Below are positions 1 through 64,000 of a stretch of DNA of 64,000 bases, one piece after another (within the stretch, counting starts at the first letter, position 1; every line of letters starts with the position of its first letter). A program made the translations under genes and the position numbers. The notes beneath the pieces are model-generated. The model made no database searches and had not been told where the DNA came from. It was given only the letters and a program-made list of their open reading frames with translations. Source of the DNA: an uncultured Solirubrobacteraceae bacterium (GTDB lineage: Bacteria > Actinomycetota > Thermoleophilia > Solirubrobacterales > Solirubrobacteraceae); assembly GCA_964588985.1 (NCBI GenBank), contig CAZPQW010000019.1, forward strand, positions 4,632 to 68,631. Reading direction: 5' to 3'.

Positions 1-1
1 G

Positions 2-1363
2 GTGCTCAACCCCGCCACCGGGGAGGAGATGGCGCGGGCGCCGATCTCGAGCGTCGAGGACGTCGACCGTGCTGTGAAGGCCGCACGCAGGGCGTTCGAC
101 GGCTGGTCCACCACCACGCCCGCGGTGCGCGCGCAGGCGCTGCTCGCGCTGGCGAGCCTGATCGAAGAGCACGGCGGGGAGATCGCGCGCCTCGAGGCGC
201 TCAACGCGGGCAAGCCGATCGACGCGGTCACGAACGACGAGATCCCCGTGATGGCCGACAACCTGCGCTTCTTCGCGGGCGCCGCGCGCTGTCTGGAGGG
301 CAGGGCGGCGGGCGAGTACATGGACGGCTACACGTCGTTCACCCGCCGCGAAGCGGTCGGCGTAATCGGACAGGTGACCCCGTGGAACTACCCGCTGATG
401 ATGGCGATTTGGAAATTCGGCCCGGCGATCGCGGCGGGCAACACGGTCGTGTTGAAGCCCGCGGAGACGACGCCGGTCACGACCGTGAAGCTCGCCGAAC
501 TGGCCGCGGAGATCCTGCCCAAGGGAGTGCTGAACATCGTCTGCGGCCCCGGCCGTCCGACGGGTGAGGCGCTGATCACGCACCCCGACGTGGACATGAT
601 CGCGCTGACCGGCTCGGTCGACACCGGCAAGCACTTCGCGCGCAGCGCCGCCGACACGCTCAAGCGCGTGCACCTGGAGCTCGGCGGCAAGGCGCCGGTG
701 GTGGTGTTCGACGACGTGAGCCTCGAGAGCGCGATGGAGACGATCGCCGGAACCGGCTACTACAACGCCGGCCAGGACTGCACCGCCGCGACGCGCGTGC
801 TCGCCTCGGCGGACGTGTACGACGACGTCGTCTCCGGCCTGGCGGCGCAGGCGCAGGGTCTCGTGATCGGCGACACGCTTTCGTCCGAGACGACGCTCGG
901 CCCGGTCAACTCGGCCAAACAGCGCGAGCGCGTGACCGGCTTTCTCGAGCGGCGCCCCGGACACGCCGAGATCGTCACCGGCGGCGGCGCCGCCGACCGT
1001 CCCGGCTTCTTCGTCGAGCCGACCGTCGTCGCCGGCCTGCGCCAGGACGATGAGATGATCCAGAACGAGATCTTCGGCCCGGTCATCACCGTCCAGCGCT
1101 TCTCCGACGAGGCCGAGGCGATCGCGTGGGCGAACGCCACCCGCTACGGCCTGGCCTCCTCGGTGTGGACCCGCGACGTGGGCCGCGCGCTGCGCGTATC
1201 GCGTGCTCTGCGCTTCGGCTGCGTGTGGATCAACGACCACATCCCGCTCGTCTCCGAGATGCCCCACGGCGGCTTCAAGGAGTCCGGCTACGGCAAGGAC
1301 CTCAGCATGTACGGGGTCGAGGACTACACCGTCGTCAAGCACGTGATGGCTTCGCTGGAGTAG
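2..1363 (+). CDS. NAD(P)-dependent aldehyde dehydrogenase (5' end outside window)
   Basis: ORF runs to the window edge. ALDH hallmarks are present: ELGGKAP, catalytic-Cys context GQDCTAATR, and [11 protein letters not shown] near the C-terminus. Confidence 0.9.
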
Positions 1364-1541
1364 GCGGGTTCGCAGGCCCGCTTGCGGGAGGCGAGACAGA
1401 AGGCTGCTACGGTCAACCTACGGACGACGACGTCGTTCGCGAGGTTCTTTGTCTTTGTTGGCGCTCAGGGCGCGGATGGGGTCAGTCGAATCTCCATCTG
1501 CAGCGGTGGCCATCGACGGCCGCCAGAAGGAGCACCACAAC

Positions 1542-2822
<1,281 letters not shown>

Positions 2823-2871
2823 GTCCAGTGACTCTTCGTTCTGTACGGTGCGTCAGCTAACGTCGCAGGTG

Positions 2872-3726
2872 ATGAGCACGCCGAACTTGCCCGGTCAGGA
2901 CGCCGAGCCCGGCGCCAATGGCGACTCAGCTGAGGCCGTGTCTGAGGCTGACCTCCTCACGCACTACGACATCCTGCGCCTGCGTGCCCCCAACCCGGGG
3001 CTGCTCACCCTTTCGGGGACCAACACCTGGGTCGTCGGGCGCAAGCCGGCATGGGTGGTCGACCCGGGGCCGTTGCTGGACGCGCACCTCGAGCGGCTGT
3101 GCGCGGCGATCGACGGCCGCGGGGGTCTCGGCGGGATCGTGCTGACGCACGATCACCACGACCACTCCGAGGCTGTGAGGCCGCTGCTGGAACGCTACCC
3201 CGCGCCGCTCGCGGCGGGTCGCGGCTCGGTCGACGTGCAGCTCGGCGAGGGCGTGCGGATCGGTCCGTTCGAGGCCGTCGCCACACCGGGGCACTCGGCC
3301 GATCACTTCGCGCTGGTGGCCGAGGGCGCGTGCTTCACCGGCGATGCGGTGCTCGGCGACGGGAGCGTGTTCATCAGCCCGTACCGCGGCTCGATGTCGG
3401 GCTACCTGCTGGCGCTCACGCGCCTGCGGCTGCGCGAGGACTTCAACGTCCTGTGTCCAGGACACGGTCCGCCGGTGTGGGACGCGCACACGAAGCTCGA
3501 GGAATACATCGCCCATCGAATCGACCGCGAAAACCACCTGATCGTGGCGCTCGGCGAAGGCAAGCGAACGGTCAAGGAGCTGCTCGACACGGTGTGGCAC
3601 GACGTGGCCGAGCCGCTGCGCGACATGGCCACGGCGACGCTCGCCGCTCACCTGGACAAGCTCGAGGACGAGCAGATCCTGCCGACGGGCGTTGAGCGCC
3701 CAAGGTTCGAGCGGACCGAGTGGTGA
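2872..3726 (+). CDS. MBL-fold metallo-hydrolase
   Basis: THDHHDHSE (HxHxDH) and a later PGHS motif. Start moved to ATG 2872, after the helicase stop. Confidence 0.8.
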   Translation: MSTPNLPGQDAEPGANGDSAEAVSEADLLTHYDILRLRAPNPGLLTLSGTNTWVVGRKPAWVVDPGPLLDAHLERLCAAIDGRGGLGGIVLTHDHHDHSEAVRPLLERYPAPLAAGRGSVDVQLGEGVRIGPFEAVATPGHSADHFALVAEGACFTGDAVLGDGSVFISPYRGSMSGYLLALTRLRLREDFNVLCPGHGPPVWDAHTKLEEYIAHRIDRENHLIVALGEGKRTVKELLDTVWHDVAEPLRDMATATLAAHLDKLEDEQILPTGVERPRFERTEW

Positions 3727-5657
3727 AAGTGCCGCAGGCGCCGTCCCTCACAGCGATGTGGGGCGATGGCTCGGTGGCGGCGCCGGCCGGATCGCGCGCC
3801 ACCTCGCTGGCCTCACCGTTTCCTCCGATCGCCGACTACGGCTTCCTGTCGGACTGCCACACCGGGGCGCTCGTCGCCTCGGACGGCTCGATCGAGTGGA
3901 TGTGCCTGCCGCATTTCGACTCCCCGTCGGTGTTCGGCGCGATGCTCGACCGCGGCGCGGGCAGCTGGCGCGTGGGGCCGTATGGCATCTACGTCCCGGC
4001 CGGCCGGCGTTACATCCCCGGCACGAACCTGATCGAGACGACGTGGATGACGCCGCAGGGCTGGATCCGGGTGGTCGACGGGCTGACGATCGGGCCGTGG
4101 CACGACAACAAGCACGGCTCCAGCCACACGCGCCCGCCGACCGACTACGACGCGGACCACCTGCTGGTGCGGATGATCGAGTGCATCCAGGGACAGGTGC
4201 AGGTGGAGATCGTGTGCGAGCCGATGCTCGACTTCGGCGCGACGCCCGCCGCGTGGAGCGTGGTGCAGACCGGCGAGGAGGGCGTGTGCATGATGGACGC
4301 CACCAACGACGTGACCGCCTTCCGGCTGTTCAGCGACGTGCGCATGGGGATCGAGGGCAACCGCGCGCACGGCCGGCACACGATGAAAGAAGGCGAGAAG
4401 CGCTTCTGTGCGATCTCCTGGACGGAGGAGCACGGCGGGCCGCACACGGTCGAACAGGCCGAAGGCCACATCGAGCGCACGAGTCACTTCTGGCGCACGT
4501 GGCTGGCCGAAGGCGAATACCCGGACCACCCGTGGCGCTTTCACCTGCAGCGCTCCGCGCTGGTGCTCAAGGGCCTCACGTTCATGCCCACGGGCGCGCT
4601 CGTGGCCGCGCCGACGACATCGCTGCCGGAGACGCCGCGCGGCGAACGCAACTGGGACTACCGCTACTGCTGGATGCGCGACGCGTCCTTCACGCTGTGG
4701 GCGCTGCACGCCCTCGGCCTGAACTGGGAGGCGGACGACTTCATCCAGTACGTGGCCGACATGGAGCGCAACGAGGATGGCTCGCTGCAGATCATGTACG
4801 GGATCAAGGGCCAGAAAGACCTCACCGAGTCGACACTCGACCACCTCAAGGGCTACGAGGGCGCGCGCCCTGTGCGGATTGGCAACGGTGCGTTCAACCA
4901 GCGCCAGAACGACGTGTTCGGCATGGTCCTGGACTCTGTTTACCTGCACTCGAAGAAGCGCGACCACATCCCCGAGCGCCTGTGGCCGGTGCTGATCGAC
5001 CAGGTGCATGCCGCGGCGAGGGTGTGGAAGGAACCCGACCAGGGGATCTGGGAGGCGCGCGGCGAGCCCCGCCACTACGTCTCCTCGAAGCTGATGTGCT
5101 GGGTGGCGTTGGACCGCGGCGCGCGTCTGGCCGAACGGCGTGGAGAGGCCGAGCAGGCCGAGGAATGCCAGGCTATCGCGGACGAGATCCGCGAGGACAT
5201 CCTCACTCGCGGCGTCGACAAGCGCGGCGTGTTCCGCCAGCACTACGACACCGACGAGCTCGACGCGTCCAGCCTGCTCGTGCCGCTGATGCGCTTCCTG
5301 CCGCCGGAGGACGAGCGCGTGCGTGCGACCGTGATGGCGATCCGCGAGGAGCTTACGGAGGGCGGCCTCGTGCTTCGCTACCGCACCGACGCCACCGACG
5401 ACGGTCTCCACGGCGAGGAGGGCACGTTCCTTATCTGCTCCTTCTGGCTCGTCTCCGCGCTATCGGAGATCGGCGAGCACCGCGAGGCCGAGCACCTGTG
5501 CGAGCGGCTCTTGTCCTACTCCTCGCCGCTCGAGCTGTATGCCGAGGAGCTGGAGGCTTCTTCGGGTCGCCACCTCGGCAACTACCCGCAGGCGTTCACG
5601 CATTTGGCGCTGATCAATGCGGTGACGCATGTGATCGCGGCTCAGCAGCAAGTCTGA
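3720..5657 (+). CDS. Glycoside hydrolase family 15 (glucoamylase/trehalase-like)
   Basis: N-terminal IADYGFLSDCHTGALV..DGSIEWMCLPHFDSPSVF and an (alpha/alpha)6-type C-terminal region. GTG 3720 overlaps the upstream stop. Confidence 0.85.
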   Translation: MVKVPQAPSLTAMWGDGSVAAPAGSRATSLASPFPPIADYGFLSDCHTGALVASDGSIEWMCLPHFDSPSVFGAMLDRGAGSWRVGPYGIYVPAGRRYIPGTNLIETTWMTPQGWIRVVDGLTIGPWHDNKHGSSHTRPPTDYDADHLLVRMIECIQGQVQVEIVCEPMLDFGATPAAWSVVQTGEEGVCMMDATNDVTAFRLFSDVRMGIEGNRAHGRHTMKEGEKRFCAISWTEEHGGPHTVEQAEGHIERTSHFWRTWLAEGEYPDHPWRFHLQRSALVLKGLTFMPTGALVAAPTTSLPETPRGERNWDYRYCWMRDASFTLWALHALGLNWEADDFIQYVADMERNEDGSLQIMYGIKGQKDLTESTLDHLKGYEGARPVRIGNGAFNQRQNDVFGMVLDSVYLHSKKRDHIPERLWPVLIDQVHAAARVWKEPDQGIWEARGEPRHYVSSKLMCWVALDRGARLAERRGEAEQAEECQAIADEIREDILTRGVDKRGVFRQHYDTDELDASSLLVPLMRFLPPEDERVRATVMAIREELTEGGLVLRYRTDATDDGLHGEEGTFLICSFWLVSALSEIGEHREAEHLCERLLSYSSPLELYAEELEASSGRHLGNYPQAFTHLALINAVTHVIAAQQQV

Positions 5658-5695
5658 GATCCGCTGCTACTGCCCCTCAACCAGGAGGAGGTCCG

Positions 5696-6181
5696 ATGAC
5701 AGATCGACTGCTTGAGCTCGATCGCCTGCTCAGCGACATGAGCGACGACGAGGTCGCTAGGGCCTGGGCGCGTTGCATGCGGATGCTGCGCTCGCGCGAC
5801 CTAGTGCGGACCGCGAACACACCCGTTGGCGATTACGCCGAGCGGATCTGCTGTGAGCGTTTCGGGCTTCAGAGGAAGGGGTTCTCCGCGAAGTCCGTCG
5901 ACGCGATCGATGCAGATGGGGTTCGGTACCAGATCAAGGGAAGAAGGCTCACACCAGAGAACCCCAGCCGACAGCTCGGCGCGATCCGCGACATAGATCA
6001 GCATCCGTTCGACGTGCTGTACGCAGTTTTCTTCAATGAAGATCTCGAACTCCAGGAGATATGGCAGATTCCCTATGAGGTCGTCAAGGAGGCCTCATTC
6101 GTAGCACGGACCAATTCGACTCGATTCGTCCTGACCAAGAAGATGATGACCGGGGATTCGCGCATTATCCGGCGCGTTTGA
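5696..6181 (+). CDS. Hypothetical small protein with a PD-(D/E)xK-like motif
   Basis: ATG 5696 is preceded by aggaggagg. It is the only plausible coding part of the 829-aa ORF 3692..6181. Motif SVDAIDADGVRYQIKGRR (D...QxK). Locally lower GC. Confidence 0.6.
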   Translation: MTDRLLELDRLLSDMSDDEVARAWARCMRMLRSRDLVRTANTPVGDYAERICCERFGLQRKGFSAKSVDAIDADGVRYQIKGRRLTPENPSRQLGAIRDIDQHPFDVLYAVFFNEDLELQEIWQIPYEVVKEASFVARTNSTRFVLTKKMMTGDSRIIRRV

Positions 6182-6328
6182 GTCCGACCTCAGCTCAACG
6201 CAGCAAGCCGCCCAAAGCTGGAGACACCCCCTCCGGTGAGCGCAACTTAGGACGCCTGCGGTTGTCCTAGCTGAAGTCACGAACATTGGCCTCAGCGGTT
6301 GTTCTGGGGCGGGGGAGGAGTTGAGCAG

Positions 6329-7336
6329 ATGCGTTCCGAGCTACTCATGCTGCTGCGGTGTCCGTCTTGCGGTTCGACGAGCGGCATGGACCTCGACCCG
6401 CTCGTCGATGACGAGCGGGAGACTCGCACTGGCTTGCTGCGCTGCCGGTGCTGCCGACTCGAGCGCCCCGTGCGTGATGGGGTGGCCGATCTGATGCTGG
6501 ACCCGACTCCCGAGGTGAGCGCGGAGGCCGACGGGCTGGAGCGATTTGCCCTGGAGATGCGAGCGAACGGCTGGGATCGTGCGAGAGTCTTGGGGCTCCC
6601 ATACGAGCAGAATGGTTACTGGTTCGCGCAGGCTCGGGCAATGGAGCGCCTGCTCGAAACCGTCCCGTTCGCCGCTGGGCAGAGCATTCTCGACGTGGGC
6701 TCCAACACGTGCTGGGCCGCCGCCACGTTCGCACGCATCGGCCTGCGAGCTGTGGCATTGGACATCTCGATGGCTGAGATGCAGGGACTGCGCACAGCCG
6801 ACTGGTGGTTCGAGGACCGGAAGACCTACTTCGAGCGGGTGCTCGCGCAGATGTCCTCTCTGCCCTTCGCTGACAACAGCTTCGACTGGGTCTTCTGCTG
6901 TGAGGTGCTGCATCACAACGACGGTCGGCGGATGACCGATGCCCTACGCGAGATCCACCGTGTGCTGCGTCCCGGTGGCAGTCTGCTCGTGATCAACGAG
7001 CCGTTGCGCTGGCCCACCGATCTAAAGCGCGATCACGGTGTCGAGGTGGCGCAGTTCGACGGCAACGAGCACGTTTACTTCTTTGTGGAGTACGTGTGGA
7101 AAGCATGGCGGGCTGGCTTTCGCCGTATTCGCATGACCGAGCCGGCATACGACATCTTCTTCTCGCACGACCCGATTCACCTCACGCGCGAGGCGAGCAC
7201 GCTGGGCTCGTTCAAGCTCGCGGCAATCAATGTGGCTCGCCGACAGGCGCTCGTGCGTCGTCTGGGCATGTGGTGGCGCTACCTGATGGGGCCACAGGTA
7301 TCGCTGCAGATGGTCTGTACCAAGGAGACGATTTGA
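6329..7336 (+). CDS. Class I SAM-dependent methyltransferase with N-terminal Trm112-like zinc ribbon
   Basis: CPSCG...CRCC Cys pairs, then ILDVGSNTCWAAATFA (motif I) and VLRPGGSLLV. ATG 6329 follows gggggaggag. Confidence 0.8.
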   Translation: MRSELLMLLRCPSCGSTSGMDLDPLVDDERETRTGLLRCRCCRLERPVRDGVADLMLDPTPEVSAEADGLERFALEMRANGWDRARVLGLPYEQNGYWFAQARAMERLLETVPFAAGQSILDVGSNTCWAAATFARIGLRAVALDISMAEMQGLRTADWWFEDRKTYFERVLAQMSSLPFADNSFDWVFCCEVLHHNDGRRMTDALREIHRVLRPGGSLLVINEPLRWPTDLKRDHGVEVAQFDGNEHVYFFVEYVWKAWRAGFRRIRMTEPAYDIFFSHDPIHLTREASTLGSFKLAAINVARRQALVRRLGMWWRYLMGPQVSLQMVCTKETI

Positions 7337-7411
7337 GTGGAACGTCGAGGTAACGCAGCGCGATGAGTCGTTCTACCAGTTCGTCACGCCACGCGTAGAC
7401 TTGCTGACGAG

Positions 7412-7948
7412 ATGAGCGAGGCCACGAGCGAGCAGATTGGACAGCAGAGCGGTTCATCGTCGATGCAGTTGGTCGAACGGTTCTTGGACTTGCTGAGCGT
7501 CAAGGACATCGACGGTGCGACGCAGCTGCTGGCGCAGGACGTGGTGTATGAAAACGTCGGCTTGCCGACGGTGCGCGGGCGCGAGCGCGTTCGGCGGCTC
7601 GGCAAGGCCACACTCGGCTTGGCCGGCGCCGGATTCGAGGTCTACACGCACACGATCTCGGAGAGCGGTTCGACGGTGATGACCGAGCGCACTGATGTTC
7701 TGAAGTTTCGCCGGCTGCGCGTCCAGTTCTGGGTCTGTGGGCGTTTCGACGTTCGTGACGGACAGATCGTGTTGTGGCGTGACTACTTCGATCAGGCGAA
7801 CATCCTCGTTGCGACGCTACGTGGGCTGGTCGGTGTGATCGTGCCGGCGGCTCGCGCCAAGCCACCCGCCCAGGAGATCGCGCGGATGCGCGGGGCGGGC
7901 GACGTGGAGTTGACGACCGACGAGACCCTTTCGCTGACCAGACGGTGA
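7412..7948 (+). CDS. SnoaL/limonene-1,2-epoxide-hydrolase-like (NTF2 fold) protein
   Basis: The pattern VERFLDLL...DVVYENVGLP...WRDYFD is typical of the LEH/SnoaL family. Start (7412 or 7463) is uncertain. Confidence 0.65.
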   Translation: MSEATSEQIGQQSGSSSMQLVERFLDLLSVKDIDGATQLLAQDVVYENVGLPTVRGRERVRRLGKATLGLAGAGFEVYTHTISESGSTVMTERTDVLKFRRLRVQFWVCGRFDVRDGQIVLWRDYFDQANILVATLRGLVGVIVPAARAKPPAQEIARMRGAGDVELTTDETLSLTRR

Positions 7949-7971
7949 GCCCCTCACCGGGTCTTCGTGGA

Positions 7972-8607
7972 TCAGTACCCCGGCTCCCCCGGCAGCACGA
8001 TCCGCGCGACCTCGCCCTCCATCACGACCCGCGGCTGGATCGGGAGCACGTCGCGCCCGCAGGCATAGGCGAGCAGCTCCTCCACCGAGGCGAACTCGCC
8101 GAGCTGTTCGAGGTGCTTGATCGTGGGGAAGACCAGCACGATCTCCTTCGCCTCGTGAGCGGCGAGCGCGGCGGCGGGCGTGAACCAGCCGAGGTCGACG
8201 CACTCCTCGCCGTCGATCCGCGGCTCCTGCCCCTCGGGGAGCTCTGCGAGGAAGAAGTGCGTGTCGAAGCGGATCTGCACCTCAGCGGGCGTGATCCAGC
8301 GCGAGAACTTCACGAGCACGTCGGGACCCTCGAGCACGATCGCGGCCTCCTCGCTCAGCTCGCGCACCGCGGCCGCGCGGTGCGCCTCGTCGCCGGCGCC
8401 CTCCTCGGCGTCCACCGCGCCGCCGGGAAAGACCCACACGCCGCCCATGAAGCGAGCCTCGGGAGTGCGCCTCACGAGCAGAACCTCGAGCGTCTCCGAG
8501 CCTCCCCGCATCAGGATCACGGTCGCCGCCTGGCGGGCGTGCACGGGCTTGCCGGGGTTGTACGCCTGCCCGGGCTCCGGTAGCTCGCTCCCCTCGCGTG
8601 CGCGCAT
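7972..8607 (-). CDS. NUDIX hydrolase
   Basis: Nudix box GGAVDAEEGAGDEAHRAAAVRELSEEAAI. Confidence 0.85.
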   Translation of the reverse strand: MRAREGSELPEPGQAYNPGKPVHARQAATVILMRGGSETLEVLLVRRTPEARFMGGVWVFPGGAVDAEEGAGDEAHRAAAVRELSEEAAIVLEGPDVLVKFSRWITPAEVQIRFDTHFFLAELPEGQEPRIDGEECVDLGWFTPAAALAAHEAKEIVLVFPTIKHLEQLGEFASVEELLAYACGRDVLPIQPRVVMEGEVARIVLPGEPGY

Positions 8608-8637
8608 CGGCTGACCCTACCTTGTCGGTAATCTTCG

Positions 8638-8853
8638 ATGCATGAGCAACCCGACCCAGACCCCACGCGCATGAGCGCCACCGAGACCCTCCAGCGCTGG
8701 ATCTGCGAGTCCTGCGGCTACATCTACGACCCCGAGGAGGGCGACCCGGACGGGGGCATCCCCGCGGGAACGCCGTTCCAGGAGATCCCCGACACGTGGT
8801 TCTGCCCCGTTTGCGGCGCGCGTAAGCGGGACTTCACCGTCTACGAGGACTAG
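8638..8853 (+). CDS. Rubredoxin
   Basis: [17 protein letters not shown]...[13 protein letters not shown] (two CxxC knuckles). Start 8638 or ATG 8671. Confidence 0.85.
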
Positions 8854-8901
8854 GACGGTCTGACGGACTGGGGCGAACTGCTCGCGCTCGACTCCGAGCG
8901 C

Positions 8902-10149
8902 GTGTGGCACCCATACGGCGCGCTGCCCGCGGCGATGCCGTCGCTGCCGGTGGTGTTCGCAGAGGGCGTGCGTTTGACGCTCGCGGACGGTCGCGAGCTG
9001 ATCGACGGGATGGCGTCGTGGTGGTGCGCGATCCACGGCTACCGCAACCCCGCGCTCGACGCCGCGGTCACCGGTCAGCTGGGACGTATGGCGCACGTGA
9101 TGTTCGGCGGCCTCACGCACGAGCCCGCGATCCGGCTCGCACAACGGCTGACGGAGATCGCGCCCGCGGGGTTGGAGCGCGTGTTCCTCGCCGACTCGGG
9201 GTCGGTGTCGGTGGAGGTCGCGATCAAGATGTGCATCCAGTACCAGCGCGCGCTCGGCCACAGCGGGCGCACACGTCTGCTGACGGTCAGAGGCGGCTAC
9301 CACGGCGACACCGCCGGCGCGATGGCCGTGTGCGACCCGGTTGGAGGGATGCACAGCCTGTTCGCGGGCGTGCTGCCCGAGCACGTCTTCGCGGAGCGCC
9401 CACCCGACGGGTTCGACGCTCCCCTCGACGAGGCGTGGGCCGCCCAGGTGCGGGAGCTTGCGGAGCGCCACGCGCACGAGCTGGCCGCGGTGATCGTCGA
9501 GCCGGTCGTGCAGGGAGCGGGAGGGATGCGCTTCCACTCGCCCGCATGCGTCGCGTTCCTGCGGACGCTGTGCGACGAGCATGGCCTGCTGCTCGTGCTG
9601 GATGAGATCGCCACTGGCTTCGGGCGCACCGGTGCGATGTTCGCCTCCGAGCACGCCGGCGTGAGCCCGGACGTGATGTGTGTCGGCAAGGCGCTCACCG
9701 GCGGCTACATGACGCTCGCGGCGACGCTGTGCACGCCGGCGGTCGCCGAGGCGGTCTCATCGGGCGAGGGCGGCGGGCTGATGCACGGCCCCACGTTCAT
9801 GGCCAATCCGCTCGCGTGCTCGGTCGCGCTGGCGTCGCTCGAGCTGCTCGCCGACGGCGGATGGCGGGCGCAGGTCGGCGTGATCGAGCAGGGGCTGCGA
9901 CAGGGCTTGGAGCCGGCGCGCGCGCTGCCTGACGTGAAGGATGTTCGTGTGCTCGGCGCGATCGGCGTGGTGCAGCTGAACCACGATGTAGATGTCGCTC
10001 GGGCGACCGCTGCGGCGGTCGCGCATGGCGTGTGGCTACGCCCGTTCCGCGACCTCATCTACACGATGCCGCCGTATGTCATCAACGAGGAGGATCTGGC
10101 TCGAGTGAGCGGCGCGATTCTCGATGCGGCGAGGGCCGGCGGGGACTGA
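8902..10149 (+). CDS. bioA: Adenosylmethionine-8-amino-7-oxononanoate aminotransferase
   Basis: [34 protein letters not shown] (PLP Lys). Homology-like sequence continues upstream of GTG 8902 to codon 8854/8860 (see finding). Confidence 0.9.
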
Positions 10150-10154
10150 GAGCG

Positions 10155-10862
10155 CTACCGGAGCCAGCGACGCCAAGGCAGCGACTCCCCAGCGCCCGCG
10201 AGCTCGACTGCGACAGGCCTGGAGATAGGAGGAAGGATCTCGACCTCGACCTCGCCCACCCGCGCGATCGTCTCGCGGTTGGAGCGCTCGATCGCCGTCG
10301 GTTCCTCCGGCCATGGTGTGAGCACCACCGCGCACACCTGCAGGCCCGCGCTTCGCGCCACCTGAAGCGTGAGCAGAGTGTGGTTGATCGTGCCGAGCCC
10401 GGGTCTCGCGGCGATCACCACCGGCAGCCCGAGAGCGACCGCGAGATCGCACACGGTGTAGTCGTCCGCCAGCGGCACCAGCAGGCCGCCCACGCCCTCC
10501 ACGACGAGCGTCTCCTCCGCGGTGGGGCTGTCAGGGCGCGCGCCGCCTCGAGCGTGCGCCAGCAGCTCCGCCGGGTCGATTCGCGCCCCCGCGAGCTCCG
10601 CCGCCAGGTGGGGTGAGACGGCGGGTCCGAAGCGCAGCGGCGAGACGTCCTCGGGACGCATGCCGGCAGCCGACGCAAGCAACTCGTGGTCTGGCGGCCA
10701 CGTCTCCCCGGCGTTCGCATCGGGCGGCTCGTCGAGTCCCGTCACCACCGGCTTGAACGCCCGCACGCTCTCGCCGGCGGCGACCATCGCCGCGACGAGC
10801 GCCGCGCTCAGGACGCTCTTGCCGACGCCCGTGTCGGTTCCCGTGACGAACAGTCCGCGCAT
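10155..10862 (-). CDS. bioD: Dethiobiotin synthetase
   Basis: N-terminal LFVTGTDTGVGKSV P-loop; bio gene context. Confidence 0.9.
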   Translation of the reverse strand: MRGLFVTGTDTGVGKSVLSAALVAAMVAAGESVRAFKPVVTGLDEPPDANAGETWPPDHELLASAAGMRPEDVSPLRFGPAVSPHLAAELAGARIDPAELLAHARGGARPDSPTAEETLVVEGVGGLLVPLADDYTVCDLAVALGLPVVIAARPGLGTINHTLLTLQVARSAGLQVCAVVLTPWPEEPTAIERSNRETIARVGEVEVEILPPISRPVAVELAGAGESLPWRRWLR

Positions 10863-10880
10863 GAGCGCCGGAGTGGAGCT

Positions 10881-12287
10881 CTACGCCGCGGAGGCTTCGC
10901 GCTCGAGATCGAACGGAGCGCTCGCCAGTGCAGCCTCGCGCCGGCGGGGCGCGGGCGCCTCCTCGGCGTCGCGCTCCATGTCGAACGGCACGGGGCCCGT
11001 GCGCTCGCGCTCGCGCCCGTATGAGCGCTCGCGCACGATCCGCGCCAGTTCCGCGTGTTCGCTGTTCGGGTCCTCCACCGGCTGCGCCGGCTCCGCGGAG
11101 GGCGAGAGGATCGCGGCCGGGTCCAGTCCGAGCCGGCGGGCGGCGTCGCCAAGCACGCTCGCCGCCATCTCCAGGTCCGAGGCTGTGTGCGAGGCCATCG
11201 TCGTCAGGCGCAGGCGCGAGGTGCCCGCTGCAACCGTCGGCGGGCGGATGCCCTGCGCGAACACGCCCTGCTCGATCGCCTCCTGGCACAGACGCATCGT
11301 CTGGCGCTCGTCGCCCACGATCAGCGGCACGATGTGCATGTCAGCCTCCGCCACCGGGAAGCCCTCGGCGGCGAGCGCCCGGCGCAGCGTGCGCGCGTTG
11401 GAGCGCAGCCGCTGCACGCGGTGGGGGCGCTCCTGCAGTAGTTCGAGCGCGGCGAGCGCGCCCGCGATCGCGGGGGGCGGGGGGGCGGTGGAGAAGATCA
11501 GCGAGCGCGAGGAGTTGATCAGGTAGCGCACGATCTCCGTGCTCGCGCACGCGTATGCGCCGTAGGAGCCGAGTGCCTTGCCGAGCGTGCCGACCACCAC
11601 GTCGAACTCGCCCTCCAGGCCCGCCTCGGCCACAGCGCCGCGTCCTTCCGGGCCGAGGTTGCCGATCGCGTGCGCCTCGTCCACCACCGTGCGCGCGCCG
11701 TAACGGCTCGCCAGCGCCGCGATGGGCTCGAGCGGCGCCACGTCGCCGTCCATCGAGAACACCGAGTCGGTCACGATCAGCCGACCGCCGTCTCGGCCGC
11801 CGTGGCGGTGCATGCTCCACTCGAGGTGCTCCACGTCGCGGTGGCGGTACACCACCACCTCCGCGCGCGAGAGCCTGCAGCCGTCGACGATCGACGCGTG
11901 GTTGAGCTCGTCGGAGAAGATCGTGTCGCCGCGGCCGGCTAGCGCGCCGATCACGCCGAGGTTCGCGAGGTAGCCCGAGCCGAACAGCAGACACGCCTCG
12001 CTGCCTTTGAACGACGCAAGGCGCTCCTCCAGGCGACGATGGATCGTCATCGTGCCCGACACCAGCCGAGAGGCGCCAGCGCCCACGCCCCAGCGCATCG
12101 CCGCCTCCGCCGCCGCCTCGCGCACGCGCGGGTGGTCGGCCAATCCGAGGTAGTTGTTCGAGCACAGCAGCAGCACCGGCTTGCCCTCCAGCAGCACCGT
12201 CGGCCCCTGTGGTCCGCTGATCAGTCGCAGACGGCGGCCCAGACCCTGACGCTCCAACTCCGCCACGCGCTCCTCGATCTCGCTCAT
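10881..12287 (-). CDS. bioF: 8-amino-7-oxononanoate synthase with a roughly 90-aa acidic/basic C-terminal extension
   Basis: The alpha-oxoamine synthase pattern NNYLGL...DEAHA.G..G..G...GTLGKALG. The extension carries a duplicated PFD(M/L)ER motif. Confidence 0.9.
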   Translation of the reverse strand: MSEIEERVAELERQGLGRRLRLISGPQGPTVLLEGKPVLLLCSNNYLGLADHPRVREAAAEAAMRWGVGAGASRLVSGTMTIHRRLEERLASFKGSEACLLFGSGYLANLGVIGALAGRGDTIFSDELNHASIVDGCRLSRAEVVVYRHRDVEHLEWSMHRHGGRDGGRLIVTDSVFSMDGDVAPLEPIAALASRYGARTVVDEAHAIGNLGPEGRGAVAEAGLEGEFDVVVGTLGKALGSYGAYACASTEIVRYLINSSRSLIFSTAPPPPAIAGALAALELLQERPHRVQRLRSNARTLRRALAAEGFPVAEADMHIVPLIVGDERQTMRLCQEAIEQGVFAQGIRPPTVAAGTSRLRLTTMASHTASDLEMAASVLGDAARRLGLDPAAILSPSAEPAQPVEDPNSEHAELARIVRERSYGRERERTGPVPFDMERDAEEAPAPRRREAALASAPFDLEREASAA

Positions 12288-12315
12288 CTGCCCTTCCCCT
12301 TGAGTGTGCGCTGCT

Positions 12316-13476
12316 CTAGCCGACCGGAACTCTGTTGGATGCGCCGTCCGGGCGCGGAGGAACGTTGCGCTTTGCGCGGTAGCGCAGCTGCGTGGAGGGG
12401 TCCCACAGGCGCACCTGCAGGTCGACCGCTTCCGCCGTCGTCACATCCGCGAGCAGCTCTTCGACCACGTCGGGCGTCTCGCCAGCCAGCCAGCCGGAGC
12501 GGTTGTCCGGGCGCGGGTTGGCCGCGTTGTCGGGCTGGCGCGCCACGTTCAGGCCCAGCTCCTCGAACATCGCCCTGTCGGTCTCGGGCTCGTTGCCGAG
12601 CGTCGTCAGGAAGTTGCCCATCATGACGCCGTTGATGCCCGCCTGGACCGCCAGTTGCTGCAGCTCGCCGAGGTTCTCCACGCGCCCGCCACACAGACGG
12701 AACAGCGCTTCGGGCAGGATCAGGCGGAAGATCGCGATCCACTTCACCGCCTCCCATGGGTCCATGTACGCGCGGTCGCCGAACTTCGTGCCGGGGCGCG
12801 GGTTGAGCATGTTGATCGGGACGCTCGTCGGGTTGATCTCCGCCAGCTCGAACGCCATCTCCACGCGCTGCTCGCGCGTCTCGCCGAGGTTCAGGATCCC
12901 GCCCACGCAGGTCTCCAGGCCCGCCTCGCGGACCGCCTGGATGGTGCGCAGGCGACCCTCGTAGCGGACGGTGCTCGTCACTTCGTCGTAGTAGCTCGCC
13001 GCGGTCTCCACGTTGTGGTGCACGCGCTGGATGCCCGCCTCGCGCAGCGCCGTCGCGCGCGCCGCTGAGATGTGCCCGACAGACGCGCAGCGCTTGAGGT
13101 TGGTCTGCTCGGAGACGAGCCGCACGCCCTCCAGGTACTTCTCGAAGTCGCGCTTGGACAGGCCCTGGCCCTGCGTGACCATGCAGAAGCGGTGCGCGCC
13201 AGCCGCTTCCGCCGCGCGCGCGTGCTCGAGGATCTGCTCCGGCTCCATCATCGCGTGCATCGGCGTCTCCGCGTCGGCGAAGCGCGACTGCGCGCAGAAG
13301 CCGCAGTCCTCCGCGCAACCGCCCGACTTGGCGTTGACGAGCGAGCACATGTCTGTGGAGTCCGCGAAGCGCTCCACCCGTGCCTGCCACGCGCGCTCGA
13401 TCAGCGCTTCGATCTGCTCGTGGTCCTCGATCTCGCCGAGGCGGACGGCCTCCTCACGGGTGATCAGCGATGGCAT
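12316..13476 (-). CDS. bioB: Biotin synthase (radical SAM)
   Basis: CAEDCGFCAQS CxxxCxxC cluster motif; bio context; extended C-terminus. Confidence 0.9.
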   Translation of the reverse strand: MPSLITREEAVRLGEIEDHEQIEALIERAWQARVERFADSTDMCSLVNAKSGGCAEDCGFCAQSRFADAETPMHAMMEPEQILEHARAAEAAGAHRFCMVTQGQGLSKRDFEKYLEGVRLVSEQTNLKRCASVGHISAARATALREAGIQRVHHNVETAASYYDEVTSTVRYEGRLRTIQAVREAGLETCVGGILNLGETREQRVEMAFELAEINPTSVPINMLNPRPGTKFGDRAYMDPWEAVKWIAIFRLILPEALFRLCGGRVENLGELQQLAVQAGINGVMMGNFLTTLGNEPETDRAMFEELGLNVARQPDNAANPRPDNRSGWLAGETPDVVEELLADVTTAEAVDLQVRLWDPSTQLRYRAKRNVPPRPDGASNRVPVG

Positions 13477-13528
13477 AAACGGAAAGGTATGACCTGCGGC
13501 GGACGGCTATACGCGCGTGCGCGGCGGG

Positions 13529-14329
13529 CTATTCGCCGAGCCAGCGAGCGGGACGGCGCTCGCCGAACGCGCGCATGCCCTCGCGCAGATCCTTCGACGC
13601 GAACGACGCGCGGCGCAGCTCGATCAGCTCCTCCTCCACCGTCGGCTCGAGCTCGCCCTCCGCGCGCAGCAGCTCCGCGATCACGCGCTTGTTGCCGCGC
13701 TGGGAGAGCGGCGCGTTGCCCGCCAGCTCGGCCGCGATGTCGAGGCCCGTCGCCTCCAGCTGCTCGGGCGCCGCCACGCGGTTCACCAGGCCCCACGACA
13801 GCGCCGTGGGCGCGTCGATGTAGCGGCCCAGCAGGAACAGCTCGCGCGTGCGCGCCGCGCCGATCGCGTCGATGAAGCGGCGCAGGCCGGTGTGGGAGTA
13901 CACGAGGCCGAGTTTCGCCGGCGGCATCCCGAGCTTGATTCCGTCCTGCGCCACGCGCATGTCGCACGACAGCGCCAGCTCGAGTCCGCCGCCGATCGTG
14001 TGGCCGGGCAGCACCGCGAGCGTCGGCAGCGGGAACGCCTCGATGGCTTCGATCGCTTCCGTGAACGGGTGCGCTACGAGCTTCTCCGCGCGCTCTTCGA
14101 ACTCCTCGTCCGGGATCTCGCCGATGTCGTAGCCCGCCGAGAACATCCCGTGCGCGCCCGTCACCACCACGCAGCGCGCGCCGGACTTCGCTGCGGACAG
14201 CTCGCCGAGCTTGGCGCTGATCGCGTCGAGGATCGGGTGGTCGAGCGCGTTGCGCTTGGCCGGATTGGAGATCGTCAGGCGGACGACTCCGTCCGCCGGC
14301 TCGTCGACAAGTAGCTCGCCGTCGGGCAC
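13529..14329 (-). CDS. Enoyl-CoA hydratase/isomerase (crotonase) family protein
   Basis: Crotonase-fold pattern (RNALD..., GAHGMFSAGYDI, GGGLELALSCD). The GTG start shares one nucleotide with the upstream stop. Confidence 0.85.
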   Translation of the reverse strand: MPDGELLVDEPADGVVRLTISNPAKRNALDHPILDAISAKLGELSAAKSGARCVVVTGAHGMFSAGYDIGEIPDEEFEERAEKLVAHPFTEAIEAIEAFPLPTLAVLPGHTIGGGLELALSCDMRVAQDGIKLGMPPAKLGLVYSHTGLRRFIDAIGAARTRELFLLGRYIDAPTALSWGLVNRVAAPEQLEATGLDIAAELAGNAPLSQRGNKRVIAELLRAEGELEPTVEEELIELRRASFASKDLREGMRAFGERRPARWLGE

Positions 14330-14541
14330 TACTCGAGCACCACCAGCGTGTCTCCCTCGTTGACCGCCTGGCCCTCCTGGCAGAGGATCTCCTTCACCGT
14401 GCCGGCGTCCTCAGCCTCCACGGGCATCTCCATCTTCATCGACTCGAGGATCGCGACCGTGTCGCCCTCCTCGATGGTGTCGCCCACCGCGCACTCGATT
14501 TTCCATACCGTGCCGGTGATATGAGCCTCAACGTCAGTCAT
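14329..14541 (-). CDS. Stand-alone biotinyl/lipoyl carrier domain protein (BCCP-like)
   Basis: ILESMKMEMPVEA biotinylation motif. Start set at ATG 14541, which has ggagga upstream. Confidence 0.8.
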   Translation of the reverse strand: MTDVEAHITGTVWKIECAVGDTIEEGDTVAILESMKMEMPVEAEDAGTVKEILCQEGQAVNEGDTLVVLE

Positions 14542-14576
14542 TCCATCCTCCGTCCGCCGGTCGTCTGCACAGGCTC

Positions 14577-15305
14577 GTGACAATAGATAGGCCAGCCGAC
14601 CGATCGCCGCGCGGGCCCGTGGCGATCGTCGTCGCCGCTCACGACGAGGGGGACCGCATCGCCGCCACGCTCGCAGCGCTCGCGCACGCGTTTCCCGGCG
14701 CGCCTGTGTGGGTCGCCGACGACGGCTCCAGCGACGCCACCGCTCAGATCGCTAGCGAGAACGGGGCGCACGTGGTGCGCAGCGAGCGCGTGATCGGCAA
14801 GGGAGGGGCCATGAGCGAAGCCGCGCGCGCCGCCCTCACACAGGCCGCTGAGAGTCACGACGTGAACAGAGATAAATCGATATTCCTTCTCTGCGACGGT
14901 GATCTCGCCGACTCCGCACGCGAGCTGGGCGCTCTGGTGGATACGGTCGCGTGCGGCGACGCGGACGTGGCGGTCGCGGCTTTCGCCACGCGCGTCGGGG
15001 GAGGATTGGGAGTTGCGAAGGGCTTCGCCCGCTGGGCGATCCTCAGGTGCTGCGGCCTGCACACGAACGCGCCGATCTCCGGGCAGCGGGCGCTCACCGC
15101 GCGGGCGCTCGAGGACGTGCTGCCGTTCGCGTACGGCTACGGGATGGAGATCGGGATCACCGTCGACGCGGTTCGCGCGGGGCACCGTCTGGTGGAGGTC
15201 GAGCTCGATCTCGCCCACCGCGCGAGCGGCCGCACGCTCGCCGGGTTCCTGCACCGCGCGCGCCAGCTCGTCGACTTCGTGCTGGTCTACCGCGCGCGCG
15301 GGTAA
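14577..15305 (+). CDS. Glycosyltransferase family 2
   Basis: VAIVVAAHDEGDRI...VADDGSSDAT (GT-A DxD region). Start 14577 (GTG) or 14619. Confidence 0.75.
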   Translation: MTIDRPADRSPRGPVAIVVAAHDEGDRIAATLAALAHAFPGAPVWVADDGSSDATAQIASENGAHVVRSERVIGKGGAMSEAARAALTQAAESHDVNRDKSIFLLCDGDLADSARELGALVDTVACGDADVAVAAFATRVGGGLGVAKGFARWAILRCCGLHTNAPISGQRALTARALEDVLPFAYGYGMEIGITVDAVRAGHRLVEVELDLAHRASGRTLAGFLHRARQLVDFVLVYRARG

Positions 15306-15317
15306 TCTCCACTTGAC

Positions 15318-16094
15318 ATGAGCGATCTCGCCCCGATGCGCGAGCAGGTGTACTCCGACCCCCGGCCGAAGGAGTACTTCGATCGCTTCCACAAGCGCTC
15401 GCGCGAGCGCGAACCGGACTGGGTGTACGAGCTCGTCCGCGTCGTCACCTCGCTCTACGGCTACATCTTCCTGCGCACGCGCGCGATCTCCACCGAGAAG
15501 GTGCCCGGCGCCGGCCCCGTGATCCTCGCGCCCAACCACTTCTCGTTCATGGACCACTTCCTCATGGGCTGCTACATCCGGCGCAAGGTGCGCTTCATGG
15601 CCAAGTCGCAGCTGTTCAAACGCCCGATGCAGTTCATCTACACCCACGGCGGCGTGTTCCCCGTGCGCCGCGGAGCACGCGACGAGGAGACGTTCATCAC
15701 CGCCGAGAGCGTGCTCGCGCGCGGCGGCGCGATCACCATGTACTGCGAGGGCGGGCGCTCGCGCACCGGCAAACTCGCCACCGAGGCCAAGCGTGGCATC
15801 GGGCGCCTCGCCCTGGAGACCGGCGCGCCGGTCGTGCCGATCGCGATCCACGGCTCCTCGCGGATCCGCAACTGGAAGCGCCTGCAGTTCCCCAAGGTGA
15901 CCGTCCAGTACGGCGATCCCATCCGCTGGGAGCCGATCGAGAACCCCACCCGCGAGCAGCAGCAGGCGGTCGCCGACCAGATCCTCGTCGAGATCCGTGC
16001 CCTCTACGCGGGTCTCGACGAACACGGCCGCAAGGGCATCCTCAGACGCGTGCGCGAACAGCGGCGCGCGCCCAACGGCGCCGCGGTCGCCTGA
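15318..16094 (+). CDS. 1-acyl-sn-glycerol-3-phosphate acyltransferase family
   Basis: HX4D motif NHFSFMD and CEGGRSRTG. Confidence 0.85.
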   Translation: MSDLAPMREQVYSDPRPKEYFDRFHKRSREREPDWVYELVRVVTSLYGYIFLRTRAISTEKVPGAGPVILAPNHFSFMDHFLMGCYIRRKVRFMAKSQLFKRPMQFIYTHGGVFPVRRGARDEETFITAESVLARGGAITMYCEGGRSRTGKLATEAKRGIGRLALETGAPVVPIAIHGSSRIRNWKRLQFPKVTVQYGDPIRWEPIENPTREQQQAVADQILVEIRALYAGLDEHGRKGILRRVREQRRAPNGAAVA

Positions 16095-16101
16095 GTCGGC
16101 G

Positions 16102-16812
16102 ATGAGCGCTCGAATCGACGTCGGCGCGCTCGTCGGCCGCGTGTTCAGGATCTACGTCGATCAGGCATCTGTGCTGATGCCGGCCGCGGCGGTGGTGTTC
16201 GTCTTCACGGGCATCCTCTCGAGCGTGCTGCGCACGGGGGGCACCGGAGCCGGCCTGCTGGCCGAGCTCATCGCCCTCGTCGCGGGGATGCTGTTCACCG
16301 GCATGGTCGTCGAGCTCGTCGACGACGTCCAGGACGGCCGGCTCGACTCCGGCCCCGGACAGCTGCTGCGGGCCGTCACGCCCGTGCTCGGCCAGCTGAT
16401 CCTCGTCTCGCTCGTTGTAGGCCTCACCGTTCTGCTCGGCTTCATCCTGTTCATCGTCCCCGGCCTCGTGCTGCTCACCATCTGGGCGGTCGTCGTGCCC
16501 GTAATCGTGCTCGAGCGCCCGCCCGGCCTGCAGGCGCTCGCACGCAGTCGCGATCTCGTCCGCGGAAACGGCTGGCAAGTGTTCGTGGTGATCCTCCTGC
16601 TCGACTTCCTCGTACTGATCCTCGGCGGCCTCGTCGACTTCGGCGCGGACTCATCCAGCACCGCGTTGGGGATCGTCGTCACCGTCGTCGTCGGGATCCT
16701 CACAGCTCCGATCCCCGCGCTCGCGTCGGCCGTTCTTTACTTCGACCTGCGCCGCCTGTCGGGTGGGGCGAGCGGTGGCGCGGCTGGGCCCGCGGGCCTG
16801 GGCCTCGACTGA
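16102..16812 (+). CDS. Polytopic membrane protein, unknown function
   Basis: Several hydrophobic helices. ATG 16102 lies just after the upstream stop, and the 35 upstream codons overlap the acyltransferase gene. Confidence 0.6.
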   Translation: MSARIDVGALVGRVFRIYVDQASVLMPAAAVVFVFTGILSSVLRTGGTGAGLLAELIALVAGMLFTGMVVELVDDVQDGRLDSGPGQLLRAVTPVLGQLILVSLVVGLTVLLGFILFIVPGLVLLTIWAVVVPVIVLERPPGLQALARSRDLVRGNGWQVFVVILLLDFLVLILGGLVDFGADSSSTALGIVVTVVVGILTAPIPALASAVLYFDLRRLSGGASGGAAGPAGLGLD

Positions 16813-16817
16813 GCAGC

Positions 16818-17462
16818 ATGGCCGCCACTCACGCTTCAGGGTTGCTGCGCGCCGACCTCCTCGACGGGGTTGGGGTTGCGCTTGCGCATGCGGGCTCCGA
16901 GTCGGCCGCGGCCGATGGTGGTGCGATCACGCAGGCTGTTCAGGCGGGTTGTGGAGCGCTGGGAGCGTGGGTCTTGGATCTACCGCTCAGCGACGGCGAT
17001 GGCGCCCTGCTCGGAGAGGACGCGATCGACGCGGCGGTCGAGGGCTTGCTCGGGGAGGGTGAGAGCGTCGAGATGCTCGTCGTGGATGGGGCCGGTCTGT
17101 ACGCGGCGGGCATCGGCAGGGCGGCGCTCGTGGAGAGCATGCAGGCCTGCTGGAGCGTCAGCCGGGCGGTGGTCAATCGTGCGTTCATTGCGGAGACGTC
17201 AGACCCGCCGCCGCGGCGGATCGTCTACGTAGCTCCTGCCCCGGGCGCTGGTGAGCACGCGGACGCTGCGCGTGCCGGCCTCGAGAACCTCGCTCGCACG
17301 CTGTCGATCGAGTGGTCGCGGCATGGGATCACGCCTGTCGCGCTAGCTCCCGGCGAGGACACCGCCGCGGACGAGGTGGCGGCGCTCGTCGCCTACCTCG
17401 CCTCGCCCGCGGGGGCCTACTTCTCGGGCTGCCTGCTGGATCTCAGGGGCCCGAACTCCTAA
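16818..17462 (+). CDS. SDR-fold-like protein lacking canonical motifs
   Basis: C-terminal half resembles an SDR (LARTLSIEWSRHGI, LVAYLASPAGAYFSG), but no TGxxxGxG or YxxxK could be found. Confidence 0.5.
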   Translation: MAATHASGLLRADLLDGVGVALAHAGSESAAADGGAITQAVQAGCGALGAWVLDLPLSDGDGALLGEDAIDAAVEGLLGEGESVEMLVVDGAGLYAAGIGRAALVESMQACWSVSRAVVNRAFIAETSDPPPRRIVYVAPAPGAGEHADAARAGLENLARTLSIEWSRHGITPVALAPGEDTAADEVAALVAYLASPAGAYFSGCLLDLRGPNS

Positions 17463-17469
17463 CTTCGAC

Positions 17470-18297
17470 TCAGCCGCTCATCCCGCCGAACAGGCCGCCG
17501 GTGATGTGCAGCGTCTGGCCGTGCACGTAGTTCGACCACGGCGAGCACAGGAAGAACACGCCGCCGGCTGCCTCTTCGGGTGTGGCAGGACGGCCGAGCG
17601 GGATCAGCATCGAGGCCATCTGACGCATCTGCTCGGGGATGCCGAGCTGGATCTTCTCGCCGTCGACCTCCATGGTGTTCTCGTCCACCTTCGCCTGCGT
17701 GAGGCGCGTGTCGATGAAGCCGAACGCGACGGCGTTGACGTTGACCTTGAACTGGCCCCACTCCTTCGCCACCGTTTTCGTCAGGCCCACCACGGCGGCC
17801 TTGCCCGCCGAGTAGTTCGCCTGGCCGGCGTTTCCGAACGTGCCCGATGTCGAGGACACGTTGACGATCTTGCGGAACACCTCCTGGCCTTCCTCGCGCT
17901 CCTTCTTGGCCGGCTCGCGCAGGTAGGGGGCGGCGGCGCGGATCACGCGGAACGGCACCACCGTGTGGATGTCGAGCATCGCCTGGAAGTGCTCGTCGGT
18001 CATCTTGTGCACCGGAGCGTCCAGGGTGTAGCCGGCGTTGTTGACGATGATGTCGATCTTGCCGAACGAGTCGATCGCCTTCGCCACCAGCTGGTCGGCC
18101 GCGCCGGGCTTCGTCAGGTCGCCCGCGAACACCGCGGTCTCGCCCTGGATCTCGCCGGAGGCCTGCTCGGCGATGTCGCCGTCGAGGTCGTTGATCAGAA
18201 CCTGGGCGCCCTGCGAGACGAGCAGCTCCGCGGTCGCGCGTCCGATCCCGCGGGCCGAGCCCGTCACGATCGCCGACTTTCCGTCGAGTACTCCCAT
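17470..18297 (-). CDS. SDR family oxidoreductase (FabG-like)
   Basis: GKSAIVTGSARGIGRA, NNAG, YSAGKAAVVG (YxxxK). Confidence 0.9.
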   Translation of the reverse strand: MGVLDGKSAIVTGSARGIGRATAELLVSQGAQVLINDLDGDIAEQASGEIQGETAVFAGDLTKPGAADQLVAKAIDSFGKIDIIVNNAGYTLDAPVHKMTDEHFQAMLDIHTVVPFRVIRAAAPYLREPAKKEREEGQEVFRKIVNVSSTSGTFGNAGQANYSAGKAAVVGLTKTVAKEWGQFKVNVNAVAFGFIDTRLTQAKVDENTMEVDGEKIQLGIPEQMRQMASMLIPLGRPATPEEAAGGVFFLCSPWSNYVHGQTLHITGGLFGGMSG

Positions 18298-18395
18298 AGC
18301 TGTTGCTTCTCCTTGTTGGTCGGGGAGGGGAAGTTATATAGGGCTGCGTGGAGTGGCTGGTGGGGGCGCCGAGGGGGCGTGGCGGGTCAGGCTGT

Positions 18396-18692
18396 CTACA
18401 GCTTGGGACGCTTGACTTGTTCGGATGCCGCTAGGTCCACCTGAGGGCCGGAGCCGGTTCTGATCCAGCCGGCAAGCTCCTCTCGGGCGCGGCGCGCTTT
18501 GCGGTCCTGGTCGGGCAGTTGAGAACGCTCGCGGGCGGTCTCCAACGAAGCGCGCACGTCCTTGTCGGCGATCGTCGTGCCTGTCGCTGCAACCACAGGG
18601 CCGTTGGGGCCGTCGATCACGCGCGGGTGCTTATCGTGCGGCGATGGCTCCACGTGGCCGGAGATCTTGGTGGGGTCAGCCGGCGGCTTCAT
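18396..18692 (-). CDS. Hypothetical protein
   Basis: ORF only; no recognisable motif. Confidence 0.35.
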   Translation of the reverse strand: MKPPADPTKISGHVEPSPHDKHPRVIDGPNGPVVAATGTTIADKDVRASLETARERSQLPDQDRKARRAREELAGWIRTGSGPQVDLAASEQVKRPKL

Positions 18693-18748
18693 TACACGAG
18701 GCTACCCGACCGAAAAGTGACTGTGTTTCTGTGATCCTGTGAGGCATT

Positions 18749-18988
18749 GTGACCAACATCATCGTCTCCGTTCCCGACGATGTCTACCGCGCCGCGCATA
18801 CCCGCGCGGCGGAACGGGGCAGCTCCGTCAGCGCGCTCGTGGCGGAGTACCTGAGGTCGCTGTCGGGGCTGGATGTCGAGGTCGCGAGGCTGGAGGCTCA
18901 GCAGCGATGCATCCAGGGCCAGGTCGGTCGGTTTAGTGCCCGCGACCGGGTCGATCGCGAGGAGCTGCACGGGCGTGCAGTTCGTTGA
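18749..18988 (+). CDS. Ribbon-helix-helix (CopG/VapB-like) antitoxin
   Basis: N-terminal IIVSVPDDVYRAAHTRAAERGSSVSALVAEYL is a typical RHH. It is followed by a PIN-like start, VQFVDTDV, that then decays. Confidence 0.6.
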   Translation: MTNIIVSVPDDVYRAAHTRAAERGSSVSALVAEYLRSLSGLDVEVARLEAQQRCIQGQVGRFSARDRVDREELHGRAVR

Positions 18989-19085
18989 CACTGATGTTCG
19001 GCGAGAGGGCGTCCAATCGGCTTGGACTACGGCGAGCTCGGGCGCATCCTGCACTCGATGGAGCGCGCTGGAGCATCCACGTATT

Positions 19086-19145
19086 TGTTCGGTGCAATTA
19101 GTTTGCCATCAACCGCACATTTAGAAATGTGTTCGGTACAATTAG
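19086..19145 (+). repeat. Two 16-nt direct repeats (tgttcggtGcaattag / tgttcggtAcaattag) upstream of fic
   Basis: Copies at 19086-19101 and 19130-19145, 15/16 identical, with starts 44 nt apart. The second contains tacaat ending 7 nt before ATG 19149. Confidence 0.5.
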
Positions 19146-19148
19146 ATC

Positions 19149-20276
19149 ATGCCTCAGCCGAACAAAATCACGGGGAGCGGCCGCGGCCGACCCACGAGAA
19201 CCGCTGTCTACGAGCGCCTGCGTGTTCAGATCAGCGAACTGCGTGACCGGCTCGGTGGTCTGCCCTCGCCTCGCGAGGCGGACGGGATCTGGCGCGGGAT
19301 ATGGCTCGAGGAGGCTCACCACTCGACTGCGATCGAGGGCAACACGCTCGTGCTCAAGCAGGTCGAGCAGCTGCTCGAGGAGGGCCGCGCGGTGGGCAAC
19401 AAGGAGCTCAGGGAGTACATGGAGGTACGTGGGTACGCCGATGCCGCCAATTGGGTCTACGGTCAGGCGCTGAACTCCGGCGCATGGTCGGCCGGCGAGC
19501 TTCTCTCGCTGACCGAGCTTCGCCACATCCATCGACTCGCGCTCACGCCCGCGTGGGGTGTCGCGCCTCATCCGAGCGCCGGCCATAACGAGAGTCCGGG
19601 CTCATTCCGCGAGCACGACATCCGGCCGTTTCCCGGTGGGATGCGCCCACCGCCGTGGCCCGAAGTCTCTGCCATGGTCACCGACTGGATTCGCGAGGTC
19701 CAAGCACTCGGTCGGGCGGGTGACGGCATCGAGCCCGAAGCGCTGGCCAAGGTGCATGTGCGCTTCGAGCAGATCCACCCATTTCTCGACGGCAACGGGC
19801 GCACCGGCCGGCTTGTTCTGAATCTGCTCCTGGTCAGGCTTGGCTATCCCCCCGCGATCATCTTCAAGGGCGATCGCCGGCGATACCTGGCCGCACTCCA
19901 GAGCGCCGATCGCGGCGACCATGGCCCGCTCGGGGAGCTGCTCGCCCGCGCCATCCTCGACAACCTCCACAAGTTCATCGTCCCCGCGGTCGCCGGTCCG
20001 TCACGCCTCGTCCCGCTGCCTGCTCTCGCCTCCGAGGAGATCTCCGCAAACGCGCTACGCGTCGCCGCGACGCGGGGGCGTCTCATGGCCTCCAAGGCCG
20101 CTGACGGCACGTGGCGCAGCACGCGCGCATGGGTTGAGGAATACCTGGCTGGGCGCTACGAGCGCGAGGCCCGCAGCAGAAGTAGAGAACACGGCGGACT
20201 GCCGGTAGTCCGTGTTCCGGCACGTACGCCTCCAATCACGCCAGAGATCGTGCGGCGAGCACTCGACGAGGATTGA
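19149..20276 (+). CDS. Fic family protein (class II, N-terminal auto-inhibitory helix)
   Basis: Fic motif HPFLDGNGRTGR. An upstream STAIEGN matches the [ST]xxxE[GN] inhibitory motif. Confidence 0.9.
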   Translation: MPQPNKITGSGRGRPTRTAVYERLRVQISELRDRLGGLPSPREADGIWRGIWLEEAHHSTAIEGNTLVLKQVEQLLEEGRAVGNKELREYMEVRGYADAANWVYGQALNSGAWSAGELLSLTELRHIHRLALTPAWGVAPHPSAGHNESPGSFREHDIRPFPGGMRPPPWPEVSAMVTDWIREVQALGRAGDGIEPEALAKVHVRFEQIHPFLDGNGRTGRLVLNLLLVRLGYPPAIIFKGDRRRYLAALQSADRGDHGPLGELLARAILDNLHKFIVPAVAGPSRLVPLPALASEEISANALRVAATRGRLMASKAADGTWRSTRAWVEEYLAGRYEREARSRSREHGGLPVVRVPARTPPITPEIVRRALDED

Positions 20277-20363
20277 GCTTCCCGGTGGCGCTGTTGGACG
20301 TCAACGCGACTCGAGCATCCTCGCCATGGGCGACGGAAATGACGTCGGGGTATTGACCACGCT

Positions 20364-23300
20364 TTGAAAGGATCCGACGGACGGGGATCCTCGGTACCGC
20401 AGGACCAGCAGCCACGTGATCCACCTCCATTCGGATCTAGGCGTTACGCTGCGGCGGTGGTCGGACCCAGCCCTGACGTTCCCCAGACAGCATCAATAGA
20501 CAACCCGATCCTCAACTCGCCCTACGCCCCGCCCGGCCGGCACTATGAGGTCGGCCAGAACGGTCCGACCGGGGTGATCAAGGACGGTCGGCGGCCGAGT
20601 GAGTCTTGGATTCCAATCGCCATGGCGAGGAAGGACAAGAAAGGCGCGCCGGTTCAGGAGACGATTGACTTCGATGTCACCGGCGAACGCCGGGAGCGCA
20701 ACGAGCTGATCAACGAGATACGGCGAGACGTCGCGAAGTGGCGTGGTGACGGTCAGTATGGGGGCGTCACGCCGATCACCCGCAAGTTGCTCCAACACTG
20801 GGCTGATGAGGATCGCGAGAACCGCGTCATCTTCGCGCAGCGCGAGGCGGCCGAGACGGCGATCTTCCTCACCGAGGTCGCAGGACGGCACCATGGGTAC
20901 GCCGACTGGCGGCGGCGGCTCGAGATCGAGAACGAGGCTCACAACGACGGGCTCCCACGAGCAGCCCTGAAGATGGCGACCGGAGGCGGCAAGACCGTCG
21001 TGATGGCGATGCTCATCGCCTGGCAGACCCTCAACAAGGTGCAGTCGCCGCGAGATGCGCGCTTCACCAACCGGTTCCTCGTCATCACGCCCGGGCTGAC
21101 GATCCGCGACCGGCTCCGCGTGTTGTTGCCCGAGGATGCCGAGAACTACTACGACCTACGCGACCTGATCCCGGCCGACCTCAAGGGCGGCCTCGAGCAT
21201 GCGCGCATCGCGATCACGAATTACCACGCATTCCAGCTTAAGGACGCCAAGGAGATCAAGGGCGTCGCCAAGAACACGCGCCTCCTGTTGAAGGGCTACC
21301 GCAGGGACGACCCGTTTAAGGAGACGTCGCAGGCGATGGTGAGCCGCATCTTGCGCGACCTCGGGCCGGACAAGCAGCAGATCATGGTGCTGAATGACGA
21401 GGCGCACCACTGCTATATGGACCGGCTGCTGCAGGCTGGCGAGAAAGCCGACAAGGAGCAACAGGACGCGAACGAGCAGGCCCGCGTCTGGTTCCGCGGC
21501 CTGCAGGCGGTCACAAAGCACGTGGGCGTCAAGCAGATCTGGGATCTCTCGGCGACGCCGTTCTACCTCAAGGGTTCCGGTTACAACGAGGGGTACATCT
21601 TTCCGTGGACGGTCAGTGACTTCTCGCTGATGGATGCGATCGAGTCGGGCATCGTCAAGGTCCCGCGGACGCCGGTCGACGATGATGCGACCGACCCGCT
21701 CGTCACCTATCTGCGCTTGTGGGACTACGTCGGCGCCGAGCTCCCGAAGCGAGCTGCGAAGGACACGGTCGCGGATTGGCTCCCGCCGAAGGAGCTCGAG
21801 GGCGCGTTGCGCAGTCTCCACCGCTCGTACGAGAAAGCGTTCGCGCACTGGGAGAAGGAGCTGGCGCAGTACGGCGAGACGCCGCCGGTGTTCATCGTCG
21901 TCTGTCCCAGCACTGTCGTCTCCAAGCTCGTCTACGACTGGATCGCGGGTGAGCAGGTCATCGAGGACGATGAGGTCGTCGCCCACAAACCCGGACAGCT
22001 TGCGCTGCTGTCGAACGTCGTCGGCGGCAAGCCGCTCGCGCGTCCGCGCACCATCCTCGTCGACTCGGCGCAGCTCGAGTCTGGCGACGGGATGAAGGAT
22101 GAGTTTAAGAAGATCGCGACTGCAGAGATCGCGGCCTTCAAGCAGGAGTACCGCAAGCGCAACCCGGGTGCCGACGTGGAGAAGATCGAGGACAGTGAGC
22201 TGCTCCGGGAGGTGATGAACACCGTCGGCAAGCGCGGCCGGCTCGGCGAGCAGGTTCGCTGCGTCGTCAGCGTCTCGATGCTCACCGAGGGATGGGACGC
22301 CAACACGGTTACGCACATCCTCGGCGTTCGCGCGTTCGGTAGCCAGCTCCTTTGCGAGCAGGTCATCGGCCGTGGCCTGCGCCGCCGCTCGTACGCAGTG
22401 AACGAGCAGGGGATGTTCGAGCCCGAGTACGCGAACGTCTACGGCATCCCGTTCCAGTTCATCTCGTCCGACAAGCCGCTCAAGGATCCGCTGCCGCCGA
22501 AGCCGGTGATCGAGATTTGCGCGGTCGAGGGCCGCGAGGAGCTGCGGATCGAGTTTCCCAGGCTCGACGGCTACCGCGTCGAGCTTCCCGACGATGAGAT
22601 CTGGCTGGACCTTGAAGGCGCACCCAAGTTCGATGTCGGTCCGAACACGGTGCCGAGCTGGGTCGAGATGGGCGGCGTTGTCGGCGAGCGTGAGCTCGAC
22701 GAAGGCGACCCGACGCAGTACCGGCCCCAGCAGGTCGCCTTCGCCCTCGCTAAGCGCGTCCTCGACGCCAATTTCAACACCGTCGACGACAGGCGTCCCT
22801 GGCTCTTCCCCCGGCTGGTCGAGATGTGTCGGGTGTGGATCGAGGAGAGGGTGATCGTTTCCGGTGGCTATAGCCTCGGGTATCTGATGACGATCACGGA
22901 GGCAAGAGTGCTGGCCGCCGAGGCGGTGTGGAACGCGATCGTGCGCCAAGAGGGCAACCGCCGAGAGCGACTGCGCCCGATGATCAATCGATTCGACCCC
23001 GTCGGCTCGACCGGCGACGTCGATTTCCAAACGCGCAAGCGCACCGTGCCGACTGAGAAGTCCGAGGTATCCCATGTCACTCTCGACGGCAAGGACGGCA
23101 ATACGTGGGAGCAGCTCCTCGCGAGCGAGCTCGAGCTGAACAGGAACGTGAAGTCGTACGTGAAGAATGACCACCTCGGCTTCACGATCCCCTACGTGCA
23201 CAAGGGGCGGAGCCACAGCTATACACCGGATTTCCTCGCCCGGCTCGAGCCTGGCGATGACGGGATCGTGCGGACCCTCATCGTCGAGGTCTCCGGCAGC

Positions 23301-23528
23301 CAGAAGAGCCCAGGGCCGACCCGCCAGAAGGCGACCACCGCACGCGAGTCCTGGTGCGTAGCGGTCAACAACCACGGCGGCTTCGGCCGTTGGGGCTATA
23401 TAGAGATGACCGATCCGCTCGCGTTCAAGGCACGCCTCTCGGATGCGATCCAGGCGCTGTACGGCGACAACGCGATCATCGGCGACCCCGATCGTCTCGA
23501 CTTCGAGTTGGCAGGCCATGGCGCGTAG
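20364..23528 (+). CDS. Type III-restriction-like Res subunit (SF2 helicase plus C-terminal PD-(D/E)xK-like region)
   Basis: ATGGGKT Walker A, NDEAHH (DEAH), QVIGRGLRR motif VI, and C-terminal YTPDF...IVEVSGSQK. Start uncertain (TTG 20364 or GTG 20457). Confidence 0.85.
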   Translation: MKGSDGRGSSVPQDQQPRDPPPFGSRRYAAAVVGPSPDVPQTASIDNPILNSPYAPPGRHYEVGQNGPTGVIKDGRRPSESWIPIAMARKDKKGAPVQETIDFDVTGERRERNELINEIRRDVAKWRGDGQYGGVTPITRKLLQHWADEDRENRVIFAQREAAETAIFLTEVAGRHHGYADWRRRLEIENEAHNDGLPRAALKMATGGGKTVVMAMLIAWQTLNKVQSPRDARFTNRFLVITPGLTIRDRLRVLLPEDAENYYDLRDLIPADLKGGLEHARIAITNYHAFQLKDAKEIKGVAKNTRLLLKGYRRDDPFKETSQAMVSRILRDLGPDKQQIMVLNDEAHHCYMDRLLQAGEKADKEQQDANEQARVWFRGLQAVTKHVGVKQIWDLSATPFYLKGSGYNEGYIFPWTVSDFSLMDAIESGIVKVPRTPVDDDATDPLVTYLRLWDYVGAELPKRAAKDTVADWLPPKELEGALRSLHRSYEKAFAHWEKELAQYGETPPVFIVVCPSTVVSKLVYDWIAGEQVIEDDEVVAHKPGQLALLSNVVGGKPLARPRTILVDSAQLESGDGMKDEFKKIATAEIAAFKQEYRKRNPGADVEKIEDSELLREVMNTVGKRGRLGEQVRCVVSVSMLTEGWDANTVTHILGVRAFGSQLLCEQVIGRGLRRRSYAVNEQGMFEPEYANVYGIPFQFISSDKPLKDPLPPKPVIEICAVEGREELRIEFPRLDGYRVELPDDEIWLDLEGAPKFDVGPNTVPSWVEMGGVVGERELDEGDPTQYRPQQVAFALAKRVLDANFNTVDDRRPWLFPRLVEMCRVWIEERVIVSGGYSLGYLMTITEARVLAAEAVWNAIVRQEGNRRERLRPMINRFDPVGSTGDVDFQTRKRTVPTEKSEVSHVTLDGKDGNTWEQLLASELELNRNVKSYVKNDHLGFTIPYVHKGRSHSYTPDFLARLEPGDDGIVRTLIVEVSGSQKSPGPTRQKATTARESWCVAVNNHGGFGRWGYIEMTDPLAFKARLSDAIQALYGDNAIIGDPDRLDFELAGHGA

Positions 23529-26217
23529 GGCGAAGCAGGCTGGGTCCACGCCGGTCGACTCGATCACGCATGGGGACAAGCGGACGAACATCCCCACCGC
23601 TGACGCACTCGCCTTCGTCGACCCCGCGATCGAGGAGGTCCGCAAGGTTCGCTACGCGCGTGATGAGAGTCTCGACCCGCAGCTTGTCTGGCGCGGGAAG
23701 TATCCGCCCGTCGATGAGATCGGTGAGGCCGACCTCGACCTCGTCACCGACGCGCCGCCGATCTACATACAGGAGAAGATCGACCCGCGCGTTCTAATCG
23801 AGAACCTCCGCCGCACCGCGGAGAAGCCCGACGACGAGCCTGAGCTGACCCTGTTCGACTCCTTCGACGGGCTGGATGAGTTCGATCAGGTGGACTTCTA
23901 CAAGCATGACGCCAACTGGTCGAATCGCATGATCCTCGGTGACAGCCTGCAAGTGATGGCGTCACTCGCGGAGCGCGAGAAGCTCCGCGGAAAGGTGCAG
24001 ATGGTCTACATCGACCCGCCGTACGGAATCAAGTTCGGGTCGAACTTCCAAGTCTCAACGAGGAACCGCGCCGTGAAGGACGGGAATCGTGAGGACACGG
24101 TTCGTGAAGCGGAGCAGATCAAGGCCTTCCGCGACACATGGGAGATGGGGATCCACTCGTACCTCACATATCTTCGTGATCGCCTGATCGCCGCTAGGGA
24201 GCTACTGACTGAATCAGGGTCATGCTTCGTCCAGATCGGCGATGAGAACATGCACCTTGTTCGTTCGGTCATGGACGAGGTCTTCGGTGCGGCTTCGTTT
24301 GTCAGTGCAATCGTCTTCTCCAAGACCGCCGGGGCATCGGGAGACTCGCTGTCGGGCGTTGTTGACTACCTGTTGTGGTACGCGCGGAATCCTGATGCCA
24401 TGAAGTACAGGCCGCTCTTTACGTCGAAGGTGGCAGGTGAGAGCGGTGCCACGCAATACCGGTTTGTTGAGAAGGTTGGCGGCGAGCGACTGCCGCTCGG
24501 CGAGACTGTCCTTGAACCGGGCGATCGGCTCTTTGCACACGACAACCTGATGAGCCAGCGACCGGCCCAAGGGGCAGATGTGCGTGAGTTCACCTTTCAG
24601 GGTAAGGTCTTTCGCCCGAGGGCAGGCACGTTCAAGACTGATCAGGCCGGGCTGGAGTGCCTCGCGGCAGCACGACGACTGTTCTGGGTTGGCAACACCC
24701 TTAGATACGTCAGGTTCCTCGATGACTTCAATGCGTCACCACTGACGAATCTCTGGACGGATACGGGAACTTCAGGATTCGCCGACTCAAAGACATATGT
24801 GGTCCAGACACTTCCTCGGGCGATCGAACGTTGCGTGCTGATGTGCACCGATCCAGGTGACCTCGTTCTCGACCCGACCTGTGGCTCAGGAACGTCCGCC
24901 TACGTTGCTGAACAGTGGGGACGTCGGTGGATCACCATTGACACATCACGCGTTGCTCTCGCCCTAGCTCGGCAGCGAGTGATGGGTGCAAGGTATCCGT
25001 GGTATCTTCTCGCGGACTCCCCGGAAGGGCGTCTGAAGGAGCAGTCACTCGTGGCATATGCCCTGCCGCGAGACCCCGGAGAAGCCTCTAATAAAGATAT
25101 TCACGAGGGGTTCGTTTACGAGCGCGTACCTCACATCATGCTGAGCTCGATCACCAACAACCCGGACATCGAGGCGGGCATGATGCGTGACCAGGTCGAT
25201 GCTGCAATCAACCGTCATGCAGAATTCGAGCTGCTGTATGACCGGCCATTCGAGGAGGCCAAGAAGGTCCGCGTCGCCGGCCCCTTCACAGTCGAGTCGC
25301 TGAGCCCACATCGCTCGCTCTCGTTCGGCGACAGCTCCGAATCCCTCTCTGAGACTAAGGCCGCCAAGGACGCCGACGCACCAAACTTCGAGCAGTCGAT
25401 CCTCGATAACCTCGCGAAGGCCGGCATCCAGAACGGCCGCCGGCAGGAGCGGATCGCGTTTGCGGCGTTCGAGACATATGCGGGCGACTACATCCAGGCG
25501 ATCGGCCAGCGCGACGGCAAGACGGATGGGGACACCCCGGTGCGGATCGCGATCGCGATCGGCCCGCAGTACGGCACCGTCAGCCCGTCGTATGTGAAGA
25601 AGGCGGCGCGCGAGGCGATCGAAGCAGACGACGTCGACCTGCTCGCGATCCTCGGCTTCGCCTTCGACCCGCAGGTCACCGGCCTCACCGAGGGCGACGG
25701 CGTCAGCATCGAGGCTTCCGACGAGGGCTTCGCCACCGTCGCGGGCGTTCGCAAGCTGGGCCGCATCCCAGTACTAATGGTGCGTATGAACGCCGACCTC
25801 CTTATGGGCGAGGAGCTGAAGAAGACCGGCGCCGGCAACCTTTTCACCGTATTCGGCGAGCCCGACATCGCGTGGGATGAGACCGAAGACGGCATCGTGG
25901 TCGATCTTAGGGGCGTCGACGTCTACGACCCGACGACTGGCGAGGTGCGCAGCAACAGCACCGACCAGATCGCGCTCTGGATGATCGACACCGAGTATGA
26001 CGAGGAGTCGTTTTTCGTCCGGCATTGCTATTTCACGGGCGGCAACGACCCGTACAAGCGCCTGAAGACCGCGCTCAAGGCTGACATTGATGAAGAGGCG
26101 TGGGAGTCGCTCTACCGGACTATCTCCCGCCCCTTCCCGAGGCCTGAGACCGGCAAGTTCGCCGTCAAGGTAATCAACGACTACGGCGATGAGGTCATGA
26201 AGGTCTTCGAGGTCTGA
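23518..26217 (+). CDS. Site-specific DNA methyltransferase (N6/N4, beta-class order) with a long C-terminal extension
   Basis: Motif IV YIDPPYG precedes motif I LDPTCGSGTS by roughly 280 aa. ATG 23518 overlaps the res stop by 11 nt. Confidence 0.9.
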   Translation: MARRAKQAGSTPVDSITHGDKRTNIPTADALAFVDPAIEEVRKVRYARDESLDPQLVWRGKYPPVDEIGEADLDLVTDAPPIYIQEKIDPRVLIENLRRTAEKPDDEPELTLFDSFDGLDEFDQVDFYKHDANWSNRMILGDSLQVMASLAEREKLRGKVQMVYIDPPYGIKFGSNFQVSTRNRAVKDGNREDTVREAEQIKAFRDTWEMGIHSYLTYLRDRLIAARELLTESGSCFVQIGDENMHLVRSVMDEVFGAASFVSAIVFSKTAGASGDSLSGVVDYLLWYARNPDAMKYRPLFTSKVAGESGATQYRFVEKVGGERLPLGETVLEPGDRLFAHDNLMSQRPAQGADVREFTFQGKVFRPRAGTFKTDQAGLECLAAARRLFWVGNTLRYVRFLDDFNASPLTNLWTDTGTSGFADSKTYVVQTLPRAIERCVLMCTDPGDLVLDPTCGSGTSAYVAEQWGRRWITIDTSRVALALARQRVMGARYPWYLLADSPEGRLKEQSLVAYALPRDPGEASNKDIHEGFVYERVPHIMLSSITNNPDIEAGMMRDQVDAAINRHAEFELLYDRPFEEAKKVRVAGPFTVESLSPHRSLSFGDSSESLSETKAAKDADAPNFEQSILDNLAKAGIQNGRRQERIAFAAFETYAGDYIQAIGQRDGKTDGDTPVRIAIAIGPQYGTVSPSYVKKAAREAIEADDVDLLAILGFAFDPQVTGLTEGDGVSIEASDEGFATVAGVRKLGRIPVLMVRMNADLLMGEELKKTGAGNLFTVFGEPDIAWDETEDGIVVDLRGVDVYDPTTGEVRSNSTDQIALWMIDTEYDEESFFVRHCYFTGGNDPYKRLKTALKADIDEEAWESLYRTISRPFPRPETGKFAVKVINDYGDEVMKVFEV

Positions 26218-26234
26218 CGACAGGGGAGGACGGA

Positions 26235-29042
26235 GTGCCGATCTACACACAGGCCCAGGCCGAGGCAATCTCCTGCCTCGACGAGCCGCTTCAGATGATC
26301 GCGTGTGCCGGCTCGGGGAAGACCCAGGTGATCTCTCAGCGGATCGCATCGATCCTCTCGCTTCCGGGCGTCGAGCCACGAAACGTCGTCGCGTTCACGT
26401 TCACCGAGAAGGCGGCGGCGGAGCTTCAGGACAGGATCTATTTCATCCTCGAGGAGGAGGGCGTAGACCGGCTCGGGCTGGCAGAGATGTATGTCGGAAC
26501 GATGCACGGGTACGCCCTCGACCTGTTGCAGCGGCTCGTCCCGGAGACCTTTAAGTTCTCGGTGCTGACGGACATCACCTCGCGGCTGCTCGTCGACAGG
26601 AACAGCAGGCAGTCCGGCTTGACCGTCTGCCCGACCAGCTCTCCCGGCACGCCTACGCTGCGGCGCTACATCCACTCGAAGCTCTTTCTGCAGGCAACGA
26701 GTGTGCTCCGCGAGGACGAGGTCGATGGAGATCTGGTGCCGGAGGGCGTGCAGTCATCGTTCCGCGACTACATGAGGTTGATTTTCGAGAAGGCCTATTT
26801 CGACTACACCGAGATCATCAACCTCGCAGTTCAGTTTCTCGAGGGAGATGAGGATGACGATGAGGACGCGGCCAGGATCCGCAGTCACATCCGTGACGAC
26901 ATTCGCTACGTTGTGGTCGACGAGTACCAGGATGTCAACCCGCTTCAAGAGCGTCTCGTCCGGGGGCTGACGCAGTTCGGTGCGAACCTTTGTGTCGTCG
27001 GAGACGACGATCAGACGATCTACCAGTGGCGTGGGAGCGAGGTCTCGAACATCGTCACGTTCGCCGACCGGTACGCTGGCGTCCGCCAGGTGACACTCGC
27101 CGAGAACTTCCGCTCGAGCGAGGGTGTGGTCGAGGTGGGGAGGTCGATCGCGGAGCAGATCCCCGCCGGTAGTCGCCTGCCGAAGGCAATGGTGCGCGCT
27201 GGCCACCAGACCTGGGACCGAGGTGACTTGATCGCTCGCGACTTCGCCGACGAGGACGAGGAGGCCGCGTGGATCTGCGATCGCATCGAGGCAATGCGCG
27301 GACTTGCCTTTCAGGACACTGCCGACAACGAGGCACGGGGCCTCTCGTGGTCGGACTTCGCCGTGCTGTTCCGGTCTGTCGCGAAGGACGCGGACCCACT
27401 AGTCGCGGAGATGCGGCGGCGCGAAATCCCGTACGTCGTTAAGGGTCTGAATCGCCTCTTCGACAGCCCGGAGATCACCGCTGTCGTCGGGGCGTTTCGC
27501 TATATGGCTGGCCTCGTCGATGCGCCGGCTCTACGGGACCTCTGGCAGGACGCGAACCTTCTCCCCGGGAACGGCGACTGGGCTGCGGCACTCGCTGTCC
27601 TAGAGGACGGTCGCGACTTCGACCGGGGAGAGCGGTGGGGCGTCTACAACATCCAGCGGCTTTACCTCGACTTTCTCGCCGCGCTCGGCGTGCGCGAGGA
27701 GACGGTTCCGGGTGAACCGGTGCGGCGAGAGCTCGTCTTCTACCAGCTCGGGAAGTTCAGCCAGGCGATCTCGGACTTCGAGGCTATCTACTTCAACAGC
27801 GAGCCTGCGCGGAAGTACGAGGCGTTCGCGAAGTGGCTCGAGTACCAAGCTCCGGATTACTACGCGGAGTCCGACGCCGACGTGGGGTATGCGACGCCGG
27901 ACGCGGTCACGCTCACAACAGTGCATCAGGCCAAGGGCATGCAATGGCCGGCGGTATTCATTCCCTGTCTGCGCAAGAACCGCTTCCCGTCGAAGCGGCA
28001 CGGCGGATTGGGCCTCTTCCACGTCATCCCGGAAGCTGCCATCGCCGATGCCGACCGCTACCGCGGCACCGTCGAGGACGAGACACGCCTCTTCTATGTT
28101 GCAGCCACTCGTGCCCAGAAGTACCTGTTCGTGTCGTTCTCGCCTGGGTCGAACCAGCTCTACAGGAAGCGGTCGGACTTCTTCGACCACTGCGCGAGCC
28201 AGCAGTGGTTCTCAACCAGGGACACGGGTGTGCCGGCGGACGCGCCGCGGCTCGAGCCTCGAGCCCACCACGAGACGCCGAACGTAACGCTGTCGTTCTC
28301 GGAGCTGAAGTACCTGTTCGAGTGCCCGTACCAGTTCAAGCTGCGCTTCCTCTACGGGTTCAACCCTCCGCTGCACGAGGCACTTGGCTACGGCAAGGGT
28401 CTACACGACGCGCTGTCGGAGCTGCACAAGCGTGCGCTCGCCGGCGACATCGTCGGGAACGACAAAGCCGAAGATCTCGTCGACCGGCATCTGCACGCTC
28501 CGTACGCGTACCCCGCGCTGCGCCAGACGCTGCGCGACGCAGCCGTGAAGTCCGTCCAGCGATATCTCGACGAGCACGGCTCGACGCTTGAGAAGACCGT
28601 GCACAGCGAGAAGGAGATCCAGGTGCACGTCGCTCCCGGTATCACCGTCGCCGGCCGGATCGACCTCGTCCGGCGACTGGACACCGACGAGCTCTCGATC
28701 GTCGACTTCAAGTCGACTGCTCGCGCACAGGACGAGGACGTGACGCGCGATCAACTGCACGTCTACGCCGTCGGTTACGAGGAGCTCACCGGCGAGCGGG
28801 CGGACCTGATCGAGGTGCTCAACCTCGACGAGGAAGGCAAGACCATCAGGGAGGAGGTCGAAGAGCCGCTCCTCGTCGGCGTGCGTTCGCAGATCCGCGA
28901 CGCGGGCGATTCGCTGCGGGAGAACAACCTTCCGCGCCTGGCCTCATGGGGCGAGCAGTGCTCCAAGTGTGACCTCGCCGAGCTGTGTCGCGATGTTCCT
29001 GCATTGGAGAAGGCGTCGCGACGTGCGGCCTCTGGTCGCTAA
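26235..29042 (+). CDS. UvrD/PcrA-type SF1 helicase fused to a Cas4/AddB-like 4Fe-4S PD-(D/E)xK nuclease
   Basis: Helicase motifs: CAGSGKT, VVDEYQD, GDDDQTIYQWRG, ENFRS, HQAKGMQW, YVAATRA. C-terminal nuclease motifs: ECPYQF, GRIDLV...IVDFKS, QLHVYA, CSKCDLAELC. The GTG start lies 17 nt after the mod stop and has a ggggagga RBS. Confidence 0.9.
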   Translation: MPIYTQAQAEAISCLDEPLQMIACAGSGKTQVISQRIASILSLPGVEPRNVVAFTFTEKAAAELQDRIYFILEEEGVDRLGLAEMYVGTMHGYALDLLQRLVPETFKFSVLTDITSRLLVDRNSRQSGLTVCPTSSPGTPTLRRYIHSKLFLQATSVLREDEVDGDLVPEGVQSSFRDYMRLIFEKAYFDYTEIINLAVQFLEGDEDDDEDAARIRSHIRDDIRYVVVDEYQDVNPLQERLVRGLTQFGANLCVVGDDDQTIYQWRGSEVSNIVTFADRYAGVRQVTLAENFRSSEGVVEVGRSIAEQIPAGSRLPKAMVRAGHQTWDRGDLIARDFADEDEEAAWICDRIEAMRGLAFQDTADNEARGLSWSDFAVLFRSVAKDADPLVAEMRRREIPYVVKGLNRLFDSPEITAVVGAFRYMAGLVDAPALRDLWQDANLLPGNGDWAAALAVLEDGRDFDRGERWGVYNIQRLYLDFLAALGVREETVPGEPVRRELVFYQLGKFSQAISDFEAIYFNSEPARKYEAFAKWLEYQAPDYYAESDADVGYATPDAVTLTTVHQAKGMQWPAVFIPCLRKNRFPSKRHGGLGLFHVIPEAAIADADRYRGTVEDETRLFYVAATRAQKYLFVSFSPGSNQLYRKRSDFFDHCASQQWFSTRDTGVPADAPRLEPRAHHETPNVTLSFSELKYLFECPYQFKLRFLYGFNPPLHEALGYGKGLHDALSELHKRALAGDIVGNDKAEDLVDRHLHAPYAYPALRQTLRDAAVKSVQRYLDEHGSTLEKTVHSEKEIQVHVAPGITVAGRIDLVRRLDTDELSIVDFKSTARAQDEDVTRDQLHVYAVGYEELTGERADLIEVLNLDEEGKTIREEVEEPLLVGVRSQIRDAGDSLRENNLPRLASWGEQCSKCDLAELCRDVPALEKASRRAASGR

Positions 29043-29116
29043 GGTCTGGGATTCAGAACGTATGCGGCCATCAGGCTAATCCCGCGGGTCACTGCGACGC
29101 CATTTCTGTGCCGGAC

Positions 29117-29146
29117 TTGACATTCTTCCAAAGAGCGGGATAAGCT
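29117..29146 (+). promoter_or_regulatory. Putative sigma70-type promoter (ttgaca-18 nt-taagct) for the 4-TM gene
   Basis: The -10 ends 7 nt before ATG 29153, which implies a leaderless or near-leaderless mRNA. Confidence 0.4.
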
Positions 29147-29152
29147 CATGAA

Positions 29153-30085
29153 ATGGATGTCGGGAGGCAGGTTTTCCGTTTCTCGATTCCTGGTTCTATT
29201 CTGCTTCTCTGGATGTCCATAGGCGTGGTCCTGATGCGCGTAATCGCGGGCGTCTCCCTGACGACAGCCACAGGGCCACTGCGTGAGAACCTTTCCGCGT
29301 TTGCCGCGATTTTGGCAGCGATTCCAGTGGGGTTCATCGTATATCAGGTCTATTATGTCTTTTATCGGCCAATGTTCCTGGGCTGGCCAATGATCTGGTA
29401 CGGGCGATGGATTCGTCTGGATAGGGCATCCCAAGTGCTGTCGCACTTCGAGGAGGATCAAATTCAAGCTTTGCGAGAGCTTTTTGGTGCTCAGTTGGAT
29501 GTGTCTAAGCCTCACGAGCACGAGAAGCTGTGGCCATTTAGATATCTCCGGCTACTCAGATTTTCTCAAGAGTATCTTGATCGCTTTGAAGGCAAGGCTG
29601 ATGCGCGTGCGGCATATCGTGCCCGATGGCATGGTAACTGGGATGTATTGCGTGCCGTTATCGATATCAGCGAGGCCAGTGACGCAACGAGTGGCGTGAA
29701 GCGGGAATACGCGAACCTTGCAGACATTTATCATTCTCTGGGAGCTACGCGCATGGCTATTTGGGGCGCGTGGTTTGCGAGTGCTGGGGTGACGCTCGCC
29801 GCTACGGTTAACCTGCACGAACCGCTCGCGAATTGGTTGTACGGCTTGCTTGCCTACTCGTTCATAACCGCCGTCATCCTTGTGGTCATGCACGAGACTC
29901 GAAGGCAGACCTGGAATTCCGCATCGAAATCCCTTCTTTTTGGACTGCGGTGGATTCTTGACAACCATCCGGAGCTGTTTGAACCAGCGCCGCAAGAGAG
30001 CGAGTCATCTCAGGCCGGGCCCCTAAAGCGCCTCCGACGACGTGTCCCGTGGCGCCCGTCAGTTGCCGAGCCGGAGGAAAGCTGA
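29153..30085 (+). CDS. Four-TM membrane protein with a central helical cytosolic domain, unknown function
   Basis: Two N-terminal and two C-terminal hydrophobic helices. Lowest GC in the window (about 50% by eye). No family recognised. Confidence 0.65.
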   Translation: MDVGRQVFRFSIPGSILLLWMSIGVVLMRVIAGVSLTTATGPLRENLSAFAAILAAIPVGFIVYQVYYVFYRPMFLGWPMIWYGRWIRLDRASQVLSHFEEDQIQALRELFGAQLDVSKPHEHEKLWPFRYLRLLRFSQEYLDRFEGKADARAAYRARWHGNWDVLRAVIDISEASDATSGVKREYANLADIYHSLGATRMAIWGAWFASAGVTLAATVNLHEPLANWLYGLLAYSFITAVILVVMHETRRQTWNSASKSLLFGLRWILDNHPELFEPAPQESESSQAGPLKRLRRRVPWRPSVAEPEES

Positions 30086-30170
30086 TCGCTGGGCACCCGC
30101 GCGGCTGAGGCATCCTCGGGACATCGGGGTACAGTTCCCAGAATGCATGGCGCCTGTGGCGGTTCAGGAG

Positions 30171-30206
30171 TGGAGCCAGCCAGACTCGAACCGACCTCTG
30201 CTTCCC
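30171..30206 (-). other. tRNA 3'-end-like fragment (T-arm plus acceptor 3' strand), possible att remnant
   Basis: The minus strand reads gggaagcagagGTCGGTTCGAGTCTGGCTGGCTCCA. This gives the T-loop GTTCGAGTC context and a 7-nt acceptor strand plus discriminator, but the T-stem has two G-U pairs. No matching 5' half or anticodon arm is present. Confidence 0.35.
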
Positions 30207-30956
30207 TCACCCCCCGGCAATAACCCCAAAGTCCTGCGTATAGATCCCGCCGCTCATCCCGCCCCCCAACGCCCGCGGCGGATGCGACGAAACCCCGATC
30301 CCCGTGTCCCTGAAGTGCCCATCGAGAATGTTCGCGCGGTGCAACGGCGAGGCCATCCACGCGGCGACGATCGACCGCGGCGTGCCCAGCCACAGCGTGC
30401 CCCATGCGATGTTCTCGCCGACCTGGAAGCTGTGTGAGCCGGAGATGTAGCCGGCTTCGCGCATCCGCTGCAGCGGCGTCTGGCCGCCCGGGCCGGTGTG
30501 TTCGAAGTAGTCGTTGACGACCATGCTCGTCGTGTGCCCCTGCGCCGCCTGCTGTAGCTGCGGGTTTGCGACGAGCGGCGTCTCGCCGTGCGCCGCACGT
30601 TCGCGGTTTACCAGGCAGAGCGTCGCTGCACGGATCAGTTCGAGGTTCTGCGTCGTGGGCGCAAGCCCGGCGTTCGCGCAGCCATCGGTGCCGCTGTCCG
30701 CTGACTTGGAGAGCGCGGTGACGGTGCTCGTGGAGCGGTTGACGGCTTTGGAGTGGTGCTTCACGCAGCTGACGTGAACGCGTCGCTTCGAGTGCTTTCG
30801 CGCCTTTACCGAGTGTGCATACCTGCCGCAGCGCGTCGCCCGATGGGCGCGCTTGTGCGTGCTCGAGGTTGCGCCGAGCGCGAGCGATCCGCCGTCGAGG
30901 GCGGCGAGGCTGAGGACGGCGATCACGGCAAGGCAGAGGAGGCGTAGTCGAGCCAC
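30207..30956 (-). CDS. Secreted CAP/SCP (YkwD-like) domain protein
   Basis: Signal peptide MARLRLLCLAVIAVLSLAAL, plus CAP motifs NRERAAHG...HTTSMVVNDYFEH...GENIAWG...WMASPLHRANIL. Confidence 0.85.
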   Translation of the reverse strand: MARLRLLCLAVIAVLSLAALDGGSLALGATSSTHKRAHRATRCGRYAHSVKARKHSKRRVHVSCVKHHSKAVNRSTSTVTALSKSADSGTDGCANAGLAPTTQNLELIRAATLCLVNRERAAHGETPLVANPQLQQAAQGHTTSMVVNDYFEHTGPGGQTPLQRMREAGYISGSHSFQVGENIAWGTLWLGTPRSIVAAWMASPLHRANILDGHFRDTGIGVSSHPPRALGGGMSGGIYTQDFGVIAGG

Positions 30957-31580
30957 ATGGCCCTATCGGGCCACATGTGCGCGAACATGAGTAGTGCAGC
31001 GGAGGTTTGGACAGGTTCATCTCGCCGCGGTTGCGCCTGGGACGATCTCGGCCTCCACCTCGACGCCCCGCCAGCGGTCGCCATGGGCGACCTCGAGGAC
31101 CAGCTGCGGGCCCGGATGTGGGTTGGAGCGCTGCGGTTTCCCGGGCGCCACTCTCACCCTCGCATCGCGTGACGCGCGCAGGAGCCGCACCGAGTAACCG
31201 CTCTGTCCGGAGCCGCAACGCAGCACGAACCTCGAGACGGACGACAGGGCAAGCTCGTGGCGGTTCCCGGCCGACAGGACCACCGTCCTATGGCTCTTCA
31301 GCACCGCGACGATGGTCGCGCCGGACGCCCAAGTGGGGAAGCGGACGGTCGCCTGGAGGTGCTCGCTCCCGCGCTTGCGCTCGATCTGCCATCGGGTACG
31401 AATTCGCTCGGCCTCGAACGTGTGCGTCGTGCGCACGCTCAGCGAGCCCTGACGGATCTCGCCGACGCATTGGATCTCCTCGAAGCCGCCCGCGTACGGG
31501 TGCGCGGGGTGCAGCGCGCCCTCACCGGCCCGTGAGGGCGAGCGGCGGGTCACCGCTAGCGGCGGCGTGGCGCCCGCGGC

Positions 31581-31618
31581 GCGACGCGGCGTCTGCGACG
31601 CGACGCGGCGTCTGCGAC
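31581..31618. repeat. Perfect 19-bp tandem duplication gcgacgcggcgtctgcgac x2
   Basis: Copies at 31581-31599 and 31600-31618 are identical. The next 4 nt (gcga) begin a third copy. Confidence 0.95.
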
Positions 31619-33096
31619 GCGAGCACCGTGCGGTTGCCGTCCGAGATCGTCACCCCGAACCCGGCCGCTCCGTACGGACCGATCCCGCCCGCCACTCGTT
31701 GCCCGCTGTCGAACAGTCGCGCGAGCTCGATGCCGCCGTATGGAAACGCGCCGTTGCTCACCGCGACCACGGCCGTGTTGTAGACCGGCGTCGTGATCGC
31801 CAGCCGGCCGATCCCGCGGTCGTACGCGTACAGGGGCGGAGGTCGCTCGCCGTGCGCATGCCCGAGACCGTCGTGGACGGCACGCGCCGCCTGGGACTGG
31901 AACCGTGTCGCGAACAGCCAGTGCGCAGGAAACTGGTCGCGCTTCGGCATGAACACCGGGCTCGCCGGGGTGCGCTCGGAGGGGCCGGCCTCGAGCGCCA
32001 GGCGCTGGTAGGTGCCGAGCGCGCGATCGAAGATGTACTTGGCCCACGAGCCGAGCTCTGGGCTGCGCAGCTCCGTCGGAGCATTCGCGATAGCCAGCAG
32101 GCCGTCGAGGGCGAACGCCCAGTAGCGCCCCGCGTGCCAGCGCGCGAGGAACATGCCGGTGTCCCAATTGAGGTAGCCGCTGTGCGTCCAATAGGCGGGG
32201 ATCGCGTGCGCGATCCAGCCTCGCAGGGTGCGCAGCTGCTGCGCCGGCAGCGGCTCCATTCCTGCGGCCCGCGCCTGGGCATAACCGGCGATGACGCCGA
32301 GCACGAGGTTGGCGTACTCGGCCGACTCGATGTTTTCCGGGGCGCCGGCGGGCGCAAACGGATTGCGGTGGAAGCTGTAGCTGCGGCTGAGGTTGGATAT
32401 CGACCAGGGAGCGGCCGGTCTCTCGCAGCCCTCCAGGAAACGGCACAGCTGGCGGCGGTAGTCGTTGCGCAGCAGGTCCGTGCGTCCTGCGACCTCCGCC
32501 GCGTACGCGTACATCTCGCACTGCCAGTTGCACTGGTTCAGGCGCACGCTCGGGTAGCGGAAGAAGGGGCCGGCGGCCATCGCCGCGACCTCGTGCTCGA
32601 TCGTGGCCACGTCGGTTGACGGGAGGCCGAGCACGTCGCGGGCGCGCCACGCGAACACGAGGCCCTCGGTCATCTCGGGATCCACCGCCACGTGCTGGAG
32701 GCTGTCGAGGCTCGACATGCTGGAGACGAATCCCGGCGTGTGTCGCTGTCCAGGGCCTTGGCTGCCCCACTTCCCGCCGGGTCGATACGGCGGGCTTCGC
32801 AGCATGCGCGCGACGAGCGACCGCGCGCGATCGTCCTGGCGTGTGGGGCCCACGTGGCCCGCTAGCGCAGCGATCGAATGCGTGATCAGCATCCCCGCGT
32901 TGACTCGTCCGTCGTCGCCATAGCAGCCGGTGCTTGGGTCCCAGAGATGCTCCATGCCCGGCTGACACCAGTCCGCGAACGCCCAGTAGTCGCCGTCGCC
33001 GTACTGCTGCGCCAGTCGCGGCGGCGAAGAGGCGGCGGCCGGCGCGGGAGCCATCGCCCATTCGATGGCGGCCGCGCCCGGCAGCGAGGCGACCAC

Positions 33097-33126
33097 GCCG
33101 GCGGCGCCGAGGCCGGCGGCGCCGAG
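33097..33126. repeat. 15-bp in-frame tandem duplication gccggcggcgccgag x2 (plus an 11-nt partial copy)
   Basis: Encodes the repeated AAGLG AAGLG in the Tat signal h-region of the same gene. Confidence 0.9.
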
Positions 33127-33227
33127 GCCGGCGGCGCGCGCGAGCAGCTCTCTCCGCGTAGTTTCTCCGGTGTCCGTCACGGGGCGAGCGTAACTCCGAC
33201 GACCCGGGCGTCAAAGCGCCGGGCCGA

Positions 33228-34388
33228 CTACAACCCGAGTATCCGCCCGAGGATTTCGCGCATGATCTCGTCGCTGCCGCCGCCGATCGGGCCCAGGCGC
33301 GAGTCGCGCGCCGCGCGCTCCACCCAATACTCCTTCATGTAACCCGCGCCGCCGTGGATCTGCAGGCACGCGTCCATGAGGTCGAACGACGCGCGCTGGG
33401 TGAGCAGCTTCGCCATCGTGACCTCCTTCAGCGGTTCCTCGCCCGCGACGAAGCGCCGCAGCGCGTCGTAGGTCACGCAGCGGCACGTGTACACCGAGGT
33501 GGCGAGGTCGGCGAGCTTGTGGCGGATCGCCTGGTGGCCCGTCAGCGGCTTGCCGAACGCGTTGCGCTCCTTCGCGAACTCCGCCGTACGCTCCCACGCG
33601 AGCTGCATAGCCCCCACCGCGCCGAGCGCCATCGCGAGCCGCTCCCACTGGAAGTTGGCCATGATCAGCTTGAAGCCCTCGTTCAGAGGCCCCAGCAGAT
33701 TCTCCTCGGGCACGAACACGTCCTGGTAGCTGATCGTGGCGGTGTCCGAGGCGTGCCAGCCGAGCTTCTCCAGCTTCGAGGACTCCACGCCCTCGCCGCG
33801 GTCCACGATCAGGAACGACATGCCGTGGTGGCCGCCCTCCGCGGTGGTCTTCACTGCGGTCACGATGAAGTGCGCGCGCACGCCGTTGGTGATGTAGGTC
33901 TTCTCCCCGTTCACCACCCAGCCGCCGTCCACCCGCTCGGCGCGCGTCGTGATCGCGGCGACATCCGAGCCGGCACCAGGCTCGGTGATGCCGAGCGCTC
34001 CCAGCTTCTCTCCCTTGATTGCCGGTACGAGGTAGCGCTGCTTCTGCTCCTCGCTGCCGAACTTCCAGATCGGCGGGGTGGCGATGTTGATGTGCGCGCC
34101 GATCCCTGCGGCCGTGCCGCCCGAGCCCGTGCGCGCGAGCTCCTCGCACAGCACAGCCTCGTGCAGGTAGTCGCCGCCCTGCCCGCCGTACTCCTCCGGG
34201 TACTTCAGCCCCAGCAGGCCCTGCGCGGCGAGCTTCGGGAAGACCTCGTCGGGGAACCAGCGCGCGTCCTCCCACTCCTGCGCATGGGGCGTCAGCTCGC
34301 GCTCGATGAAGCCGCGGGCCGACTGTCTCAGCTCTTCATGCTCGTCGGAGAAGGGAGGAGTGGTAGTGGTCATCGACAGCCGTCGCAA
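33228..34388 (-). CDS. Acyl-CoA dehydrogenase
   Basis: ACAD pattern: GITEPGAGSD, YITNG, QIHGGAGYMKEY, C-terminal IGGGSDEIMR. Confidence 0.9.
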   Translation of the reverse strand: MRRLSMTTTTPPFSDEHEELRQSARGFIERELTPHAQEWEDARWFPDEVFPKLAAQGLLGLKYPEEYGGQGGDYLHEAVLCEELARTGSGGTAAGIGAHINIATPPIWKFGSEEQKQRYLVPAIKGEKLGALGITEPGAGSDVAAITTRAERVDGGWVVNGEKTYITNGVRAHFIVTAVKTTAEGGHHGMSFLIVDRGEGVESSKLEKLGWHASDTATISYQDVFVPEENLLGPLNEGFKLIMANFQWERLAMALGAVGAMQLAWERTAEFAKERNAFGKPLTGHQAIRHKLADLATSVYTCRCVTYDALRRFVAGEEPLKEVTMAKLLTQRASFDLMDACLQIHGGAGYMKEYWVERAARDSRLGPIGGGSDEIMREILGRILGL

Positions 34389-34431
34389 CGCTGATATGCC
34401 TGATGTTGGGTCATCTGGCTATATTAATATC

Positions 34432-34647
34432 GTGCGGCGAACAACATTGGACATCGATGAGGATATGCTCGCGAAAGCGAGAGAGATACTCGGAACTCGA
34501 GGCGTGAAGGACACCGTAGACGAGGCGCTGCGTGAGGTGGTGCGCCGCGAGGCGGGTACGCGCATCATCGAGTGGCTGAAGGAGAACGAGGATCTGCAGA
34601 ATCCCGAGATCATGGAACGCGCGTGGCCGCCGCCGCTCATCTCGTAG
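34432..34647 (+). CDS. vapB: VapB-type antitoxin
   Basis: RRTTLDIDEDMLAKAREILG is typical of the RTTLDIDD-type VapB family. GTG 34432 lies directly behind tatatt/taatat; the alternative start is ATG 34396. Confidence 0.8.
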   Translation: MRRTTLDIDEDMLAKAREILGTRGVKDTVDEALREVVRREAGTRIIEWLKENEDLQNPEIMERAWPPPLIS

Positions 34648-35045
34648 ACAACAGCGTCTTGACTCGCATGGGGAAGGGCCCCGTTGCATCGCGGATCGAG
34701 CCGATGATCGTGTCGGGCACGTTGGCGACCTGCTCGATGACAGATCTCGAGCTTCTGTTCAGCGCTCGTAACGGCGAGGAGCACCGCGCGCGACGCGACG
34801 ATTTCGCATTGCGGTTCCTCCATGTGCAACTCGACCAGCGGATGTTCGACCGTGCGATCGAAGTCCAAGGACTGCTCGCCGAGAAGGCTCAGCACCGCGC
34901 GGCGAGCATCCCCGACCTCGTCGTAGCGGCCGCGGCTGAGCACGCGGGGCTCACGGTGCTCCACTACGACGCCGACTTCGACCTGATCGCCACGGTCACC
35001 GCGCAGCCGACCGAGTGGGTCGTGCCGCGCGGCTCCGTCGACTGA
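34623..35045 (+). CDS. vapC: PIN-domain toxin VapC
   Basis: LVDNSVL start and conserved acidic positions (DLE..., IPDLVVAAAAE, YDADFD). GTG 34623 overlaps the vapB end. Confidence 0.8.
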   Translation: MAAAAHLVDNSVLTRMGKGPVASRIEPMIVSGTLATCSMTDLELLFSARNGEEHRARRDDFALRFLHVQLDQRMFDRAIEVQGLLAEKAQHRAASIPDLVVAAAAEHAGLTVLHYDADFDLIATVTAQPTEWVVPRGSVD

Positions 35046-35055
35046 GCGTCGTCTA

Positions 35056-36246
35056 TCACAGGCCGTAGGAGCGGCCGATGACGTCGAGCATGATCTCGTC
35101 GGTGCCCGCGCCGATGCGGTTCAGGCGCGCGTCGCGCCACACGCGCTCGACGCCGTACTCGCGCATGTAGCCCGCGCCGCCGTGGATCTGGATGCATTCG
35201 TCGGCCACTTCGCACAGCACGCGCGAGGCGTGGAGCTTCGCCATCGAGATCTCCCGCACGGGGTACTCGCCGTTGTTGAAACGCCACGCCGTGATGTAGG
35301 TCATCTGCCGCGCCGACTCGATTTTGGTGGCCATCTCCGCGAACTTGTGGCGAATCACCTGGAACTTGCCGATTTCGCGGCCGAACGCCTTGCGCTCGTG
35401 CGCGTACTGCAGCGTCCGTTCGAAGCACTTCTGCGCACCGGCCACCATGCCCGCGGCGCCGATCAGGCGCTCGCCCTGGAGCTCCCACATGATGTGGTAG
35501 AAGCCCTTGCCCACCTGGCCGAGCACCGCGGATGCCGGCACGCGCACGTCCTGGAACGCCAGGAGCGCGGTGTCCGAGGCGTGCATGCCGAGCTTCTCGA
35601 GCCGCTTCTCGCGGATCACGCCCGGAGCGTCCATCGGCACGAGGAACAGCGTGAAGCCGTCATAGCCCGCGTCGGAGTCGGTCTTCGTCACGAGCACGAT
35701 CACGTCCGCGCGATGGCCGTTCGTGATGTAGGTCTTCGAGCCGTTGATGATGTAGTCGTCGCCGTCCTTCACGGCTCTCGTCTTGATGCCTTTCACATCC
35801 GAGCCGGCGTCGGGCTCGGTGATGCCGAGGCACAGGATCTTCTCGCCCTTGATCGCGGGCACCACCCACTCCTGCTTCTGCTCCTCTGAGCCGAACGCGA
35901 GGATCGGCGGCATCGCCATGTCGGTGTGGACCGCGATGCCCATCGCGAGCCCCCCGGAGTTGCCGTTGGTGATCTCCTCCGCCAGCACCAGCGCGGTGTA
36001 GTAGTCGCCGCCCTGACCGCCGTACTGCTCCGGCTTGTCGAGACCGAGGAAGCCCAGTTCGCCCATGCGCGCGAACACCGAGTCGGGGAATGTCGTCTCC
36101 TCCCACTCTTCGGCGTGCGGCGCCAGCTCTTTGGTGGCGAAGTTGCGGATCGACTCGCGCAGCTGTTCGTGCTCGTCGGTGAAGAGGAAGTGCTTGCGTG
36201 CGGCTTGGAAGTCGGGCTTGCGCACGCTCTCGTCGGTGGCGGCCAT
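35056..36246 (-). CDS. Acyl-CoA dehydrogenase
   Basis: GITEPDAGSD, YITNG, QIHGGAGYMREY. Start set to ATG 36246, which has aaggaga 9 nt upstream; the upstream 98 codons of the tracked ORF are discarded. Confidence 0.9.
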   Translation of the reverse strand: MAATDESVRKPDFQAARKHFLFTDEHEQLRESIRNFATKELAPHAEEWEETTFPDSVFARMGELGFLGLDKPEQYGGQGGDYYTALVLAEEITNGNSGGLAMGIAVHTDMAMPPILAFGSEEQKQEWVVPAIKGEKILCLGITEPDAGSDVKGIKTRAVKDGDDYIINGSKTYITNGHRADVIVLVTKTDSDAGYDGFTLFLVPMDAPGVIREKRLEKLGMHASDTALLAFQDVRVPASAVLGQVGKGFYHIMWELQGERLIGAAGMVAGAQKCFERTLQYAHERKAFGREIGKFQVIRHKFAEMATKIESARQMTYITAWRFNNGEYPVREISMAKLHASRVLCEVADECIQIHGGAGYMREYGVERVWRDARLNRIGAGTDEIMLDVIGRSYGL

Positions 36247-36313
36247 CTGGGAGGGTCTCCTTGGTCGTTTCGGGTCCGCGCGCAAGCTACCGCAAGCGGC
36301 GTCAAAAGTAAAT

Positions 36314-36329
36314 AGTACAACTGTGTACT
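36314..36329. promoter_or_regulatory. Inverted repeat AGTACAactgTGTACT in a divergent promoter region
   Basis: The only AT-rich patch between the divergent ACAD (36246) and crotonase (36364) genes. Candidate operator for the operon-encoded MerR regulator. Confidence 0.3.
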
Positions 36330-36363
36330 TCCAACGATCGCAAGTTCTGGTTAGGATGCGCGC

Positions 36364-37149
36364 ATGGCAAGCGACAAGGTCCTCTACGCCGTCGACGAGA
36401 GCGGGATCGCGACGATCACGCTCAACGACCCGGACACGCGCAACGCGCTCTCCGCGGAGCTGCTCGGTGGGTTGATCGAGTACTTCAAGCGCGCACGCGA
36501 CGAGCCCGAGGTGCGCTGCGTGGTGCTGCGCTCCTCGCACGAGAAGACGTTCTCCTCCGGCGCCAACCTAGGCGGCTTCGCGGGCGACGACTCGCTCGTA
36601 CACAAGCACTTCGGCTCGGAGCACTTCGTCGGCCTGTTCAAGCTGATCGGCGAGCTCGGCAAGCCGACGGTCTGCGCCGCGCGCGGCCACGTGCTCGCGG
36701 GCGCGCTCGGGATCGCGCTCGCGTGTGACCTGATCGTCGCGACCGAGGACGCCACGTTCGGCACGCCCGAGATCAACATCGGCACGTTCCCGTTCATGAT
36801 CATGGCGCTCATCTATCGCAACGTCCCGCGCAAGAAGGCCAACGAGCTGCTCCTGTTGGGCGAGCGCTGGAGCGCCGAGCAGGCTCTCGCCGCGGGGATC
36901 GTCAACCGCGTCGTGCCGGCCGGTGAGCTCGACGGCGCGGTGGCGGAGTGGGCGGGCAAGCTCGCAGGCAAGTCGCCGGTGATCATGCGCCTGGGCAAGG
37001 AGGCGATGCGCCGCCAGCTGGACATGCCGCTCGACGACGCGCTCGACTACCTGCGCGCGCAGCTCAGCCTGGCGCTTTCGACGGAAGACATAGTGGAGGG
37101 CGTCACCGCGTTCTTCGAGAAGCGCGACCCGCAGTGGAAAGGCCGCTGA
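36364..37149 (+). CDS. Enoyl-CoA hydratase/isomerase family protein
   Basis: Crotonase pattern (TLNDPDTRNAL, FSSGANL, GALGIALACD). The stop overlaps the next start (TGATG). Confidence 0.9.
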   Translation: MASDKVLYAVDESGIATITLNDPDTRNALSAELLGGLIEYFKRARDEPEVRCVVLRSSHEKTFSSGANLGGFAGDDSLVHKHFGSEHFVGLFKLIGELGKPTVCAARGHVLAGALGIALACDLIVATEDATFGTPEINIGTFPFMIMALIYRNVPRKKANELLLLGERWSAEQALAAGIVNRVVPAGELDGAVAEWAGKLAGKSPVIMRLGKEAMRRQLDMPLDDALDYLRAQLSLALSTEDIVEGVTAFFEKRDPQWKGR

Positions 37150-38735
37150 TGAGCACCAAGGAGACCAGCGCGCCGGAGACGGTTTCGATGCTGCGCCCGC
37201 TTGTGGAGGATCTGGAAGCACGCCGCGAGCGCATCAGGCTCGGCGGCGGCGAGGAGAAGATCGCCGCGCAGCACGAGCGCGAAAAGCTCACCGCGCGCGA
37301 GCGCATCGCGCTGCTCATAGACGAGGGCACGTTCGTCGAGCTGGGCATCCACGGCAAACCGCACTTCTCCCAGCGCGCGATGGACGGCGTCGACGCACCC
37401 GCCGACGGCGTGATCACCGGCTACGGCAAGGTCGACGGCCGGCTGACCGCCGTGTGCGCATACGACTTCACCGTGATGGCCGGCTCGATGGGCATGACCG
37501 GTGAGATCAAGGTCACGCGCCTGCGCGAGCTGGCGCTGACCAAGCGGATGCCGTTCGTGTGGCTGCTCGACTCGGCCGGCGCACGCGTGCAGGAGGCCGC
37601 CGGCGCGCTGTTCGCCGGCTCCGGGCACCTGTTCCGCGAGGAGGTCGTGATGAGCGGCGTGATCCCGCAGGTCGCCGCGCTGATGGGCCCGTGCGCCGCC
37701 GGCACCGCCTACATCCCCGGCCTCGCGGACTTCGTGCCGATGGTCAAGGGCCGCGGCTCGATGGCGCTCGCCGGGCCGCACCTCGTCAAAGCGGCGGTCG
37801 GCGAGGACGTCACCCAGGAGGAACTCGGTGGCTCGCGCGTGCACTGCCGCAAGTCGGGCGTGGGGGACTTGGAGGTCGCAAACGACGAGGAGTGCATCGA
37901 GCGGATCAAGCAGTACCTCTCCTACATGCCTCAGAACTGCGAAGAGCGCGCCCCGATCCGCGCCGCGGCCGACCCGATCGACCGCCGCGAGGAGGACCTC
38001 CTCGACGTGCTGCCCGAGTCCAACCGCAAGCCGTATGACATGTACGAGGTGATCAAGCGGATCGTCGACGACGGCGAGTACTTCGACATGAAGGGCCAGT
38101 GGGCGAAGACGATCATCACGTGCTTCGCGCGCTTCGGCGGGCGGCCAGCGGGGATCGTCGCCAACCAGCCCAAGCAGCTCGGCGGCATCCTCGACAACGA
38201 CTCCGCCGACAAGGCCGCGCGCTTCGTCAACCTCTGCAACGCGTTCGCGATCCCGCTCGTGTTCATCCAGGACGTGCCCGGCTTCATGGTCGGCACGAAG
38301 GTCGAGGCCGAAGGCATCATCCGACACGGCGCGAAGATGCTCTACGCGGTCGCCAACGCCACCGTGCCGAAGATCACCGTGATCACGCGCAAGGCCTACG
38401 GCGCGGGCTACTACGTCATGAACGGCCGCGCCTTTGAGCCGGACCTGATCGTCGCGTGGCCGAGCGCCGAGATCAGCGTGATGGGCGCCGAGGGCGTGGT
38501 GGAGATCGCGTTCCGCAAGCAGGTCGAAGCGGCCGAGGACCCCGCCGCGAAGAAGGCCGAGCTGGTCGAGGGCTTTCGCAAGATCTTCGAGGTCTACGGT
38601 GCCGCCGCCAACGATGTCATCGACGACGTCATCGACCCGCGCGAGACGCGCGAGACGATCTGCCGAGCGCTGGAGATGTCGGAGAACAAGAAAATCGAGC
38701 GGCCGTGGAAGCGGCAAGGAGTCGTACCGGTATGA
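37149..38735 (+). CDS. Acyl-CoA carboxylase carboxyltransferase (beta) subunit
   Basis: KLTARERIALLIDEGTF, MAGSMG, and the two-domain carboxyl-transferase pattern. Start set to ATG 37149. Confidence 0.9.
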   Translation: MSTKETSAPETVSMLRPLVEDLEARRERIRLGGGEEKIAAQHEREKLTARERIALLIDEGTFVELGIHGKPHFSQRAMDGVDAPADGVITGYGKVDGRLTAVCAYDFTVMAGSMGMTGEIKVTRLRELALTKRMPFVWLLDSAGARVQEAAGALFAGSGHLFREEVVMSGVIPQVAALMGPCAAGTAYIPGLADFVPMVKGRGSMALAGPHLVKAAVGEDVTQEELGGSRVHCRKSGVGDLEVANDEECIERIKQYLSYMPQNCEERAPIRAAADPIDRREEDLLDVLPESNRKPYDMYEVIKRIVDDGEYFDMKGQWAKTIITCFARFGGRPAGIVANQPKQLGGILDNDSADKAARFVNLCNAFAIPLVFIQDVPGFMVGTKVEAEGIIRHGAKMLYAVANATVPKITVITRKAYGAGYYVMNGRAFEPDLIVAWPSAEISVMGAEGVVEIAFRKQVEAAEDPAAKKAELVEGFRKIFEVYGAAANDVIDDVIDPRETRETICRALEMSENKKIERPWKRQGVVPV

Positions 38736-39595
38736 GCCTCGACCACCCAGTCGTCATCACCTGCTCGATCTCGGGGGCGATCGCCAACCGCGAGCAGTGC
38801 CCCGCGATCCCCTATACGCCCGAGGAGTACGCCGCGGAGGCGCGGCGGATCGTGGACGAGGGCGGCGTGCACATCCACATCCACGCGCGCAAACCCGACG
38901 GGACCCCGTCGTATGAGATCGAGGACTTCCAGGCGATCACCGACGCGATTCGCGGCGAGGTGGGAGACGCGGCGATCATCAACTTCTCCACCGGCACGAT
39001 CGGCGTGCCGGTCGCCAAGCGCATCGAATACCTGCGTGCGTGCCCTCCCGAAGTGGCCGCGCTGAACATGGGCTCGATGAACTACGCCAAGTACTCCAAG
39101 TCGCGCAAGCAGTTCGTCTTCTCGATGGTCTTCGAGAACCCGTTCCCGGAGATCATCGAGCTGCTCGAGGCGATGAACGAGCTGAACATCAAACCCGAGC
39201 ACGAGTGCTTCGACATCGGCCACGTCGGCAGCCTCGCGCCGCTGATCGACATGGGCGTGCTCAAAACCCCGCTGCACGTGGACTGCGTGATGGGCGTCGT
39301 GGGGGGTATCCCGCCGACCGCACGCAACCTCGCCGCGATGGTCGACAACATCCCCGAGGGTTCCCATTGGGGCGTGATCGGCATCTCGCGCGACCAGTGG
39401 ATGCTCGTGTCCGCTGCGCTCACGCTCGGCGGCTCGATCCGCGTCGGCCTCGAGGACAACCTGTACCTGCCGAACGGCGAGATGGCGAAGTCCAACGGCG
39501 AGCTGATCGCCAAGGCCAGGCAGATGACAGAAGACATGGGTCGCCGTCCCGCCACGGTTGAGGAGGCGCGCGCGATGCTGGGGATCGTCCGATGA
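38732..39595 (+). CDS. BKACE (3-keto-5-aminohexanoate cleavage enzyme / DUF849) family protein
   Basis: VVITCSISGA...YTPEEYA...GGVHIHIHAR pattern. ATGA overlap with the upstream stop. Confidence 0.85.
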   Translation: MSLDHPVVITCSISGAIANREQCPAIPYTPEEYAAEARRIVDEGGVHIHIHARKPDGTPSYEIEDFQAITDAIRGEVGDAAIINFSTGTIGVPVAKRIEYLRACPPEVAALNMGSMNYAKYSKSRKQFVFSMVFENPFPEIIELLEAMNELNIKPEHECFDIGHVGSLAPLIDMGVLKTPLHVDCVMGVVGGIPPTARNLAAMVDNIPEGSHWGVIGISRDQWMLVSAALTLGGSIRVGLEDNLYLPNGEMAKSNGELIAKARQMTEDMGRRPATVEEARAMLGIVR

Positions 39596-40842
39596 GCCTG
39601 CCGCTGGAGGGCGTGCGCGTCCTCGACCTCTCCCGTTTGCTGCCGGGCGGCTTCTGCTCGCTGCTGCTCGCCGACTTCGGCGCGGATGTGCTGAAGGTGG
39701 AGGACACCGGCATGGGCGACTACATCCGTTGGTCGCCCCCCTACTACGAGGGCGCGCACGACAGCGCCAAGTCCGCGCTGTTCCTGTCGCTCAACCGCAA
39801 CAAGCGCTCGATCCGCCTGGACCTGAAGAACGACCGCGGCCGCGAGGCGCTGCTGCGCTTGGTGCGCGAACACGACGTGGTGCTCGAGTCCTTCCGCCCG
39901 GGCGTGCTCGACCGGCTCGGCGTCGGCTACGAGCGGATGCGCGAGGAGAACCCCGGGATCGTCTACTGCGCGATCTCCGGCTACGGCCAGGACGGTCCCA
40001 AGCGCGACGCCTCCGGGCACGACATGAACTACCTCGGCCTGATCGGCCTGCTCGGACTGACAGGCGAGCGCGGCGGCGAGCCGGTGCAGGCCGCCGGGCA
40101 GATCGCCGACCTCGGCGGCGGCGCTCTGATGGCGGCGTTCGGGATCATGGCCGCGCTGCGCGAGCGCGACGGCGGTCCGGGCCGTCCGGGCTCCGGCGAG
40201 GGGCAGATGGTGGACGTGTCGATGGCCGATGGCGCGCTGTCGTGGCTTGCGATGGTCGCGGGCGCGTACTTCGCCGACGGCACCGTCCCGGCCCGGGGGG
40301 AGCTGCCATTGGCCGGCTCCTTGATCTGTTACCGCCCGTATGAGTGCTCCGACGGCTGGGTGTCGCTCGGTGCGCTCGAGCCGAAGTTCTGGCAGGCGTG
40401 GTGCCGCGGGGTGGGGCGAGAGGACCTGATCGCTGTCCAGTTCGAACGCCCCGGCTCAGACGCCCACGGACAGGTCAAGGAGATCTTCGCGTCGCGGACG
40501 CGCGCCGAATGGGAGGCGTTCGCGCAGAAGCACGACTGCTGCCTGGAGCCGGTGCTCGAGCTGGACGAGGCGCTCGAGTCCGAGCTCGTGCGCGAGCGTG
40601 GAATGGTCGTCGAGCTCGACCAGCCCGGCGCGACGCAGCCGGTGCGCCAGCTGGGCGTGCCGGTCAAGCTGGGTCGCACGCCCGGCGAGCATGCGCGTTT
40701 GCCCGGCCCCGAGCTGGGCGAGCACACCGAGGAGGTCCTGCTCGCCGCCGGCTACAGCGAGGCGGAGGTCGCCGAGCTGCTGGACTGCGGCGCGGCGGCC
40801 GCGTCGGCCGCGTCTCATCAGGGCGTCACGTTCAGGGCGTGA
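39592..40842 (+). CDS. CoA-transferase family III (CaiB/BaiF-like)
   Basis: LEGVRVLDLSRLLPGGFCS..LADFGADVLKVE. ATGA overlap with the upstream stop. Confidence 0.9.
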   Translation: MSLPLEGVRVLDLSRLLPGGFCSLLLADFGADVLKVEDTGMGDYIRWSPPYYEGAHDSAKSALFLSLNRNKRSIRLDLKNDRGREALLRLVREHDVVLESFRPGVLDRLGVGYERMREENPGIVYCAISGYGQDGPKRDASGHDMNYLGLIGLLGLTGERGGEPVQAAGQIADLGGGALMAAFGIMAALRERDGGPGRPGSGEGQMVDVSMADGALSWLAMVAGAYFADGTVPARGELPLAGSLICYRPYECSDGWVSLGALEPKFWQAWCRGVGREDLIAVQFERPGSDAHGQVKEIFASRTRAEWEAFAQKHDCCLEPVLELDEALESELVRERGMVVELDQPGATQPVRQLGVPVKLGRTPGEHARLPGPELGEHTEEVLLAAGYSEAEVAELLDCGAAAASAASHQGVTFRA

Positions 40843-40846
40843 GCTG

Positions 40847-41566
40847 ATGGCTGGCGTGCAGGAGCGGCCACTGCTGAAGATGAGCGAGCTGGCGGAGCGC
40901 TCGGGGGTGAGCCCGGGGACGATCCGCTACTACCTGCGCGAGGGGCTGCTCGGCGAGGGCGCAGACGTGGTGCGGACGAGCCGCAACATGGCCTACTACC
41001 CGCCCGAGTACGTCGAGCGGATCGTGCTGATCAAGCGCCTGCAGGAGGAGCGCTTCATGCCGCTGCGCGTGATCAAGGGCGCACTCGAGCAGGACCCCGA
41101 GCGCGTGCGCGCGCTGATGGAGCTCGAGGATCGCATCCTCGAGCGGGCTCTCGAGACCGTCGAGGACCAGAGCCGGATCTCGCGGAAGCTCGTGGAGGAG
41201 CGCTACGGCATCCCGCGCAACGCGCTCGACCGACTCGCGGACATCGGAGTGCTCACGCCCAGCAAGCGCGGCTATGACCGCGACGACGTGAAGATCATCG
41301 AGGCGATCGCGAACTTCCGCGCGGGCGGATACGACGAGGCGCTCGGGTTCACCGTGTACGACACGCTGCTCTACCGCGAGGCGCTCGAGCCGCTCGTGGA
41401 GGAAGAGGTCAACTCGCTGCTCGGCAAGCTCGCCGGCGAGGTCGAGATCGACCGCGCGATGGAGATCGTCGCCGCCGGCGTCGAGCCCCTGCGCGAGTTG
41501 ATCGGCGCTATGCACTCCAAGCTGCTGCTGGCGGCGTTGCGCAGGCACCGGGGGCGCGAGGGCTGA
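40847..41566 (+). CDS. MerR family transcriptional regulator (LiuR-like context)
   Basis: N-terminal HTH LLKMSELAERSGVSPGTIRYYLREGLL. Last gene of the acyl-CoA operon. Confidence 0.85.
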   Translation: MAGVQERPLLKMSELAERSGVSPGTIRYYLREGLLGEGADVVRTSRNMAYYPPEYVERIVLIKRLQEERFMPLRVIKGALEQDPERVRALMELEDRILERALETVEDQSRISRKLVEERYGIPRNALDRLADIGVLTPSKRGYDRDDVKIIEAIANFRAGGYDEALGFTVYDTLLYREALEPLVEEEVNSLLGKLAGEVEIDRAMEIVAAGVEPLRELIGAMHSKLLLAALRRHRGREG

Positions 41567-41614
41567 CGGGAAGCAGGCCCGGACGGACGGACGCGGCACC
41601 GGGGGTGGGCATCT

Positions 41615-42019
41615 TTGGACAGGTGGCCATGTAGCCGCACATACCTCAGAGGGACGATGCCTGGTATGGCTCTCAGGCCCCTATCCGCGCAGGAGCTGGC
41701 CGACACGCCGACGCTCTTCGCCAGTTTCATGGGCTACATGGGCACGAGCTACAAGACGCTCGGTCAGTTGCGCGACATATATCAGCAGCGCAGCAAGGCG
41801 CTCCGCGCGGCGGGGGATCCGGACGACGATTTGCGCGTCGACCGCTTCATCGCCGATATGGAAGGCCGCAGGTGGAGATCCGACTTGGTGATGCGGATCG
41901 GCGAGTTCGACGGCACCGTGCTCGTGGTCGACGGCATCCACCGCGCGATCGCGTACCTGACGTGCATCGAGCTGGGGATCGGGGCCGACAGGCTGCCGGC
42001 GCTGCACGTGGACTGCTAG
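41615..42019 (+). CDS. Hypothetical protein with a ParB/Srx-like DGxHR motif
   Basis: VLVVDGIHRAIAYL resembles the ParB N-terminal/sulfiredoxin-fold signature. Start uncertain (41615, 41657 or 41666). Confidence 0.45.
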   Translation: MDRWPCSRTYLRGTMPGMALRPLSAQELADTPTLFASFMGYMGTSYKTLGQLRDIYQQRSKALRAAGDPDDDLRVDRFIADMEGRRWRSDLVMRIGEFDGTVLVVDGIHRAIAYLTCIELGIGADRLPALHVDC

Positions 42020-42088
42020 CCAAGCCAGAGGTCTGCCAATGGCGAGAGTGGCTGTCAAGCGATACCGTCTTTAGGACGGACGGCACTA

Positions 42089-42265
42089 ATGGCTAAAAAC
42101 GAATCAACACAAATCACCAAGCGTGAGCTTCGCGACGCGGAGCTTCAGATGACCGGGAGACCGCCTGCATCGGCCATTGGGATGATCGGGTTCGTGCCCG
42201 CAGCCCCGATGTTCAATGGCGGACATGCCGGTTCAAATAGCTCCCCGCAAGTCGACAAGTCTTAA
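42089..42265 (+). CDS. Possible 58-aa small ORF (below the ORF-track cutoff)
   Basis: ATG 42089 to TAA 42263-42265 encodes MAKNESTQITKRELRDAELQMTGRPPASAIGMIGFVPAAPMFNGGHAGSNSSPQVDKS. Lower-GC gap with a weak agga upstream. Confidence 0.25.
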   Translation: MAKNESTQITKRELRDAELQMTGRPPASAIGMIGFVPAAPMFNGGHAGSNSSPQVDKS

Positions 42266-42289
42266 CGCGTCGCGTCCCGGTGCCGGGCA

Positions 42290-43183
42290 CTACCAGCGCG
42301 CTCTGTGGTGCTCCACGACCCCGAGCCCCCGCGCCAGCTCGATTCCGCCCGGGAGCATCCCCGAGAACGTCCCGAACGGCGCGCGGTAGTCGCTGCTGAG
42401 GATCAACAGGTTGTCGTGCCGGGCACGTTCCGTCTCCGCCACGAAGCGCAGCTCGGATCCGTCCTCGCAGTCAATGCTCGACAGATCCGTCGCGAAGCTG
42501 ACGGGCGGCGTCTCCGACGGGCGCCCGTCGACCCACACCGCCCGCTCGCTCCCCTGCGGCGGGTCATTCACGCCGCTGACGAGGTTCCACGCGAGCGCCA
42601 CGCCATCTGGACCTTCGCCTACCCCAGCGGTCCACCACCACTCGGTCTCGCGCGCGTGATGTCCGGCGGTGTCGTCAATCACGGCGAGCGCGTCGATGCT
42701 CCGCGGCGGACCGCCGTCGATCGTGAGCGTGCCGTGTGCTCGCACGCCCGCCTGCTTGCGCGTCCACACCTCCGCGCTTCCGTGCGGACAGAGCGCTTCG
42801 ATCGGCGCTCCTTCGTCGAGCTGCAGGTCGAGCTCCACGCCACGGTCGCGCACCCGGAGTCGTCCAGGCACAGGCTCGACCCCATTCCCGGCGAGCCGTC
42901 CGTTTACGAGCTCGACCTCCCGCTTGCGCGGTAGCAGCCGCGTGCGCTCCCGCTCGACCGACCCATCGCGCAGGTGCAGCGCCCAGAAGGACTGCCGCGC
43001 CGGGCCGATCTGCACGAGCGCAGCGCACGCCATCAGCTCCTCGCTGAACACGCCCACATATCGCCAACGCTTCAGCGGACGCGAACCGCGAAACAGCCGC
43101 GCGGGTATCGGGTGGAGTCGCGTCCCAGCGCTTGCGCCCTGCTCGGCGCCAGTTATGCTTCGCGATATTGACTGACCAGTCAA
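42290..43183 (-). CDS. DUF2804-like protein
   Basis: LKRWRYVGVF...ALVQIG... and the beta-rich remainder resemble DUF2804. The tracked N-terminus (to 43423) overlaps the divergent gene, so TTG 43183 is proposed as the start. Confidence 0.6.
   Translation of the reverse strand: MTGQSISRSITGAEQGASAGTRLHPIPARLFRGSRPLKRWRYVGVFSEELMACAALVQIGPARQSFWALHLRDGSVERERTRLLPRKREVELVNGRLAGNGVEPVPGRLRVRDRGVELDLQLDEGAPIEALCPHGSAEVWTRKQAGVRAHGTLTIDGGPPRSIDALAVIDDTAGHHARETEWWWTAGVGEGPDGVALAWNLVSGVNDPPQGSERAVWVDGRPSETPPVSFATDLSSIDCEDGSELRFVAETERARHDNLLILSSDYRAPFGTFSGMLPGGIELARGLGVVEHHRARW
43168..43183. promoter_or_regulatory. Perfect inverted repeat TTGACTG-ac-CAGTCAA, candidate TetR operator
   Basis: Sits in the roughly 20-nt gap between the divergent DUF2804 gene and the nitrilase-TetR operon. 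Confidence 0.45.
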
Positions 43184-43200
43184 TCTATTCTGAGGCTCAA

Positions 43201-44043
43201 GTGGGTGCGCTTTTGAAGGTCGCTGCAGTCCAGCTGAACTCCACCGCCGATCCGGCCGCCAACACCGCCGTCGCCGAGCGCCTGGTGCGCGCCGCGGCGG
43301 CCGATGGCGCACAGCTGATCGTACTCCCCGAGAAGTGGACCGCGATGGGCTCGGACGAGGAGCAGCGCGCGGCGGCTCAGCCGCTCGACGGCCCGGCGGT
43401 GACTTGGGCGCGCGCGCTCGCACGCGAGCTGAAGGTGGATCTGGTCGCCGGATCGATCTTGGAGGTCGTGTCCGGCCAGGAGAAGCTGTCGAACACCTCC
43501 GTGCACGTAGATCCGCAGGGGGAGGTCAAGGCGGTGTACCGCAAGGTGCACATGTTTGACGTGGAAGTCGGGGGCCGCGTGTATCGCGAGTCCGATCTCG
43601 AGCAGCCGGGCGATGAGATCGTGGTCTCGCAGACCGCCGACGGCGTCGAGCTGGGCATGTCGATCTGCTACGACCTGCGCTTCCCCGAGCTGTATCGGAT
43701 CCTCGCGGTGCGCGGCGCGCGCACGATCGCGCTGCCGGCGGCGTTCACGCTGGCAACCACGCGCGACCACTGGGAGGTGCTCGTGCGGGCGCGCGCGGTC
43801 GAGAACCAGGCGTTCGTGATCGCGGCCAACCAGGTGGGCGCGCACCCCGGGGGGATGCACTCGGGCGGGCGCTCGATGATCGTGGACCCGTGGGGCGTGG
43901 TGCTCGCGCAGGCCCCCGACCGCGAGAGCCACATCGTGGCCGAGCTGGACTACGAGCAGCAGAGCGAGATCCGCGGCCGTCTGCCCTCGCTCGCGAATCG
44001 CCAGCCGGGCGCGTATCGCTGGCCGCGGGAGGCGGGAGCGTGA
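43201..44043 (+). CDS. Carbon-nitrogen hydrolase (nitrilase superfamily)
   Basis: KVAAVQLNS..., EK..., YRKVHMF, SICYDLRFPE (Glu-Lys-Cys triad context). GTG 43201 follows gagg. Confidence 0.85.
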   Translation: MGALLKVAAVQLNSTADPAANTAVAERLVRAAAADGAQLIVLPEKWTAMGSDEEQRAAAQPLDGPAVTWARALARELKVDLVAGSILEVVSGQEKLSNTSVHVDPQGEVKAVYRKVHMFDVEVGGRVYRESDLEQPGDEIVVSQTADGVELGMSICYDLRFPELYRILAVRGARTIALPAAFTLATTRDHWEVLVRARAVENQAFVIAANQVGAHPGGMHSGGRSMIVDPWGVVLAQAPDRESHIVAELDYEQQSEIRGRLPSLANRQPGAYRWPREAGA

Positions 44044-44687
44044 GCGCGGGACAGCAGCCGGTGGCCGGCTCGAGGGCCGCGGACAAGCGCCGGCTGATCC
44101 TCGATGCGGCAGTGCGCGTGTTCGCCCGTCAGGGGTTCCACGCCTGTCGGGTGTCGGACATCGCGGACGAGGCGAAGGTCGCCTACGGTCTCGTCTACCA
44201 CTACTTCGGCTCCAAGGACGAGGTGCTCGACACGCTGTTCCTCGAGCGTTGGAACGTGATGCTTACGCTGATCCGTGAGGTCGACTCCGAGCCGATTCCG
44301 GTGCGCGAGAAGCTGCTGTCGATCGCGTCGTTCATCGTCGACAGCTACCGCCACGACCCCGACCTGATGAAGGTGATCATCGTGGAGGTCACGCGTGCGG
44401 CGAACTCGTTCGGGCAGACCCACATCGGGCACATCCGCGAGGCCTACGAGCTGATCGGCGAGATCGTCGTCAAGGCGCAGGCCGAGGGCGTGTTCAAGCC
44501 GGAGATCGAAGCGCGCTTCGCGGCGATGGCGTTTTACGGCGCAATCGAGCAGCTGCTCACCGGCTGGATCTTCGACCTGCTGCCGCAGGGCGAGGAGTAC
44601 TTCGAGCGCGCCAAGTGGCTCGTCGTCGAGACCGTGTGCGGGGGCCTCGAGGTCCCCACCCGCGTTGGCGACCACGGTGGGGAATAG
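44040..44687 (+). CDS. TetR family transcriptional regulator
   Basis: HTH RVSDIADEAKVAYGLVYHYFGSKDEVL. GTGA overlap with the nitrilase stop. Confidence 0.85.
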   Translation: MSAGQQPVAGSRAADKRRLILDAAVRVFARQGFHACRVSDIADEAKVAYGLVYHYFGSKDEVLDTLFLERWNVMLTLIREVDSEPIPVREKLLSIASFIVDSYRHDPDLMKVIIVEVTRAANSFGQTHIGHIREAYELIGEIVVKAQAEGVFKPEIEARFAAMAFYGAIEQLLTGWIFDLLPQGEEYFERAKWLVVETVCGGLEVPTRVGDHGGE

Positions 44688-44697
44688 ACTCACGGCC

Positions 44698-44832
44698 ATG
44701 GAGAACGAGATGGTCAAGCGACTGATGTGGTCGGGTCTGCTGGCTGGCGTGAGCGCGCTGGCGAGCGTCGCGGCCAACCGCGTCGCAGGCGTGATCTGGC
44801 GGCGCCTGTTCGACGAGGAGCCACCCGAGTGA
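44698..44832 (+). CDS. Small membrane protein (DUF4235-like), 44 aa
   Basis: Not in the ORF track. Encodes MENEMVKRLMWSGLLAGVSALASVAANRVAGVIWRRLFDEEPPE. The stop overlaps the next GTG. Confidence 0.5.
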   Translation: MENEMVKRLMWSGLLAGVSALASVAANRVAGVIWRRLFDEEPPE

Positions 44833-45290
44833 GCGAGTCTCAGCCGCCGCCCGTCGGCGAGCAGGGTGGGGCCCAGCCACCGCAGAACATCGCCGCCGCG
44901 ATCGCGGAGGTATCGGAGCGTGCGACGCTGCTCGTGCGCGAGGAGATCGAGCTCGCGAAGGCCGAGGTGAGCGAAAAGGCGACCAAGCTCGTCAAGGGCG
45001 CCGTCGTCGGCATCGCCGCGGGCGTGTTCTTCCTGACCGCGCTGATCTTTGTGCTGGTCGGCTGCGCGTGGCTGCTCTACTACTACCTACCGGTCGGCGA
45101 CTTCGCCTACTTCTGGGGTTTCTTCGCGATGGCCGCGATCCTCGTGGTGCTCGGCGTGCTCGCCGGACTGATCGCCGCCCGAGCCGTCAAAAAAGGCTCG
45201 CCGCCCGTGCCGAGCATGGCGATCGAGGAGGCGCGCAAGATTCGCGAGGCCGTCGGTCCGAACCCGAGCGCCGACGGAGGTGCGAGCTGA
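44829..45290 (+). CDS. Holin-X / phage-holin-3_6-like membrane protein
   Basis: LVREEIELAKAEVSEKATKLVKG followed by two TM helices. Confidence 0.65.
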   Translation: MSESQPPPVGEQGGAQPPQNIAAAIAEVSERATLLVREEIELAKAEVSEKATKLVKGAVVGIAAGVFFLTALIFVLVGCAWLLYYYLPVGDFAYFWGFFAMAAILVVLGVLAGLIAARAVKKGSPPVPSMAIEEARKIREAVGPNPSADGGAS

Positions 45291-45499
45291 TGCCACAACG
45301 GTCGCCCGAGGAGATCCGCAACTCGATCGAGGCCAACCGCATGGAGCTTGCGGTGTCGGTGGAGAAGCTGCGCGGCGAGGTCGTGCGCATCACCGACTGG
45401 CGCGCGCACGTGGAGCGCCACCGCAGCGAACTGACGGTCGCGGGCGCGGTCGTCGGGCTCATCATCACCCGGCGCATCCTGCGCCGTCGCCGCCGCTAG
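45290..45499 (+). CDS. DUF3618-like small protein with a C-terminal TM helix
   Basis: SPEEIRNSIEANRMELAVSVEKLR... then the TM segment AGAVVGLII. TGATG overlap with the upstream stop. Confidence 0.6.
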   Translation: MPQRSPEEIRNSIEANRMELAVSVEKLRGEVVRITDWRAHVERHRSELTVAGAVVGLIITRRILRRRRR

Positions 45500-45512
45500 C
45501 CCGACATCCGAC

Positions 45513-46376
45513 TCAGGCCAGCAGCGAGCGTGGGATCGCGCCCACGCCGATCAGCCCCGGGCCGGTGTAGGTGCCGATCACCGGCCCGACCTCCGAGGTG
45601 AACACGGGCTCCGAGTCGAAGATCTCGCGGCAGCGCTCGATCAGGCGCTGGGACTGCTCGGGCGCCTGGATGTGCTGAACCACCCATCCGTCAGCGCCCC
45701 TGTCGTGCAGCTCCTGGGCGTAGGCGACCATCCGCTCGAACGCGCGGCCGGCGGTGCGGACCCGCTCGACGGGCACGATCTCGTACTCGAGCGAGAGGAT
45801 CGGCTTGATCTTCAGCGTGCCGCCGATCCAGGCCTGCGCCTTGCCGACCCTGCCGCCGCGCTTGAGGTACTCGAGCGTGTCGAGGCAGAACCAGATCTGC
45901 AGCGCCTTGCGCGCCTCGCGCACGCGCGCCACCACCGCGTCTTTGTCAGCGCCGGCGCGGGCGGCGGCGCAGGCGGCGAGCACGAGCAGGCCCATCCCGC
46001 CACACGCGGTTTCGCCGTCGATGACCTCCACCCGCTCGCCCAGGCCGCGCTCGGCGAGCAGGCCATGAGCCTGGCGCGCGGCCTCGCACGTTCCCGAGAT
46101 CCCGCCCGCGAGGTGGATCGACACGACGTCCTGGCCGGCGTCGATCAGCGGTTCCCACACGGCCAGGAAGTCGCCGATCGACGGCTGTGACGTGGTGGGG
46201 AGTTCCGCGTCGCGGCCGAGGCGCTCGTAGAACGCGTCGAAGCCGTCCATCTCGAGCTCACGTTGGGGCTGGCTCTGCCAGCCCACGTAAAGGCTCACCT
46301 GATGCAGGCCTTCGGCCTGCGCGAGTGCGCTGGGGAGGTAGCTGGTGCTGTCGGCTGCGACCGCGACGGGAGTCAT
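45513..46376 (-). CDS. DegV family fatty-acid-binding protein
   Basis: VAVAADSTSYLP start and DegV-type length and pattern. Confidence 0.85.
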   Translation of the reverse strand: MTPVAVAADSTSYLPSALAQAEGLHQVSLYVGWQSQPQRELEMDGFDAFYERLGRDAELPTTSQPSIGDFLAVWEPLIDAGQDVVSIHLAGGISGTCEAARQAHGLLAERGLGERVEVIDGETACGGMGLLVLAACAAARAGADKDAVVARVREARKALQIWFCLDTLEYLKRGGRVGKAQAWIGGTLKIKPILSLEYEIVPVERVRTAGRAFERMVAYAQELHDRGADGWVVQHIQAPEQSQRLIERCREIFDSEPVFTSEVGPVIGTYTGPGLIGVGAIPRSLLA

Positions 46377-46389
46377 GCGGCGCGGGACG

Positions 46390-46776
46390 CTACAGCAACG
46401 TCTGCGCGAGCTCCCCCGACTCGTACATCTCGGTCACGATGTCGCAGCCCCCGACCAGCTCTCCTTCGACGAACAGCTGGGGGATGGTCGGCCACTGCGA
46501 GATGGCCGAGAGCTCCTGGCGGATGCGCGGGTCGGGGAGGATGTCGACGGCCGCGAACGGCGCGTCGAGGTCCTGCAGCATCGCGACGGTGCGAGCGGAG
46601 AAGCCGCACGCGGGCGCCTCGGGCGTGCCCTTCATGAACAGGATCACCTTGTGCGAGGAGATCGCCTCGGCGATCGCGTCGCGGATCGGGTTTGACTCCT
46701 CGGCGGAGGGTGCGGCCGGCGCCGCGGGCGCGTCGCTCAACATCGGTATCGGGTCGAACTGCGGGCTGCTGGACAT
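46390..46776 (-). CDS. Monothiol (CGFS) glutaredoxin
   Basis: ILFMKGTPEAPACGFS...WPTIPQLFV.GELVGGCDI. Confidence 0.9.
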   Translation of the reverse strand: MSSSPQFDPIPMLSDAPAAPAAPSAEESNPIRDAIAEAISSHKVILFMKGTPEAPACGFSARTVAMLQDLDAPFAAVDILPDPRIRQELSAISQWPTIPQLFVEGELVGGCDIVTEMYESGELAQTLL

Positions 46777-46792
46777 GGAGTGCTCCTGGCTC

Positions 46793-47038
46793 TCAGGGGG
46801 TCTGGATCTTGGAGGGAACCTGCGTCTTCAACGCGAGGGCGTGGATCGCGCCGCCGATCTCCGCCCCGAAGACGTCGTACACGAGGCGGTGCTGCGCGAT
46901 CCGGCTGAGGCCGTCGAAAGCCTCGGCGGTGACCGTCGCGCGGAAGTGGTCGCCGCCGCCGGTGTAGTCCTCGACTTCGGCGTGCGCGCTTGGGATGGCG
47001 GCCTCTATGCGCGCCTTTATGTCCTCTGCGGAGGGCAT
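46793..47038 (-). CDS. BolA family protein
   Basis: GGGDHF...V.S..F.G...I.QHRLVY...IHAL pattern. Start set to ATG 47038. Confidence 0.8.
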   Translation of the reverse strand: MPSAEDIKARIEAAIPSAHAEVEDYTGGGDHFRATVTAEAFDGLSRIAQHRLVYDVFGAEIGGAIHALALKTQVPSKIQTP

Positions 47039-47125
47039 CTCGCACCTAGCGTAGAGGATCGCGAGCCGCTTCCGAGCACCGCTATACTTTGGAAAGTCTT
47101 GGAGCCATCCACAGGAGCGAAGCCG

Positions 47126-47479
47126 ATGATCGACATCACCGACAAGGGTGCGGAGAAGGTGCACGAGTTCCTCGCCTCCCAGCAGGCTGACGTGAGCGTC
47201 GCGGGACTACGGGTCGGCGTACGCGGTGGCGGCTGCTCCGGCTTCCAGTACCAGCTGGCGTTCGACGAGCAGCGCGACAGCGACGTGGTGTTCGAGAGCC
47301 ACGGCCTCAAGTTGCTCGTGGACGGCGAGAGCCTGCAGTTCGTGAGCGGCTCGACGATCGACTACGAGGAGAGCCTGCAGGGCGCGGGCTTCAAGGTCAA
47401 CAACCCCAACGTGGTCGCCGCTTGCGGTTGCGGCTCATCCTTCCGTGTAGCCGAGGAGGAGCAGGTCTCCGCAGTCTGA
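47126..47479 (+). CDS. IscA/HesB-type iron-sulfur cluster insertion protein
   Basis: GGGCSGFQY and C-terminal CGCGSSF. ATG 47126 follows aggagcg. Confidence 0.9.
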   Translation: MIDITDKGAEKVHEFLASQQADVSVAGLRVGVRGGGCSGFQYQLAFDEQRDSDVVFESHGLKLLVDGESLQFVSGSTIDYEESLQGAGFKVNNPNVVAACGCGSSFRVAEEEQVSAV

Positions 47480-47640
47480 GGGCCGGATGGCGGCGCAATG
47501 CTGCGTCCTCGCTCGCTCATGTGCGTAAAGCACACTTCGCTCGCTGCGTCCTTGCCTTGCTTGCCCTCCGGCCCCTCAGACGGGCTGGGAGTGACTTTAT
47601 GTCTATCGAGATAATGTAGTTCAACATAAGACTAAATATG

Positions 47641-47669
47641 TTGACAGGCATTATTTTGCTTGACATATT
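47641..47669 (+). promoter_or_regulatory. Putative promoter ttgaca-17 nt-catatt
   Basis: AT-rich patch. The -10 ends 6-7 nt before GTG 47676, which is leaderless geometry. The inverted repeat AACATA-8 nt-TATGTT (47623-47642) abuts the -35. Confidence 0.4.
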
Positions 47670-47675
47670 TACTGA

Positions 47676-48836
47676 GTGGCGCGCTCCGAGGAGGACCTGA
47701 AGAACCCGTTCCGCTTCGGTGCGCTCGCGTTGGACGCGGCGTTCACCGACCGCGAGCGCGAGATCGAGGAGCTGAGCGCGGACATCCGCAACGGGCAGGA
47801 CGTGGTCCTGTTCGCGCCGCGCCGCTACGGCAAGTCCTCACTGATCTGGCGCGTGGCGCAGCAGCTCGTGACCGAGGACGTGCTGGTGGCGCAGGTCGAC
47901 CTGATGCGCACCCCCACGCGGGAGAAGCTCGCGGAGCGGCTCGCCAAGTCGATCCACGAGGAGATCGCCTCGCGCCTGTTTCGCACGCGCGAGCGGGTGC
48001 GCGTGTTCGCGGGCCTGCGGATCAAACCGACCGTGACCGTCGACCCGGACGACGGCTCGCTGTCGTTCAGCTTCGAAGCGCGCGCCGACCGGCAGGACAT
48101 CGACGCGACGCTCGAAGGGCTCCTCGCCCTGCCGGGGCGTCTGGCCGCGGAGCGCAGACGGTCGGTGGCGCTGGTGTTCGACGAGTTCCAGGAGGTCGTG
48201 GACATCGACCCCGGGCTGCCGAAGCTGATGCGCTCGGTCTTCCAGGAGCAGCCGGAGGTCGCCCACGTGTACCTCGGCAGCCGCCGGCACATGATGGAGC
48301 GGATCTTCAACGACGAGAACGAGCCGTTCTGGCGCAGCGCGAAGCAGGTCGAGCTCGGCCCGATCCCCGTGGATCTGTTCGCTCGCTATGCGATCGCGCG
48401 GTTCGCCGACACCGCGAAGGAGCTGGAGCAGAACACCTGCGAGCGCGTGCTCGAGCTGACGGGAGGCCATCCTTACGGCACGCAGGAGGCGCTGTACTTC
48501 CTGTGGGAGGAGACCCCCGCGGGAGGAATCGCCGAAGCGGAGCGCCTGGAGCAGGCGATCGACGCGCTGCTGCGCTCCGAGCACTCGCACTTCAGCCTGC
48601 TGTGGTCGCGGGCCGCCGCGGCGCAGCGCCGCGTGCTGCAGGCACTCTCCGCCGAGCAGCCCGGACGCCCCCTCAGCAGCGACTACCGCCTGCGCCACGC
48701 GCTGCCGTCGACCGCGACGGTGCAGACAGCCCTGAACGCGCTCGGCGCGGCGGAAGTGATCGAGCGGGTCGAGCGCGGCGAGTACCGCATCGCCGAGCCG
48801 TTCCTCGCGGAATGGATCGCGCGCAACGAGAGCTAG
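47676..48836 (+). CDS. AAA ATPase of the archaeal-ATPase (PF01637-like) type
   Basis: FTDREREIEEL...VLFAPRRYGKSSL (Walker A) and VFDEFQEV (Walker B). Confidence 0.8.
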   Translation: MARSEEDLKNPFRFGALALDAAFTDREREIEELSADIRNGQDVVLFAPRRYGKSSLIWRVAQQLVTEDVLVAQVDLMRTPTREKLAERLAKSIHEEIASRLFRTRERVRVFAGLRIKPTVTVDPDDGSLSFSFEARADRQDIDATLEGLLALPGRLAAERRRSVALVFDEFQEVVDIDPGLPKLMRSVFQEQPEVAHVYLGSRRHMMERIFNDENEPFWRSAKQVELGPIPVDLFARYAIARFADTAKELEQNTCERVLELTGGHPYGTQEALYFLWEETPAGGIAEAERLEQAIDALLRSEHSHFSLLWSRAAAAQRRVLQALSAEQPGRPLSSDYRLRHALPSTATVQTALNALGAAEVIERVERGEYRIAEPFLAEWIARNES

Positions 48837-49270
48837 CGCGCTCTCGTCGACCGTCGCCCCGCAATCACACGGACCGTATTTTCACCGGATTGGACGGTGC
48901 GTTCTCGGGCTTAAGCTGGACGGCCAGCCGACCAATTGTGGCCGTTTGCAGGAATAACGAGGGTTGACTACAGTGTCCCGCCTGTGGTACCGTCGCCGGG
49001 ACATGATGTCAAGCGTCGCACGGGGAATGGAACGCCCAGACCTCCGAAACCAAGCGATCCGCCTTCGGTGGGTTGGGATCGGAGTGTCCAGACGCGGCTT
49101 CAGGCTTGACCTTGACGCAGGCGATGTTTTCTGCCAAGGTCGGGCACACAGCACCATTGACATTAGTTCTGTCGATGGCTACGACTGGCTCGGGACGTCT
49201 CTGTCCTGAGGAGGGGACATAAAGGGTCGGTCGATCTAACCCTAGAGGGAATCAAAGGAGCGGTGGATAG

Positions 49271-50044
49271 ATGACACGCATCAAGATCATGGGGCTCAGC
49301 CTCGTCGCGGTGTTCGCGATGGCCGCGATGGCCGCATCGAGCGCGTCGGCCACGCCGACGTTCTACGAATGTGCGAAGGCAGCCAAGGTAGGCAAATTCT
49401 ACACTGGCAAATACAACGACAAAAACTGCACCGAAGTCAACGGCAAATCCGAAGGTAAATACGAACTCAAAGAAGGCGTTGGCAAAGGCAAGGTCTTCAA
49501 GGGCAAGGGCGCAGCCGCCGTTCTGCACACGCCCGCCGTCGGTGGAGAAGTGACCTGCAAAGGCAGCAAGGACGAAGGTAAGAACACTCTGACGGGCCAG
49601 AAGGAAGTCAAAGTGACCTTCACCGGCTGCGCCAGCCTCGGTAAAACCTGCAACTCCGTAGGCGCGAAATCAGGCGAAATCAAAACCAACCCGCTGGCCG
49701 GCACGCTCGGCTACATCTCCGCGACTGGCCCCAAAGTGGGCGTCAGCCTCACGGGTGAAGCTGGCAAACCGTCCGCTGAATTCGCATGTGGAACGGGCGC
49801 AGGCTCGCTGAACATCGTCACCACCGGCGCCGTCATCGGCGAAATCACGGGTGACATCAACAAAATCTCGAAGGAAGCAACCGACGCGTTCACTGTCACG
49901 GGCGAAGGTTTCCAGACGGTGACCAGCTTCGAAGGTGGACCGCTGGAAGTCCTCGAGACGAGCATCAACGGTTCGCCTAACTTCGAATCAGGCGAGCAGA
50001 CGACGACCCTGAACAAGGGCGAAGCACTCGAGATCAAAGCGTAG
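49271..50044 (+). CDS. Secreted six-Cys protein, paralogue 1 (unknown family)
   Basis: Signal peptide ending SASA-TP and an aaggag RBS. About 55-60% identity to 50182..50970 by hand alignment. Strong GAA/AAA codon bias. Confidence 0.75.
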   Translation: MTRIKIMGLSLVAVFAMAAMAASSASATPTFYECAKAAKVGKFYTGKYNDKNCTEVNGKSEGKYELKEGVGKGKVFKGKGAAAVLHTPAVGGEVTCKGSKDEGKNTLTGQKEVKVTFTGCASLGKTCNSVGAKSGEIKTNPLAGTLGYISATGPKVGVSLTGEAGKPSAEFACGTGAGSLNIVTTGAVIGEITGDINKISKEATDAFTVTGEGFQTVTSFEGGPLEVLETSINGSPNFESGEQTTTLNKGEALEIKA

Positions 50045-50094
50045 TGATCCTGCCGCCAATGCTCCGCTCTGGAGCAGGCAGCTAGGTGAGTTGG

Positions 50095-50126
50095 CTTGTG
50101 GGGCTCCATTCGTGGAGCCCCACAAG
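50095..50126 (+). terminator. Hairpin terminator candidate (14-bp perfect stem, TTCG loop)
   Basis: cttgtggggctcca-ttcg-tggagccccacaag followed by tcttt, about 50 nt after the paralogue-1 stop. Confidence 0.65.
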
Positions 50127-50181
50127 TCTTTAAGCAGCAGCTCGGCACGCAATCAGCGGGTTCGGGTATGGGCACCCTGTT

Positions 50182-50970
50182 GTGTGGGCAACTCAAGGGG
50201 AGGGCATACAGATGCGACGGATGAGGATCGTCGGGCTCAGCACGCTCGCAGCACTGGCAGTGGCCGCGATAGTGGCCGCGGGTGCATCGGCCGCGCCGAC
50301 GTACTACGAATGCGCGAAAACGGCCAAAGGGGTTGGCAAATACCTGGTCGGCTGCACCGAAGAAGCCGCGGAAGGGGCGGGCACGTACGAAATCCAGGAA
50401 GGGATCGGCAAAGGCAAAGCGTTCAAAGGCAAAGGCGGAGCGCTGATCTTCCACATCCCGGCGAACGGCGGCGAATTCACGTGCAAAGCAAGCACCGAAG
50501 AAGGTCACTACACGGTCACCGGCCAGGAAAAAGTCAAAATCACGATCACCGGCTGCGAGATCCTCGGCAAAACCTGCCAGACGGCTGGTGCCAAATTGGG
50601 CGAAGTCAAAACGAACTCGCTCTCGGGATCCCTTGGCTATATCTCCGCCGTTGGGCCCAAAATAGGTATCGCCCTAGCCGGTGAAGAAGGTACCCCGTGG
50701 GCCGTATTCGAATGCGGGAGCGGTGCCGGGACACTGCACTTCGTCGTCACGAGTGCTGTCATCGGCGAACTCACCGGCGACGTCAACCACTTCGGCAAAG
50801 AAGTCACGAAGGCGTACACCGTGACCGGTGGAGGCTTTCAGACGGTCGCACGGTTCGAAGGTGGCCCGCTGCAGGTTCTCGAATACTCCATCAACGAATC
50901 GATCGTGACCGAAATGGGTATCGCGACCACGACGGCCGCGAAAGGCGAAAACCTGGAGATCAAAGCCTAG
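50182..50970 (+). CDS. Secreted six-Cys protein, paralogue 2 (unknown family)
   Basis: Signal peptide ending ASA-AP and a ggggaggg RBS. Collinear with paralogue 1, including all six Cys and the C-terminal LEIKA. Confidence 0.75.
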   Translation: MWATQGEGIQMRRMRIVGLSTLAALAVAAIVAAGASAAPTYYECAKTAKGVGKYLVGCTEEAAEGAGTYEIQEGIGKGKAFKGKGGALIFHIPANGGEFTCKASTEEGHYTVTGQEKVKITITGCEILGKTCQTAGAKLGEVKTNSLSGSLGYISAVGPKIGIALAGEEGTPWAVFECGSGAGTLHFVVTSAVIGELTGDVNHFGKEVTKAYTVTGGGFQTVARFEGGPLQVLEYSINESIVTEMGIATTTAAKGENLEIKA

Positions 50971-51013
50971 GAGATCGCCTCGACGCGTGCCATAGGGGGC
51001 GCGGGGTCGGGCG

Positions 51014-51059
51014 ACGCGGCATGTGGAGATCGTGATGCCAGGTCCTCCACATGCCGCGT
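51014..51059 (+). other. 15-bp perfect inverted repeat with a 16-nt loop
   Basis: acgcggcatgtggag (51014-51028) pairs with ctccacatgccgcgt (51045-51059). There is no U-tract. It lies between paralogue 2 and the large NHL gene. Confidence 0.5.
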
Positions 51060-51169
51060 GCGCTCAGACGCCGATCGGCCGTTTGCGATGGCGAACAGAG
51101 ACGCGATGGTTCTCCCTTGACAAGCGGCAAGCGGGCACTAGACTGCCTGCAGGGATGAGGGAGACGACG

Positions 51170-54100
51170 ATGAGCGACGCTGGCGGCGCTGGCGCTCAAC
51201 TGCAGATGTCACGCCGCGCAAGAAGCGCCGTGCTCGGGATGCTGGGTGCGTGTGCGATCGGATCGTTGCTCATGAGTGCGCCTGCGCTCGCCCTCATCCA
51301 GCGCGGGCATGTCTTCAGTCCGTCCGCGTCGTTCGGCAGCAGCGGCTCCGGTGAAGGCCAGCTGTCGAGCCCGTCGGCCGTCGCCGTCAGCGAAGTGGGG
51401 GTCGCGGCGGGCGATGTGTACGTCGCCGATCGCGGCAACAACAGAGTCGAGCAGTTCGACTCATCGGGCAAATTCGTAGCTGCATGGGGCTGGGGCGTGA
51501 AGGACGGCGAAAAAGAAACCGAGGTCTGCACGAGCGGAGAAGGCTGCAAACCCGGTCTCGCGGGCGCGGGCAAAGGAAGCGAAGGCTTCCATCTCGGCAA
51601 AGGCCAGATCGTCTCGCCGATCGCGATCGCCGTGGACAACTCGAAATCCGCCTCGGCCGGCGACGTTTACGTGGTGGCTAGCGTCGTGCCGGAAAAGTCC
51701 TATGTGGACAAGTTCGGACCGAATGGCGAATACATCCGTCAGCTCACGAAGAAAGAAGAAACCGAATTCAACGGTCGCGTGGAGGGCGTGGCGGTCGATG
51801 GCAACGGTGTGGTGTGGGTCGATTGGAGCGAACAGGAGATCACCAACTTCACCGGTGCGGAACCGAACAAACGCGTGAACAAAGAAGTGGAACTCGAATC
51901 GGGTGTCGGCAACCTCCGGCCGGGTCTGGCGGCGGACTCCAGCGGGCATCTGTACGTGAACTCCGAACCGGCTGAACTCTTCGAACAGGGCACGGAAGGC
52001 ACCAGTGCCGAAGAAGGCACGGGCGAAGGCGGCGAAGAACCGTGCGAAGCGTCCCCCTGCTACGCCTCGAAGCTCGCCATGACGGGCGAAGAACCGGGCG
52101 CCGTGCTGACCTTGCACATGAACCACCAGAACACAAGCGGCATCGCTGCTGACCTTGGCACGAACGACGTCTACGTCGACAACCTCACGAGCGTGACCTC
52201 GTACAGCTCGACGGGACGGACGATCGAGCGCTTTGGCACAGGCGACCTGACGCACGCCGCCGGTCTCGCCGTTCACGCAGGCGACGGCGACGTCTACGTC
52301 GCGGACTCCGCGACGGGCAAAATCGATGTCTTCGTTCCCGAACCCGCCGCTGCCCCGAACGTCGACGAAATATCGGTCGGGAAGATCACGACCACAACGG
52401 CCGAACTCGGTGCCGAGGTCGACGCCAAAGGGGCCGAAACGACCGTCACCTTCCAATACGGCACCTCGAGCTGCTCGGGAGGGTCGTGCGTGTCCGTCCC
52501 AGCGTCCGAACCGACGATCCCGACGAGCTTCGGCGACCGCAGCAGGAGCATTCCGCTGGAAGGTCTCATCGCTGGCACCACCTACCACTACCGGGTCATC
52601 GCCAAAAACTCCTTCGGCACCTTGACGAGCGAAGAACGCACGTTCACGACGCAGTCCGCGACGTCGTTTGCGCTGCTCGACGGGCGGGGCTGGGAGCAGG
52701 TCTCGCCGTCCGCCAAGAACGGCGCAGGATTCGAATCGATCGCCAAGGAAGGCGGCGTGATCCAGGCATCCGTGGAAGGCAGCGGCATCACGTTCGTTGG
52801 CACGGGGCCGGACGAAGTCGAAACGGAAGGCAACCGCAGCCCGGAATTCACACAGATCCTCGCCAATCGCGTGACCAACGGCGAAGGCAAGGCTGAATGG
52901 ATCTCCAAGGACATCAACACGCCGAGCGACACCGCCACCGGGATTGAAGCTGGCAAGGCGCCGGAGTACCAGGCCTTCTCGCCCGACCTCTCAGCCGCGA
53001 TCGTCAGGCCCAAGTCGCCCGAACCGCTGCTTTCCGAAGAAGCCTCGGAAGTCACGCCGTATCTGCGCGAAAACGCGCACTGCGGGCCCGTGCCCTCGGC
53101 CTGCTACAAGCCGCTGGTAACAGGCAAGGAAGGCTATGCAAACGTGCCTTCGGGCACGAAATTCGGCGGCACCGTGAGCCGCGGACTCCAGCTTCTGTCG
53201 ACGGAACCCGACCTGCGTCACGTTGTCCTGCAGTCGGAAGTCCCGCTCACCGAAGAACCGGCCGCGGCCGGTCCAAACCTGTACGAGTGGAGCGAAGGCC
53301 ATCTCCAGCTGGTCAACGCGCTGCCGGGCGCCGGCGGCCCTGCGGTGGCGGCGAAGCTCGGTACGGATAACAACGGCGTCAGGCACGCGCTCGCCGACGG
53401 CGGTGCAAGGGTCTTCTGGACCGCCTCGACGGACGTCCCGCTCGAAGGAAGTCAGCGCCTCTACGTCCGCGACATGGTCAAGGAAGAAACCCTGCGGCTC
53501 GACATGCCCCAGGAAGGCGTCAAAGAACAGACCTCCGAAGGAGCTGGCTTTGCCGCCGCCAACGCGGAAGGCTCGCGGGTGTTCTTCACCGACGTCGAAC
53601 CGCTGACCCCTGGCGCGCGGGCCTCGCGCGAAGCGGGAGGCCCAGACCTGTACGCGTGCGACATCGGCGAACAGGCGGGCAAACTGACGTGCTCGCTGCA
53701 CGACCTGACCGAAGACACCGAAGCCGGTGGCGAAACGGCTGACGTCCAGGGCACCGTGCTCGGGGAGAGCGAAGACGGCTCGACGGTTTACTTCGTCGCA
53801 AACGGGGTGCTCGACAAAACCGCCAACGCGCAGAGCGAAAAAGCCACACCCGGCGAATGCGAACTCGACAACCGAGGCTCGCAGGCGACCTGCAACCTCT
53901 ACGTCGAGCACTACAACGCGGGCGAAGGCGCATGGGAAGCGCCGAGGTTCGTCGCGACGCTCTCAAACGAAGACGAACCGGACTGGTACAGCTTTGGCCA
54001 CGGCGGAGGTCTGACGGAAATGACCTCCCGCGTCTCGCCGAACGGCCGCTACCTGTCGTTCATGTCCGAGCGGAGCCTGACGGGGTACGACAACCGCGAC

Positions 54101-54955
54101 GTCAACAGCGGCGCTCTCGACGAGGAGGTCTTCCTCTACGACACGAGCAGCGGCAAGCTCGTGTGCGCCTCGTGCGACCCGACGCAGGGCCGACCGACGG
54201 GTGTCTTCGACACTGGGGAAGTCAGCGAAGAAGGCTTGGGGCTGCTCGTGGATCGCCCGGAAACCTGGGGCGGACGGTGGCTTGCCGGCAGCGTCCCCGG
54301 GTGGACCCCGGTGAGCGAGAACCGCTCCACGTATCAGTCGCGCTACCTGTCCGACAGCGGCAGGCTGTTCTTCAACAGCGCCGACCAGCTCGTCCCAGCA
54401 GACACGAACTCCAAGGAGGACGTCTACGAGTACGAGCCCGCGGGTCTCGGCTCGTGCGCCAGCGAAACGGGCTGTGTCGGGCTCCTCTCCTCCGGCAGGT
54501 CGGAAAAGGAATCTGCGTTCCTGGACGCGAGCGTCACGGGCAACGACGTGTTCTTCCTCACCGCTGGCGCGCTCGTCGCGGGCGACGCCGACACGAACTT
54601 CGATGTATACGACGCGCGAGTCTGCGGGCCGGGTGGCTGTGTGTCTTCGAGCAGCGAATCGAGCGCGACGTGCCAGGAAGTCGAAACCTGCCGTCCGGCG
54701 GCCCCCACCGAGCCGGTGTTCTCGAGTCCGGCGACCACGGCCCCTTCCGGCTCCAGCAACCTCACGCCTTCCCCGCCCGTGAAAACCCCGGTCAAAGTGG
54801 TCGTCAAACCGACCCGCACGCAACTGCTCGCGAAGGCGCTGAAGGCCTGCAAGAAGAACAAGAGCAAGCACAGGCGAGCGGTTTGCGAAAGGGCCGCGCG
54901 TAAGAAGTACGCCGCCAAGAAGGCGAGCAAGAGCACGCGCAGGAGAGGTCGATGA
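51170..54955 (+). CDS. Large secreted NHL-repeat / FN3-like / beta-propeller protein with a Lys-rich two-Cys tail
   Basis: Signal peptide (SAVLGMLGACAIGSLLMSAPALA). About six NHL-type blades (GDVYVADRGNNRVEQFDSSGKF and others). An FN3-like segment (TTYHYRVIAKNSFG). TolB-like blades (SPNGRYLSFMS, DVYEYEP). Start 51170 (gagggag RBS) or 51206. Confidence 0.8.
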   Translation: MSDAGGAGAQLQMSRRARSAVLGMLGACAIGSLLMSAPALALIQRGHVFSPSASFGSSGSGEGQLSSPSAVAVSEVGVAAGDVYVADRGNNRVEQFDSSGKFVAAWGWGVKDGEKETEVCTSGEGCKPGLAGAGKGSEGFHLGKGQIVSPIAIAVDNSKSASAGDVYVVASVVPEKSYVDKFGPNGEYIRQLTKKEETEFNGRVEGVAVDGNGVVWVDWSEQEITNFTGAEPNKRVNKEVELESGVGNLRPGLAADSSGHLYVNSEPAELFEQGTEGTSAEEGTGEGGEEPCEASPCYASKLAMTGEEPGAVLTLHMNHQNTSGIAADLGTNDVYVDNLTSVTSYSSTGRTIERFGTGDLTHAAGLAVHAGDGDVYVADSATGKIDVFVPEPAAAPNVDEISVGKITTTTAELGAEVDAKGAETTVTFQYGTSSCSGGSCVSVPASEPTIPTSFGDRSRSIPLEGLIAGTTYHYRVIAKNSFGTLTSEERTFTTQSATSFALLDGRGWEQVSPSAKNGAGFESIAKEGGVIQASVEGSGITFVGTGPDEVETEGNRSPEFTQILANRVTNGEGKAEWISKDINTPSDTATGIEAGKAPEYQAFSPDLSAAIVRPKSPEPLLSEEASEVTPYLRENAHCGPVPSACYKPLVTGKEGYANVPSGTKFGGTVSRGLQLLSTEPDLRHVVLQSEVPLTEEPAAAGPNLYEWSEGHLQLVNALPGAGGPAVAAKLGTDNNGVRHALADGGARVFWTASTDVPLEGSQRLYVRDMVKEETLRLDMPQEGVKEQTSEGAGFAAANAEGSRVFFTDVEPLTPGARASREAGGPDLYACDIGEQAGKLTCSLHDLTEDTEAGGETADVQGTVLGESEDGSTVYFVANGVLDKTANAQSEKATPGECELDNRGSQATCNLYVEHYNAGEGAWEAPRFVATLSNEDEPDWYSFGHGGGLTEMTSRVSPNGRYLSFMSERSLTGYDNRDVNSGALDEEVFLYDTSSGKLVCASCDPTQGRPTGVFDTGEVSEEGLGLLVDRPETWGGRWLAGSVPGWTPVSENRSTYQSRYLSDSGRLFFNSADQLVPADTNSKEDVYEYEPAGLGSCASETGCVGLLSSGRSEKESAFLDASVTGNDVFFLTAGALVAGDADTNFDVYDARVCGPGGCVSSSSESSATCQEVETCRPAAPTEPVFSSPATTAPSGSSNLTPSPPVKTPVKVVVKPTRTQLLAKALKACKKNKSKHRRAVCERAARKKYAAKKASKSTRRRGR

Positions 54956-57900
54956 CGAGCGCTCGCTCTCGCGGTCGACGGCTCCTCGGTCTCCTCGTGG
55001 CCCTGTGTTCGAGCGTGACGCTCGTGGCGGCGTTCGGCGCCGCGCCGGCACTCGCGGCGGGATCGTGGTGGAGCCTGACCTCCAGTGCGGCGCCGACGAA
55101 CCTGTCGCCGACAGAAGAAGGCCAGATACTCGTGATGGCCACCAACCGCGGTTATGCGGACGCGAAAGCCAGCGCCGGACACCCGCTCAAGGTGATAGAC
55201 CACCTGCCGGTCGGGCTCGAAGTCGGTGCCGAAGGCGCGCGGGCCGTGTTCCTCAGCCTTCCGATCAGCTGTCCGGTGGCGACCGGACAGACCGTTGTGT
55301 GCGAACTGCCACAGGCGGTCCCCGCGGGGGAAGACCTGGAAATCAAAATCGGAGTGAAGGCAACGGTTCCCAGCGGTACGACCTTGAGCAACGAACTCGT
55401 GATCGAAGGCGGCGAAGGCCAAGCGGTCACGCCGCCTGTGAAAGCTCCGGTGCGCGTGGACAGCGCCGCGACCCAGTTCGGTGTCGAAAAGTACGAACTG
55501 AAGCCGGAAGGCGAAGACGGTTCCGTCGACGCGCAGGCCGGCTCTCACCCGTTCCAGCTCACGACCACGTTCAACCTCAACAAGACGATCGAATTCAACA
55601 CCAACTACAAACACCTCGAAGCGACCGCTCCGATCCTCCCTCGCGATCTGCGCTTCGTGCTGCCGCCAGGCCTGCTCGGCAACATCACGGTCGTGCCTCA
55701 GTGCTCGGGCGTCGACTTCGCCACGATCGGCCAGGAGGACATCAACCTGTGTCCCTCCGACACCGCCATCGGCACCGCGCGAGTGACGATCAACGAACCT
55801 ACGGTGTTCGGAGGTGCGCTCACCGAAGCGGTCCCGGTCTTCAACCTGGCGCCCGAAAAAGGCGAACCCGCCCGCTTCGGTCTCGAGATCGACAAAGTGC
55901 CCGTCGTCTTCAACACCGCTGTGCGAACCGGCAGCGACTACGCCGTCGAAGTCAGCGTCGACAACGCGTCGCAGGCCGCGGCGCTGCTCAGCACCGAGGT
56001 GACGTTCTGGGGTGTGCCCGGGGACCCTCGTCACGACCAGTCACGTGGATGGGAGTGCATCGGTCACGGGCACTTCGTCGCCAAAGCCGAACCGGCGACG
56101 CCATGCGAACCGCTGGAAGAAACCAGCCCGCCGGCCTTCCTCACGCTGCCGACGTCCTGCTCGAGCACGCCGGTCACCACGGTCACCGGCGACTCGTGGC
56201 CCACCGGCCCGAGCCGCACCGTGAGCCAGCTTGCCGCCAGCTACGAATTCCCATCGGCGCTTCAGAACTGCGACCTGCTCGGCTTCTCACCCGCGATCAG
56301 CGTGGAACCGGAAACCCATGCGGCGAACGAACCGAGCGGACTGGCTGTCGACGTGACGGTGCCGCAGGCGTCGACGATCTCCGCCACCGAACTGGCCGAG
56401 GCCGACGCCAAGGAAGCCACCGTGGCGCTGCCCGCGGGCGTGCTCGCGAGTCCCGGCGCCGCCAACGGGCTGCAGGCGTGCTTCACCACGAGCATCGGTC
56501 TCGAAGCCGGGTTCTCCGAACCGAGCCAGCTCGAAAACGACCACTTCAACGCGGGCGCGGCGTCATGCCCCGACGGCTCGAAGATCGGCACCGCGGTGAT
56601 CGAAACGCCGCTGCTCAAAAACCCGCTCGCTGGTTTCGTCTATCTCGCCAACCAGGACACGAACCTGGTGGAAGAAAAGCTGGTGCTGTATCTGGTCGCC
56701 GAAGACCCGGTCTCGGGCGTGCGCGTGAAGCTCGCGGGCGACGTGCACGTGGATCCGACGACCGGCCAGCTCGTCTCGACGTTCAAGAACACCCCGCCCG
56801 AGCCGTTCTCCGAGCTGAAGCTGAGCTTCTTCGGTGGAGGCCGCGCGTCGCAGTCAACGCCCGCGCAGTGCGGTACCTACACGACCCACGCGACGTTCGT
56901 CCCCTGGTCGGGGACCTCGCCGGCGCCCGTGTCCTCGAGCTTCGAAATCACCTCCGGACCGAAGGGCACGGCCTGCGCCAACCCGCAGCCGTTCGCTCCG
57001 TCCTTCCAGGCCGGCTCGGTCGACAACCGGGCGGGCGCGTTCACGAACTTCTCGCTGACGATCGGCCACGCCGACACCGACCAGTGGCTGCAGGCGCTGA
57101 CCGTCCACCTGCCGTCGGGCGTCGCCGCGCTGCTCTCCACGGTCACGCCGTGCCCCGAACCCGCCGCGGGTCAGGAATGGGCGTGCGGGCCGGAAAGCCT
57201 GATCGGGCACTCGACCGCGAGCTCGGGCCTCGGCGAAGACCCGTTCACGCTCGGGGGCAGCGTGTATCTCACCGTGGGCTACGACAAAGCGCCGTTCGGC
57301 CTGCTGGTGGTCACGCCCGCGGACGCCGGCCCGTTCCACCTCGGCAACGTGGACGTGCGCTCGCGCATCGAAGTCGACCCGACCACGGCGGCGGTGACGA
57401 TCGTCAGCGATCCGTTCCCGACATACGTGAAGGGCGTGCCGGTGCAGCTCAAACAGATCAACGTGACCGTCGATCGCCCCGGCTTCGAGTTCAACCCCAC
57501 CAACTGCAACCAGATGGCGATCACCGGATCTCTCAGCAGTACTGGGGGGCTCAGCGAGTCGGTCTCCTCGCCCTTCCAGGTCGCAAACTGCGCGACGCTC
57601 CCGTTCAGCCCGAAGCTGACCGCGAGCACACAGGCGCAGGCGAGCAAAGCGAACGGAGCGGCGCTCAACGTCAAGGTCGAATCGACGGGGCTCGGACAGG
57701 CGAACATCGCGAAGGTCGACCTGCAGCTGCCGGTCGCGCTGCCGTCGCGCCTGTCGACGATCCAGAAAGCGTGCCTCGAAGTGGTCTTCAAGGCCAACCC
57801 GGCCGCGTGTGACGAAGGCTCGAACATCGGCTACGCCACGATCCACACGCCGGTACTCAAGGACCCGCTCACCGGGCCCGCGTATCTCGTCGCCAAGGGC

Positions 57901-58353
57901 GGCGCGGCGTTCCCCGACGTGGAGTTCGTGCTCCAGGGCGAAGGGATCCTGCTGATCCTCGACGGCAAGACGGACATCAAAAAAGGCATCACCTACTCGC
58001 GCTTCGAAGCCACCCCCGACGCGCCCTTCACGACCTTCGAAACGGTCCTGCCGACCGGGCCGCACTCCGCGCTCACAGCTTACGTCCCCGCCAGCCGCAA
58101 CTTCAACGTGTGCGGCACGAAGCTGGAAATGCCCACCGAAATCGTCGGCCAGAACGGCGCGGTGATCAGGCAGACCACGAACATCGTCGCCAACGGCTGC
58201 GCCGCCTCTCACCCGCTTACCCGCGCCCAGCTGCTCGCGAAGGCGCTCAAGACGTGCAGGAAGGCCAAGAAGAAGAGCAAGCGCGTCAGCTGCGAAAAGC
58301 AGGCCCGCAAGAAGTACGGGCCGAAGGCCAAGAAGGCGAAGAAGAAGCATTAA
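54952..58353 (+). CDS. Large secreted beta-sandwich-rich protein (adhesin-like) with the same Lys-rich two-Cys tail
   Basis: ATGA overlap with the upstream stop. Signal peptide LLGLLVALCSSVTLVAAFGAAPALA. The N-terminal TNLSP..GQILVMATNRGYA resembles DUF11/CARDB-type repeats. No LPXTG motif. Confidence 0.8.
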   Translation: MTSARSRGRRLLGLLVALCSSVTLVAAFGAAPALAAGSWWSLTSSAAPTNLSPTEEGQILVMATNRGYADAKASAGHPLKVIDHLPVGLEVGAEGARAVFLSLPISCPVATGQTVVCELPQAVPAGEDLEIKIGVKATVPSGTTLSNELVIEGGEGQAVTPPVKAPVRVDSAATQFGVEKYELKPEGEDGSVDAQAGSHPFQLTTTFNLNKTIEFNTNYKHLEATAPILPRDLRFVLPPGLLGNITVVPQCSGVDFATIGQEDINLCPSDTAIGTARVTINEPTVFGGALTEAVPVFNLAPEKGEPARFGLEIDKVPVVFNTAVRTGSDYAVEVSVDNASQAAALLSTEVTFWGVPGDPRHDQSRGWECIGHGHFVAKAEPATPCEPLEETSPPAFLTLPTSCSSTPVTTVTGDSWPTGPSRTVSQLAASYEFPSALQNCDLLGFSPAISVEPETHAANEPSGLAVDVTVPQASTISATELAEADAKEATVALPAGVLASPGAANGLQACFTTSIGLEAGFSEPSQLENDHFNAGAASCPDGSKIGTAVIETPLLKNPLAGFVYLANQDTNLVEEKLVLYLVAEDPVSGVRVKLAGDVHVDPTTGQLVSTFKNTPPEPFSELKLSFFGGGRASQSTPAQCGTYTTHATFVPWSGTSPAPVSSSFEITSGPKGTACANPQPFAPSFQAGSVDNRAGAFTNFSLTIGHADTDQWLQALTVHLPSGVAALLSTVTPCPEPAAGQEWACGPESLIGHSTASSGLGEDPFTLGGSVYLTVGYDKAPFGLLVVTPADAGPFHLGNVDVRSRIEVDPTTAAVTIVSDPFPTYVKGVPVQLKQINVTVDRPGFEFNPTNCNQMAITGSLSSTGGLSESVSSPFQVANCATLPFSPKLTASTQAQASKANGAALNVKVESTGLGQANIAKVDLQLPVALPSRLSTIQKACLEVVFKANPAACDEGSNIGYATIHTPVLKDPLTGPAYLVAKGGAAFPDVEFVLQGEGILLILDGKTDIKKGITYSRFEATPDAPFTTFETVLPTGPHSALTAYVPASRNFNVCGTKLEMPTEIVGQNGAVIRQTTNIVANGCAASHPLTRAQLLAKALKTCRKAKKKSKRVSCEKQARKKYGPKAKKAKKKH

Positions 58354-58400
58354 TAGGAGCGGCCACGCGCGCGCTCTGCCGTGCCACGGCCTGCCCCGAG

Positions 58401-59030
58401 TTACCCCGGTTCGTTATCCAGGGAGCGCCACAGATACCGGCACGCGAGCGTCCGGTGCGGGCGCCACGGCTCGGCGATCAGCTCCATCGCCGCGGGCGCG
58501 GGCAGCGCATCGAGGCCGTAGGCCCGTTCGATCGCGCGGCGGATGCCGAGGTCGCCCACCGGAAGCACGTCCGGTCGCTCGAGCTGGAACATCAGGAACA
58601 TGTGCGCGGTCCACACGCCGAGTCCCTTGACCGCGACCAGCTCCGCGATCGCCTGCTCGTCGCTGAGCTCGTCGAGGCGATCGAGCTCCAGCTCGCCCGA
58701 GATGACGTGTTCGGCGAGCGAGCGCAGGTAGCTCACCTTGGCGCGCGAGAAGCCCGCCGCGGCGCGCAGCTCTTCTGGGTCGTCGGCGAGGATCTCCTGC
58801 GGCGTTGGAGCCCTGTCTTCGAAGCGCGCGGTGAGCCGGTTGTAGATCGAGCGCGCCGCCTTCACCGACAGCTGCTGGCCGGCGATCGCGCGCACGAGCG
58901 CGCCGTAGTGGTCGCTCTGGTCCGGACGTCCCTCTCGCGCGTCGCCGAGCGGGCCGACCGCGTCGATCAGCCCCGCGAGAACCGGGTCGGACTTGCGCAG
59001 GTGCGCCAAGCCCTTGGGTCTGCCCGCCAC
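58401..59030 (-). CDS. DNA-3-methyladenine glycosylase II (HhH-GPD, AlkA-like)
   Basis: LVAVKGLGVWTAHMFLMF hairpin-helix-hairpin and a downstream Asp. Start set to GTG 59030, after the upstream stop. Confidence 0.85.
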   Translation of the reverse strand: MAGRPKGLAHLRKSDPVLAGLIDAVGPLGDAREGRPDQSDHYGALVRAIAGQQLSVKAARSIYNRLTARFEDRAPTPQEILADDPEELRAAAGFSRAKVSYLRSLAEHVISGELELDRLDELSDEQAIAELVAVKGLGVWTAHMFLMFQLERPDVLPVGDLGIRRAIERAYGLDALPAPAAMELIAEPWRPHRTLACRYLWRSLDNEPG

Positions 59031-59038
59031 GGCCGGCC

Positions 59039-59737
59039 TCAGGCCGACAGCTCGGTCGCGAGCGCCACCGGCTCGCCGTCGAGCGCGTTCAGCGCGCGCT
59101 CCAGCGACATCGCCAGGCACGTGAAGCTGGGGGTGTCGCGGACGGTGTAGCGCGACGCCTCGGTGGTGCGCAGCTGCTGCACGAGGTCGAGGAACGTGCC
59201 CACGTCGTCGGTGTCGAACGCGACCACGAACTCCTGATCGTCGAGGCCGAACGAGTACGTGGTGTGGTTGTCCACGCCGGGGTATTCGCGGCCTACCTGG
59301 ATGTGGCCCTGCATGATCCTCCATCGCTCCTCCGCGGGCAGCGCGTACCACTCGCGCGACTTCACGAACGGGTACACGAACACGTACTTGCCGCGGAACC
59401 CGCGCACCACGTTGCGCTCGTCGTCGGAGTACTCCGAGCTCTTGCGCATGCCGAGGAACGAGTGGGGGATGCTCGCCCACTGCATCAACCCGCTCTGCAG
59501 CAGCACCACGTGGAACTCGTGGATACGGTCGAGGTTCTCAGCCTCGGAGACGAGCAGCAGCTCGGCGTCCCCGCGCGTGCCCACGAGCGAGAAGCTCTGC
59601 AGCATGTGGCCGTCGGCGAAGTCCTCGCACGCAGCCGCGAACTCGCGCTTGTCCTGCGCACGTCGCTCACCGTCGAGGCGCCGCCACGCCGGGTCGAGCT
59701 GCAGGAACGTGTACTTCACGAAGCGGCGTGTGGCCAT
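59039..59737 (-). CDS. hemQ: Chlorite-dismutase-family coproheme decarboxylase (HemQ/ChdC-like)
   Basis: YTFLQLDPAWRRL..., YVFVYPFVKSREWY, VAFDTDD pattern. Confidence 0.8.
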   Translation of the reverse strand: MATRRFVKYTFLQLDPAWRRLDGERRAQDKREFAAACEDFADGHMLQSFSLVGTRGDAELLLVSEAENLDRIHEFHVVLLQSGLMQWASIPHSFLGMRKSSEYSDDERNVVRGFRGKYVFVYPFVKSREWYALPAEERWRIMQGHIQVGREYPGVDNHTTYSFGLDDQEFVVAFDTDDVGTFLDLVQQLRTTEASRYTVRDTPSFTCLAMSLERALNALDGEPVALATELSA

Positions 59738-59778
59738 ATACCGATTATCGCACCGCCGCGGCAGATAAAGTACCCGCT

Positions 59779-62136
59779 GTGCGGATCGCGCTGCTGTCGC
59801 CGTACTCGTGGACCTACCCAGGTGGGGTGACGCGCCACATCGAGGCCCTGTCCAGCGAGCTGGCCGCCGCCGGCCACGAGCCGCGGATCATCGCCCCGTT
59901 CGATCCCGACGACGCGCTCTCGCGCCGGCTGCACAGGGGAGCGGTCCCGCAGCGGCGCACCGTGGGGGAGGAGTTCGTCTCGCTCGGCCGCACCGTCGGG
60001 CTGCCGGCCAACGGCGCGGTGTCCAACATGGCGCTCACCCCGCACGCGGTGTTCGCGCTGCGTCGCGAGCTTCGCCAAGGGCGCTACGACGTGGTGCACA
60101 TCCACGAGCCGGTCGTGCCGGTCGTGGGCTGGGACGCGCTCTTCAGCGCCGGGGAGCTGCCGCTGGTGGGCACCTTCCACACCTACTCCGAGAACCTGCT
60201 CACCAACGGCATCGCCGCGATCCCGCTCGGCGGGCGGCGCCGGATGAACCGCCTGCACGTGCGCATCGCGGTGTCCGAGGCGGCCGCGTGGACCGCGCGG
60301 CGCTTCTACGGCGGGCGCTACCGCGTCGTCCCCAACGGCGTCCACCTCCAGGACGCGGCTCACGCGGCGCCCTCCGATTCCACGGCTCCGCTGCGCATCC
60401 TGTTCATCGGCCAGGCGGTCGAGCGCAAGGGCCTGCCGGTGCTGCTGCGCGCGTTCGAGGCGCTGCGCGACCAGATCCCGGCCACGCTCACACTCGCCGG
60501 CGCCGCCCCCGAGGAGGTCGCGCACATGATGCTCGACGACCGCGGCGTGGAGGCGCTCGGCAAGGTCTCCGAGCAGCGCAAGCAGGCCGAGCTGGCCCGC
60601 GCGGACGTGGTGTGCGCGCCGTCGCTGGGAGGAGAGAGCTTCGGCATGGTGCTGACTGAGGCGTTCGCCGCGGCTACGCCGGTCATCGCTTCGGACATCC
60701 CCGGCTACCGCGACGTGGTGCGCGACGAGCTCGACGGCCTGCTCGTGCCGGCGGGCGACGCGCTCGCGCTGGCCGAGTCCCTGCGCCGCCTCGCATTGGA
60801 CGAGCCGCTGCGCGCGCGGATGGCCGCCTCCGCGCGCGAGCGCGCGGAGCGCTTCGCGTGGCCGAGCGTCGCCGCGGAGGTGATCGACTGCTACGAGCGC
60901 GCGCGGGCGGTGGGGTCGCCGGTGAGCACCCTGGGTCGCGTGGCGGTTCGCCACGGCCTCGCGCCGGCGGACCTGCTGCCGAGAATCCCCGCCGAACGCC
61001 TCCCGAGCCTGCAGACCCAGCCGCCCGCGAGCGAGGAGACGGCGAGCGGGCGTACGCCGCGCGTGCTGCGACGGGGAGGGCTGCTCGTCTCGTGCATCCT
61101 CGGTCTCGTGCTCGCGCAGGTGGCGCTCGCGCACATCGGCGTCGATCGCGTGGTCGGCAGCCTGCTGGCCTCCAAGCCCGGCCTCGTGGCCGCCGGCCTG
61201 GGGTTGATGTGCGCGTCGATGTTCGCCCGCGCGTTTGCGTGGCACGCGATCCTCGCGTGCGCACCGACGTGGCGTCGCGCCAAACGCAGGGACGCGATGC
61301 AGGGCACGTTCATCGGCGTGCTGATGTCCGCGACGCTTCCCGCGCGCCTCGGCGAGCCATCGCGCGCGCTGATCGTCGCCCGCCGCCTCGGGCGCGCCCG
61401 CGAGACGCTGCCGGTGGTGCTCGGCACGATGGTCTCCCAGACGCTGCTGAACCTGCTCGCGCTGACGCTGCTCGGGATCGGCATGTTCTCCAGCGTCGAC
61501 CTGCTGAACGGCCATCACGGCGCGCTGATCGCGGCGGCCTTCACGCCGCTCGGGGTCGTGGCGGCGGTGCTGCTCGCGCCCGTGCTGATTCCACGCGCCG
61601 CCGGATCCCGCTCGGCGCGCCTGCAGGCGCTGACGGCCGGCCTGCGTCGTTCGCTCTCGCGCGTGCGCGACGGCCTGCGCGTCTTCAGGCATCCGCGCCA
61701 GGCGGCGCTCGCCACCGCGGCGCAGTTGGGGGCGTGGGCCCTGCAGTGGTTGAGCTGCTGGCTGTTGCTGATGGCGTTGGGGCTCGACGATCGTGTCGGG
61801 CTCGGCGGCGCGGCGGCGGTCCTGTTCGCGGTCAACGTCACCGCGGTGCTGCCCGCCACGCCCGCCAACGTGGGCGTCTTCCAGGCCGCGTGCGTCGCGG
61901 TCCTGGCGGGCGCCTACCACGTCTCCACCCCCGACGCGCTCGCCTACGGGATCGTCCTGCAGGTGGTCGAGGTACTGACCGCGCTGATGATGGGCCTGCC
62001 GGCGCTCGTCAACGAGGGTCTCTCGTGGCGCGACGTGCGGTTGCGCACGATGCACGCCGCGCCGGTGACGCTCGGCCCGCTGCCCGTAGGAGTCTCCTTG
62101 GGTGGGCGGGCTGTCGCTTCCGCCGCGGAACGCTAG
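59779..62136 (+). CDS. GT4 glycosyltransferase fused to a lysyl-PG-synthase-TM/UPF0104 flippase-like membrane domain
   Basis: N-terminal IALLSPYSWTYPGGV.RH and the EX7E region ESFGMVLTEAFAA. The C-terminal roughly 330 aa is polytopic. GTG 59779 is chosen to avoid overlap with hemQ. Confidence 0.8.
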   Translation: MRIALLSPYSWTYPGGVTRHIEALSSELAAAGHEPRIIAPFDPDDALSRRLHRGAVPQRRTVGEEFVSLGRTVGLPANGAVSNMALTPHAVFALRRELRQGRYDVVHIHEPVVPVVGWDALFSAGELPLVGTFHTYSENLLTNGIAAIPLGGRRRMNRLHVRIAVSEAAAWTARRFYGGRYRVVPNGVHLQDAAHAAPSDSTAPLRILFIGQAVERKGLPVLLRAFEALRDQIPATLTLAGAAPEEVAHMMLDDRGVEALGKVSEQRKQAELARADVVCAPSLGGESFGMVLTEAFAAATPVIASDIPGYRDVVRDELDGLLVPAGDALALAESLRRLALDEPLRARMAASARERAERFAWPSVAAEVIDCYERARAVGSPVSTLGRVAVRHGLAPADLLPRIPAERLPSLQTQPPASEETASGRTPRVLRRGGLLVSCILGLVLAQVALAHIGVDRVVGSLLASKPGLVAAGLGLMCASMFARAFAWHAILACAPTWRRAKRRDAMQGTFIGVLMSATLPARLGEPSRALIVARRLGRARETLPVVLGTMVSQTLLNLLALTLLGIGMFSSVDLLNGHHGALIAAAFTPLGVVAAVLLAPVLIPRAAGSRSARLQALTAGLRRSLSRVRDGLRVFRHPRQAALATAAQLGAWALQWLSCWLLLMALGLDDRVGLGGAAAVLFAVNVTAVLPATPANVGVFQAACVAVLAGAYHVSTPDALAYGIVLQVVEVLTALMMGLPALVNEGLSWRDVRLRTMHAAPVTLGPLPVGVSLGGRAVASAAER

Positions 62137-62144
62137 AGGCCCAG

Positions 62145-62447
62145 ATGGCCGACGCGTGGGTCTACATGCTGCGCTGCCACGACGGCTCGCTCTACACCGG
62201 CTGGAGCACCGACGTGCAGCGGCGCCTCGCGCGCCACCAGGCGGGTAAGGCCAGCAGATACACGGCCAGCCGCCGCCCGCTCGAGCTGGCGCTCGCCCTG
62301 CCGATGGCGGATCGCGGCGCCGCTATGCGCGAGGAGGCACGCATCAAGGCGCTCGACCGGCCCGCCAAGCTCGCGCTGATCGCCGCCCACCGACTGCCCG
62401 CCGGGGCCGCCGCCGGATGGGGTGGACAGGGAGCGGAGCCGGTTTAG
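62145..62447 (+). CDS. GIY-YIG nuclease family protein (UPF0213-like)
   Basis: VYMLRCHDGSLYTGWSTDVQRRLARH. Confidence 0.85.
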   Translation: MADAWVYMLRCHDGSLYTGWSTDVQRRLARHQAGKASRYTASRRPLELALALPMADRGAAMREEARIKALDRPAKLALIAAHRLPAGAAAGWGGQGAEPV

Positions 62448-62461
62448 GGCATGATGGGGGC

Positions 62462-63103
62462 ATGTCCAGCAGACCTCCCGCGCGCAGCGTCAAGATCTCA
62501 GAGGACGAGCGCACCGGCTGGTCATCCGATCGGCCCCGCCGCGACGGCGCTCCTCCGCGACCCGCGGATCTCACGGTTCACTGCCGGGTGCTCTCGCCCG
62601 CGGACCGTCTGCGCTACTCGCCCGGCAGCCTGCTGATCGTCGCCTCGGCTTCGGCGAAGGAGCGCGACGCGTTCCTCAACCGCCTGATCGAGGATCGCGC
62701 GTGCCTGCTCTCGGTCGGCAAGGTGCGCGCGCTGCTGGCCGGACGCGTGGCCGAGGAGGACGTCGACGCGCGCGCCGCCGAGCTCCTGACCGCCGCGGTC
62801 GCCAAGCGCCTGGAGAACAAGGAGACCGTGGTGCTCGCAGCCGACGGTTTGGAGGCGGACGAGCGCGAGCCGTTCGTGCGGATGGCCGCGGCGCTGAAAC
62901 GCCCGCGCCACCTGATCCTGCTCGAGATCGCGCGCGACCAGGTGCAGGAGGAGGACCTCGTCGCACTCAACGAGCTGCGCCGCGCCCTCGACGCCGGAGA
63001 GCTGGGCGCGGAGGGCTTCCAGACGGCGCTGCGCCTCGGCGGAGGCTCCTCCACAGAGGTCAAGCGGATCCTGTTCCGCCCACCGCCACGCGAAGACTCG
63101 TAG
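62462..63103 (+). CDS. Hypothetical protein (kinase/AAA_33-like fold without a P-loop?)
   Basis: ORF with coding-like composition. LLIVASASAKERDAF sits where a Walker A would be expected. No firm family. Confidence 0.45.
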   Translation: MSSRPPARSVKISEDERTGWSSDRPRRDGAPPRPADLTVHCRVLSPADRLRYSPGSLLIVASASAKERDAFLNRLIEDRACLLSVGKVRALLAGRVAEEDVDARAAELLTAAVAKRLENKETVVLAADGLEADEREPFVRMAAALKRPRHLILLEIARDQVQEEDLVALNELRRALDAGELGAEGFQTALRLGGGSSTEVKRILFRPPPREDS

Positions 63104-63388
63104 CTCTCAGCCGAGCAGTTCTCAGTCGAATTTTTCGCGGAGTTCCCTTGCAGGGTTCAGGTTATTCGTATATGCGGCCGATATGCGACCCGTGCGGAGC
63201 TACCTGGCCCCCGAAGAGAAGGACGCGCGCCCGCGGCGTGCCGGTGGATGGCGGCCGCTGGACGCTCGCTCGACGCTGATCGACACGCGCCTCGTGCGCG
63301 CGGAGATGGCGCGGCTGCGCGCTCCACGGCCCGCGACCGAAATCCACGCCGCGCGAATCGTCCGCTCGACGCTCACCGGTAGGTCGTG

Positions 63389-64000
63389 ATGCAGGCTCCT
63401 GTGGGGAGCGCGACCAAAGCCTCGAGTCGCTTCACGCTGCACTCGTGGTGGGTCTACCTCTGCGCGATGGCGCTGCTCACGGGCGGCTACGCCTTCGGCC
63501 AGATCTCCGGCCCCGCGTGGCTCAAGAGCGGGCTCGTGTTCAACCTGATCGGCGGTGCGACGATCGCCGCGCTGATCGTCGGCGGCAGGAAAAACTCGGG
63601 CAGGAGCTGCCTGCCGTGGTACCTGTTCGCGGTCGGGCAGGGGCTGTTCGTGACGAGCGACGTGCTCTCGTCGAACTACGAACGCCTCTTCGGGCACGCG
63701 ATGACGTTCCCGTCGATCGCCGACCCCTTCCACCTCGCGTTCTATCCGTTTCTCGTGGCGGGCATGCTGCTGCTGATCCACGAACGCGACGAGGGGCGCG
63801 ATCGCGACGGCCTGATCGACGCGCTGATCGTCACCGCGGCCCTGGCCACGCTGCTGTGGGTCTACCTGATCGCGCCGTACGCGGACAGCGAAACGAGCTC
63901 GCTGCTGAAAAGCCTGACCTCGATCGCGTATCCCGCGATGGACATCCTCGTGCTCGGCGTGGTCGCGCGTGTGGCCGCCGGCAGCCACCGTCGCGAGCCG
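63389..64000 (+). CDS. Polytopic membrane (sensor-type N-terminal) protein, 3' end outside window
   Basis: Not in the ORF track because it has no stop in the window. The frame is open from ATG 63389 to the edge and encodes at least five hydrophobic helices. The 262-aa minus-strand ORF 63200..63988 is its shadow. Confidence 0.6.
   Translation, partial: MQAPVGSATKASSRFTLHSWWVYLCAMALLTGGYAFGQISGPAWLKSGLVFNLIGGATIAALIVGGRKNSGRSCLPWYLFAVGQGLFVTSDVLSSNYERLFGHAMTFPSIADPFHLAFYPFLVAGMLLLIHERDEGRDRDGLIDALIVTAALATLLWVYLIAPYADSETSSLLKSLTSIAYPAMDILVLGVVARVAAGSHRREP

Follow-up and report, generated by a model that had tools for sequence, protein, structure and literature searches.

The window analysed here is a single stretch of DNA, 64,000 nucleotides long, from an uncultured Solirubrobacteraceae bacterium, an actinobacterium of soil. 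Between two core genes, one for a short-chain dehydrogenase (SDR) and one for a secreted protein of the CAP/YkwD family, it carries a block of genes that encode a Fic-domain protein, a predicted Type III restriction-modification (R-M) pair (Res and Mod), a UvrD-Cas4-like helicase-nuclease and a putative membrane protein with four transmembrane helices (4-TM). The features of the locus are as follows.

17470-18297, minus strand: short-chain dehydrogenase (SDR), left core flank (Pfam adh_short_C2, E=4e-51)
18396-18692, minus strand: small open reading frame h98, 98 aa, without a Pfam, NCBIfam or PADLOC match
18749-18988, plus strand: ribbon-helix-helix (RHH), VapB-like antitoxin without a toxin partner (sub-threshold Pfam matches to DUF6364, FitA-like_RHH and RHH_5)
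18966-18998, plus strand: PIN toxin stump, the first 11 codons, at an internal mosaic junction (tblastn against the PIN gene of locus L144)
19083-19145, plus strand: two copies of the 19-nt direct repeat ATKTGTTCGGTRCAATTAG, 89% identical and 44 nt apart (repeat search)
19149-20276, plus strand: class II (FICD-like) Fic-domain protein, a passenger (Pfam Fic, PF02661, E=2e-14)
20425-29069, plus strand: Res-Mod-UvrD/Cas4 cassette, the transferable unit of 8.6 kb (DNA identity to contigs L091 and L092)
20457-23528, plus strand: Res, Type III-like restriction endonuclease of the BPTD_3080 family, 1023 aa (NCBIfam NF046055, Pfam ResIII)
23518-26217, plus strand: Mod, 899 aa (PADLOC MTase_III PDLC03632, 871 bits; Pfam N6_N4_Mtase, E=2e-27)
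24288-24837, plus strand: swapped target-recognition region (TRD) of Mod, a GC trough of 58.7% (homology break against L091 and L092)
26235-29042, plus strand: UvrD-Cas4-like helicase-nuclease fusion, 935 aa (Pfam UvrD-helicase, UvrD_C and PDDEXK_1)
29153-30085, plus strand: orphan 4-TM protein, 310 aa, 55% GC, a passenger, without a family match
30171-30206, minus strand: string resembling a tRNA 3' end, flush with the CAP stop codon; it holds the window's only GGTTCGARTC match
30207-30956, minus strand: CAP/YkwD-family secreted protein, right core flank (Pfam CAP, E=7e-17)

Extent and composition of the insertion

The SDR protein is 88-98% identical in the 80 Solirubrobacteraceae species representatives that served as comparators, and in most of these relatives the CAP gene directly adjoins that of the SDR. 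Spacing was measured in the 72 species that carry both flank genes. The two lie 11,909 bp apart in the window as against a median of 119 bp, and the distance is below 200 bp in 57 of the 72. None of the Fic, Res, Mod, UvrD and 4-TM genes is found at this spot in any of the 80 relatives. The block is therefore accessory, and it behaves as an indel; an earlier note on this DNA had proposed as much, and its description of a block of defence-type genes is borne out by profile searches. The nearest sampled relatives are about 79-82% identical to the window in the flanks at the nucleotide level. No genome of the same species without the island was found: the block is present in each contig that encodes the identical SDR or the identical 4-TM protein.

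DNA comparison places the left breakpoint, where homology to relatives ends, at about 18340-18365, and homology resumes at 30205-30226. The indel extends from about 18350 to 30206, approximately 11.9 kb. The right edge agrees with the earlier note, which had set it at the tRNA-like string. The left edge had been put at 18990 and has to be moved; that position lies inside the mosaic, at the junction where the PIN gene breaks off. In five relatives with spacers of ~0.8 kb, the region between CAP and SDR holds weak homologues of the small frame h98 (51-54% over about 52 aa); h98 is part of the variable spacer, outside the defence cargo. The CAP-SDR intergenic spot is recurrently variable. In four other species loci (L011, L014, L081 and L083) it is filled with unrelated cargo, which includes secreted proteins, a metabolic cluster and a DDE transposase.

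The GC content is 62.7% over 18990-30206, against 68.8% on the left and 67.7% on the right. By 2-kb windows, the mean is 63.0% in the island and 68.0 +/- 2.9% elsewhere (Mann-Whitney p=1.6e-5); the variable block stands at 63.0% and the remainder of the window at 68.1%. By gene, the values are 67.4% for Fic, 64.4% for Res, 61.1% for Mod, 63.9% for UvrD and 55.2% for the 4-TM gene. A drop in GC had been noticed by eye and is confirmed, but the estimate of high 50s to low 60s overstates its size, and the last gene, taken to be at about 50%, is richer in GC than that. A deviation in tetranucleotides holds in part: the raw distance of the island is raised (p=6e-5), but island and flanks do not differ in the composition-normalised measure (p=0.28). 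The compositional signal is essentially GC, since the normalised tetranucleotide measure is not raised.

The restriction-modification genes and their helicase-nuclease

The Res open reading frame opens at 20364; a GTG at 20457 is the likely start, and population contigs call a gene of 1023 aa. The translated sequence scores 1163.6 bits against NF046055 (cut-off 800) over profile positions 1-969 of 970, which places it within the BPTD_3080 equivalog; no paper that uses this name was found in the literature. The motor region matches Pfam ResIII (E=3e-9) and displays the helicase motifs GGGKT, DEAH and QxxGRGLRR. At the C-terminal end a PDF...E...K motif is conserved in 29 homologues, and a TnsA-like Pfam nuclease match is sub-threshold (E=0.008). 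PADLOC REase_III models match Res weakly, at 23 bits, and a search of PDB sequences gave no match to any solved structure. Mod begins at 23518 and overlaps the Res stop at 23528 by 11 nt, so that res and mod are adjacent and co-oriented. Its best PDB sequence matches are the Type III Mod subunits 6k0w and 4zcf/EcoP15I. Phase-variable simple repeats were found in neither gene. Res and Mod are assigned to a Type III R-M pair.

The gene for the helicase-nuclease lies 17 nt downstream of Mod. Its product matches Pfam UvrD-helicase (E=6e-50), UvrD_C (E=7e-30) and PDDEXK_1 (E=4.5e-22), and its match to Cas_Cas4 (E=1.6e-4, 22.2 bits) is just below the cut-off of 22.7. It contains a Walker A motif (GSGKT), DEYQD, a DFK nuclease motif and four cysteines (C...CxxCx5C; FECPYQF...CSKCDLAELC). 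An N-terminal UvrD SF1 helicase is joined to a C-terminal PF12705/Cas4-like nuclease with a cysteine cluster, which is the architecture of the UvrD-Cas4-like fusions. PADLOC GajB models also match (E=1e-52), to the generic UvrD helicase core. Assignment of the helicase to Gabija or DRT was ruled out, as the matches are to this core and the partner genes are absent; Pfam and PADLOC detect no GajA-like gene (OLD-family ATPase-TOPRIM) in the block.

Of the 57 informative loci, i.e., those with adequate flanks, 56 have a Type III R-M pair beside the homologue of the fusion. The linkage spans two different Type III families and a rearranged gene order (L167 and L169), and the order Res, Mod, UvrD is the same in about 39 loci. 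Type III Mod/Res had already been found to be the most common context of UvrD-Cas4-like fusions, and an ancillary role in defence was predicted for them computationally (Hudaiberdiev et al., 2017, BMC Evol Biol 17:232, PMC5704561). The second context described in that study is seen too, in a distant plasmid homologue whose neighbours are Dcm, Vsr and a Type II enzyme. A literature search found no experimental study of the association of UvrD-Cas4 with Type III systems. The helicase-nuclease of the window, judged by its neighbourhood, is a known, conserved companion of the Type III pair and not an independent item. The earlier note had listed it separately; its identity stands, and its separateness gives way to a partnership with Res and Mod.

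It is tempting, although somewhat doubtful, to go further and regard UvrD-Cas4 as a third component that these Type III R-M systems need in order to function. This reading is suggested because of the near-constant adjacency, together with retention of the gene through at least two exchanges of Res/Mod family and a change in gene order. If true, UvrD-Cas4 would follow up a single Type III cut by degrading the foreign DNA processively, or would feed fragments to other pathways, and the systems would form a three-component class of restriction that, as far as the literature search showed, has so far been predicted only computationally.

The three genes also travel as a segment of defined length. 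From 20425 to 29069 exactly, the TRD excepted, the DNA of the window shares 88-90% identity with two metagenome contigs, L091 and L092, whose flanks are unrelated to those of the window; L091 has a Replic_Relax protein downstream, and L092 has cupin, TetR and GNAT genes. Within the block, only 20425-29069 recurs elsewhere as a cassette. Across Mod residues about 250-420 the window is 22-38% identical to the closest cassettes, and the remainder of Mod is 85-98% identical. The specificity region of Mod has been exchanged relative to these cassettes, from which it is predicted that the Mod of the window should recognise a different site.

Passenger genes and the ends of the block

The RHH protein shares 57% identity with one from L144, whose gene is followed directly by an intact PIN gene of 141 aa. 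The stump in the window, CTGVQFVDTDV, is identical at 7 of 11 positions (tblastn) to the N-terminus of this PIN protein, CTIVRFIDTDI. An RHH antitoxin with a decayed PIN partner, as described in the earlier note, is thus found. The locus does not hold a VapBC pair of intact antitoxin and intact PIN gene; the RHH frame is intact with scores below the Pfam cut-offs, and 11 codons of PIN are left. The remainder of the PIN gene is absent from the whole window, and a simple insertion into vapC was ruled out, as this remainder is not found at the right end of the block.

In the Fic protein the active-site motif HPFLDGNGRTGR is intact. The single chain carries both HxFx(D/E)GNGRxxR and an N-terminal inhibitory (S/T)xxxE(G/N) motif (STAIEGN), the combination that defines class II. 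Among PDB sequences, FICD homologues match the protein best (E=3e-24), and STAIEGNTL falls opposite TVAIEGNTL of FICD in the alignment. Among PADLOC models, SoFic gives 83 bits (profile positions 52-243 of 361) and PDC-S04 gives 87 bits. The score against the SoFic equivalog NCBIfam NF046030 is 34 bits vs a cut-off of 550, and PDB SoFic chains match residues 174-228 only, 55 residues. The 19-nt repeats sit just upstream of the Fic start codon in a spacer of 54% GC; their core, TGTTCGG, recurs at 18995-19002, with an inverted copy at 19157-19166. The repeat pair is possibly an operator for Fic, a candidate put forward from position and repetition. A Fic protein accompanies the cassette in no cassette locus, bar one partial match in L122. 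Fic-domain genes lie 10 kb or less from the cassette in L122, L135 and L144, which are few loci and show other orientations. Fic is accordingly classed, by this distribution, as a passenger unlinked to the cassette.

The 4-TM protein has two hydrophobic helices at each end and no family match in Pfam, NCBIfam or PADLOC. A search of 5.8 billion clusters gave only sixteen homologues. They lie in contexts that have no relation to Type III R-M: one lies by an IS66 transposase and others by regulators, and one adjoins a Gabija-like pair plus DUF4365 (L180 and L181). No homologue is present in the 80 UvrD loci. The AlphaFold model is confident, with a pLDDT of 84.7, but gave no fold match at E<=0.001 in PDB or BFVD. 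The best matches are insignificant (PDB E=1.3, to the PomA/MotA stator with a TM-score of 0.26-0.36; BFVD E=0.36), and the MotA-like topology suggested by the model is only a lead. The family could represent an uncharacterised membrane effector. From its genomic contexts the gene is another passenger unlinked to the cassette. The block had been presented as one unit. This view fails, as only Res-Mod-UvrD/Cas4 recurs and Fic and the 4-TM gene are unlinked to it; to judge from these sequence comparisons, the block is a mosaic.

The tRNA-like string at the right end reads ...GGTTCGAGTCTGGCTGGCTCCA on the minus strand. It is possibly a remnant of an attachment site, a candidacy that its resemblance to a tRNA 3' end suggests; it could also be chance, as 39% of shuffled windows contain one or more matches to the T-loop consensus. 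ARAGORN and Rfam detect no tRNA gene in the 64-kb window, and no tRNA, tmRNA or other RNA family was found in 17-32 kb. No CAP-SDR spacer of a relative contains the string, nor does any fetched locus. It has no exact match in viral contigs and none within 4 substitutions in ~180 fetched loci, and none of the 11 tRNAs in fetched loci resembles it as a parent. A second copy of the tRNA-like 31-mer was not found in the window with 3 mismatches allowed, and no direct or inverted repeats flank the block beyond short matches at chance level. Profile searches of the block for integrase, transposase, excisionase and relaxase domains found none; the earlier note had likewise seen no integrase or transposase. 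Of the marks of a tRNA-integrated island, the block shows a one-sided tRNA-like string, without an integrase, a tRNA gene or flanking repeats. A scan for promoters and terminators was uninformative, with counts at or below shuffle expectation.

Origin of the block and relation to known systems

Very probably the block is an accessory insertion of mosaic make-up, specific to this lineage and placed at a recurrently variable spot, with the Res-Mod-UvrD/Cas4 operon as its functional core. The proposed division of labour is inferred from the genes. Mod would methylate host sites and set the sequence specificity of the complex, Res-Mod would cut unmethylated incoming DNA, and the helicase-nuclease would load on the resulting ends and degrade the DNA, by analogy with RecBCD/AddAB after restriction. 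The passengers, namely the orphan RHH with a PIN gene cut after 11 codons, the autoinhibited FICD-like Fic and the rare 4-TM gene, may have been gained in separate events. The block lacks mobility genes of its own. Its likeliest origin is transfer as part of a larger element, or else recombination, and all sampled contigs of this population carry it.

An alternative, unlikely but to be taken seriously, is that the block is a decayed tRNA-targeting integrative element, for example a prophage or an integrative conjugative element of actinomycetes, that has lost its integrase, with the 36-mer as an att copy. The string lies exactly at the right end and is missing from the spacers of relatives; in L091, the closest relative of the cassette, the gene that follows is of the plasmid/AICE type (Replic_Relax), and in L114, L115 and L117 the opposite strand carries a tRNA gene 0.3-0.6 kb downstream of UvrD. 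Yet the 64 kb hold no tRNA gene and the left end no second repeat copy, genes for integrase, excisionase and relaxase are lacking in the block, the spot holds no tRNA in relatives, and neither the fetched loci nor the viral contigs supplied a parent tRNA. The T-stem of the tRNA-like fragment also needs two G-U pairs. Far less probable is a single integrated defence system made up of Fic, Res, Mod, UvrD-Cas4 and the 4-TM protein. All five genes form a compact array on the same strand, Fic-domain genes occur within 10 kb of the cassette in the three loci named above, and a 4-TM homologue stands beside a Gabija-like pair. The co-occurrence data, however, already largely refute such a system: DNA homology to the closest cassettes stops at 20425 and 29069, the 4-TM homologue is found in 0 of 80 UvrD loci and Fic in few and in other orientations, and 4-TM homologues lie in unrelated contexts. 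GC differs among the units as well (Fic 67%, cassette 63%, 4-TM 55%).

It is harder still to believe that the block is ancestral, or a chimera of metagenome assembly, and not an acquired insertion. The source is a metagenome-type contig, and the comparators are distant, at ~80% nucleotide identity. Both junctions, however, are reproduced in 15-23 independently assembled contigs (JGI, ENA and Logan; several samples and assemblers), and because of this recurrence they are not an assembly artefact. Were the block ancestral, each of the 72 related species with both flanks would have had to lose it, and the shifted composition and the presence of the cassette elsewhere with other flanks also speak against this reading. 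The mosaic insertion is hence the reading carried forward here. For annotation of the genome, it gives the true limits of the insertion (about 18350-30206), its patchwork nature and three genes that belong together. For UvrD-Cas4, the 2017 computational prediction of a dedicated Type III partner gains quantitative support from the 56/57 loci, the two families and the 8.6-kb unit. Near-identical cassettes with differing Mod recognition regions form a natural set for work on specificity and on the third gene.

The island is real but a fairly ordinary defence island, and by itself it would not surprise a specialist. That defence islands form at genomic hotspots is a general concept. Likewise, the block clusters unrelated defence-type genes (R-M, Fic, a toxin-antitoxin remnant), has an atypical composition, is absent from relatives and occupies a spot that holds different cargo in other species. 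It differs in that the cargo of other species at the spot is not defence-related, and in that an integrase and a tRNA gene are missing. The Fic protein aligns with FICD and has the active site and the N-terminal inhibitory helix of FICD/HYPE-type class II proteins. It shares with the single-gene defence entry SoFic the PADLOC matches (SoFic and PDC-S04), but is far under the equivalog cut-off.

The helicase-nuclease has the same architecture and Type III neighbourhood as the fusion loci of PMC5704561, and nothing essential differs; what is added here is the partner switching between two Type III families, the TRD swap and the 8.6-kb transferable unit. The R-M pair compares with EcoP15I and EcoP1I in having a beta-class N6/N4 Mod with a central variable region, and a Res plan of a DEAH helicase-like motor followed by a putative C-terminal nuclease with a PD...E...K motif. 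The Mod chain of EcoP15I has 644 aa and that of the window 899 aa. In EcoP1I and EcoP15I the gene order is mod then res, the reverse of the res-mod order of the window. The Res of the window belongs to the separate BPTD_3080 family, and a third conserved gene accompanies the pair.

Insertion between the SDR and CAP genes

The block was compared with loci fetched by SDR from 80 species-level genome representatives, all Solirubrobacteraceae/Solirubrobacterales MAGs with 88–98% protein identity. In the flanks, all comparators share only ∼79–82% identity with the window.

Features of the block and its flanking genes (window positions)
17470–18297, minus strand: SDR, left flanking gene
18396–18692: small ORF, with weak homologues in the spacers of five relatives
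18749–18988, plus strand: RHH ORF
19149–20276, plus strand: Fic protein (Pfam Fic, E = 2e-14)
to 23528, plus strand: Res, ResIII helicase-type, 1023–1054 aa
23518–26217, plus strand: Mod, N6/N4 methyltransferase, 899 aa
26235–29042, plus strand: UvrD-Cas4 protein, 935 aa, with UvrD, UvrD_C and PDDEXK_1/Cas4 domains
29153–30085, plus strand: 4-TM protein, 310 aa, two hydrophobic helices at each end, no family match
30207–30956: CAP/YkwD protein, right flanking gene

In 72 of the 80 relatives CAP neighbours SDR on the same side as in the window, at a median distance of 119 bp (<200 bp in 57 of the 72) vs 11,909 bp here. This spot lacks homologues of Fic, Res, Mod, UvrD and the 4-TM gene in all 80. 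DNA homology stops at 18340–18365 on the left and restarts at 30205–30226 on the right, at the CAP stop codon. The block is thus an indel, as an earlier note made from the sequence alone had anticipated, but its left edge, put there at 18990, lies about 640 bp further left. An identical SDR is present in 23 metagenome contigs and an identical 4-TM protein in 15; all carry the block with the same junctions, which shows that it is present throughout the sampled population. As several samples and three assembly sources are represented among these contigs, an assembly chimera is ruled out. The block is a real, lineage-specific defence island, and the earlier note was correct in substance on this point.

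The insertion is at a variable spot. SDR and CAP are 0.5–1 kb apart in eleven species, five of which have the weak homologue of the 18396–18692 ORF, and four species carry unrelated cargo of 2–6 kb: an acyl-AMP ligase/methyltransferase/monooxygenase cluster (L014), a secreted protein and an amidase (L081), a DDE transposase (L083) and, in the closest species (L011), a pair of large secreted proteins. Homologues of the window's own pair of 1310-aa (NHL repeat) and 1133-aa proteins, at 40–43% identity, fill this SDR-adjacent hotspot in L011 (2603–8433). In the window the pair is in 49000–58353, a region of 59–66% GC with the strongest tetranucleotide deviation, and from these likenesses it looks like another movable accessory module.

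Two further observations concern the right flank. Between CAP and the acyl-CoA dehydrogenase genes, 30957–33227 has ORFs at 31017–31553 and 31522–33180 (minus strand), of 178 and 552 aa, with no Pfam match and native-like GC (69–74%). None of the 80 relatives has matching ORFs, and the gap in them is ∼0.1–0.45 kb; the two ORFs therefore resemble another lineage-specific insertion, one that adjoins the island but does not stand out by composition. Between two paralogous acyl-CoA dehydrogenase genes, whose spacing differs among relatives, 34306–35045 holds an intact VapB-PIN pair (PF09957, E = 4e-9; PIN, E = 2.5e-8).

The GC content is 67.1% in the window overall. The interval 18990–30206 has 62.7%, less than the sequence on its left (68.8%) or on its right (67.7%), and means over 2-kb windows are 63.0% for the block vs 68.0 ± 2.9% for the rest (Mann-Whitney p = 1.6e-5). 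The drop is therefore real, but values in the high 50s to low 60s, as estimated by eye in the earlier note, are too low for the block (62.7–63.0%). By gene, GC is 67.4% in Fic, 64.4% in Res, 61.1% in Mod, 63.9% in UvrD and 55.2% in the 4-TM gene. The raw tetranucleotide distance of the block is elevated (p = 6e-5), but the difference is gone once normalized for base composition (p = 0.28), so the compositional signal is essentially one of GC. Other reduced-GC stretches of the window are at 6–8 kb and 49–58 kb; the former (6000–8000, GC 62–63%) carries genes for a class I SAM methyltransferase and a limonene-epoxide-hydrolase/SnoaL-like protein.

A three-gene cassette and its passengers

All components of the block fall within known families. 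Res matches NCBIfam NF046055, 'BPTD_3080 family restriction endonuclease', over its full length (1163.6 bits, cut-off 800). Its helicase motifs are intact, a C-terminal PDF...E...K motif is kept in 29 homologues, and it has no sequence match among solved structures. Mod scores 871 bits on the PADLOC Type III methyltransferase model; among solved structures, its nearest relatives are subunits of the Type III Mod kind, EcoP15I being one. The helicase-nuclease displays Walker A, DEYQD and DFK nuclease motifs and a four-cysteine cluster. The genes are closely packed: Res and Mod share 11 nt where the one stops and the other starts, and a 17-nt gap separates Mod from UvrD.

With the UvrD-nuclease protein as query, 80 related metagenome loci were fetched (52–95% identity). 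Homologues of Res, Mod and UvrD occur together, in that order, in ∼39 of them. Fic has only two matches, one partial and on the opposite strand (L122), the other distant (L135), and the 4-TM protein has none in the 80. L091 and L092, the closest of these loci, show 88–90% DNA identity from 20425/20440 to 29046/29069 and nowhere else in the window. Their flanks are unrelated to the window's; a Replic_Relax-family gene follows the cassette in L091, and cupin, TetR and GNAT genes flank it in L092. What moves is therefore the 8.6-kb Res-Mod-UvrD cassette. It is a discrete part of a mosaic block, with motifs intact and genes tightly spaced, and the Fic and 4-TM genes are unlinked to it.

Homology with L091/L092 is interrupted within the cassette at 24288–24837. 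Mod residues ∼250–420 are only 22–38% identical to the L091/L092 proteins, vs 85–98% for the remainder. The divergent stretch is the variable central part of this beta-class methyltransferase, so the window copy should have a different target sequence. Mod has undergone an exchange of its recognition region, which also accounts for a GC trough of 58.7% at 24–25 kb.

Many cassettes have one to four extra non-homologous genes between Mod and UvrD, a CBS-domain protein among those added, or a ∼270-aa HTH-like protein between Res and Mod (L102, L103, L106, L108, L123, L125, L129, L131, L133, L137, L141–L146 and L166). The Mod-UvrD junction seems to be a favoured slot for add-ons.

The 4-TM gene is best regarded as an independent passenger. 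Its family is very small (16 clusters among 5.8 billion), with 25 invariant positions, and relatives are found in unrelated variable contexts: one with an IS66 transposase, one with a Gabija-like OLD/UvrD pair and DUF4365, others between regulators. The AlphaFold model is confident (pLDDT 84.7, pTM 0.78) but has no fold match at E ≤ 0.001 in PDB or BFVD. The top non-significant matches, MotA/PomA stator subunits, have the two-plus-two TM topology in common; this modelled likeness is a lead, not evidence.

Ends of the block and possible route of arrival

The RHH protein is 57% identical to that of L144, a UvrD locus where an intact 141-aa PIN gene follows with overlapping stop and start. After RHH the window reads 'CTGVQFVDTDV' vs 'CTIVRFIDTDI' in the L144 PIN (7 of 11 identical); similarity ends at ∼18998, and no further PIN-like sequence is found anywhere in the window. 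The PIN partner, which to the earlier note looked decayed, is truncated. A simple insertion into vapC is rejected, as the remaining PIN sequence is missing also from the block's right end. Positions 18990–19000 lie inside the insertion, not at its edge, and mark where an older toxin-antitoxin unit meets the Fic unit. In L144, a 488-aa Fic-domain gene, an RHH gene and the PIN gene stand in a row (20493–22670, minus strand) a few kb from a Res-Mod-UvrD cassette; these are the gene types of the window's left part in a different order.

Directly past the truncation, a 54% GC spacer immediately upstream of the Fic start codon contains the 19-nt direct repeat ATKTGTTCGGTRCAATTAG twice (19083–19101 and 19127–19145). 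Its TGTTCGG core recurs at the truncation point (18995–19002) and, inverted, just within the Fic ORF (19157–19166). The repeat may be an operator for autoregulation. Fic aligns best with FICD-type proteins (E = 3e-24); STAIEGN falls on the FICD autoinhibitory motif and the active site HPFLDGNGRTGR is intact, which bears out its assignment to class II. Its SoFic score is far under the equivalog threshold (34 vs 550 bits).

At the right edge, 30206–30171 on the minus strand reads ...GCAGAGGTCGGTTCGAGTCTGGCTGGCTCCA. As the earlier note had recognized, it resembles a tRNA 3′ end: a T-loop consensus, a possible T-stem needing two G-U pairs and a seven-base acceptor-like tail. It holds the sole window match to GGTTCGARTC; since 39% of shuffles have at least one match, position alone, ∼25 nt or less from the junction, is informative. 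The string is absent from all relatives' spacers and all other fetched loci and is thus part of the inserted DNA. ARAGORN finds no tRNA across the 64 kb, nor Rfam any RNA family in 17–32 kb.

That the string is a remnant attachment site is plausible but unproven. In three other loci a real tRNA gene, encoded on the opposite strand, lies 0.3–0.6 kb downstream of UvrD-Cas4, the same geometry as in the window (tRNA-Thr(CGT) and tRNA-Pro(CGG) genes, at 8700–8775 in L114/L115 and 5809–5885 in L117), and the Replic_Relax gene of L091 points the same way. However, the string has no second copy, no parent tRNA was found for it in the fetched loci and viral contigs searched, and family searches of the block ORFs found no integrase, transposase or relaxase, in agreement with the earlier note for the first two. 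The block was probably brought in by recombination, or as one piece of a larger mobile element.

The helicase-nuclease and its Type III partners

The helicase-nuclease almost always accompanies a Type III pair: one is present in 56 of the 57 UvrD loci with enough flank to judge, L093 alone being without. The pair is BPTD_3080-type in 39 of the 80 loci; in 17 of the 80 it is another, a 716-aa Mod (976 bits on PADLOC MTase_III PDLC03645) with an 871-aa ResIII protein. Gene order is UvrD-Mod-Res in L167 and L169. In a rough UPGMA of the helicase-nuclease proteins, partners of the second family form two distinct groups lying within the first, which implies at least two partner exchanges. Further neighbours are typical defence genes (TmtA, IetA/IetS, HerA with a Dam-like methyltransferase), and a distant plasmid homologue (33% identity) adjoins Dcm, Vsr and an MspI-type enzyme.

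Mod would guard host DNA, the Res-Mod complex would cleave unmodified DNA, and, by analogy with AddAB/RecBCD after restriction, the helicase-nuclease would load at the break and degrade the DNA. The tie between helicase-nuclease and Type III pair is the one interesting link in the island; no experimental follow-up was found in the literature searched. The association is already known, having been described computationally: the UvrD-Cas4-like fusion is monophyletic, its commonest neighbourhood is Type III Mod and Res, the second is a Dcm/Vsr context, and an ancillary defence role has been predicted for it (Hudaiberdiev et al., 2017; PMC5704561).

Follow-up and report, generated by a model that had tools for sequence, protein, structure and literature searches.

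The plus strand of the window, by which we mean the whole 64,000-nucleotide stretch of DNA analysed here, carries three intact genes head to tail: res, mod and a gene for a UvrD-Cas4 helicase-nuclease (hel). We are fairly confident that they join a restriction-modification (R-M) pair of a known family to a functionally linked UvrD-Cas4 accessory, and as to what the whole does, we lean towards an ATP-dependent Type III-like R-M enzyme of the BPTD_3080 family whose breaks the accessory would act on. Established by the analyses below are the identities of the genes, their intact catalytic motifs, the edges of the cassette, the conserved linkage and the swapping of partners.

Cassette layout and boundaries

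The plus-strand open reading frames of the region cover 20364-23528 (1054 aa), 23443-26217 and 26235-29042 (935 aa). The res and mod genes overlap by 11 nt, the mod ATG lying at 23518 and the res stop TAG at 23526-23528, and a gap of 17 nt separates the mod stop TGA (26215-26217) from the GTG start of hel at 26235; a Shine-Dalgarno-like GGGGAGGA, read directly from the sequence, precedes hel at 26224-26231 on the plus strand. These details agree with an earlier, sequence-only reading of the same DNA, which had described three head-to-tail frames with this overlap and gap and a separate ribosome-binding site for the third gene. It had also noticed no terminator-like hairpin between the genes, and our scan of 19800-29600 likewise found none in the res/mod or mod/hel junction; the five terminator-like sites that it did find, against a chance expectation of 5.1, all lie within coding sequence. 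The three genes apparently form a single operon and would be transcribed together. A promoter scan found no promoter, with no sigma-70-like one at the res leader, and promoter and terminator signals neither favour nor oppose one transcript.

The same reading had taken the genes to span from 20364. The longest open reading frame does reach a TTG at that position, but the res start is probably the GTG at 20457, giving 1023 aa, because a database protein of that length (P0121) is 100% identical, because the family model begins at residue 45 of the long frame and because the DNA homology with relatives begins only at 20425-20440. Homology to the closest relatives (loci L044 and L005; 88-90% DNA identity) starts there and stops at 29069-29070, with unrelated flanks upstream and downstream, placing the left cassette edge together with the res 5' leader at 20425-20456 and the right edge at 29043-29070 (both given on the plus strand). 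In relatives at 85-90% DNA identity, the homology covers exactly the three genes (20425-29070) and is broken only at the target-recognition region of Mod. Judged from these alignments, the 8.6 kb at 20425-29070 form a cassette that is horizontally mobile. Neither direct nor inverted repeats flank 20425/29070, no tRNA lies within the window and no integrase is among the neighbour genes scanned; within 15-36 kb, the neighbours comprise Fic, metabolic genes and genes of unknown identity.

The restriction-modification pair

The res product (20457-23528, plus strand, 1023 aa) is a restriction subunit of the BPTD_3080 family. It reaches 1163.6 bits (cut-off 800) against NCBIfam NF046055, 'BPTD_3080 family restriction endonuclease', over model positions 1-969 of 970, its database relatives bear the same family name, and it matches Pfam ResIII at 3e-9. 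The sequence-only reading had called the system non-canonical, but the res-mod pair is no oddity: Res is a full member of NF046055, and the family has both gene orders as well as plain two-gene systems. The SF2 ATPase motifs (Walker A GxGKT, DEAH, SAT and motif VI) are conserved across 25 family members, and so is a C-terminal PD...E-V-S-G pattern whose lysine lies outside the canonical place; the C-terminus gives a weak match to a TnsA-like nuclease (E=0.008, below its cut-off), and Res a marginal one to T7 endonuclease I (E=0.36). We read Res as a predicted SF2 helicase-like ATPase with a putative C-terminal PD-(D/E)XK-like nuclease. Against Type III references it scores at most 23.5 bits with the PADLOC REase_III models, over about 45 residues, and 16.6 bits with NCBIfam type III endonuclease PRK15483 (cut-off 564), and its profile meets EcoP15I (4zcf_C) at E=0.064. 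A Foldseek search of the PDB with a low-confidence AlphaFold2 model of Res (pLDDT 47.7) gave no match at E<=0.001; this model and the likewise low-confidence one of the hel product (pLDDT 56.0) were built from alignments of close homologues only (at least 73% identity) and are too poor to judge folds.

The mod product (23518-26217, plus strand, 899 aa) is a Type III-like beta-class N6-adenine DNA methyltransferase by its Pfam, PADLOC and profile matches: 2e-27 with Pfam N6_N4_Mtase, 870.8 bits with PADLOC MTase_III PDLC03632, a REBASE-derived Type III model, and, for the family profile over residues 124-463, E=6e-20 with EcoP15I Mod (4zcf_A) and 2e-25 with the Helicobacter pylori Mod (6k0w). 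A DPPY motif (residues 166-169) precedes DPTCGSG (452-458), which is the beta-class order, and both are invariant. Between motif IV and motif I lies a variable segment (24290-24825, plus strand), presumably the target-recognition domain, which is the sole part of the cassette without DNA alignment to the 85-90% identical loci L005, L015, L044 and L004 and which is swapped among close relatives. We found no phase-variable repeats in mod; such repeats occur in many Type III mod genes.

The sequence-only reading was right that Mod is Type III-like and has a large extra C-terminus, but the latter is a family trait. Long Mods of about 900-980 aa are the matching partner type for BPTD_3080-family Res proteins, and the one in the window fits; it is 41-76% identical to the Mods that adjoin res genes of the family, both plasmid-borne and genomic, the C-terminal half included. 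This conserved half of about 400 aa is present also in systems without hel. Having considered it as a possible dock for the helicase, we rejected that role because it is equally conserved where the helicase is missing.

The helicase-nuclease

The hel product (26235-29042, plus strand, 935 aa) matches Pfam UvrD-helicase (6e-50), UvrD_C (7e-30) and PDDEXK_1 (4.5e-22). With the matches of Res and Mod, every domain that the earlier reading had expected (ResIII, N6_N4_Mtase, UvrD-helicase/UvrD_C and PDDEXK_1) has thus been found, and its view of the third protein as an SF1 motor with an Fe-S nuclease is borne out by the Pfam matches and by four cysteines. In 43 homologues, invariant residues include K29, DEYQD (229-233), R626, D810, D824-x-K826 and Q840/Y844, together with the Cas4/AddB-type Fe-S cysteines C697, C909, C912 and C918. 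Among known proteins, the comparison with PcrA (1pjr) gives E=1e-39 and that with the solved GajB E=3e-7; the match to the Cas4 model TIGR00372 (6e-7) is below its cut-off. As far as motifs and profiles can tell, hel encodes a fusion of two parts, a UvrD/PcrA-like SF1 motor and a PD-(D/E)XK nuclease of the Cas4/AddB type that bears four Fe-S cysteines. It has the architecture of the UvrD-Cas4 clade, in which a single chain carries a UvrD-like SF1 helicase at its N-terminus and a Cas4-like nuclease (pfam12705) at its C-terminus, and its family, which counts thousands of close homologues among public sequences, is highly conserved.

Linkage across related loci

Orthologues of hel (55-95% identity, from several phyla) were placed in 75 informative loci. 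In 55 of these, the res-mod family of the window lies upstream of hel and on its strand; the partner is a second Type III family in 14 and a Type I system in two, and four have none. Type III Mod and Res thus adjoin hel in 69 of the 75, as in the window, all these counts being inflated by shared ancestry. With relatives at 85-90% identity, exactly these three genes are shared. Gene order and alignment together mark res-mod-hel as a conserved, co-transferred unit, and therefore the expectation that the third gene would be syntenic with res-mod elsewhere is confirmed. Pairwise distances of hel and res are correlated (r=0.84, Mantel p=0.001), a value that is uncorrected for kinship and likewise inflated by common descent.

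The arrangement is variable in its details. The second Type III family (PADLOC PDLC03645 Mod plus ResIII) is found with hel in divergent and convergent arrangements, and an IMG/VR contig has the present res-mod family in the order hel-mod-res; in Athalassotoga, the corresponding order is hel, a gene for a DNA methyltransferase and one of the DEAD/DEAH helicase family, the latter two unmatched to the Mod and Res of the window. Junctions measure 12-130 nt in 29 loci, and in some loci the gap between mod and hel is filled by 1-3.9 kb of other defence genes, the linkage being kept. In the hel tree, partners have changed repeatedly, and more distant UvrD-Cas4 genes adjoin Dcm and a Type II endonuclease/Vsr, so that each hel partner is a DNA-nicking or DNA-cutting enzyme. 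Further genes to which hel is linked are those of OLD, SIR2-HerA and GmrSD, and in 11 related loci an OLD/GajA-like ATPase-Toprim gene lies directly upstream of the hel orthologue.

Each module occurs without the other as well. Full-length UvrD-Cas4 is present in none of 40 plasmid-borne systems of the R-M family and in three of six close relatives of Res sampled Res-first, the remainder having PIN_8 or unknown genes; going by these gene contents, hel is dispensable to the R-M family. Conversely, hel is found without any R-M system within 10 kb in L046 and L075-77 and is retained beside a decayed one in L017. The idea of a three-component system therefore survives as a conserved unit, but the mutual dependence that it implied was overstated because close relatives of Res carry PIN_8 or unrelated genes in the position of hel.

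Such separate occurrences, on both sides, are in line with hel being a gene that works in defence or DNA repair on its own and has only been carried along beside R-M genes in defence islands, neither needing nor aiding restriction; the space between mod and hel also admits unrelated defence genes, as an island hot spot would. Of the alternatives, this one has the most to recommend it. We nevertheless consider it unlikely: hel keeps specifically to R-M systems, which belong to at least three unrelated families, and does so in every orientation, the junctions are as short as stated in 29 loci, the cassette edges enclose exactly three genes, and a survey in 2017 likewise concluded in favour of an association (PMC5704561).

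Proposed mechanism and its alternatives

Under the reading that we favour, Mod would give sequence specificity through its swappable recognition domain and methylate the host DNA, and Mod and Res, whose enzymology we infer, would together cut unmethylated incoming DNA. The hel product would then load on the resulting breaks or nicks, its UvrD motor unwinding 3'-5' and its Fe-S nuclease cutting the displaced strand, and a single cut would be turned into irreversible degradation; hel would in effect be a self-supplied RecBCD/AddAB-like activity moving with the R-M genes. Degradation of restricted DNA by RecBCD is established biology (PMC12707154), and GajB, another UvrD-like partner, senses the DNA ends that GajA makes (bioRxiv 10.1101/2023.05.02.539174); the specific course of break processing given here for hel is one that we offer tentatively. 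Should restriction breaks indeed be processed by hel, the R-M cassettes of Actinomycetota and further phyla would bring along an exonuclease V-like finishing enzyme of their own, and restriction would then be independent of the host RecBCD/AdnAB or of phage inhibitors of those. It would, moreover, make a clear case of one effector common to different innate immune sensors.

In a wider, rather doubtful view, UvrD-Cas4 would be a portable and partner-agnostic 'break amplifier' for an adjacent sensor nuclease, be it Type III, Type I, Type II/Vsr or OLD. The protein would load on any nick or double-strand break and proceed to processive destruction of the invader, and the res-mod...hel frame would serve as a scaffold in which slotted-in defence genes share the hel effector.

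The activity might instead serve the host, hel resecting self-inflicted R-M breaks, made when the cassette has just been acquired or methylation has been lost, for recombinational repair and thereby making the carriage of a mobile R-M system cheaper. In its domain set hel equals the resection enzymes RecB, AddA and AdnB, a mobile cassette does enter naive genomes, RecBCD acts at self-restriction breaks (PMC12707154), and a recombination-promoting role was suggested in 2017 (PMC5704561). On the other hand, hosts usually own resection machinery, hel has no Chi-recognition or RecA-loading element that we could name, and the links to OLD, SIR2-HerA and GmrSD genes point to offence; we regard protection of the host as improbable.

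Less probable still is that hel acts as a Gabija-like end sensor, in which DNA termini would trigger nucleotide hydrolysis or indiscriminate cleavage, that is, abortive infection as a back-up to failed restriction. The OLD/GajA-like gene upstream of hel in the 11 related loci fits the class 2 OLD definition (PMC10568477). PADLOC GajB models reach 177 bits on hel, but these matches reflect general UvrD similarity, and GajB is without a nuclease domain; the core of hel is far nearer PcrA/UvrD than the solved GajB by the E values given above, and the OLD gene is absent from the window. Finally, that hel trims restriction fragments for CRISPR spacer acquisition, joining innate and adaptive immunity, we judge very improbable, for although its nuclease is Cas4-like (the TIGR00372 match below cut-off) and cas3 is nearby in one related locus (L077), the window has no tandem-repeat array, the ORFs scanned (15.3-36.5 and 43-58 kb) include no cas gene, most loci are without cas neighbours, and the fusion clade falls outside CRISPR-associated Cas4 (PMC5704561).

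Comparison with known systems

Hma, DISARM, BREX, Druantia and the other named multi-gene PADLOC systems were rejected as identities of the trio: at E<=0.01, Res matched three REase_III models only, all of them weakly, and no Hma model, and Hma was absent among the best 25 of 50 matches of mod and the best 25 of 64 of hel. Among the matches listed, then, no multi-gene PADLOC model claims the trio, Hma included, which agrees with the earlier reading. The likeness to Hma is a loose one, a helicase-like protein with a methylase; the window is without a separate ATPase gene, and both of its 'helicases' carry nucleases, putative in the case of Res. With Gabija, the cassette shares the pairing of a UvrD-like protein with a DNA cutter, and an OLD-family gene stands upstream in the 11 related loci, but GajB is distant from hel (E=3e-7) and has no nuclease domain; Gabija is rejected for this window because the OLD/GajA gene is absent, and keeps its relevance to those 11 loci.

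AddAB, RecBCD and AdnAB resemble hel in the combination of a UvrD-family motor with a RecB-family nuclease, in the AddB-like four-cysteine Fe-S module and in a presumed activity at DNA ends; hel differs in being a single polypeptide in a mobile defence cassette rather than a repair locus, and the ORF list has no gene for a second AddAB/RecBCD-type subunit adjacent to it. Orthology with AddAB/RecBCD was rejected because the scores, 134.7 bits with addA_Gpos (cut-off 707.65) and 97.3 with recB (cut-off 696.05), fall far short.

Canonical Type III systems, EcoP1I and EcoP15I, are two-gene operons in the order mod-res, which hemimethylate an asymmetric site; given a pair of unmethylated sites in inverse orientation, they make an ATP-dependent cut 25-27 bp from one of the pair. 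The window shares with them a beta-class N6A Mod and, presumably, the residence of specificity in Mod, and its Res would likewise be an SF2 ATPase followed by a C-terminal nuclease; it differs in the order res-mod, in a Mod about 250 aa longer, in a Res that is a barely detectable relative and in the third gene. The agreement with the BPTD_3080 R-M family (NF046055 with PDLC03632 Mod) is closer, the scores and lengths of Res and Mod, their motifs and the long Mod C-terminus all matching; those systems usually consist of two genes in either order, and the window adds a downstream helicase-nuclease. No paper was found for 'BPTD_3080'.

The sequence-only reading could not match the trio to a described system, but UvrD-Cas4 beside Type III Mod and Res had already been reported (PMC5704561). 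In that survey, Hudaiberdiev et al. (2017, BMC Evol Biol 17:232; PMC5704561) described a monophyletic UvrD-Cas4 fusion whose commonest neighbourhood is Type III Mod plus Res, noted other defence genes inside some of the loci and proposed, as a computational prediction, an 'ancillary unwinding and cleavage' role. It was the only paper that our search for 'UvrD-Cas4' found, with no experimental study, and the link between hel and restriction is a prediction standing since 2017. The loci of the survey have the same fusion architecture and neighbourhood as the window and differ from it in nothing essential. With both the family of the R-M pair and the association of the genes already on record, the discovery is a modest one. 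Our analysis adds the exact edges of the cassette and the order res-mod-hel found in this sublineage; it also shows that hel can be partnered instead by a second Type III family or by Type I systems, that a slot for variable cargo lies between mod and hel, and that the R-M pair has close relatives which do without the fusion.

Gene layout and protein families

The cassette consists of three long ORFs on the + strand (20364–29042), res, mod and hel, the last encoding a UvrD-Cas4 helicase-nuclease, and the layout described in the sequence-only reading is borne out by the ORFs and junctions: mod opens with an ATG at 23518 and shares 11 nt with the end of res (stop TAG, 23526–23528), and the hel GTG at 26235, with GGGGAGGA ahead of it (26224–26231, + strand), lies 17 nt past the mod TGA. 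A scan of 19800–29600 found no terminator-like hairpin in either junction and no sigma-70-like promoter; its five terminator-like matches, as many as expected by chance, all fall within coding sequence. Co-transcription of the three genes can reasonably be inferred. The first ORF does reach back to 20364, the start proposed earlier, but the res start is most likely the GTG at 20457 (1023 aa), because a database protein of that length (P0121) is 100% identical in public data, the family model aligns to the longer ORF from its residue 45 onwards, and DNA homology with relatives opens at 20425–20440.

Res is a full-length member of the BPTD_3080 family of restriction endonucleases (NCBIfam NF046055; 1163.6 bits, cut-off 800), with a Pfam ResIII domain and a C-terminal TnsA-like PD-(D/E)XK match below the Pfam threshold. 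Its Walker A, DEAH, SAT and motif VI are invariant in 25 family members, distant plasmid ones included, and so is a C-terminal PD...E-V-S-G pattern. A single-sequence search of the PDB with Res gave no match; AlphaFold2 models based on shallow alignments had low confidence for Res and hel alike, and one fold search, with the Res model, gave no significant match.

Mod scores 870.8 bits against PADLOC's REBASE-derived Type III methyltransferase model, its profile matches the Mod of EcoP15I (E=6e-20) and of H. pylori (E=2e-25), both over residues 124–463, and its motif order is that of the beta class, as DPPY precedes the SAM-binding motif. The large extra C-terminal region noted earlier is present, about 400 residues matching nothing in Pfam or PDB, but it is conserved family-wide, in systems without hel too, and is therefore a family trait. 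Alignment of the cassette with relatives of 85–90% identity breaks at one place only, inside mod between motifs IV and I (about 24290–24825), in what is presumed to be the recognition domain; DNA comparison of close relatives suggests that cassettes nearly identical in all else exchange this segment, and hence specificity.

For hel, Pfam recovers UvrD-helicase (6e-50), UvrD_C (7e-30) and PDDEXK_1 (4.5e-22), which, like ResIII in Res, the sequence-only reading had anticipated; the nearest solved structures are PcrA (E=1e-39) and UvrD (E=2e-37). Among 43 homologues all helicase motifs are invariant, as are the nuclease residues D810, D824-x-K826 and Q840-Y844 and the cysteines C697/C909/C912/C918; the domains and the four cysteines together uphold the description of an SF1 motor with an Fe-S nuclease. 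As an AddA, RecB, UvrD or PcrA equivalog, hel scores far under the NCBIfam cut-offs.

Boundaries and surroundings

DNA homology with the four closest loci (85–90% identity) runs from 20425–20491 to 29035–29070, and the flanks share none with them. G+C is 60–64% in the cassette region, against ~69–70% in the flanks, which encode housekeeping enzymes; no att-like sequences or terminal repeats mark an insertion, and no tRNA gene was found in the window and no integrase gene among the neighbours scanned. At the level of sequence comparison, the cassette can be shown to be mobile.

Directly upstream, at 19149–20276 (+), a Fic-domain protein is encoded (Pfam Fic 2e-14; PADLOC SoFic 83 bits, PDC-S04 87 bits), which forms with the cassette a small low-GC defence islet; a Fic gene adjoins the cassette in none of the 83 related loci. 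Past the right edge, 29043–30100 has the lowest G+C of the region (~0.60), and its ORF at 29153–30085 (310 aa) belongs to no Pfam or PADLOC family, with a BA5345-family match below threshold only. A second compositionally odd block at 47600–58400 (G+C 0.62–0.66, AT skew +0.13 to +0.24), with no PADLOC match, encodes an ATPase_2/AAA protein (47676–48836) and two overlapping, very large ORFs, 51023–54955 (1310 aa, NHL-repeat match) and 54952–58353 (1133 aa, no family). Among otherwise metabolic genes, 44727–45290 (+) encodes an actinobacterial protein of the Holin-X family (PF07332, 6e-23). Among related loci, an opposite-strand gene of ~1480–1510 aa adjoins the cassette or hel in L003 (12811–17262), L094 (4402–8865) and L096 (17910–21057), with Pfam SACS and NOV_C matches, and in L045 (12782–17320), there by ORF size and position only.

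Linkage of hel to restriction-modification systems

Scanning one genome per species gave 80 loci with hel orthologues (55–94% identity), mostly from Actinomycetota but also from Myxococcota, Planctomycetota, Chloroflexota, Bacteriovoracaceae, Woeseiaceae and Eisenbacteria. With three more, 83 loci were classified by tblastn, of which 8 were too short for classing and 75 informative. An ATP-dependent restriction-modification (R-M) system adjoins hel in 71 of the 75, though such counts, like the distance correlation, are uncorrected for shared ancestry and inflated by kinship. The window's own res-mod family lies upstream on the same strand in 51 loci (junction <200 nt in 29, inserted DNA in 22) and in 4 more where a contig end cuts the locus; the synteny proposed as a test of the trio thus holds in 55. 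In 14 others hel is accompanied by a Type III pair of a second, unrelated family (Mod matching PADLOC PDLC03645 at 862 bits, plus a ResIII protein of 867 aa), arranged divergently, co-directionally or convergently; 2 carry Type I hsd genes, and 4 have no R-M system within 10 kb.

The association also persists where the genes are rearranged. An IMG/VR contig with a viral classification (IMGVR_UViG_3300031991_000072; L100, 4506–12800) has the same families, at 48/36/33% identity, in the order hel-mod-res. On an Athalassotoga plasmid, hel is followed by a DNA methyltransferase gene and a DEAD/DEAH helicase-family gene, neither matching the window's Mod or Res, and more distant UvrD-Cas4 fusions on Priestia and Vibrio plasmids adjoin Dcm, a Type II endonuclease and Vsr. 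Pairwise distances between hel proteins correlate with those between the Res proteins (r=0.84, Mantel p=0.001; shared ancestry included). In a neighbour-joining tree, the alternative R-M partners are scattered over several hel branches, a sign that partners have been switched repeatedly.

A variable slot after mod

The R-M pair, in turn, probably does not require hel. Six named genomes with Res 74–79% identical have res-mod-hel (two), res-mod-OLD-hel (one), res-mod-PIN_8 (two) and res-mod followed by two unknown genes (one). In a plasmid collection, BPTD_3080-family Res occurs in 40 records (30–55% identity, both gene orders) and full-length UvrD-Cas4 on four plasmids, none of them among the 40. 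The proposed three-component module thus stands as a conserved, linked trio but probably not as an obligate one, hel being absent from three of six close Res relatives and the 40 plasmid systems. In seven plasmid contexts viewed, the downstream genes were a deaminase-domain protein (Picosynechococcus), a UvrD-like protein without nuclease (Pseudomonas avellanae), CBASS genes (Methylomagnum), a Tn3 transposase after res (Methylibium) and nothing relevant (Rhodococcus); the Thermus and Mycobacterium avium plasmids have the order mod-res and no UvrD-Cas4 fusion.

Other defence genes recur downstream of mod, which makes this site a hot spot (L008, L017, L029, L097, L098, L073, L032, L002, L060). 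In 11 loci the gene immediately before hel encodes an OLD/GajA-like ATPase-Toprim protein, in nine of them inside the R-M operon between mod and hel (L009, L010, L011, L014, L021, L022, L073, L080, L094; the others are L016 and L018). The mod-hel gap also holds SIR2 with HerA, SIR2 alone, PIN_8, GmrSD, YaaC-like or HEC-07/NsnC-like genes, and PIN_8 takes the post-mod position with or without hel. At the Myceligenerans indicum locus L017 (8516–10004), fragments of res (N-terminal, aa 41–106) and mod (C-terminal, aa 817–899) precede a SIR2-like gene and an intact hel; judging from these remnants, the R-M pair is decayed and hel retained.

Proposed mechanism and alternatives

Type III Mod methylates DNA and targets Res; SF2-type Res subunits communicate between sites at the expense of ATP and then cut; UvrD-family motors run 3'-5' on single strands, and RecB/AddB/Cas4-type Fe-S nucleases work at DNA ends. 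With catalytic motifs complete in the sequences of all three proteins, we infer that the R-M pair would make the break, at which the cassette's own hel would load and degrade the invader. Restriction might thereby become irreversible and free of host end-processing enzymes, or of phage inhibitors of them; in E. coli, restricted DNA is degraded by RecBCD (PMC12707154). Nicking or cutting DNA is the one property common to all partners observed, which fits break processing.

That hel is instead a defence or repair gene in its own right, hitch-hiking beside the R-M pair, is the most serious alternative, if an unlikely one: hel-less R-M pairs and the retained hel of L017 speak for it, the persistence of the link through changes of gene order against it. 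Protection of the host, with hel resecting self-inflicted breaks, we consider improbable. Less probable still is a Gabija-like end sensor; the OLD and UvrD-like pairs of related loci fit the class 2 OLD/Gabija definition by context (PMC10568477), but their UvrD-like helicase carries a nuclease domain, and the window has no OLD gene. A link from restriction to CRISPR adaptation, which the Cas4-like nuclease might suggest, is the least probable of these readings. The methylation-linked defence module proposed earlier is supported in part: the trio is conserved and mobile, with intact motifs, but it had been described before and hel is probably not obligate.

Comparison with known systems

The sequence-only reading could match the trio to no described system; it has in fact been on record since 2017, computationally and without a name (Hudaiberdiev et al. 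2017, PMC5704561). In that study the UvrD-Cas4 fusion is the largest pfam12705 branch and monophyletic, its commonest neighbours are Type III Mod and Res, with Dcm/Vsr as a second context, and the fusion is proposed to assist several defence pathways by unwinding and cleavage. Our literature search found the term UvrD-Cas4 in PMC5704561 only, and no experimental study; PADLOC 2.0.0 offers no multi-gene model dedicated to these three genes. What is new here is the detail of the cargo slot and of partner switching, the association of hel with R-M systems being robust and on record, and a specialist is unlikely to be surprised by the locus. Canonical Type III Res is very distant from that of the window: PADLOC REase_III models reach at most 23.5 bits, and EcoP15I Res matches the BPTD_3080-family profile at E=0.064 only. 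The locus combines a Type III-like R-M pair of the BPTD_3080 family with an accessory UvrD-Cas4 gene, a combination already described computationally.

Follow-up and report, generated by a model that had tools for sequence, protein, structure and literature searches.

A conserved cell-surface locus of uncultured Solirubrobacteraceae and a choice of glutamate and lysine codons that follows residue location

Introduction

Control of gene classes through a rare codon is known from Streptomyces, where TTA codons are read by the bldA product (tRNA-Leu-UAA), and from modification-tunable transcripts, for example in mycobacterial codon-biased translation. The locus described here resembles the bldA/TTA system, since in both cases an A-ending codon that is rare in a high-GC actinobacterium occurs in one functional class of genes, of which many are extracellular. 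However, bldA/TTA control and tunable transcripts require a single codon or a few of them in each gene, and their effect is on the gene as a whole, whereas here about 80-96% of the roughly 100 Glu codons per gene were converted, cytoplasmic domains were spared and invariant GAG codons were kept. The classical E. coli-type bias of highly expressed genes (GAA, AAA and CAG) has its three preferences and the involvement of single versus multiple isoacceptors in common with the present case, but the ribosomal and translation factor genes, by which that bias is defined, do not show the preference here. Synonymous choice is also tied to export by clusters of non-optimal codons in signal peptides and by conserved, position-specific rare codons that serve SRP targeting or cotranslational folding. 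As in the present locus, some positions are conserved. Such effects are weak, involve a large number of codons and stay local, at the signal peptide or 35-40 codons downstream, whereas here the whole exported part was affected, essentially at Glu and Lys only and with near-complete penetrance.

Secreted effector mRNAs of Magnaporthe oryzae are enriched in AAA, CAA and GAA, and their translation depends on s2U34 thiolation of tRNA (PMC11705076, citing Li et al. 2023). As summarized in that source, a secreted subset is written in the A-ending Lys and Glu codons of U34 tRNAs and their synonyms ending in G are decoded by different tRNAs, much as in the present cluster. The fungal case, as presented there, is eukaryotic, acts at the gene level, includes CAA and was shown experimentally to control translation efficiency. 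Here, in contrast, CAA was almost unaffected, the bias followed residue topology inside ORFs and fixed site-specific exceptions were present. The GAA/AAA location rule of this lineage has apparently not been described before.

Organization of the locus

The window analysed, 64,000 nucleotides from an uncultured Solirubrobacteraceae bacterium, contains four co-directional genes, here called small1, small2, big1 and big2, at coordinates identical to those called by JGI for the source contig. Signal-peptide-like N-termini were present on all four proteins, as the initial annotation had described. According to ORF and translation, small1 (49271..50044, + strand) encodes a secreted, all-beta protein of 257 aa and small2 (50212..50970, +) a secreted paralogue of 252 aa from ATG, the ORF of which opens at GTG 50182. 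They are followed by big1 (51170..54955, +), encoding a secreted protein of 1261 aa, and big2 (54952..58353, +), encoding a secreted protein of 1133 aa whose predicted structure is a chain of Ig-like beta-sandwich domains. The reported ATGA overlap between big1 and big2 is real, and translation of big2 is coupled to that of big1 through it.

The 434 bp intergenic region upstream of small1 (48837..49270, +) has an AAGGAG ribosome-binding site before the gene; it matched neither an Rfam family nor a promoter. A perfect 16-bp hairpin lies directly 3' of small1 (50093..50128, +). The surrounding 96-nt region folded with a dG of -52.1 kcal/mol (z = -5.1; 0 of 200 shuffles as stable), and the hairpin is probably a terminator, an attenuator or an mRNA stabilizer. 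Another hairpin, of about 15 bp, was found 3' of small2 (51014..51059, +; z = -6.3, with 0 of 200 shuffles as stable). The promoter-like TTGACA-16-TAGACT ahead of big1 (51117..51144, +) is a weak candidate, a consensus match with one site against 0.7 expected by chance.

The comparison covered about 0.75 Mb from about 30 MAGs and was enriched for the surroundings of this locus. About 30 Solirubrobacteraceae/Solirubrobacterales MAGs carried the locus, always at one and the same chromosomal position, and the four genes, treated as one set in the initial annotation, were indeed co-localized in related genomes. The general layout was at least one copy of a small beta protein rich in Cys and almost free of Arg, with a strong hairpin after each copy, and two giants downstream. 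No sortase, secretion ATPase or pilus family was found in the neighbourhood, in agreement with the earlier reading.

Predicted proteins

The mature part of small1 contains six invariant Cys, 26 Lys and no Arg, and its C-terminus (...NKGEALEIKA) is conserved. None of its 356 homologues is annotated, and the AF2 model (pLDDT 89) had no significant match in PDB or BFVD. The small2 protein is 61% identical to small1 and identical to P0019, located on a 916-kb NCBI contig. Besides its N-terminal NHL beta-propeller, big1 contains an fn3-like domain, a propeller region of PD40-like type and a Pro/Ser/Thr linker. The NHL match was above the Pfam threshold (31.8 bits, cut-off 20) and was accompanied by PDB NHL matches at E 2e-18, while the Pur_ac_phosph_N, fn3 and PD40 matches were weak and below cut-off. 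big2 belongs to no Pfam or NCBIfam family, but its AF2 model (pLDDT 76.6) was predicted to be all beta-sandwich; the domain assignments made earlier for both large proteins were thus sound. Foldseek matched big2 to the Ig-like domains of PrgB (E 1.6e-11), followed by TEP/alpha2-macroglobulin, integrin legs and Bap.

These features place big2 beside the Ig-like adhesin stalks (PrgB, Bap and DUF11/TIGR01451-repeat proteins) and big1, with its bona fide NHL propeller, beside the NHL/PD40 beta-propeller surface proteins. Unlike such proteins, the cluster shows neither an LPXTG/sortase signal nor an SLH or other known anchoring domain and contains no Pfam repeat family, and the partner small protein is without a detectable structural relative. 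Machinery for assembly or anchoring was not identified either. big1 and big2 carry instead a lineage-specific basic two-Cys C-terminal hairpin of identical type. In big1 this is a Lys/Arg-rich tail (54812..54952, +; ..TQLLAKALKACKK...CERAARKKY..) homologous to that of big2, a basic helical hairpin of residues ~1088-1133 (58213..58350, +) with two conserved Cys and helices predicted at 1091-1103 and 1108-1122. The big1 tail is probably an envelope anchor. The earlier view of the products as secreted surface or envelope proteins was upheld, and the locus is a vertically inherited, conserved cell-surface locus of uncultured soil Solirubrobacteraceae. On the most plausible view, the four proteins would build a surface fibre or layer whose major subunit is the small protein, the two large ones serving as anchor or adhesin.

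Codon usage of the cluster

The fraction GAA/(GAA+GAG) was 0.86 in small1 (18/21), 0.91 in small2 (21/23), 0.83 in big1 (90/109) and 0.84 in big2 (53/63), against 0.00-0.27 in nearly all other genes of the window. Pooled, the cluster used GAA at 182 of 216 Glu codons and the 36 other window genes at 134 of 1061 (Fisher p = 2e-96). The corresponding AAA fractions were 0.59 (16/27), 0.94 (17/18), 0.40 (20/50) and 0.27, pooled 67/146 vs 42/398 (p = 5e-18). The Glu/Lys shift reported in the initial annotation was therefore confirmed, although within its example, codons 33-75 of the second paralogue, AAA was 7/7 as given and GAA was 6/6 counted from ATG, not 7/7. CAA was unchanged (0.05 vs 0.08, p = 0.49) and all other codon families differed from the window genes by at most 0.12, which supports the earlier statement that the shift is selective and not a simple low-GC import. 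The effect was one of codons, since off-frame GAG was not depleted and other A-ending codons were not enriched; the influence of neighbouring bases was small.

Very high expression had been offered as one cause. In the closed chromosome OY970308.1, the small protein used GAA at 19/21 and AAA at 19/23 positions, compared with GAA 2/28 and AAA 1/14 in IF3, AAA 2/14 in L35, GAA 0/6 and AAA 0/10 in L20 and GAA 1/26 in PheS. A second cluster-bearing genome agreed, and across the two IF3, L35, L20, PheS and ThrS were written in GAG/AAG, so that the expression hypothesis failed. In its general form it would hold that GAA and AAA are truly optimal but that only super-abundant surface proteins feel the selection. 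GAA, AAA and CAG are the optimal codons of the E. coli type, and the pattern here agrees with them. Small accompanying shifts (AAC 0.98 vs 0.90, p = 0.009; more C-ending codons), the higher AAA content of the small than of the large proteins and the hairpins 3' of the small genes, which suggest a high subunit output, point the same way. Ribosomal protein and translation factor genes nevertheless did not exceed the genomic average in GAA/AAA, and large proteins, Mce, RCC1 and lipoproteins would need to out-express the ribosome widely. Ordinary translational selection is thus largely refuted, also by the pattern inside single ORFs described below; it predicts neither this pattern nor the invariant GAG sites and is very unlikely.

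A donor preferring GAA/AAA was the other origin suggested, and the local GC dip to 0.59 would fit it. However, all other codon families matched the host, the chromosomal context was common to about 30 species, and no mobile-element, phage or defence families were present. GAA was 0.64-0.95 in every homologue across 30 loci, and the bias was kept among proteins of 35-65% identity, a range in which synonymous positions are saturated, and down to about 35-40%. Horizontal acquisition was rejected because of the conserved synteny and the maintained bias, which indicate vertical inheritance at a fixed site, and retains hardly any probability.

Codon choice and residue location

The GAA fraction over 420 genes was bimodal. 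When signal peptides and topologies were assigned by crude hydropathy rules backed by Pfam identities, rather than by a trained predictor, 107 exported genes had a pooled GAA of 0.80 and AAA of 0.40, against 0.15 and 0.13 in 232 cytoplasmic genes. AGA was enriched 2.4x, AGG 2.0x and CAA 1.5x in exported genes, and all other codons were within 0.7-1.4x (CTT 1.4x). The bias was also present in unlinked and unrelated exported proteins, namely Tat-type phosphoesterases (GAA 0.53-0.61), RCC1 (0.74-0.86), Mce (0.77), ZnuA (0.52), cupredoxin proteins, an MMPL loop (10/16) and a secreted PT-rich protein (GAA 4/6, AAA 9/12). Within single ORFs, GAA was used at 76/93 Glu in extracytoplasmic and 9/57 in cytoplasmic segments (p = 8e-16). 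Codon bias therefore follows the location of the residue and is not a property of the cluster. A lineage-wide rule under selection was found, by which Glu outside the cytoplasmic membrane is written GAA and Glu inside GAG; Lys obeys it less strictly, and Arg (AGR) and Gln (CAA) weakly. Exceptions were a Tat-signal-like 552-aa protein of the window (GAA 3/22), two short loops of FtsX-like permeases, which are predicted to be cytoplasmic but were not clean, and one cytoplasmic DegV site that keeps GAA in 14/15 species.

Two HD-domain proteins illustrate the switch, with GAA at 1/17 and 3/17 in the HD domains and 15/16 and 10/10 in the external tails. Disorder was rejected as the cause because IF3 has an acidic cytoplasmic tail with GAG at 16/16 positions while the external HD tails are GAA at 25/26. 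The same proteins bear on a gene-level switch of the exoproteome, in which GAA/AAA-rich mRNAs would be translated only with abundant, charged or thiolated tRNA-Glu-UUC and tRNA-Lys-UUU, as likened to bldA/TTA control, modification-tunable transcripts and the Magnaporthe oryzae effectors. Both codons are read by s2U34 tRNAs, scavenging enzymes (phosphoesterase, Mce, ZnuA) are biased likewise, and secreted effectors rich in AAA/CAA/GAA that need tRNA thiolation are a precedent (PMC11705076). Yet such a switch does not need near-complete conversion, would not produce invariably GAG sites and is at odds with the scarce enrichment of CAA and with cytoplasmic HD domains that stay GAG. Tracking of extracytoplasmic location inside ORFs is not predicted by any gene-level explanation, ordinary selection included, and a regulon of this kind appears improbable.

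A somewhat better, though still unlikely, alternative is that elongation kinetics are tuned to export. GAA and AAA would be read at another speed, or be readable under starvation, and exported segments would stay translocation-competent; in a variant, stalled ribosomes would be kept from jamming the Sec channel. In either form GAG would be retained where fidelity matters. The change of bias at membrane boundaries agrees with this, as does the stronger bias of Sec substrates (GAA 0.8-0.9) than of the Tat-type phosphoesterases. The slight enrichment of minor-isoacceptor codons (AGA, AGG, CAA, CTT) fits the idea of a 'starvation-robust isoacceptor', reportedly that of Elf et al. in 2003. On the other hand, there was no positional lag, since the GAA fraction was already 0.96 over codons 15-30 and 0.92 over codons 30-40, which are decoded before a signal peptide can exit the ribosome. 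Tat substrates, folded in the cytoplasm, are biased all the same, and the preference does not extend to further rare or slow codons.

Site specificity and decoding

Among 31 conserved Glu columns, 15 were GAA in 100% and six in 0% of sequences. The variance ratio was 18.4 for Glu and 11.6 for Lys, compared with 2.8-4.0 for control codon pairs. E251 was GAA in 33/33 species and E254, three residues on, in 2/32; such opposite fixed codons are not explained by kinetics. In big1, GAG was invariant at the YEW, DEEV and YEYEP sites, and four Glu motifs that are invariant throughout the phosphoesterase family (QENRSFD, EHPG, WDENGG, LETRFG) were GAG in 3/3 species. The catalytic Glu of these enzymes are all written GAG. 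The small protein has many invariant Glu that are always GAA, which a pure fidelity argument leaves unexplained.

In GAA-dominant columns GAG made up only 6% of the alternatives and was no commoner than Asp or Gln codons, so that in alignments the two Glu codons look almost as if they stood for different amino acids. This raises the question of whether GAA, and possibly AAA, is decoded ambiguously or delivers a tRNA-linked modified residue that is distinct and useful outside the cell. No other model naturally gives a codon choice that follows location, lacks lag and acts at single sites. The always-GAG catalytic Glu fit it, and the homologue 9gy2 had Glu at 0/20 GAA-coded against 8/17 GAG-coded phosphoesterase sites (p = 6e-4). 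In a second homologue, 8yk5, Glu was found at 4 of about 15 GAA-coded sites, and the cytoplasmic proteins DegV and PccB matched Glu in distant homologues about as often at GAA-coded (4/10) as at GAG-coded sites (26/58). No candidate tRNA or enzyme was seen. The net charge of the four cluster proteins was balanced only with GAA acidic, which requires GAA to be Glu. Judged by these comparisons, GAA is decoded as ordinary Glu; non-identical decoding is as improbable as the gene-level switch.

Proposed selection on isoacceptor class

A bias that follows location, is lag-free and is site-specific is poorly fitted by gene-level and translocation-kinetics models. Switching inside ORFs, the missing lag, the bias of Tat-type substrates and the fixed invariant sites make selection per residue on the isoacceptor probable. 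Our best guess, reached by elimination, is that selection acts site by site on the class of isoacceptor decoding Glu and Lys, either U34 (tRNA-Glu-UUC, tRNA-Lys-UUU) or C34 (CUC, CUU). Separate UUC/CUC and UUU/CUU isoacceptors are assumed from general actinobacterial knowledge. The U34 tRNAs, to which the initial annotation had pointed as the readers of GAA/AAA, were the right place to look. The quality of decoding, meaning fidelity or the exact product delivered, would differ between the two classes. Cytoplasmic protein would retain G-ending codons throughout, as would every position at which it is critical that Glu or Lys be exact, and A-ending codons would be preferred at the other positions of the exported polypeptide. 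The whole explanation, a surface locus under a lineage-wide location rule with residue-by-residue selection on isoacceptor class, is the one we favour, at a little less than an even chance.

In the basic C-terminal tails, Lys was almost always AAG in big1 and AAG in big2, and the tail Glu was GAA in 19/23 species for big1 and, at Glu1115 of big2, in 18/18.

Codon usage of the four-gene cluster

The cluster at 49271-58353 consists of small1 (257 aa), the first gene, small2 (252 aa, ATG at 50212), big1 (1261 aa, ATG at 51170) and big2 (1133 aa), the fourth gene, which is joined to big1 by an ATGA overlap. The N-termini of all four proteins are signal-peptide-like. The initial annotation of four co-directional signal-peptide genes with ATGA coupling of the large pair was confirmed in the sequence. 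The window belongs to an actinobacterial metagenome contig (JGI 3300028800 Ga0265338_10000532) with a GC content of about 0.68. The GAA share of the Glu codons was 0.83-0.91 in each cluster gene, compared to 0.00-0.27 in almost all other window genes. When the genes were pooled, GAA accounted for 182/216 Glu codons in the cluster and 134/1061 in the other window genes (p = 2e-96), and AAA for 67/146 and 42/398 Lys codons, respectively (p = 5e-18). These pooled statistics show that the Glu and Lys codon preference first described for the cluster was correct and far beyond chance. CAA and every remaining codon family showed the same usage inside and outside the cluster. The deviation is limited to Glu and Lys codons, which agrees with the initial view that the cluster is not a simple low-GC import. 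The block at 19146-29042, which encodes Fic, ResIII helicase, N6/N4 DNA methylase and UvrD/PD-(D/E)XK nuclease proteins, has a GC content of 0.60-0.65 against 0.68-0.72 around it and looks like an acquired restriction/defence island. In contrast to the cluster, its Glu and Lys codons are ordinary (GAA 0.04-0.18).

Explanations based on nucleotide sequence were considered. Avoidance of a DNA or RNA motif was rejected because off-frame GAG was not depleted (6.2 vs 7.4 and 16.9 vs 10.2 per 1000 codons). A general enrichment in A or a demand for low mRNA structure does not fit, since GCA, ACA, GGA, CCA, TCA, GTA and CGA were all unchanged. Avoidance of Shine-Dalgarno-like sequences is contradicted by a GAGGAGG motif that is invariant in big1, and by the preference for GAA before every base. 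GAA was favoured whatever base preceded or followed the codon, and neighbouring-base context effects for Glu were 0.1 or less. Codon-pair context was likewise rejected, as TAC-GAA-TGY is always GAA and TAC-GAG-TGG always GAG. The effect is at the level of the codon and not of a sequence motif.

Conservation of the locus and origin of the bias

Homologues number more than 350 for the small subunit and more than 3900 for big2. None of the 356 small-protein homologues is annotated, and the source names, where given, are Solirubrobacteraceae. One genome per species was scanned, resulting in 30 homologous loci. All 30 were from MAGs of uncultured Solirubrobacteraceae or Solirubrobacterales, several of them closed chromosomes of 2.6-3.9 Mb. 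The order small - big1 - big2 was found at the same chromosomal site in most of the 30 loci, so the co-localisation that the initial annotation had proposed to check in related genomes is real. Many loci also carry additional small paralogues, or a related protein with a length of about 290-320 aa. On the upstream side lie genes for BolA, glutaredoxin, an Fe-S assembly protein and an ATPase, in some loci together with a methyltransferase gene; HhH-GPD and chlorite-dismutase-like HemQ are found downstream. A Methyltransf_24 gene (8935-9603 in the fetched locus L004, with equivalents in L007, L009-L013, L026 and L036) lies with a PF01637 ATPase gene directly upstream in most genomes. The window carries the ATPase gene at 47676-48836 and lacks the Methyltransf_24 gene.

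The GAA fraction was bimodal across 420 genes. It was 0.64-0.95 in every cluster homologue, down to about 35-40% protein identity, and 0.0-0.2 in the neighbours. The remaining synonymous sites were scrambled in the same homologue alignments, and the persistence of GAA at this divergence means that the bias must be kept by selection. Origin from a donor with the same bias, one of the two explanations first offered, does not hold, because the same genes flank the cluster in about 30 species and the bias is maintained with divergence. A horizontally acquired island was rejected for related reasons: only Glu and Lys codons deviate, the flanks are common to about 30 species, and no phage or defence families are present. 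PHROGs and PADLOC searches of the four cluster proteins gave no match.

The other explanation first offered was very high expression with translational selection. All comparison genes were taken from the infC-rpmI-rplT region. Locus L030, fetched from a related genome, carries thrS-infC-rpmI-rplT, where GAA was used in 2/66 Glu codons of ThrS and 5/35 of IF3, AAA in 0/14 Lys codons of IF3, and AAG in 11/11 of L35. With the L030 IF3 sequence as query, infC and its surroundings were located in OY970308.1, which is a closed chromosome and has the cluster as well. Here the counts were GAA 2/28 and AAA 1/14 for IF3, AAA 2/14 for L35, GAA 0/6 and AAA 0/10 for L20 and GAA 1/26 for PheS; the small protein of the same chromosome had GAA 19/21 and AAA 19/23. 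Ribosomal and translation genes of two cluster genomes thus use GAG/AAG. The initial annotation had named this outcome, seen here for IF3, L35, L20, PheS and ThrS, as one that would refute its expression idea. The codon bias of highly expressed genes was accordingly rejected as an explanation. Approximate E. coli queries for EF-Tu, GroEL, DnaK, S12, L2, AtpD and RpoA gave no match in the fetched loci.

Codon choice and protein export

Other GAA-rich genes were sought in about 0.75 Mb of fetched sequence, a sample biased towards the cluster locus. All data were from MAGs and metagenome contigs, and simple heuristics were used for topologies and for gene calls beyond those provided by the tools. 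The remaining GAA-rich genes were unrelated to the cluster and all encoded exported proteins. They included phosphoesterases/phospholipases C with a Tat-type signal in three species (GAA 0.53-0.61), secreted RCC1-repeat proteins (0.74 and 0.86), an Mce/MlaD protein (0.77), a ZnuA lipoprotein (0.52), further lipoproteins and an MMPL fragment (10/16). The infC region, unlinked to the cluster, contributed two more: a cupredoxin anchored in the membrane, and a secreted protein rich in Pro and Thr with GAA at 4/6 Glu and AAA at 9/12 Lys codons. A secreted CAP-domain protein at 30207-30962 (-) of the window, also unlinked to the cluster, had GAA at 4/6 Glu codons, a small count. Exceptions were also observed; for example, the 552-aa protein at 31522-33180 (-) of the window has a Tat-like RR signal and GAA at only 3/22 Glu codons. 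No Pfam family was found for it. This protein may not be exported, or Tat substrates may differ from Sec substrates in this respect. A partial multi-TM sensor gene at 63383-64000 of the window has GAA 3/5 and AAA 3/4.

Codon usage was compared between 107 exported and 232 cytoplasmic genes. GAA was 0.80 in exported and 0.15 in cytoplasmic genes (5.4x), AAA 0.40 and 0.13 (3.1x), AGA 0.035 and 0.014 (2.4x), AGG 0.112 and 0.055 (2.0x) and CAA 0.13 and 0.088 (1.5x), while the ratio for all remaining codons was 0.7-1.4x. Exported proteins contain 4.5% Lys and 4.0% Arg, cytoplasmic proteins 2.1% Lys and 9.6% Arg.

Membrane proteins taken as whole genes were unbiased (GAA 0.17). Within ORFs, GAA was found at 76/93 Glu codons of extracytoplasmic segments and 9/57 of cytoplasmic segments (p = 8e-16). 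The clearest switch was observed in two tandem HD-domain (HD_5) membrane proteins of the fetched locus L014 (2431-4215 and 4418-6046), where the cytoplasmic HD domain has GAA 1/17 and 3/17 and the tail beyond the third transmembrane helix 15/16 and 10/10. Each external tail is long and Pro/Ala/Lys/Glu-rich, with the shared terminal motif CAHGKSCEAPGHNK. In the cupredoxin, the Glu and Lys codons of the cytoplasmic N-tail are all G-ending (GAG 3/3, AAG 2/2), and GAA is found at 4/7 Glu codons of the external part. High GAA use is also seen in the large external loops of FtsX-like permeases and, within a GT-C-like protein, in the C-terminal external domain alone. A regulon acting on whole genes, bldA-like or tunable by tRNA modification, is refuted by this switch within the ORF. 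In this lineage the codon used for Glu, and more weakly that used for Lys, is linked to the compartment of the residue by a rule that is maintained by selection.

No 5'-to-3' gradient or ramp was observed for GAA. In 83 exported proteins, the GAA share was 0.96 over codons 15-30 and 0.92 over codons 30-40, without positional lag; codons 15-40 are decoded before the signal peptide can leave the ribosome. Coupling of codon choice to ongoing translocation is excluded or disfavoured by this lack of lag and by the effect on Tat substrates. Lys codons in the n-region of signal peptides are mostly AAG. Protein disorder or fast evolution was rejected as the determinant because the cytoplasmic low-complexity acidic tail of IF3 has GAG 16/16. 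This long C-terminal extension with ..EPQA.. repeats (L030 20470-20769) belongs to the IF3 of the lineage. Lys beside another Lys was somewhat more often encoded by AAG (AAA 0.28 vs 0.43), and avoidance of AAA beside other Lys codons partly explains both the weaker Lys effect and the AAG-rich basic tails of big1 and big2.

Site specificity of codon choice

Alignments were made of 34 small, 24 big1 and 22 big2 homologues. Among 31 conserved Glu columns, 15 were all GAA and 6 all GAG; the binomial expectation for all-GAG columns was about 1e-9. The variance ratio was 18.4 for Glu and 11.6 for Lys, compared to 2.8-4.0 for ordinary synonymous pairs and 11.0 for the non-adjacent Ser codons AGC/TCG. 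Among the alternatives to GAA in GAA-dominant columns, GAG did not outnumber the codons for Asp or Gln. Opposite fixed choices occur in identical nucleotide contexts. GAA is used for E251 of the small protein in 33/33 species and for E254, only three residues away, in 2/32. The location rule thus has fixed, site-specific exceptions.

Similar exceptions were found in the exported phosphoesterases, where the family-invariant Glu motifs QENRSFD, EHPG, WDENGG and LETRFG use GAG in 3/3 species. Compared with the distant homologue 9gy2, Glu was present at 8/17 GAG-coded and 0/20 GAA-coded sites (p = 6e-4). The site VIDG-E-TACGG of cytoplasmic DegV (window 45513-46376, -) is GAA in 14/15 species among the L004-L036 homologues, against a background of about 7%, the reverse of what is seen at the invariant GAG sites of exported proteins. 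An Akashi-type accuracy effect was rejected, as GAA was no more frequent at conserved Glu. Models of mutational flux (Asp to Glu and Asn to Lys via C-to-A) and of "young codons" were rejected on the grounds that invariant columns show GAA in every one of 33 species, at a divergence where the remaining synonymous sites have reached saturation.

Decoding and relation to known systems

Reassignment of GAA in an alternative genetic code would place a non-canonical amino acid opposite GAA at conserved sites of universal proteins. In DegV and PccB, compared with distant PDB homologues, Glu was found at 4/10 GAA-coded and 26/58 GAG-coded sites, a small sample, and in a second phosphoesterase homologue at 4 of about 15 GAA positions. 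A balanced charge in the four cluster proteins requires GAA to encode an acidic residue. These alignments and the charge balance exclude a clean reassignment, and decoding of GAA appears to be standard.

Import, expression level, motif or base context, AT enrichment, disorder and residue age are all excluded or disfavoured. The reading favoured by elimination would be residue-autonomous selection on the isoacceptor class that decodes each site. Each site would be read either by U34 tRNAs at GAA/AAA or by C34 tRNAs at GAG/AAG, the isoacceptors being assumed, and the two classes would differ in the quality of their decoding or in their cargo. No tRNA genes were found in the window or in the 30 loci (L004-L036). 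A far more speculative version, which we consider improbable, is that GAA, and partly AAA, is a functionally different codon at which U34 tRNAs deliver a non-equivalent residue, by ambiguous decoding or as a tRNA-linked modified Glu or Lys. This would be a compartment-specific "extra" residue outside the membrane, with GAG/AAG kept for the cytoplasm and catalytic sites.

Control by bldA/TTA and modification-tunable transcripts are related ideas that act on whole genes. The nearest precedent is that of Magnaporthe oryzae, where AAA/CAA/GAA-rich effector mRNAs are described as requiring tRNA s2U34 thiolation (PMC11705076). It also acts on whole genes, unlike the within-ORF switch found here. An AA-ending s2U34 class would show AAA, CAA and GAA enriched together; here the enrichment is 5.4x for GAA, 3.1x for AAA and only 1.5x for CAA (0.13 vs 0.088). 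None of the three predicts a switch at the membrane boundary or opposite invariant choices at neighbouring sites. Literature searches found no description of location-dependent use of Glu or Lys codons. To our knowledge, no current codon-bias model predicts residue-location information in synonymous codons; expression, mutational bias, mRNA structure, signal-peptide ramps and tRNA-modification regulons each fail on at least one point. If the rule is genome-wide, synonymous codons of one amino acid would carry residue-location information at single-residue resolution, conserved family-wide by selection. It could then be used to predict exported segments and membrane topology from sequence alone in these abundant uncultured soil bacteria, and as a tractable natural system for studying isoacceptor equivalence in fidelity, kinetics or cargo. 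It would also call for caution in codon optimisation and in "alien gene" detection, where the whole exoproteome would look foreign.

Proteins of the cluster

Once mature, small1 and small2 are about 230 aa long; their six Cys residues and the C-terminus NKGE-LEIKA are invariant. Mature small1 contains 26 Lys and no Arg, small2 18 Lys and one Arg, in a genome of 68% GC with about 9-10% Arg in cytoplasmic proteins. AF2 predicts an all-beta fold with high confidence (pLDDT 89). Fold searches of PDB and BFVD found nothing significant beyond a loose similarity to OmpX/OmpA-like 8-10-stranded barrels (E >= 0.1 in PDB and >= 0.011 in BFVD). The small gene is present in one to four copies, depending on the species. 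The hairpins directly 3' of the small genes (50093-50128, z = -5.1; 51014-51059, z = -6.3) are very stable. They are without a clear U-tract and could be terminators of the I-shaped type or elements that stabilise the mRNA and set the stoichiometry of the subunits. An Rfam search of the locus found nothing. The Cys and Lys traits, fold, hairpins and copy number are in line with a role as the major structural subunit.

big1 has an N-terminal NHL propeller (PF01436, 31.8 bits, cut-off 20; PDB NHL domains, E 2e-18), an fn3-like module and a PD40-like propeller region. big2 is predicted to be a chain of Ig-like sandwiches like adhesin stalks, with fold matches to PrgB (E 1.6e-11) and then to TEP/alpha2-macroglobulin, integrin legs and Bap. 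Several big2 homologues are called "TIGR01451 family" by JGI, and big2 of the window has no Pfam or NCBIfam match. Both large proteins end in the same basic helical hairpin (54812-54952 and 58213-58350; QLLAKALKxC..K/R-rich..CE+xARKKY) with two conserved Cys residues, found in the fetched loci in these two families only. This hairpin could represent a new module for envelope anchoring or for sorting.

No LPXTG motif was seen by eye in the four sequences and no sortase family was found among the neighbours, which argues against a sortase-assembled Gram-positive pilus. An S-layer with a known anchor was likewise rejected, since SLH or other cell-wall-binding domains gave no Pfam/NCBIfam match in the four proteins. 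No secretion ATPase was found in the neighbourhood; the initial annotation of a cluster without sortase signal or secretion ATPase held in the Pfam/NCBIfam and neighbour survey. Our best guess, made with low confidence, is a surface fibre or layer. The locus would then represent a conserved, wholly unannotated surface structure of a family that is among the most widespread of the soil actinobacteria. Just downstream, at 59728-62136 of the window, lies a gene whose product joins a GT4 glycosyltransferase to a membrane domain of the LPG_synthase_TM (MprF-like) type.
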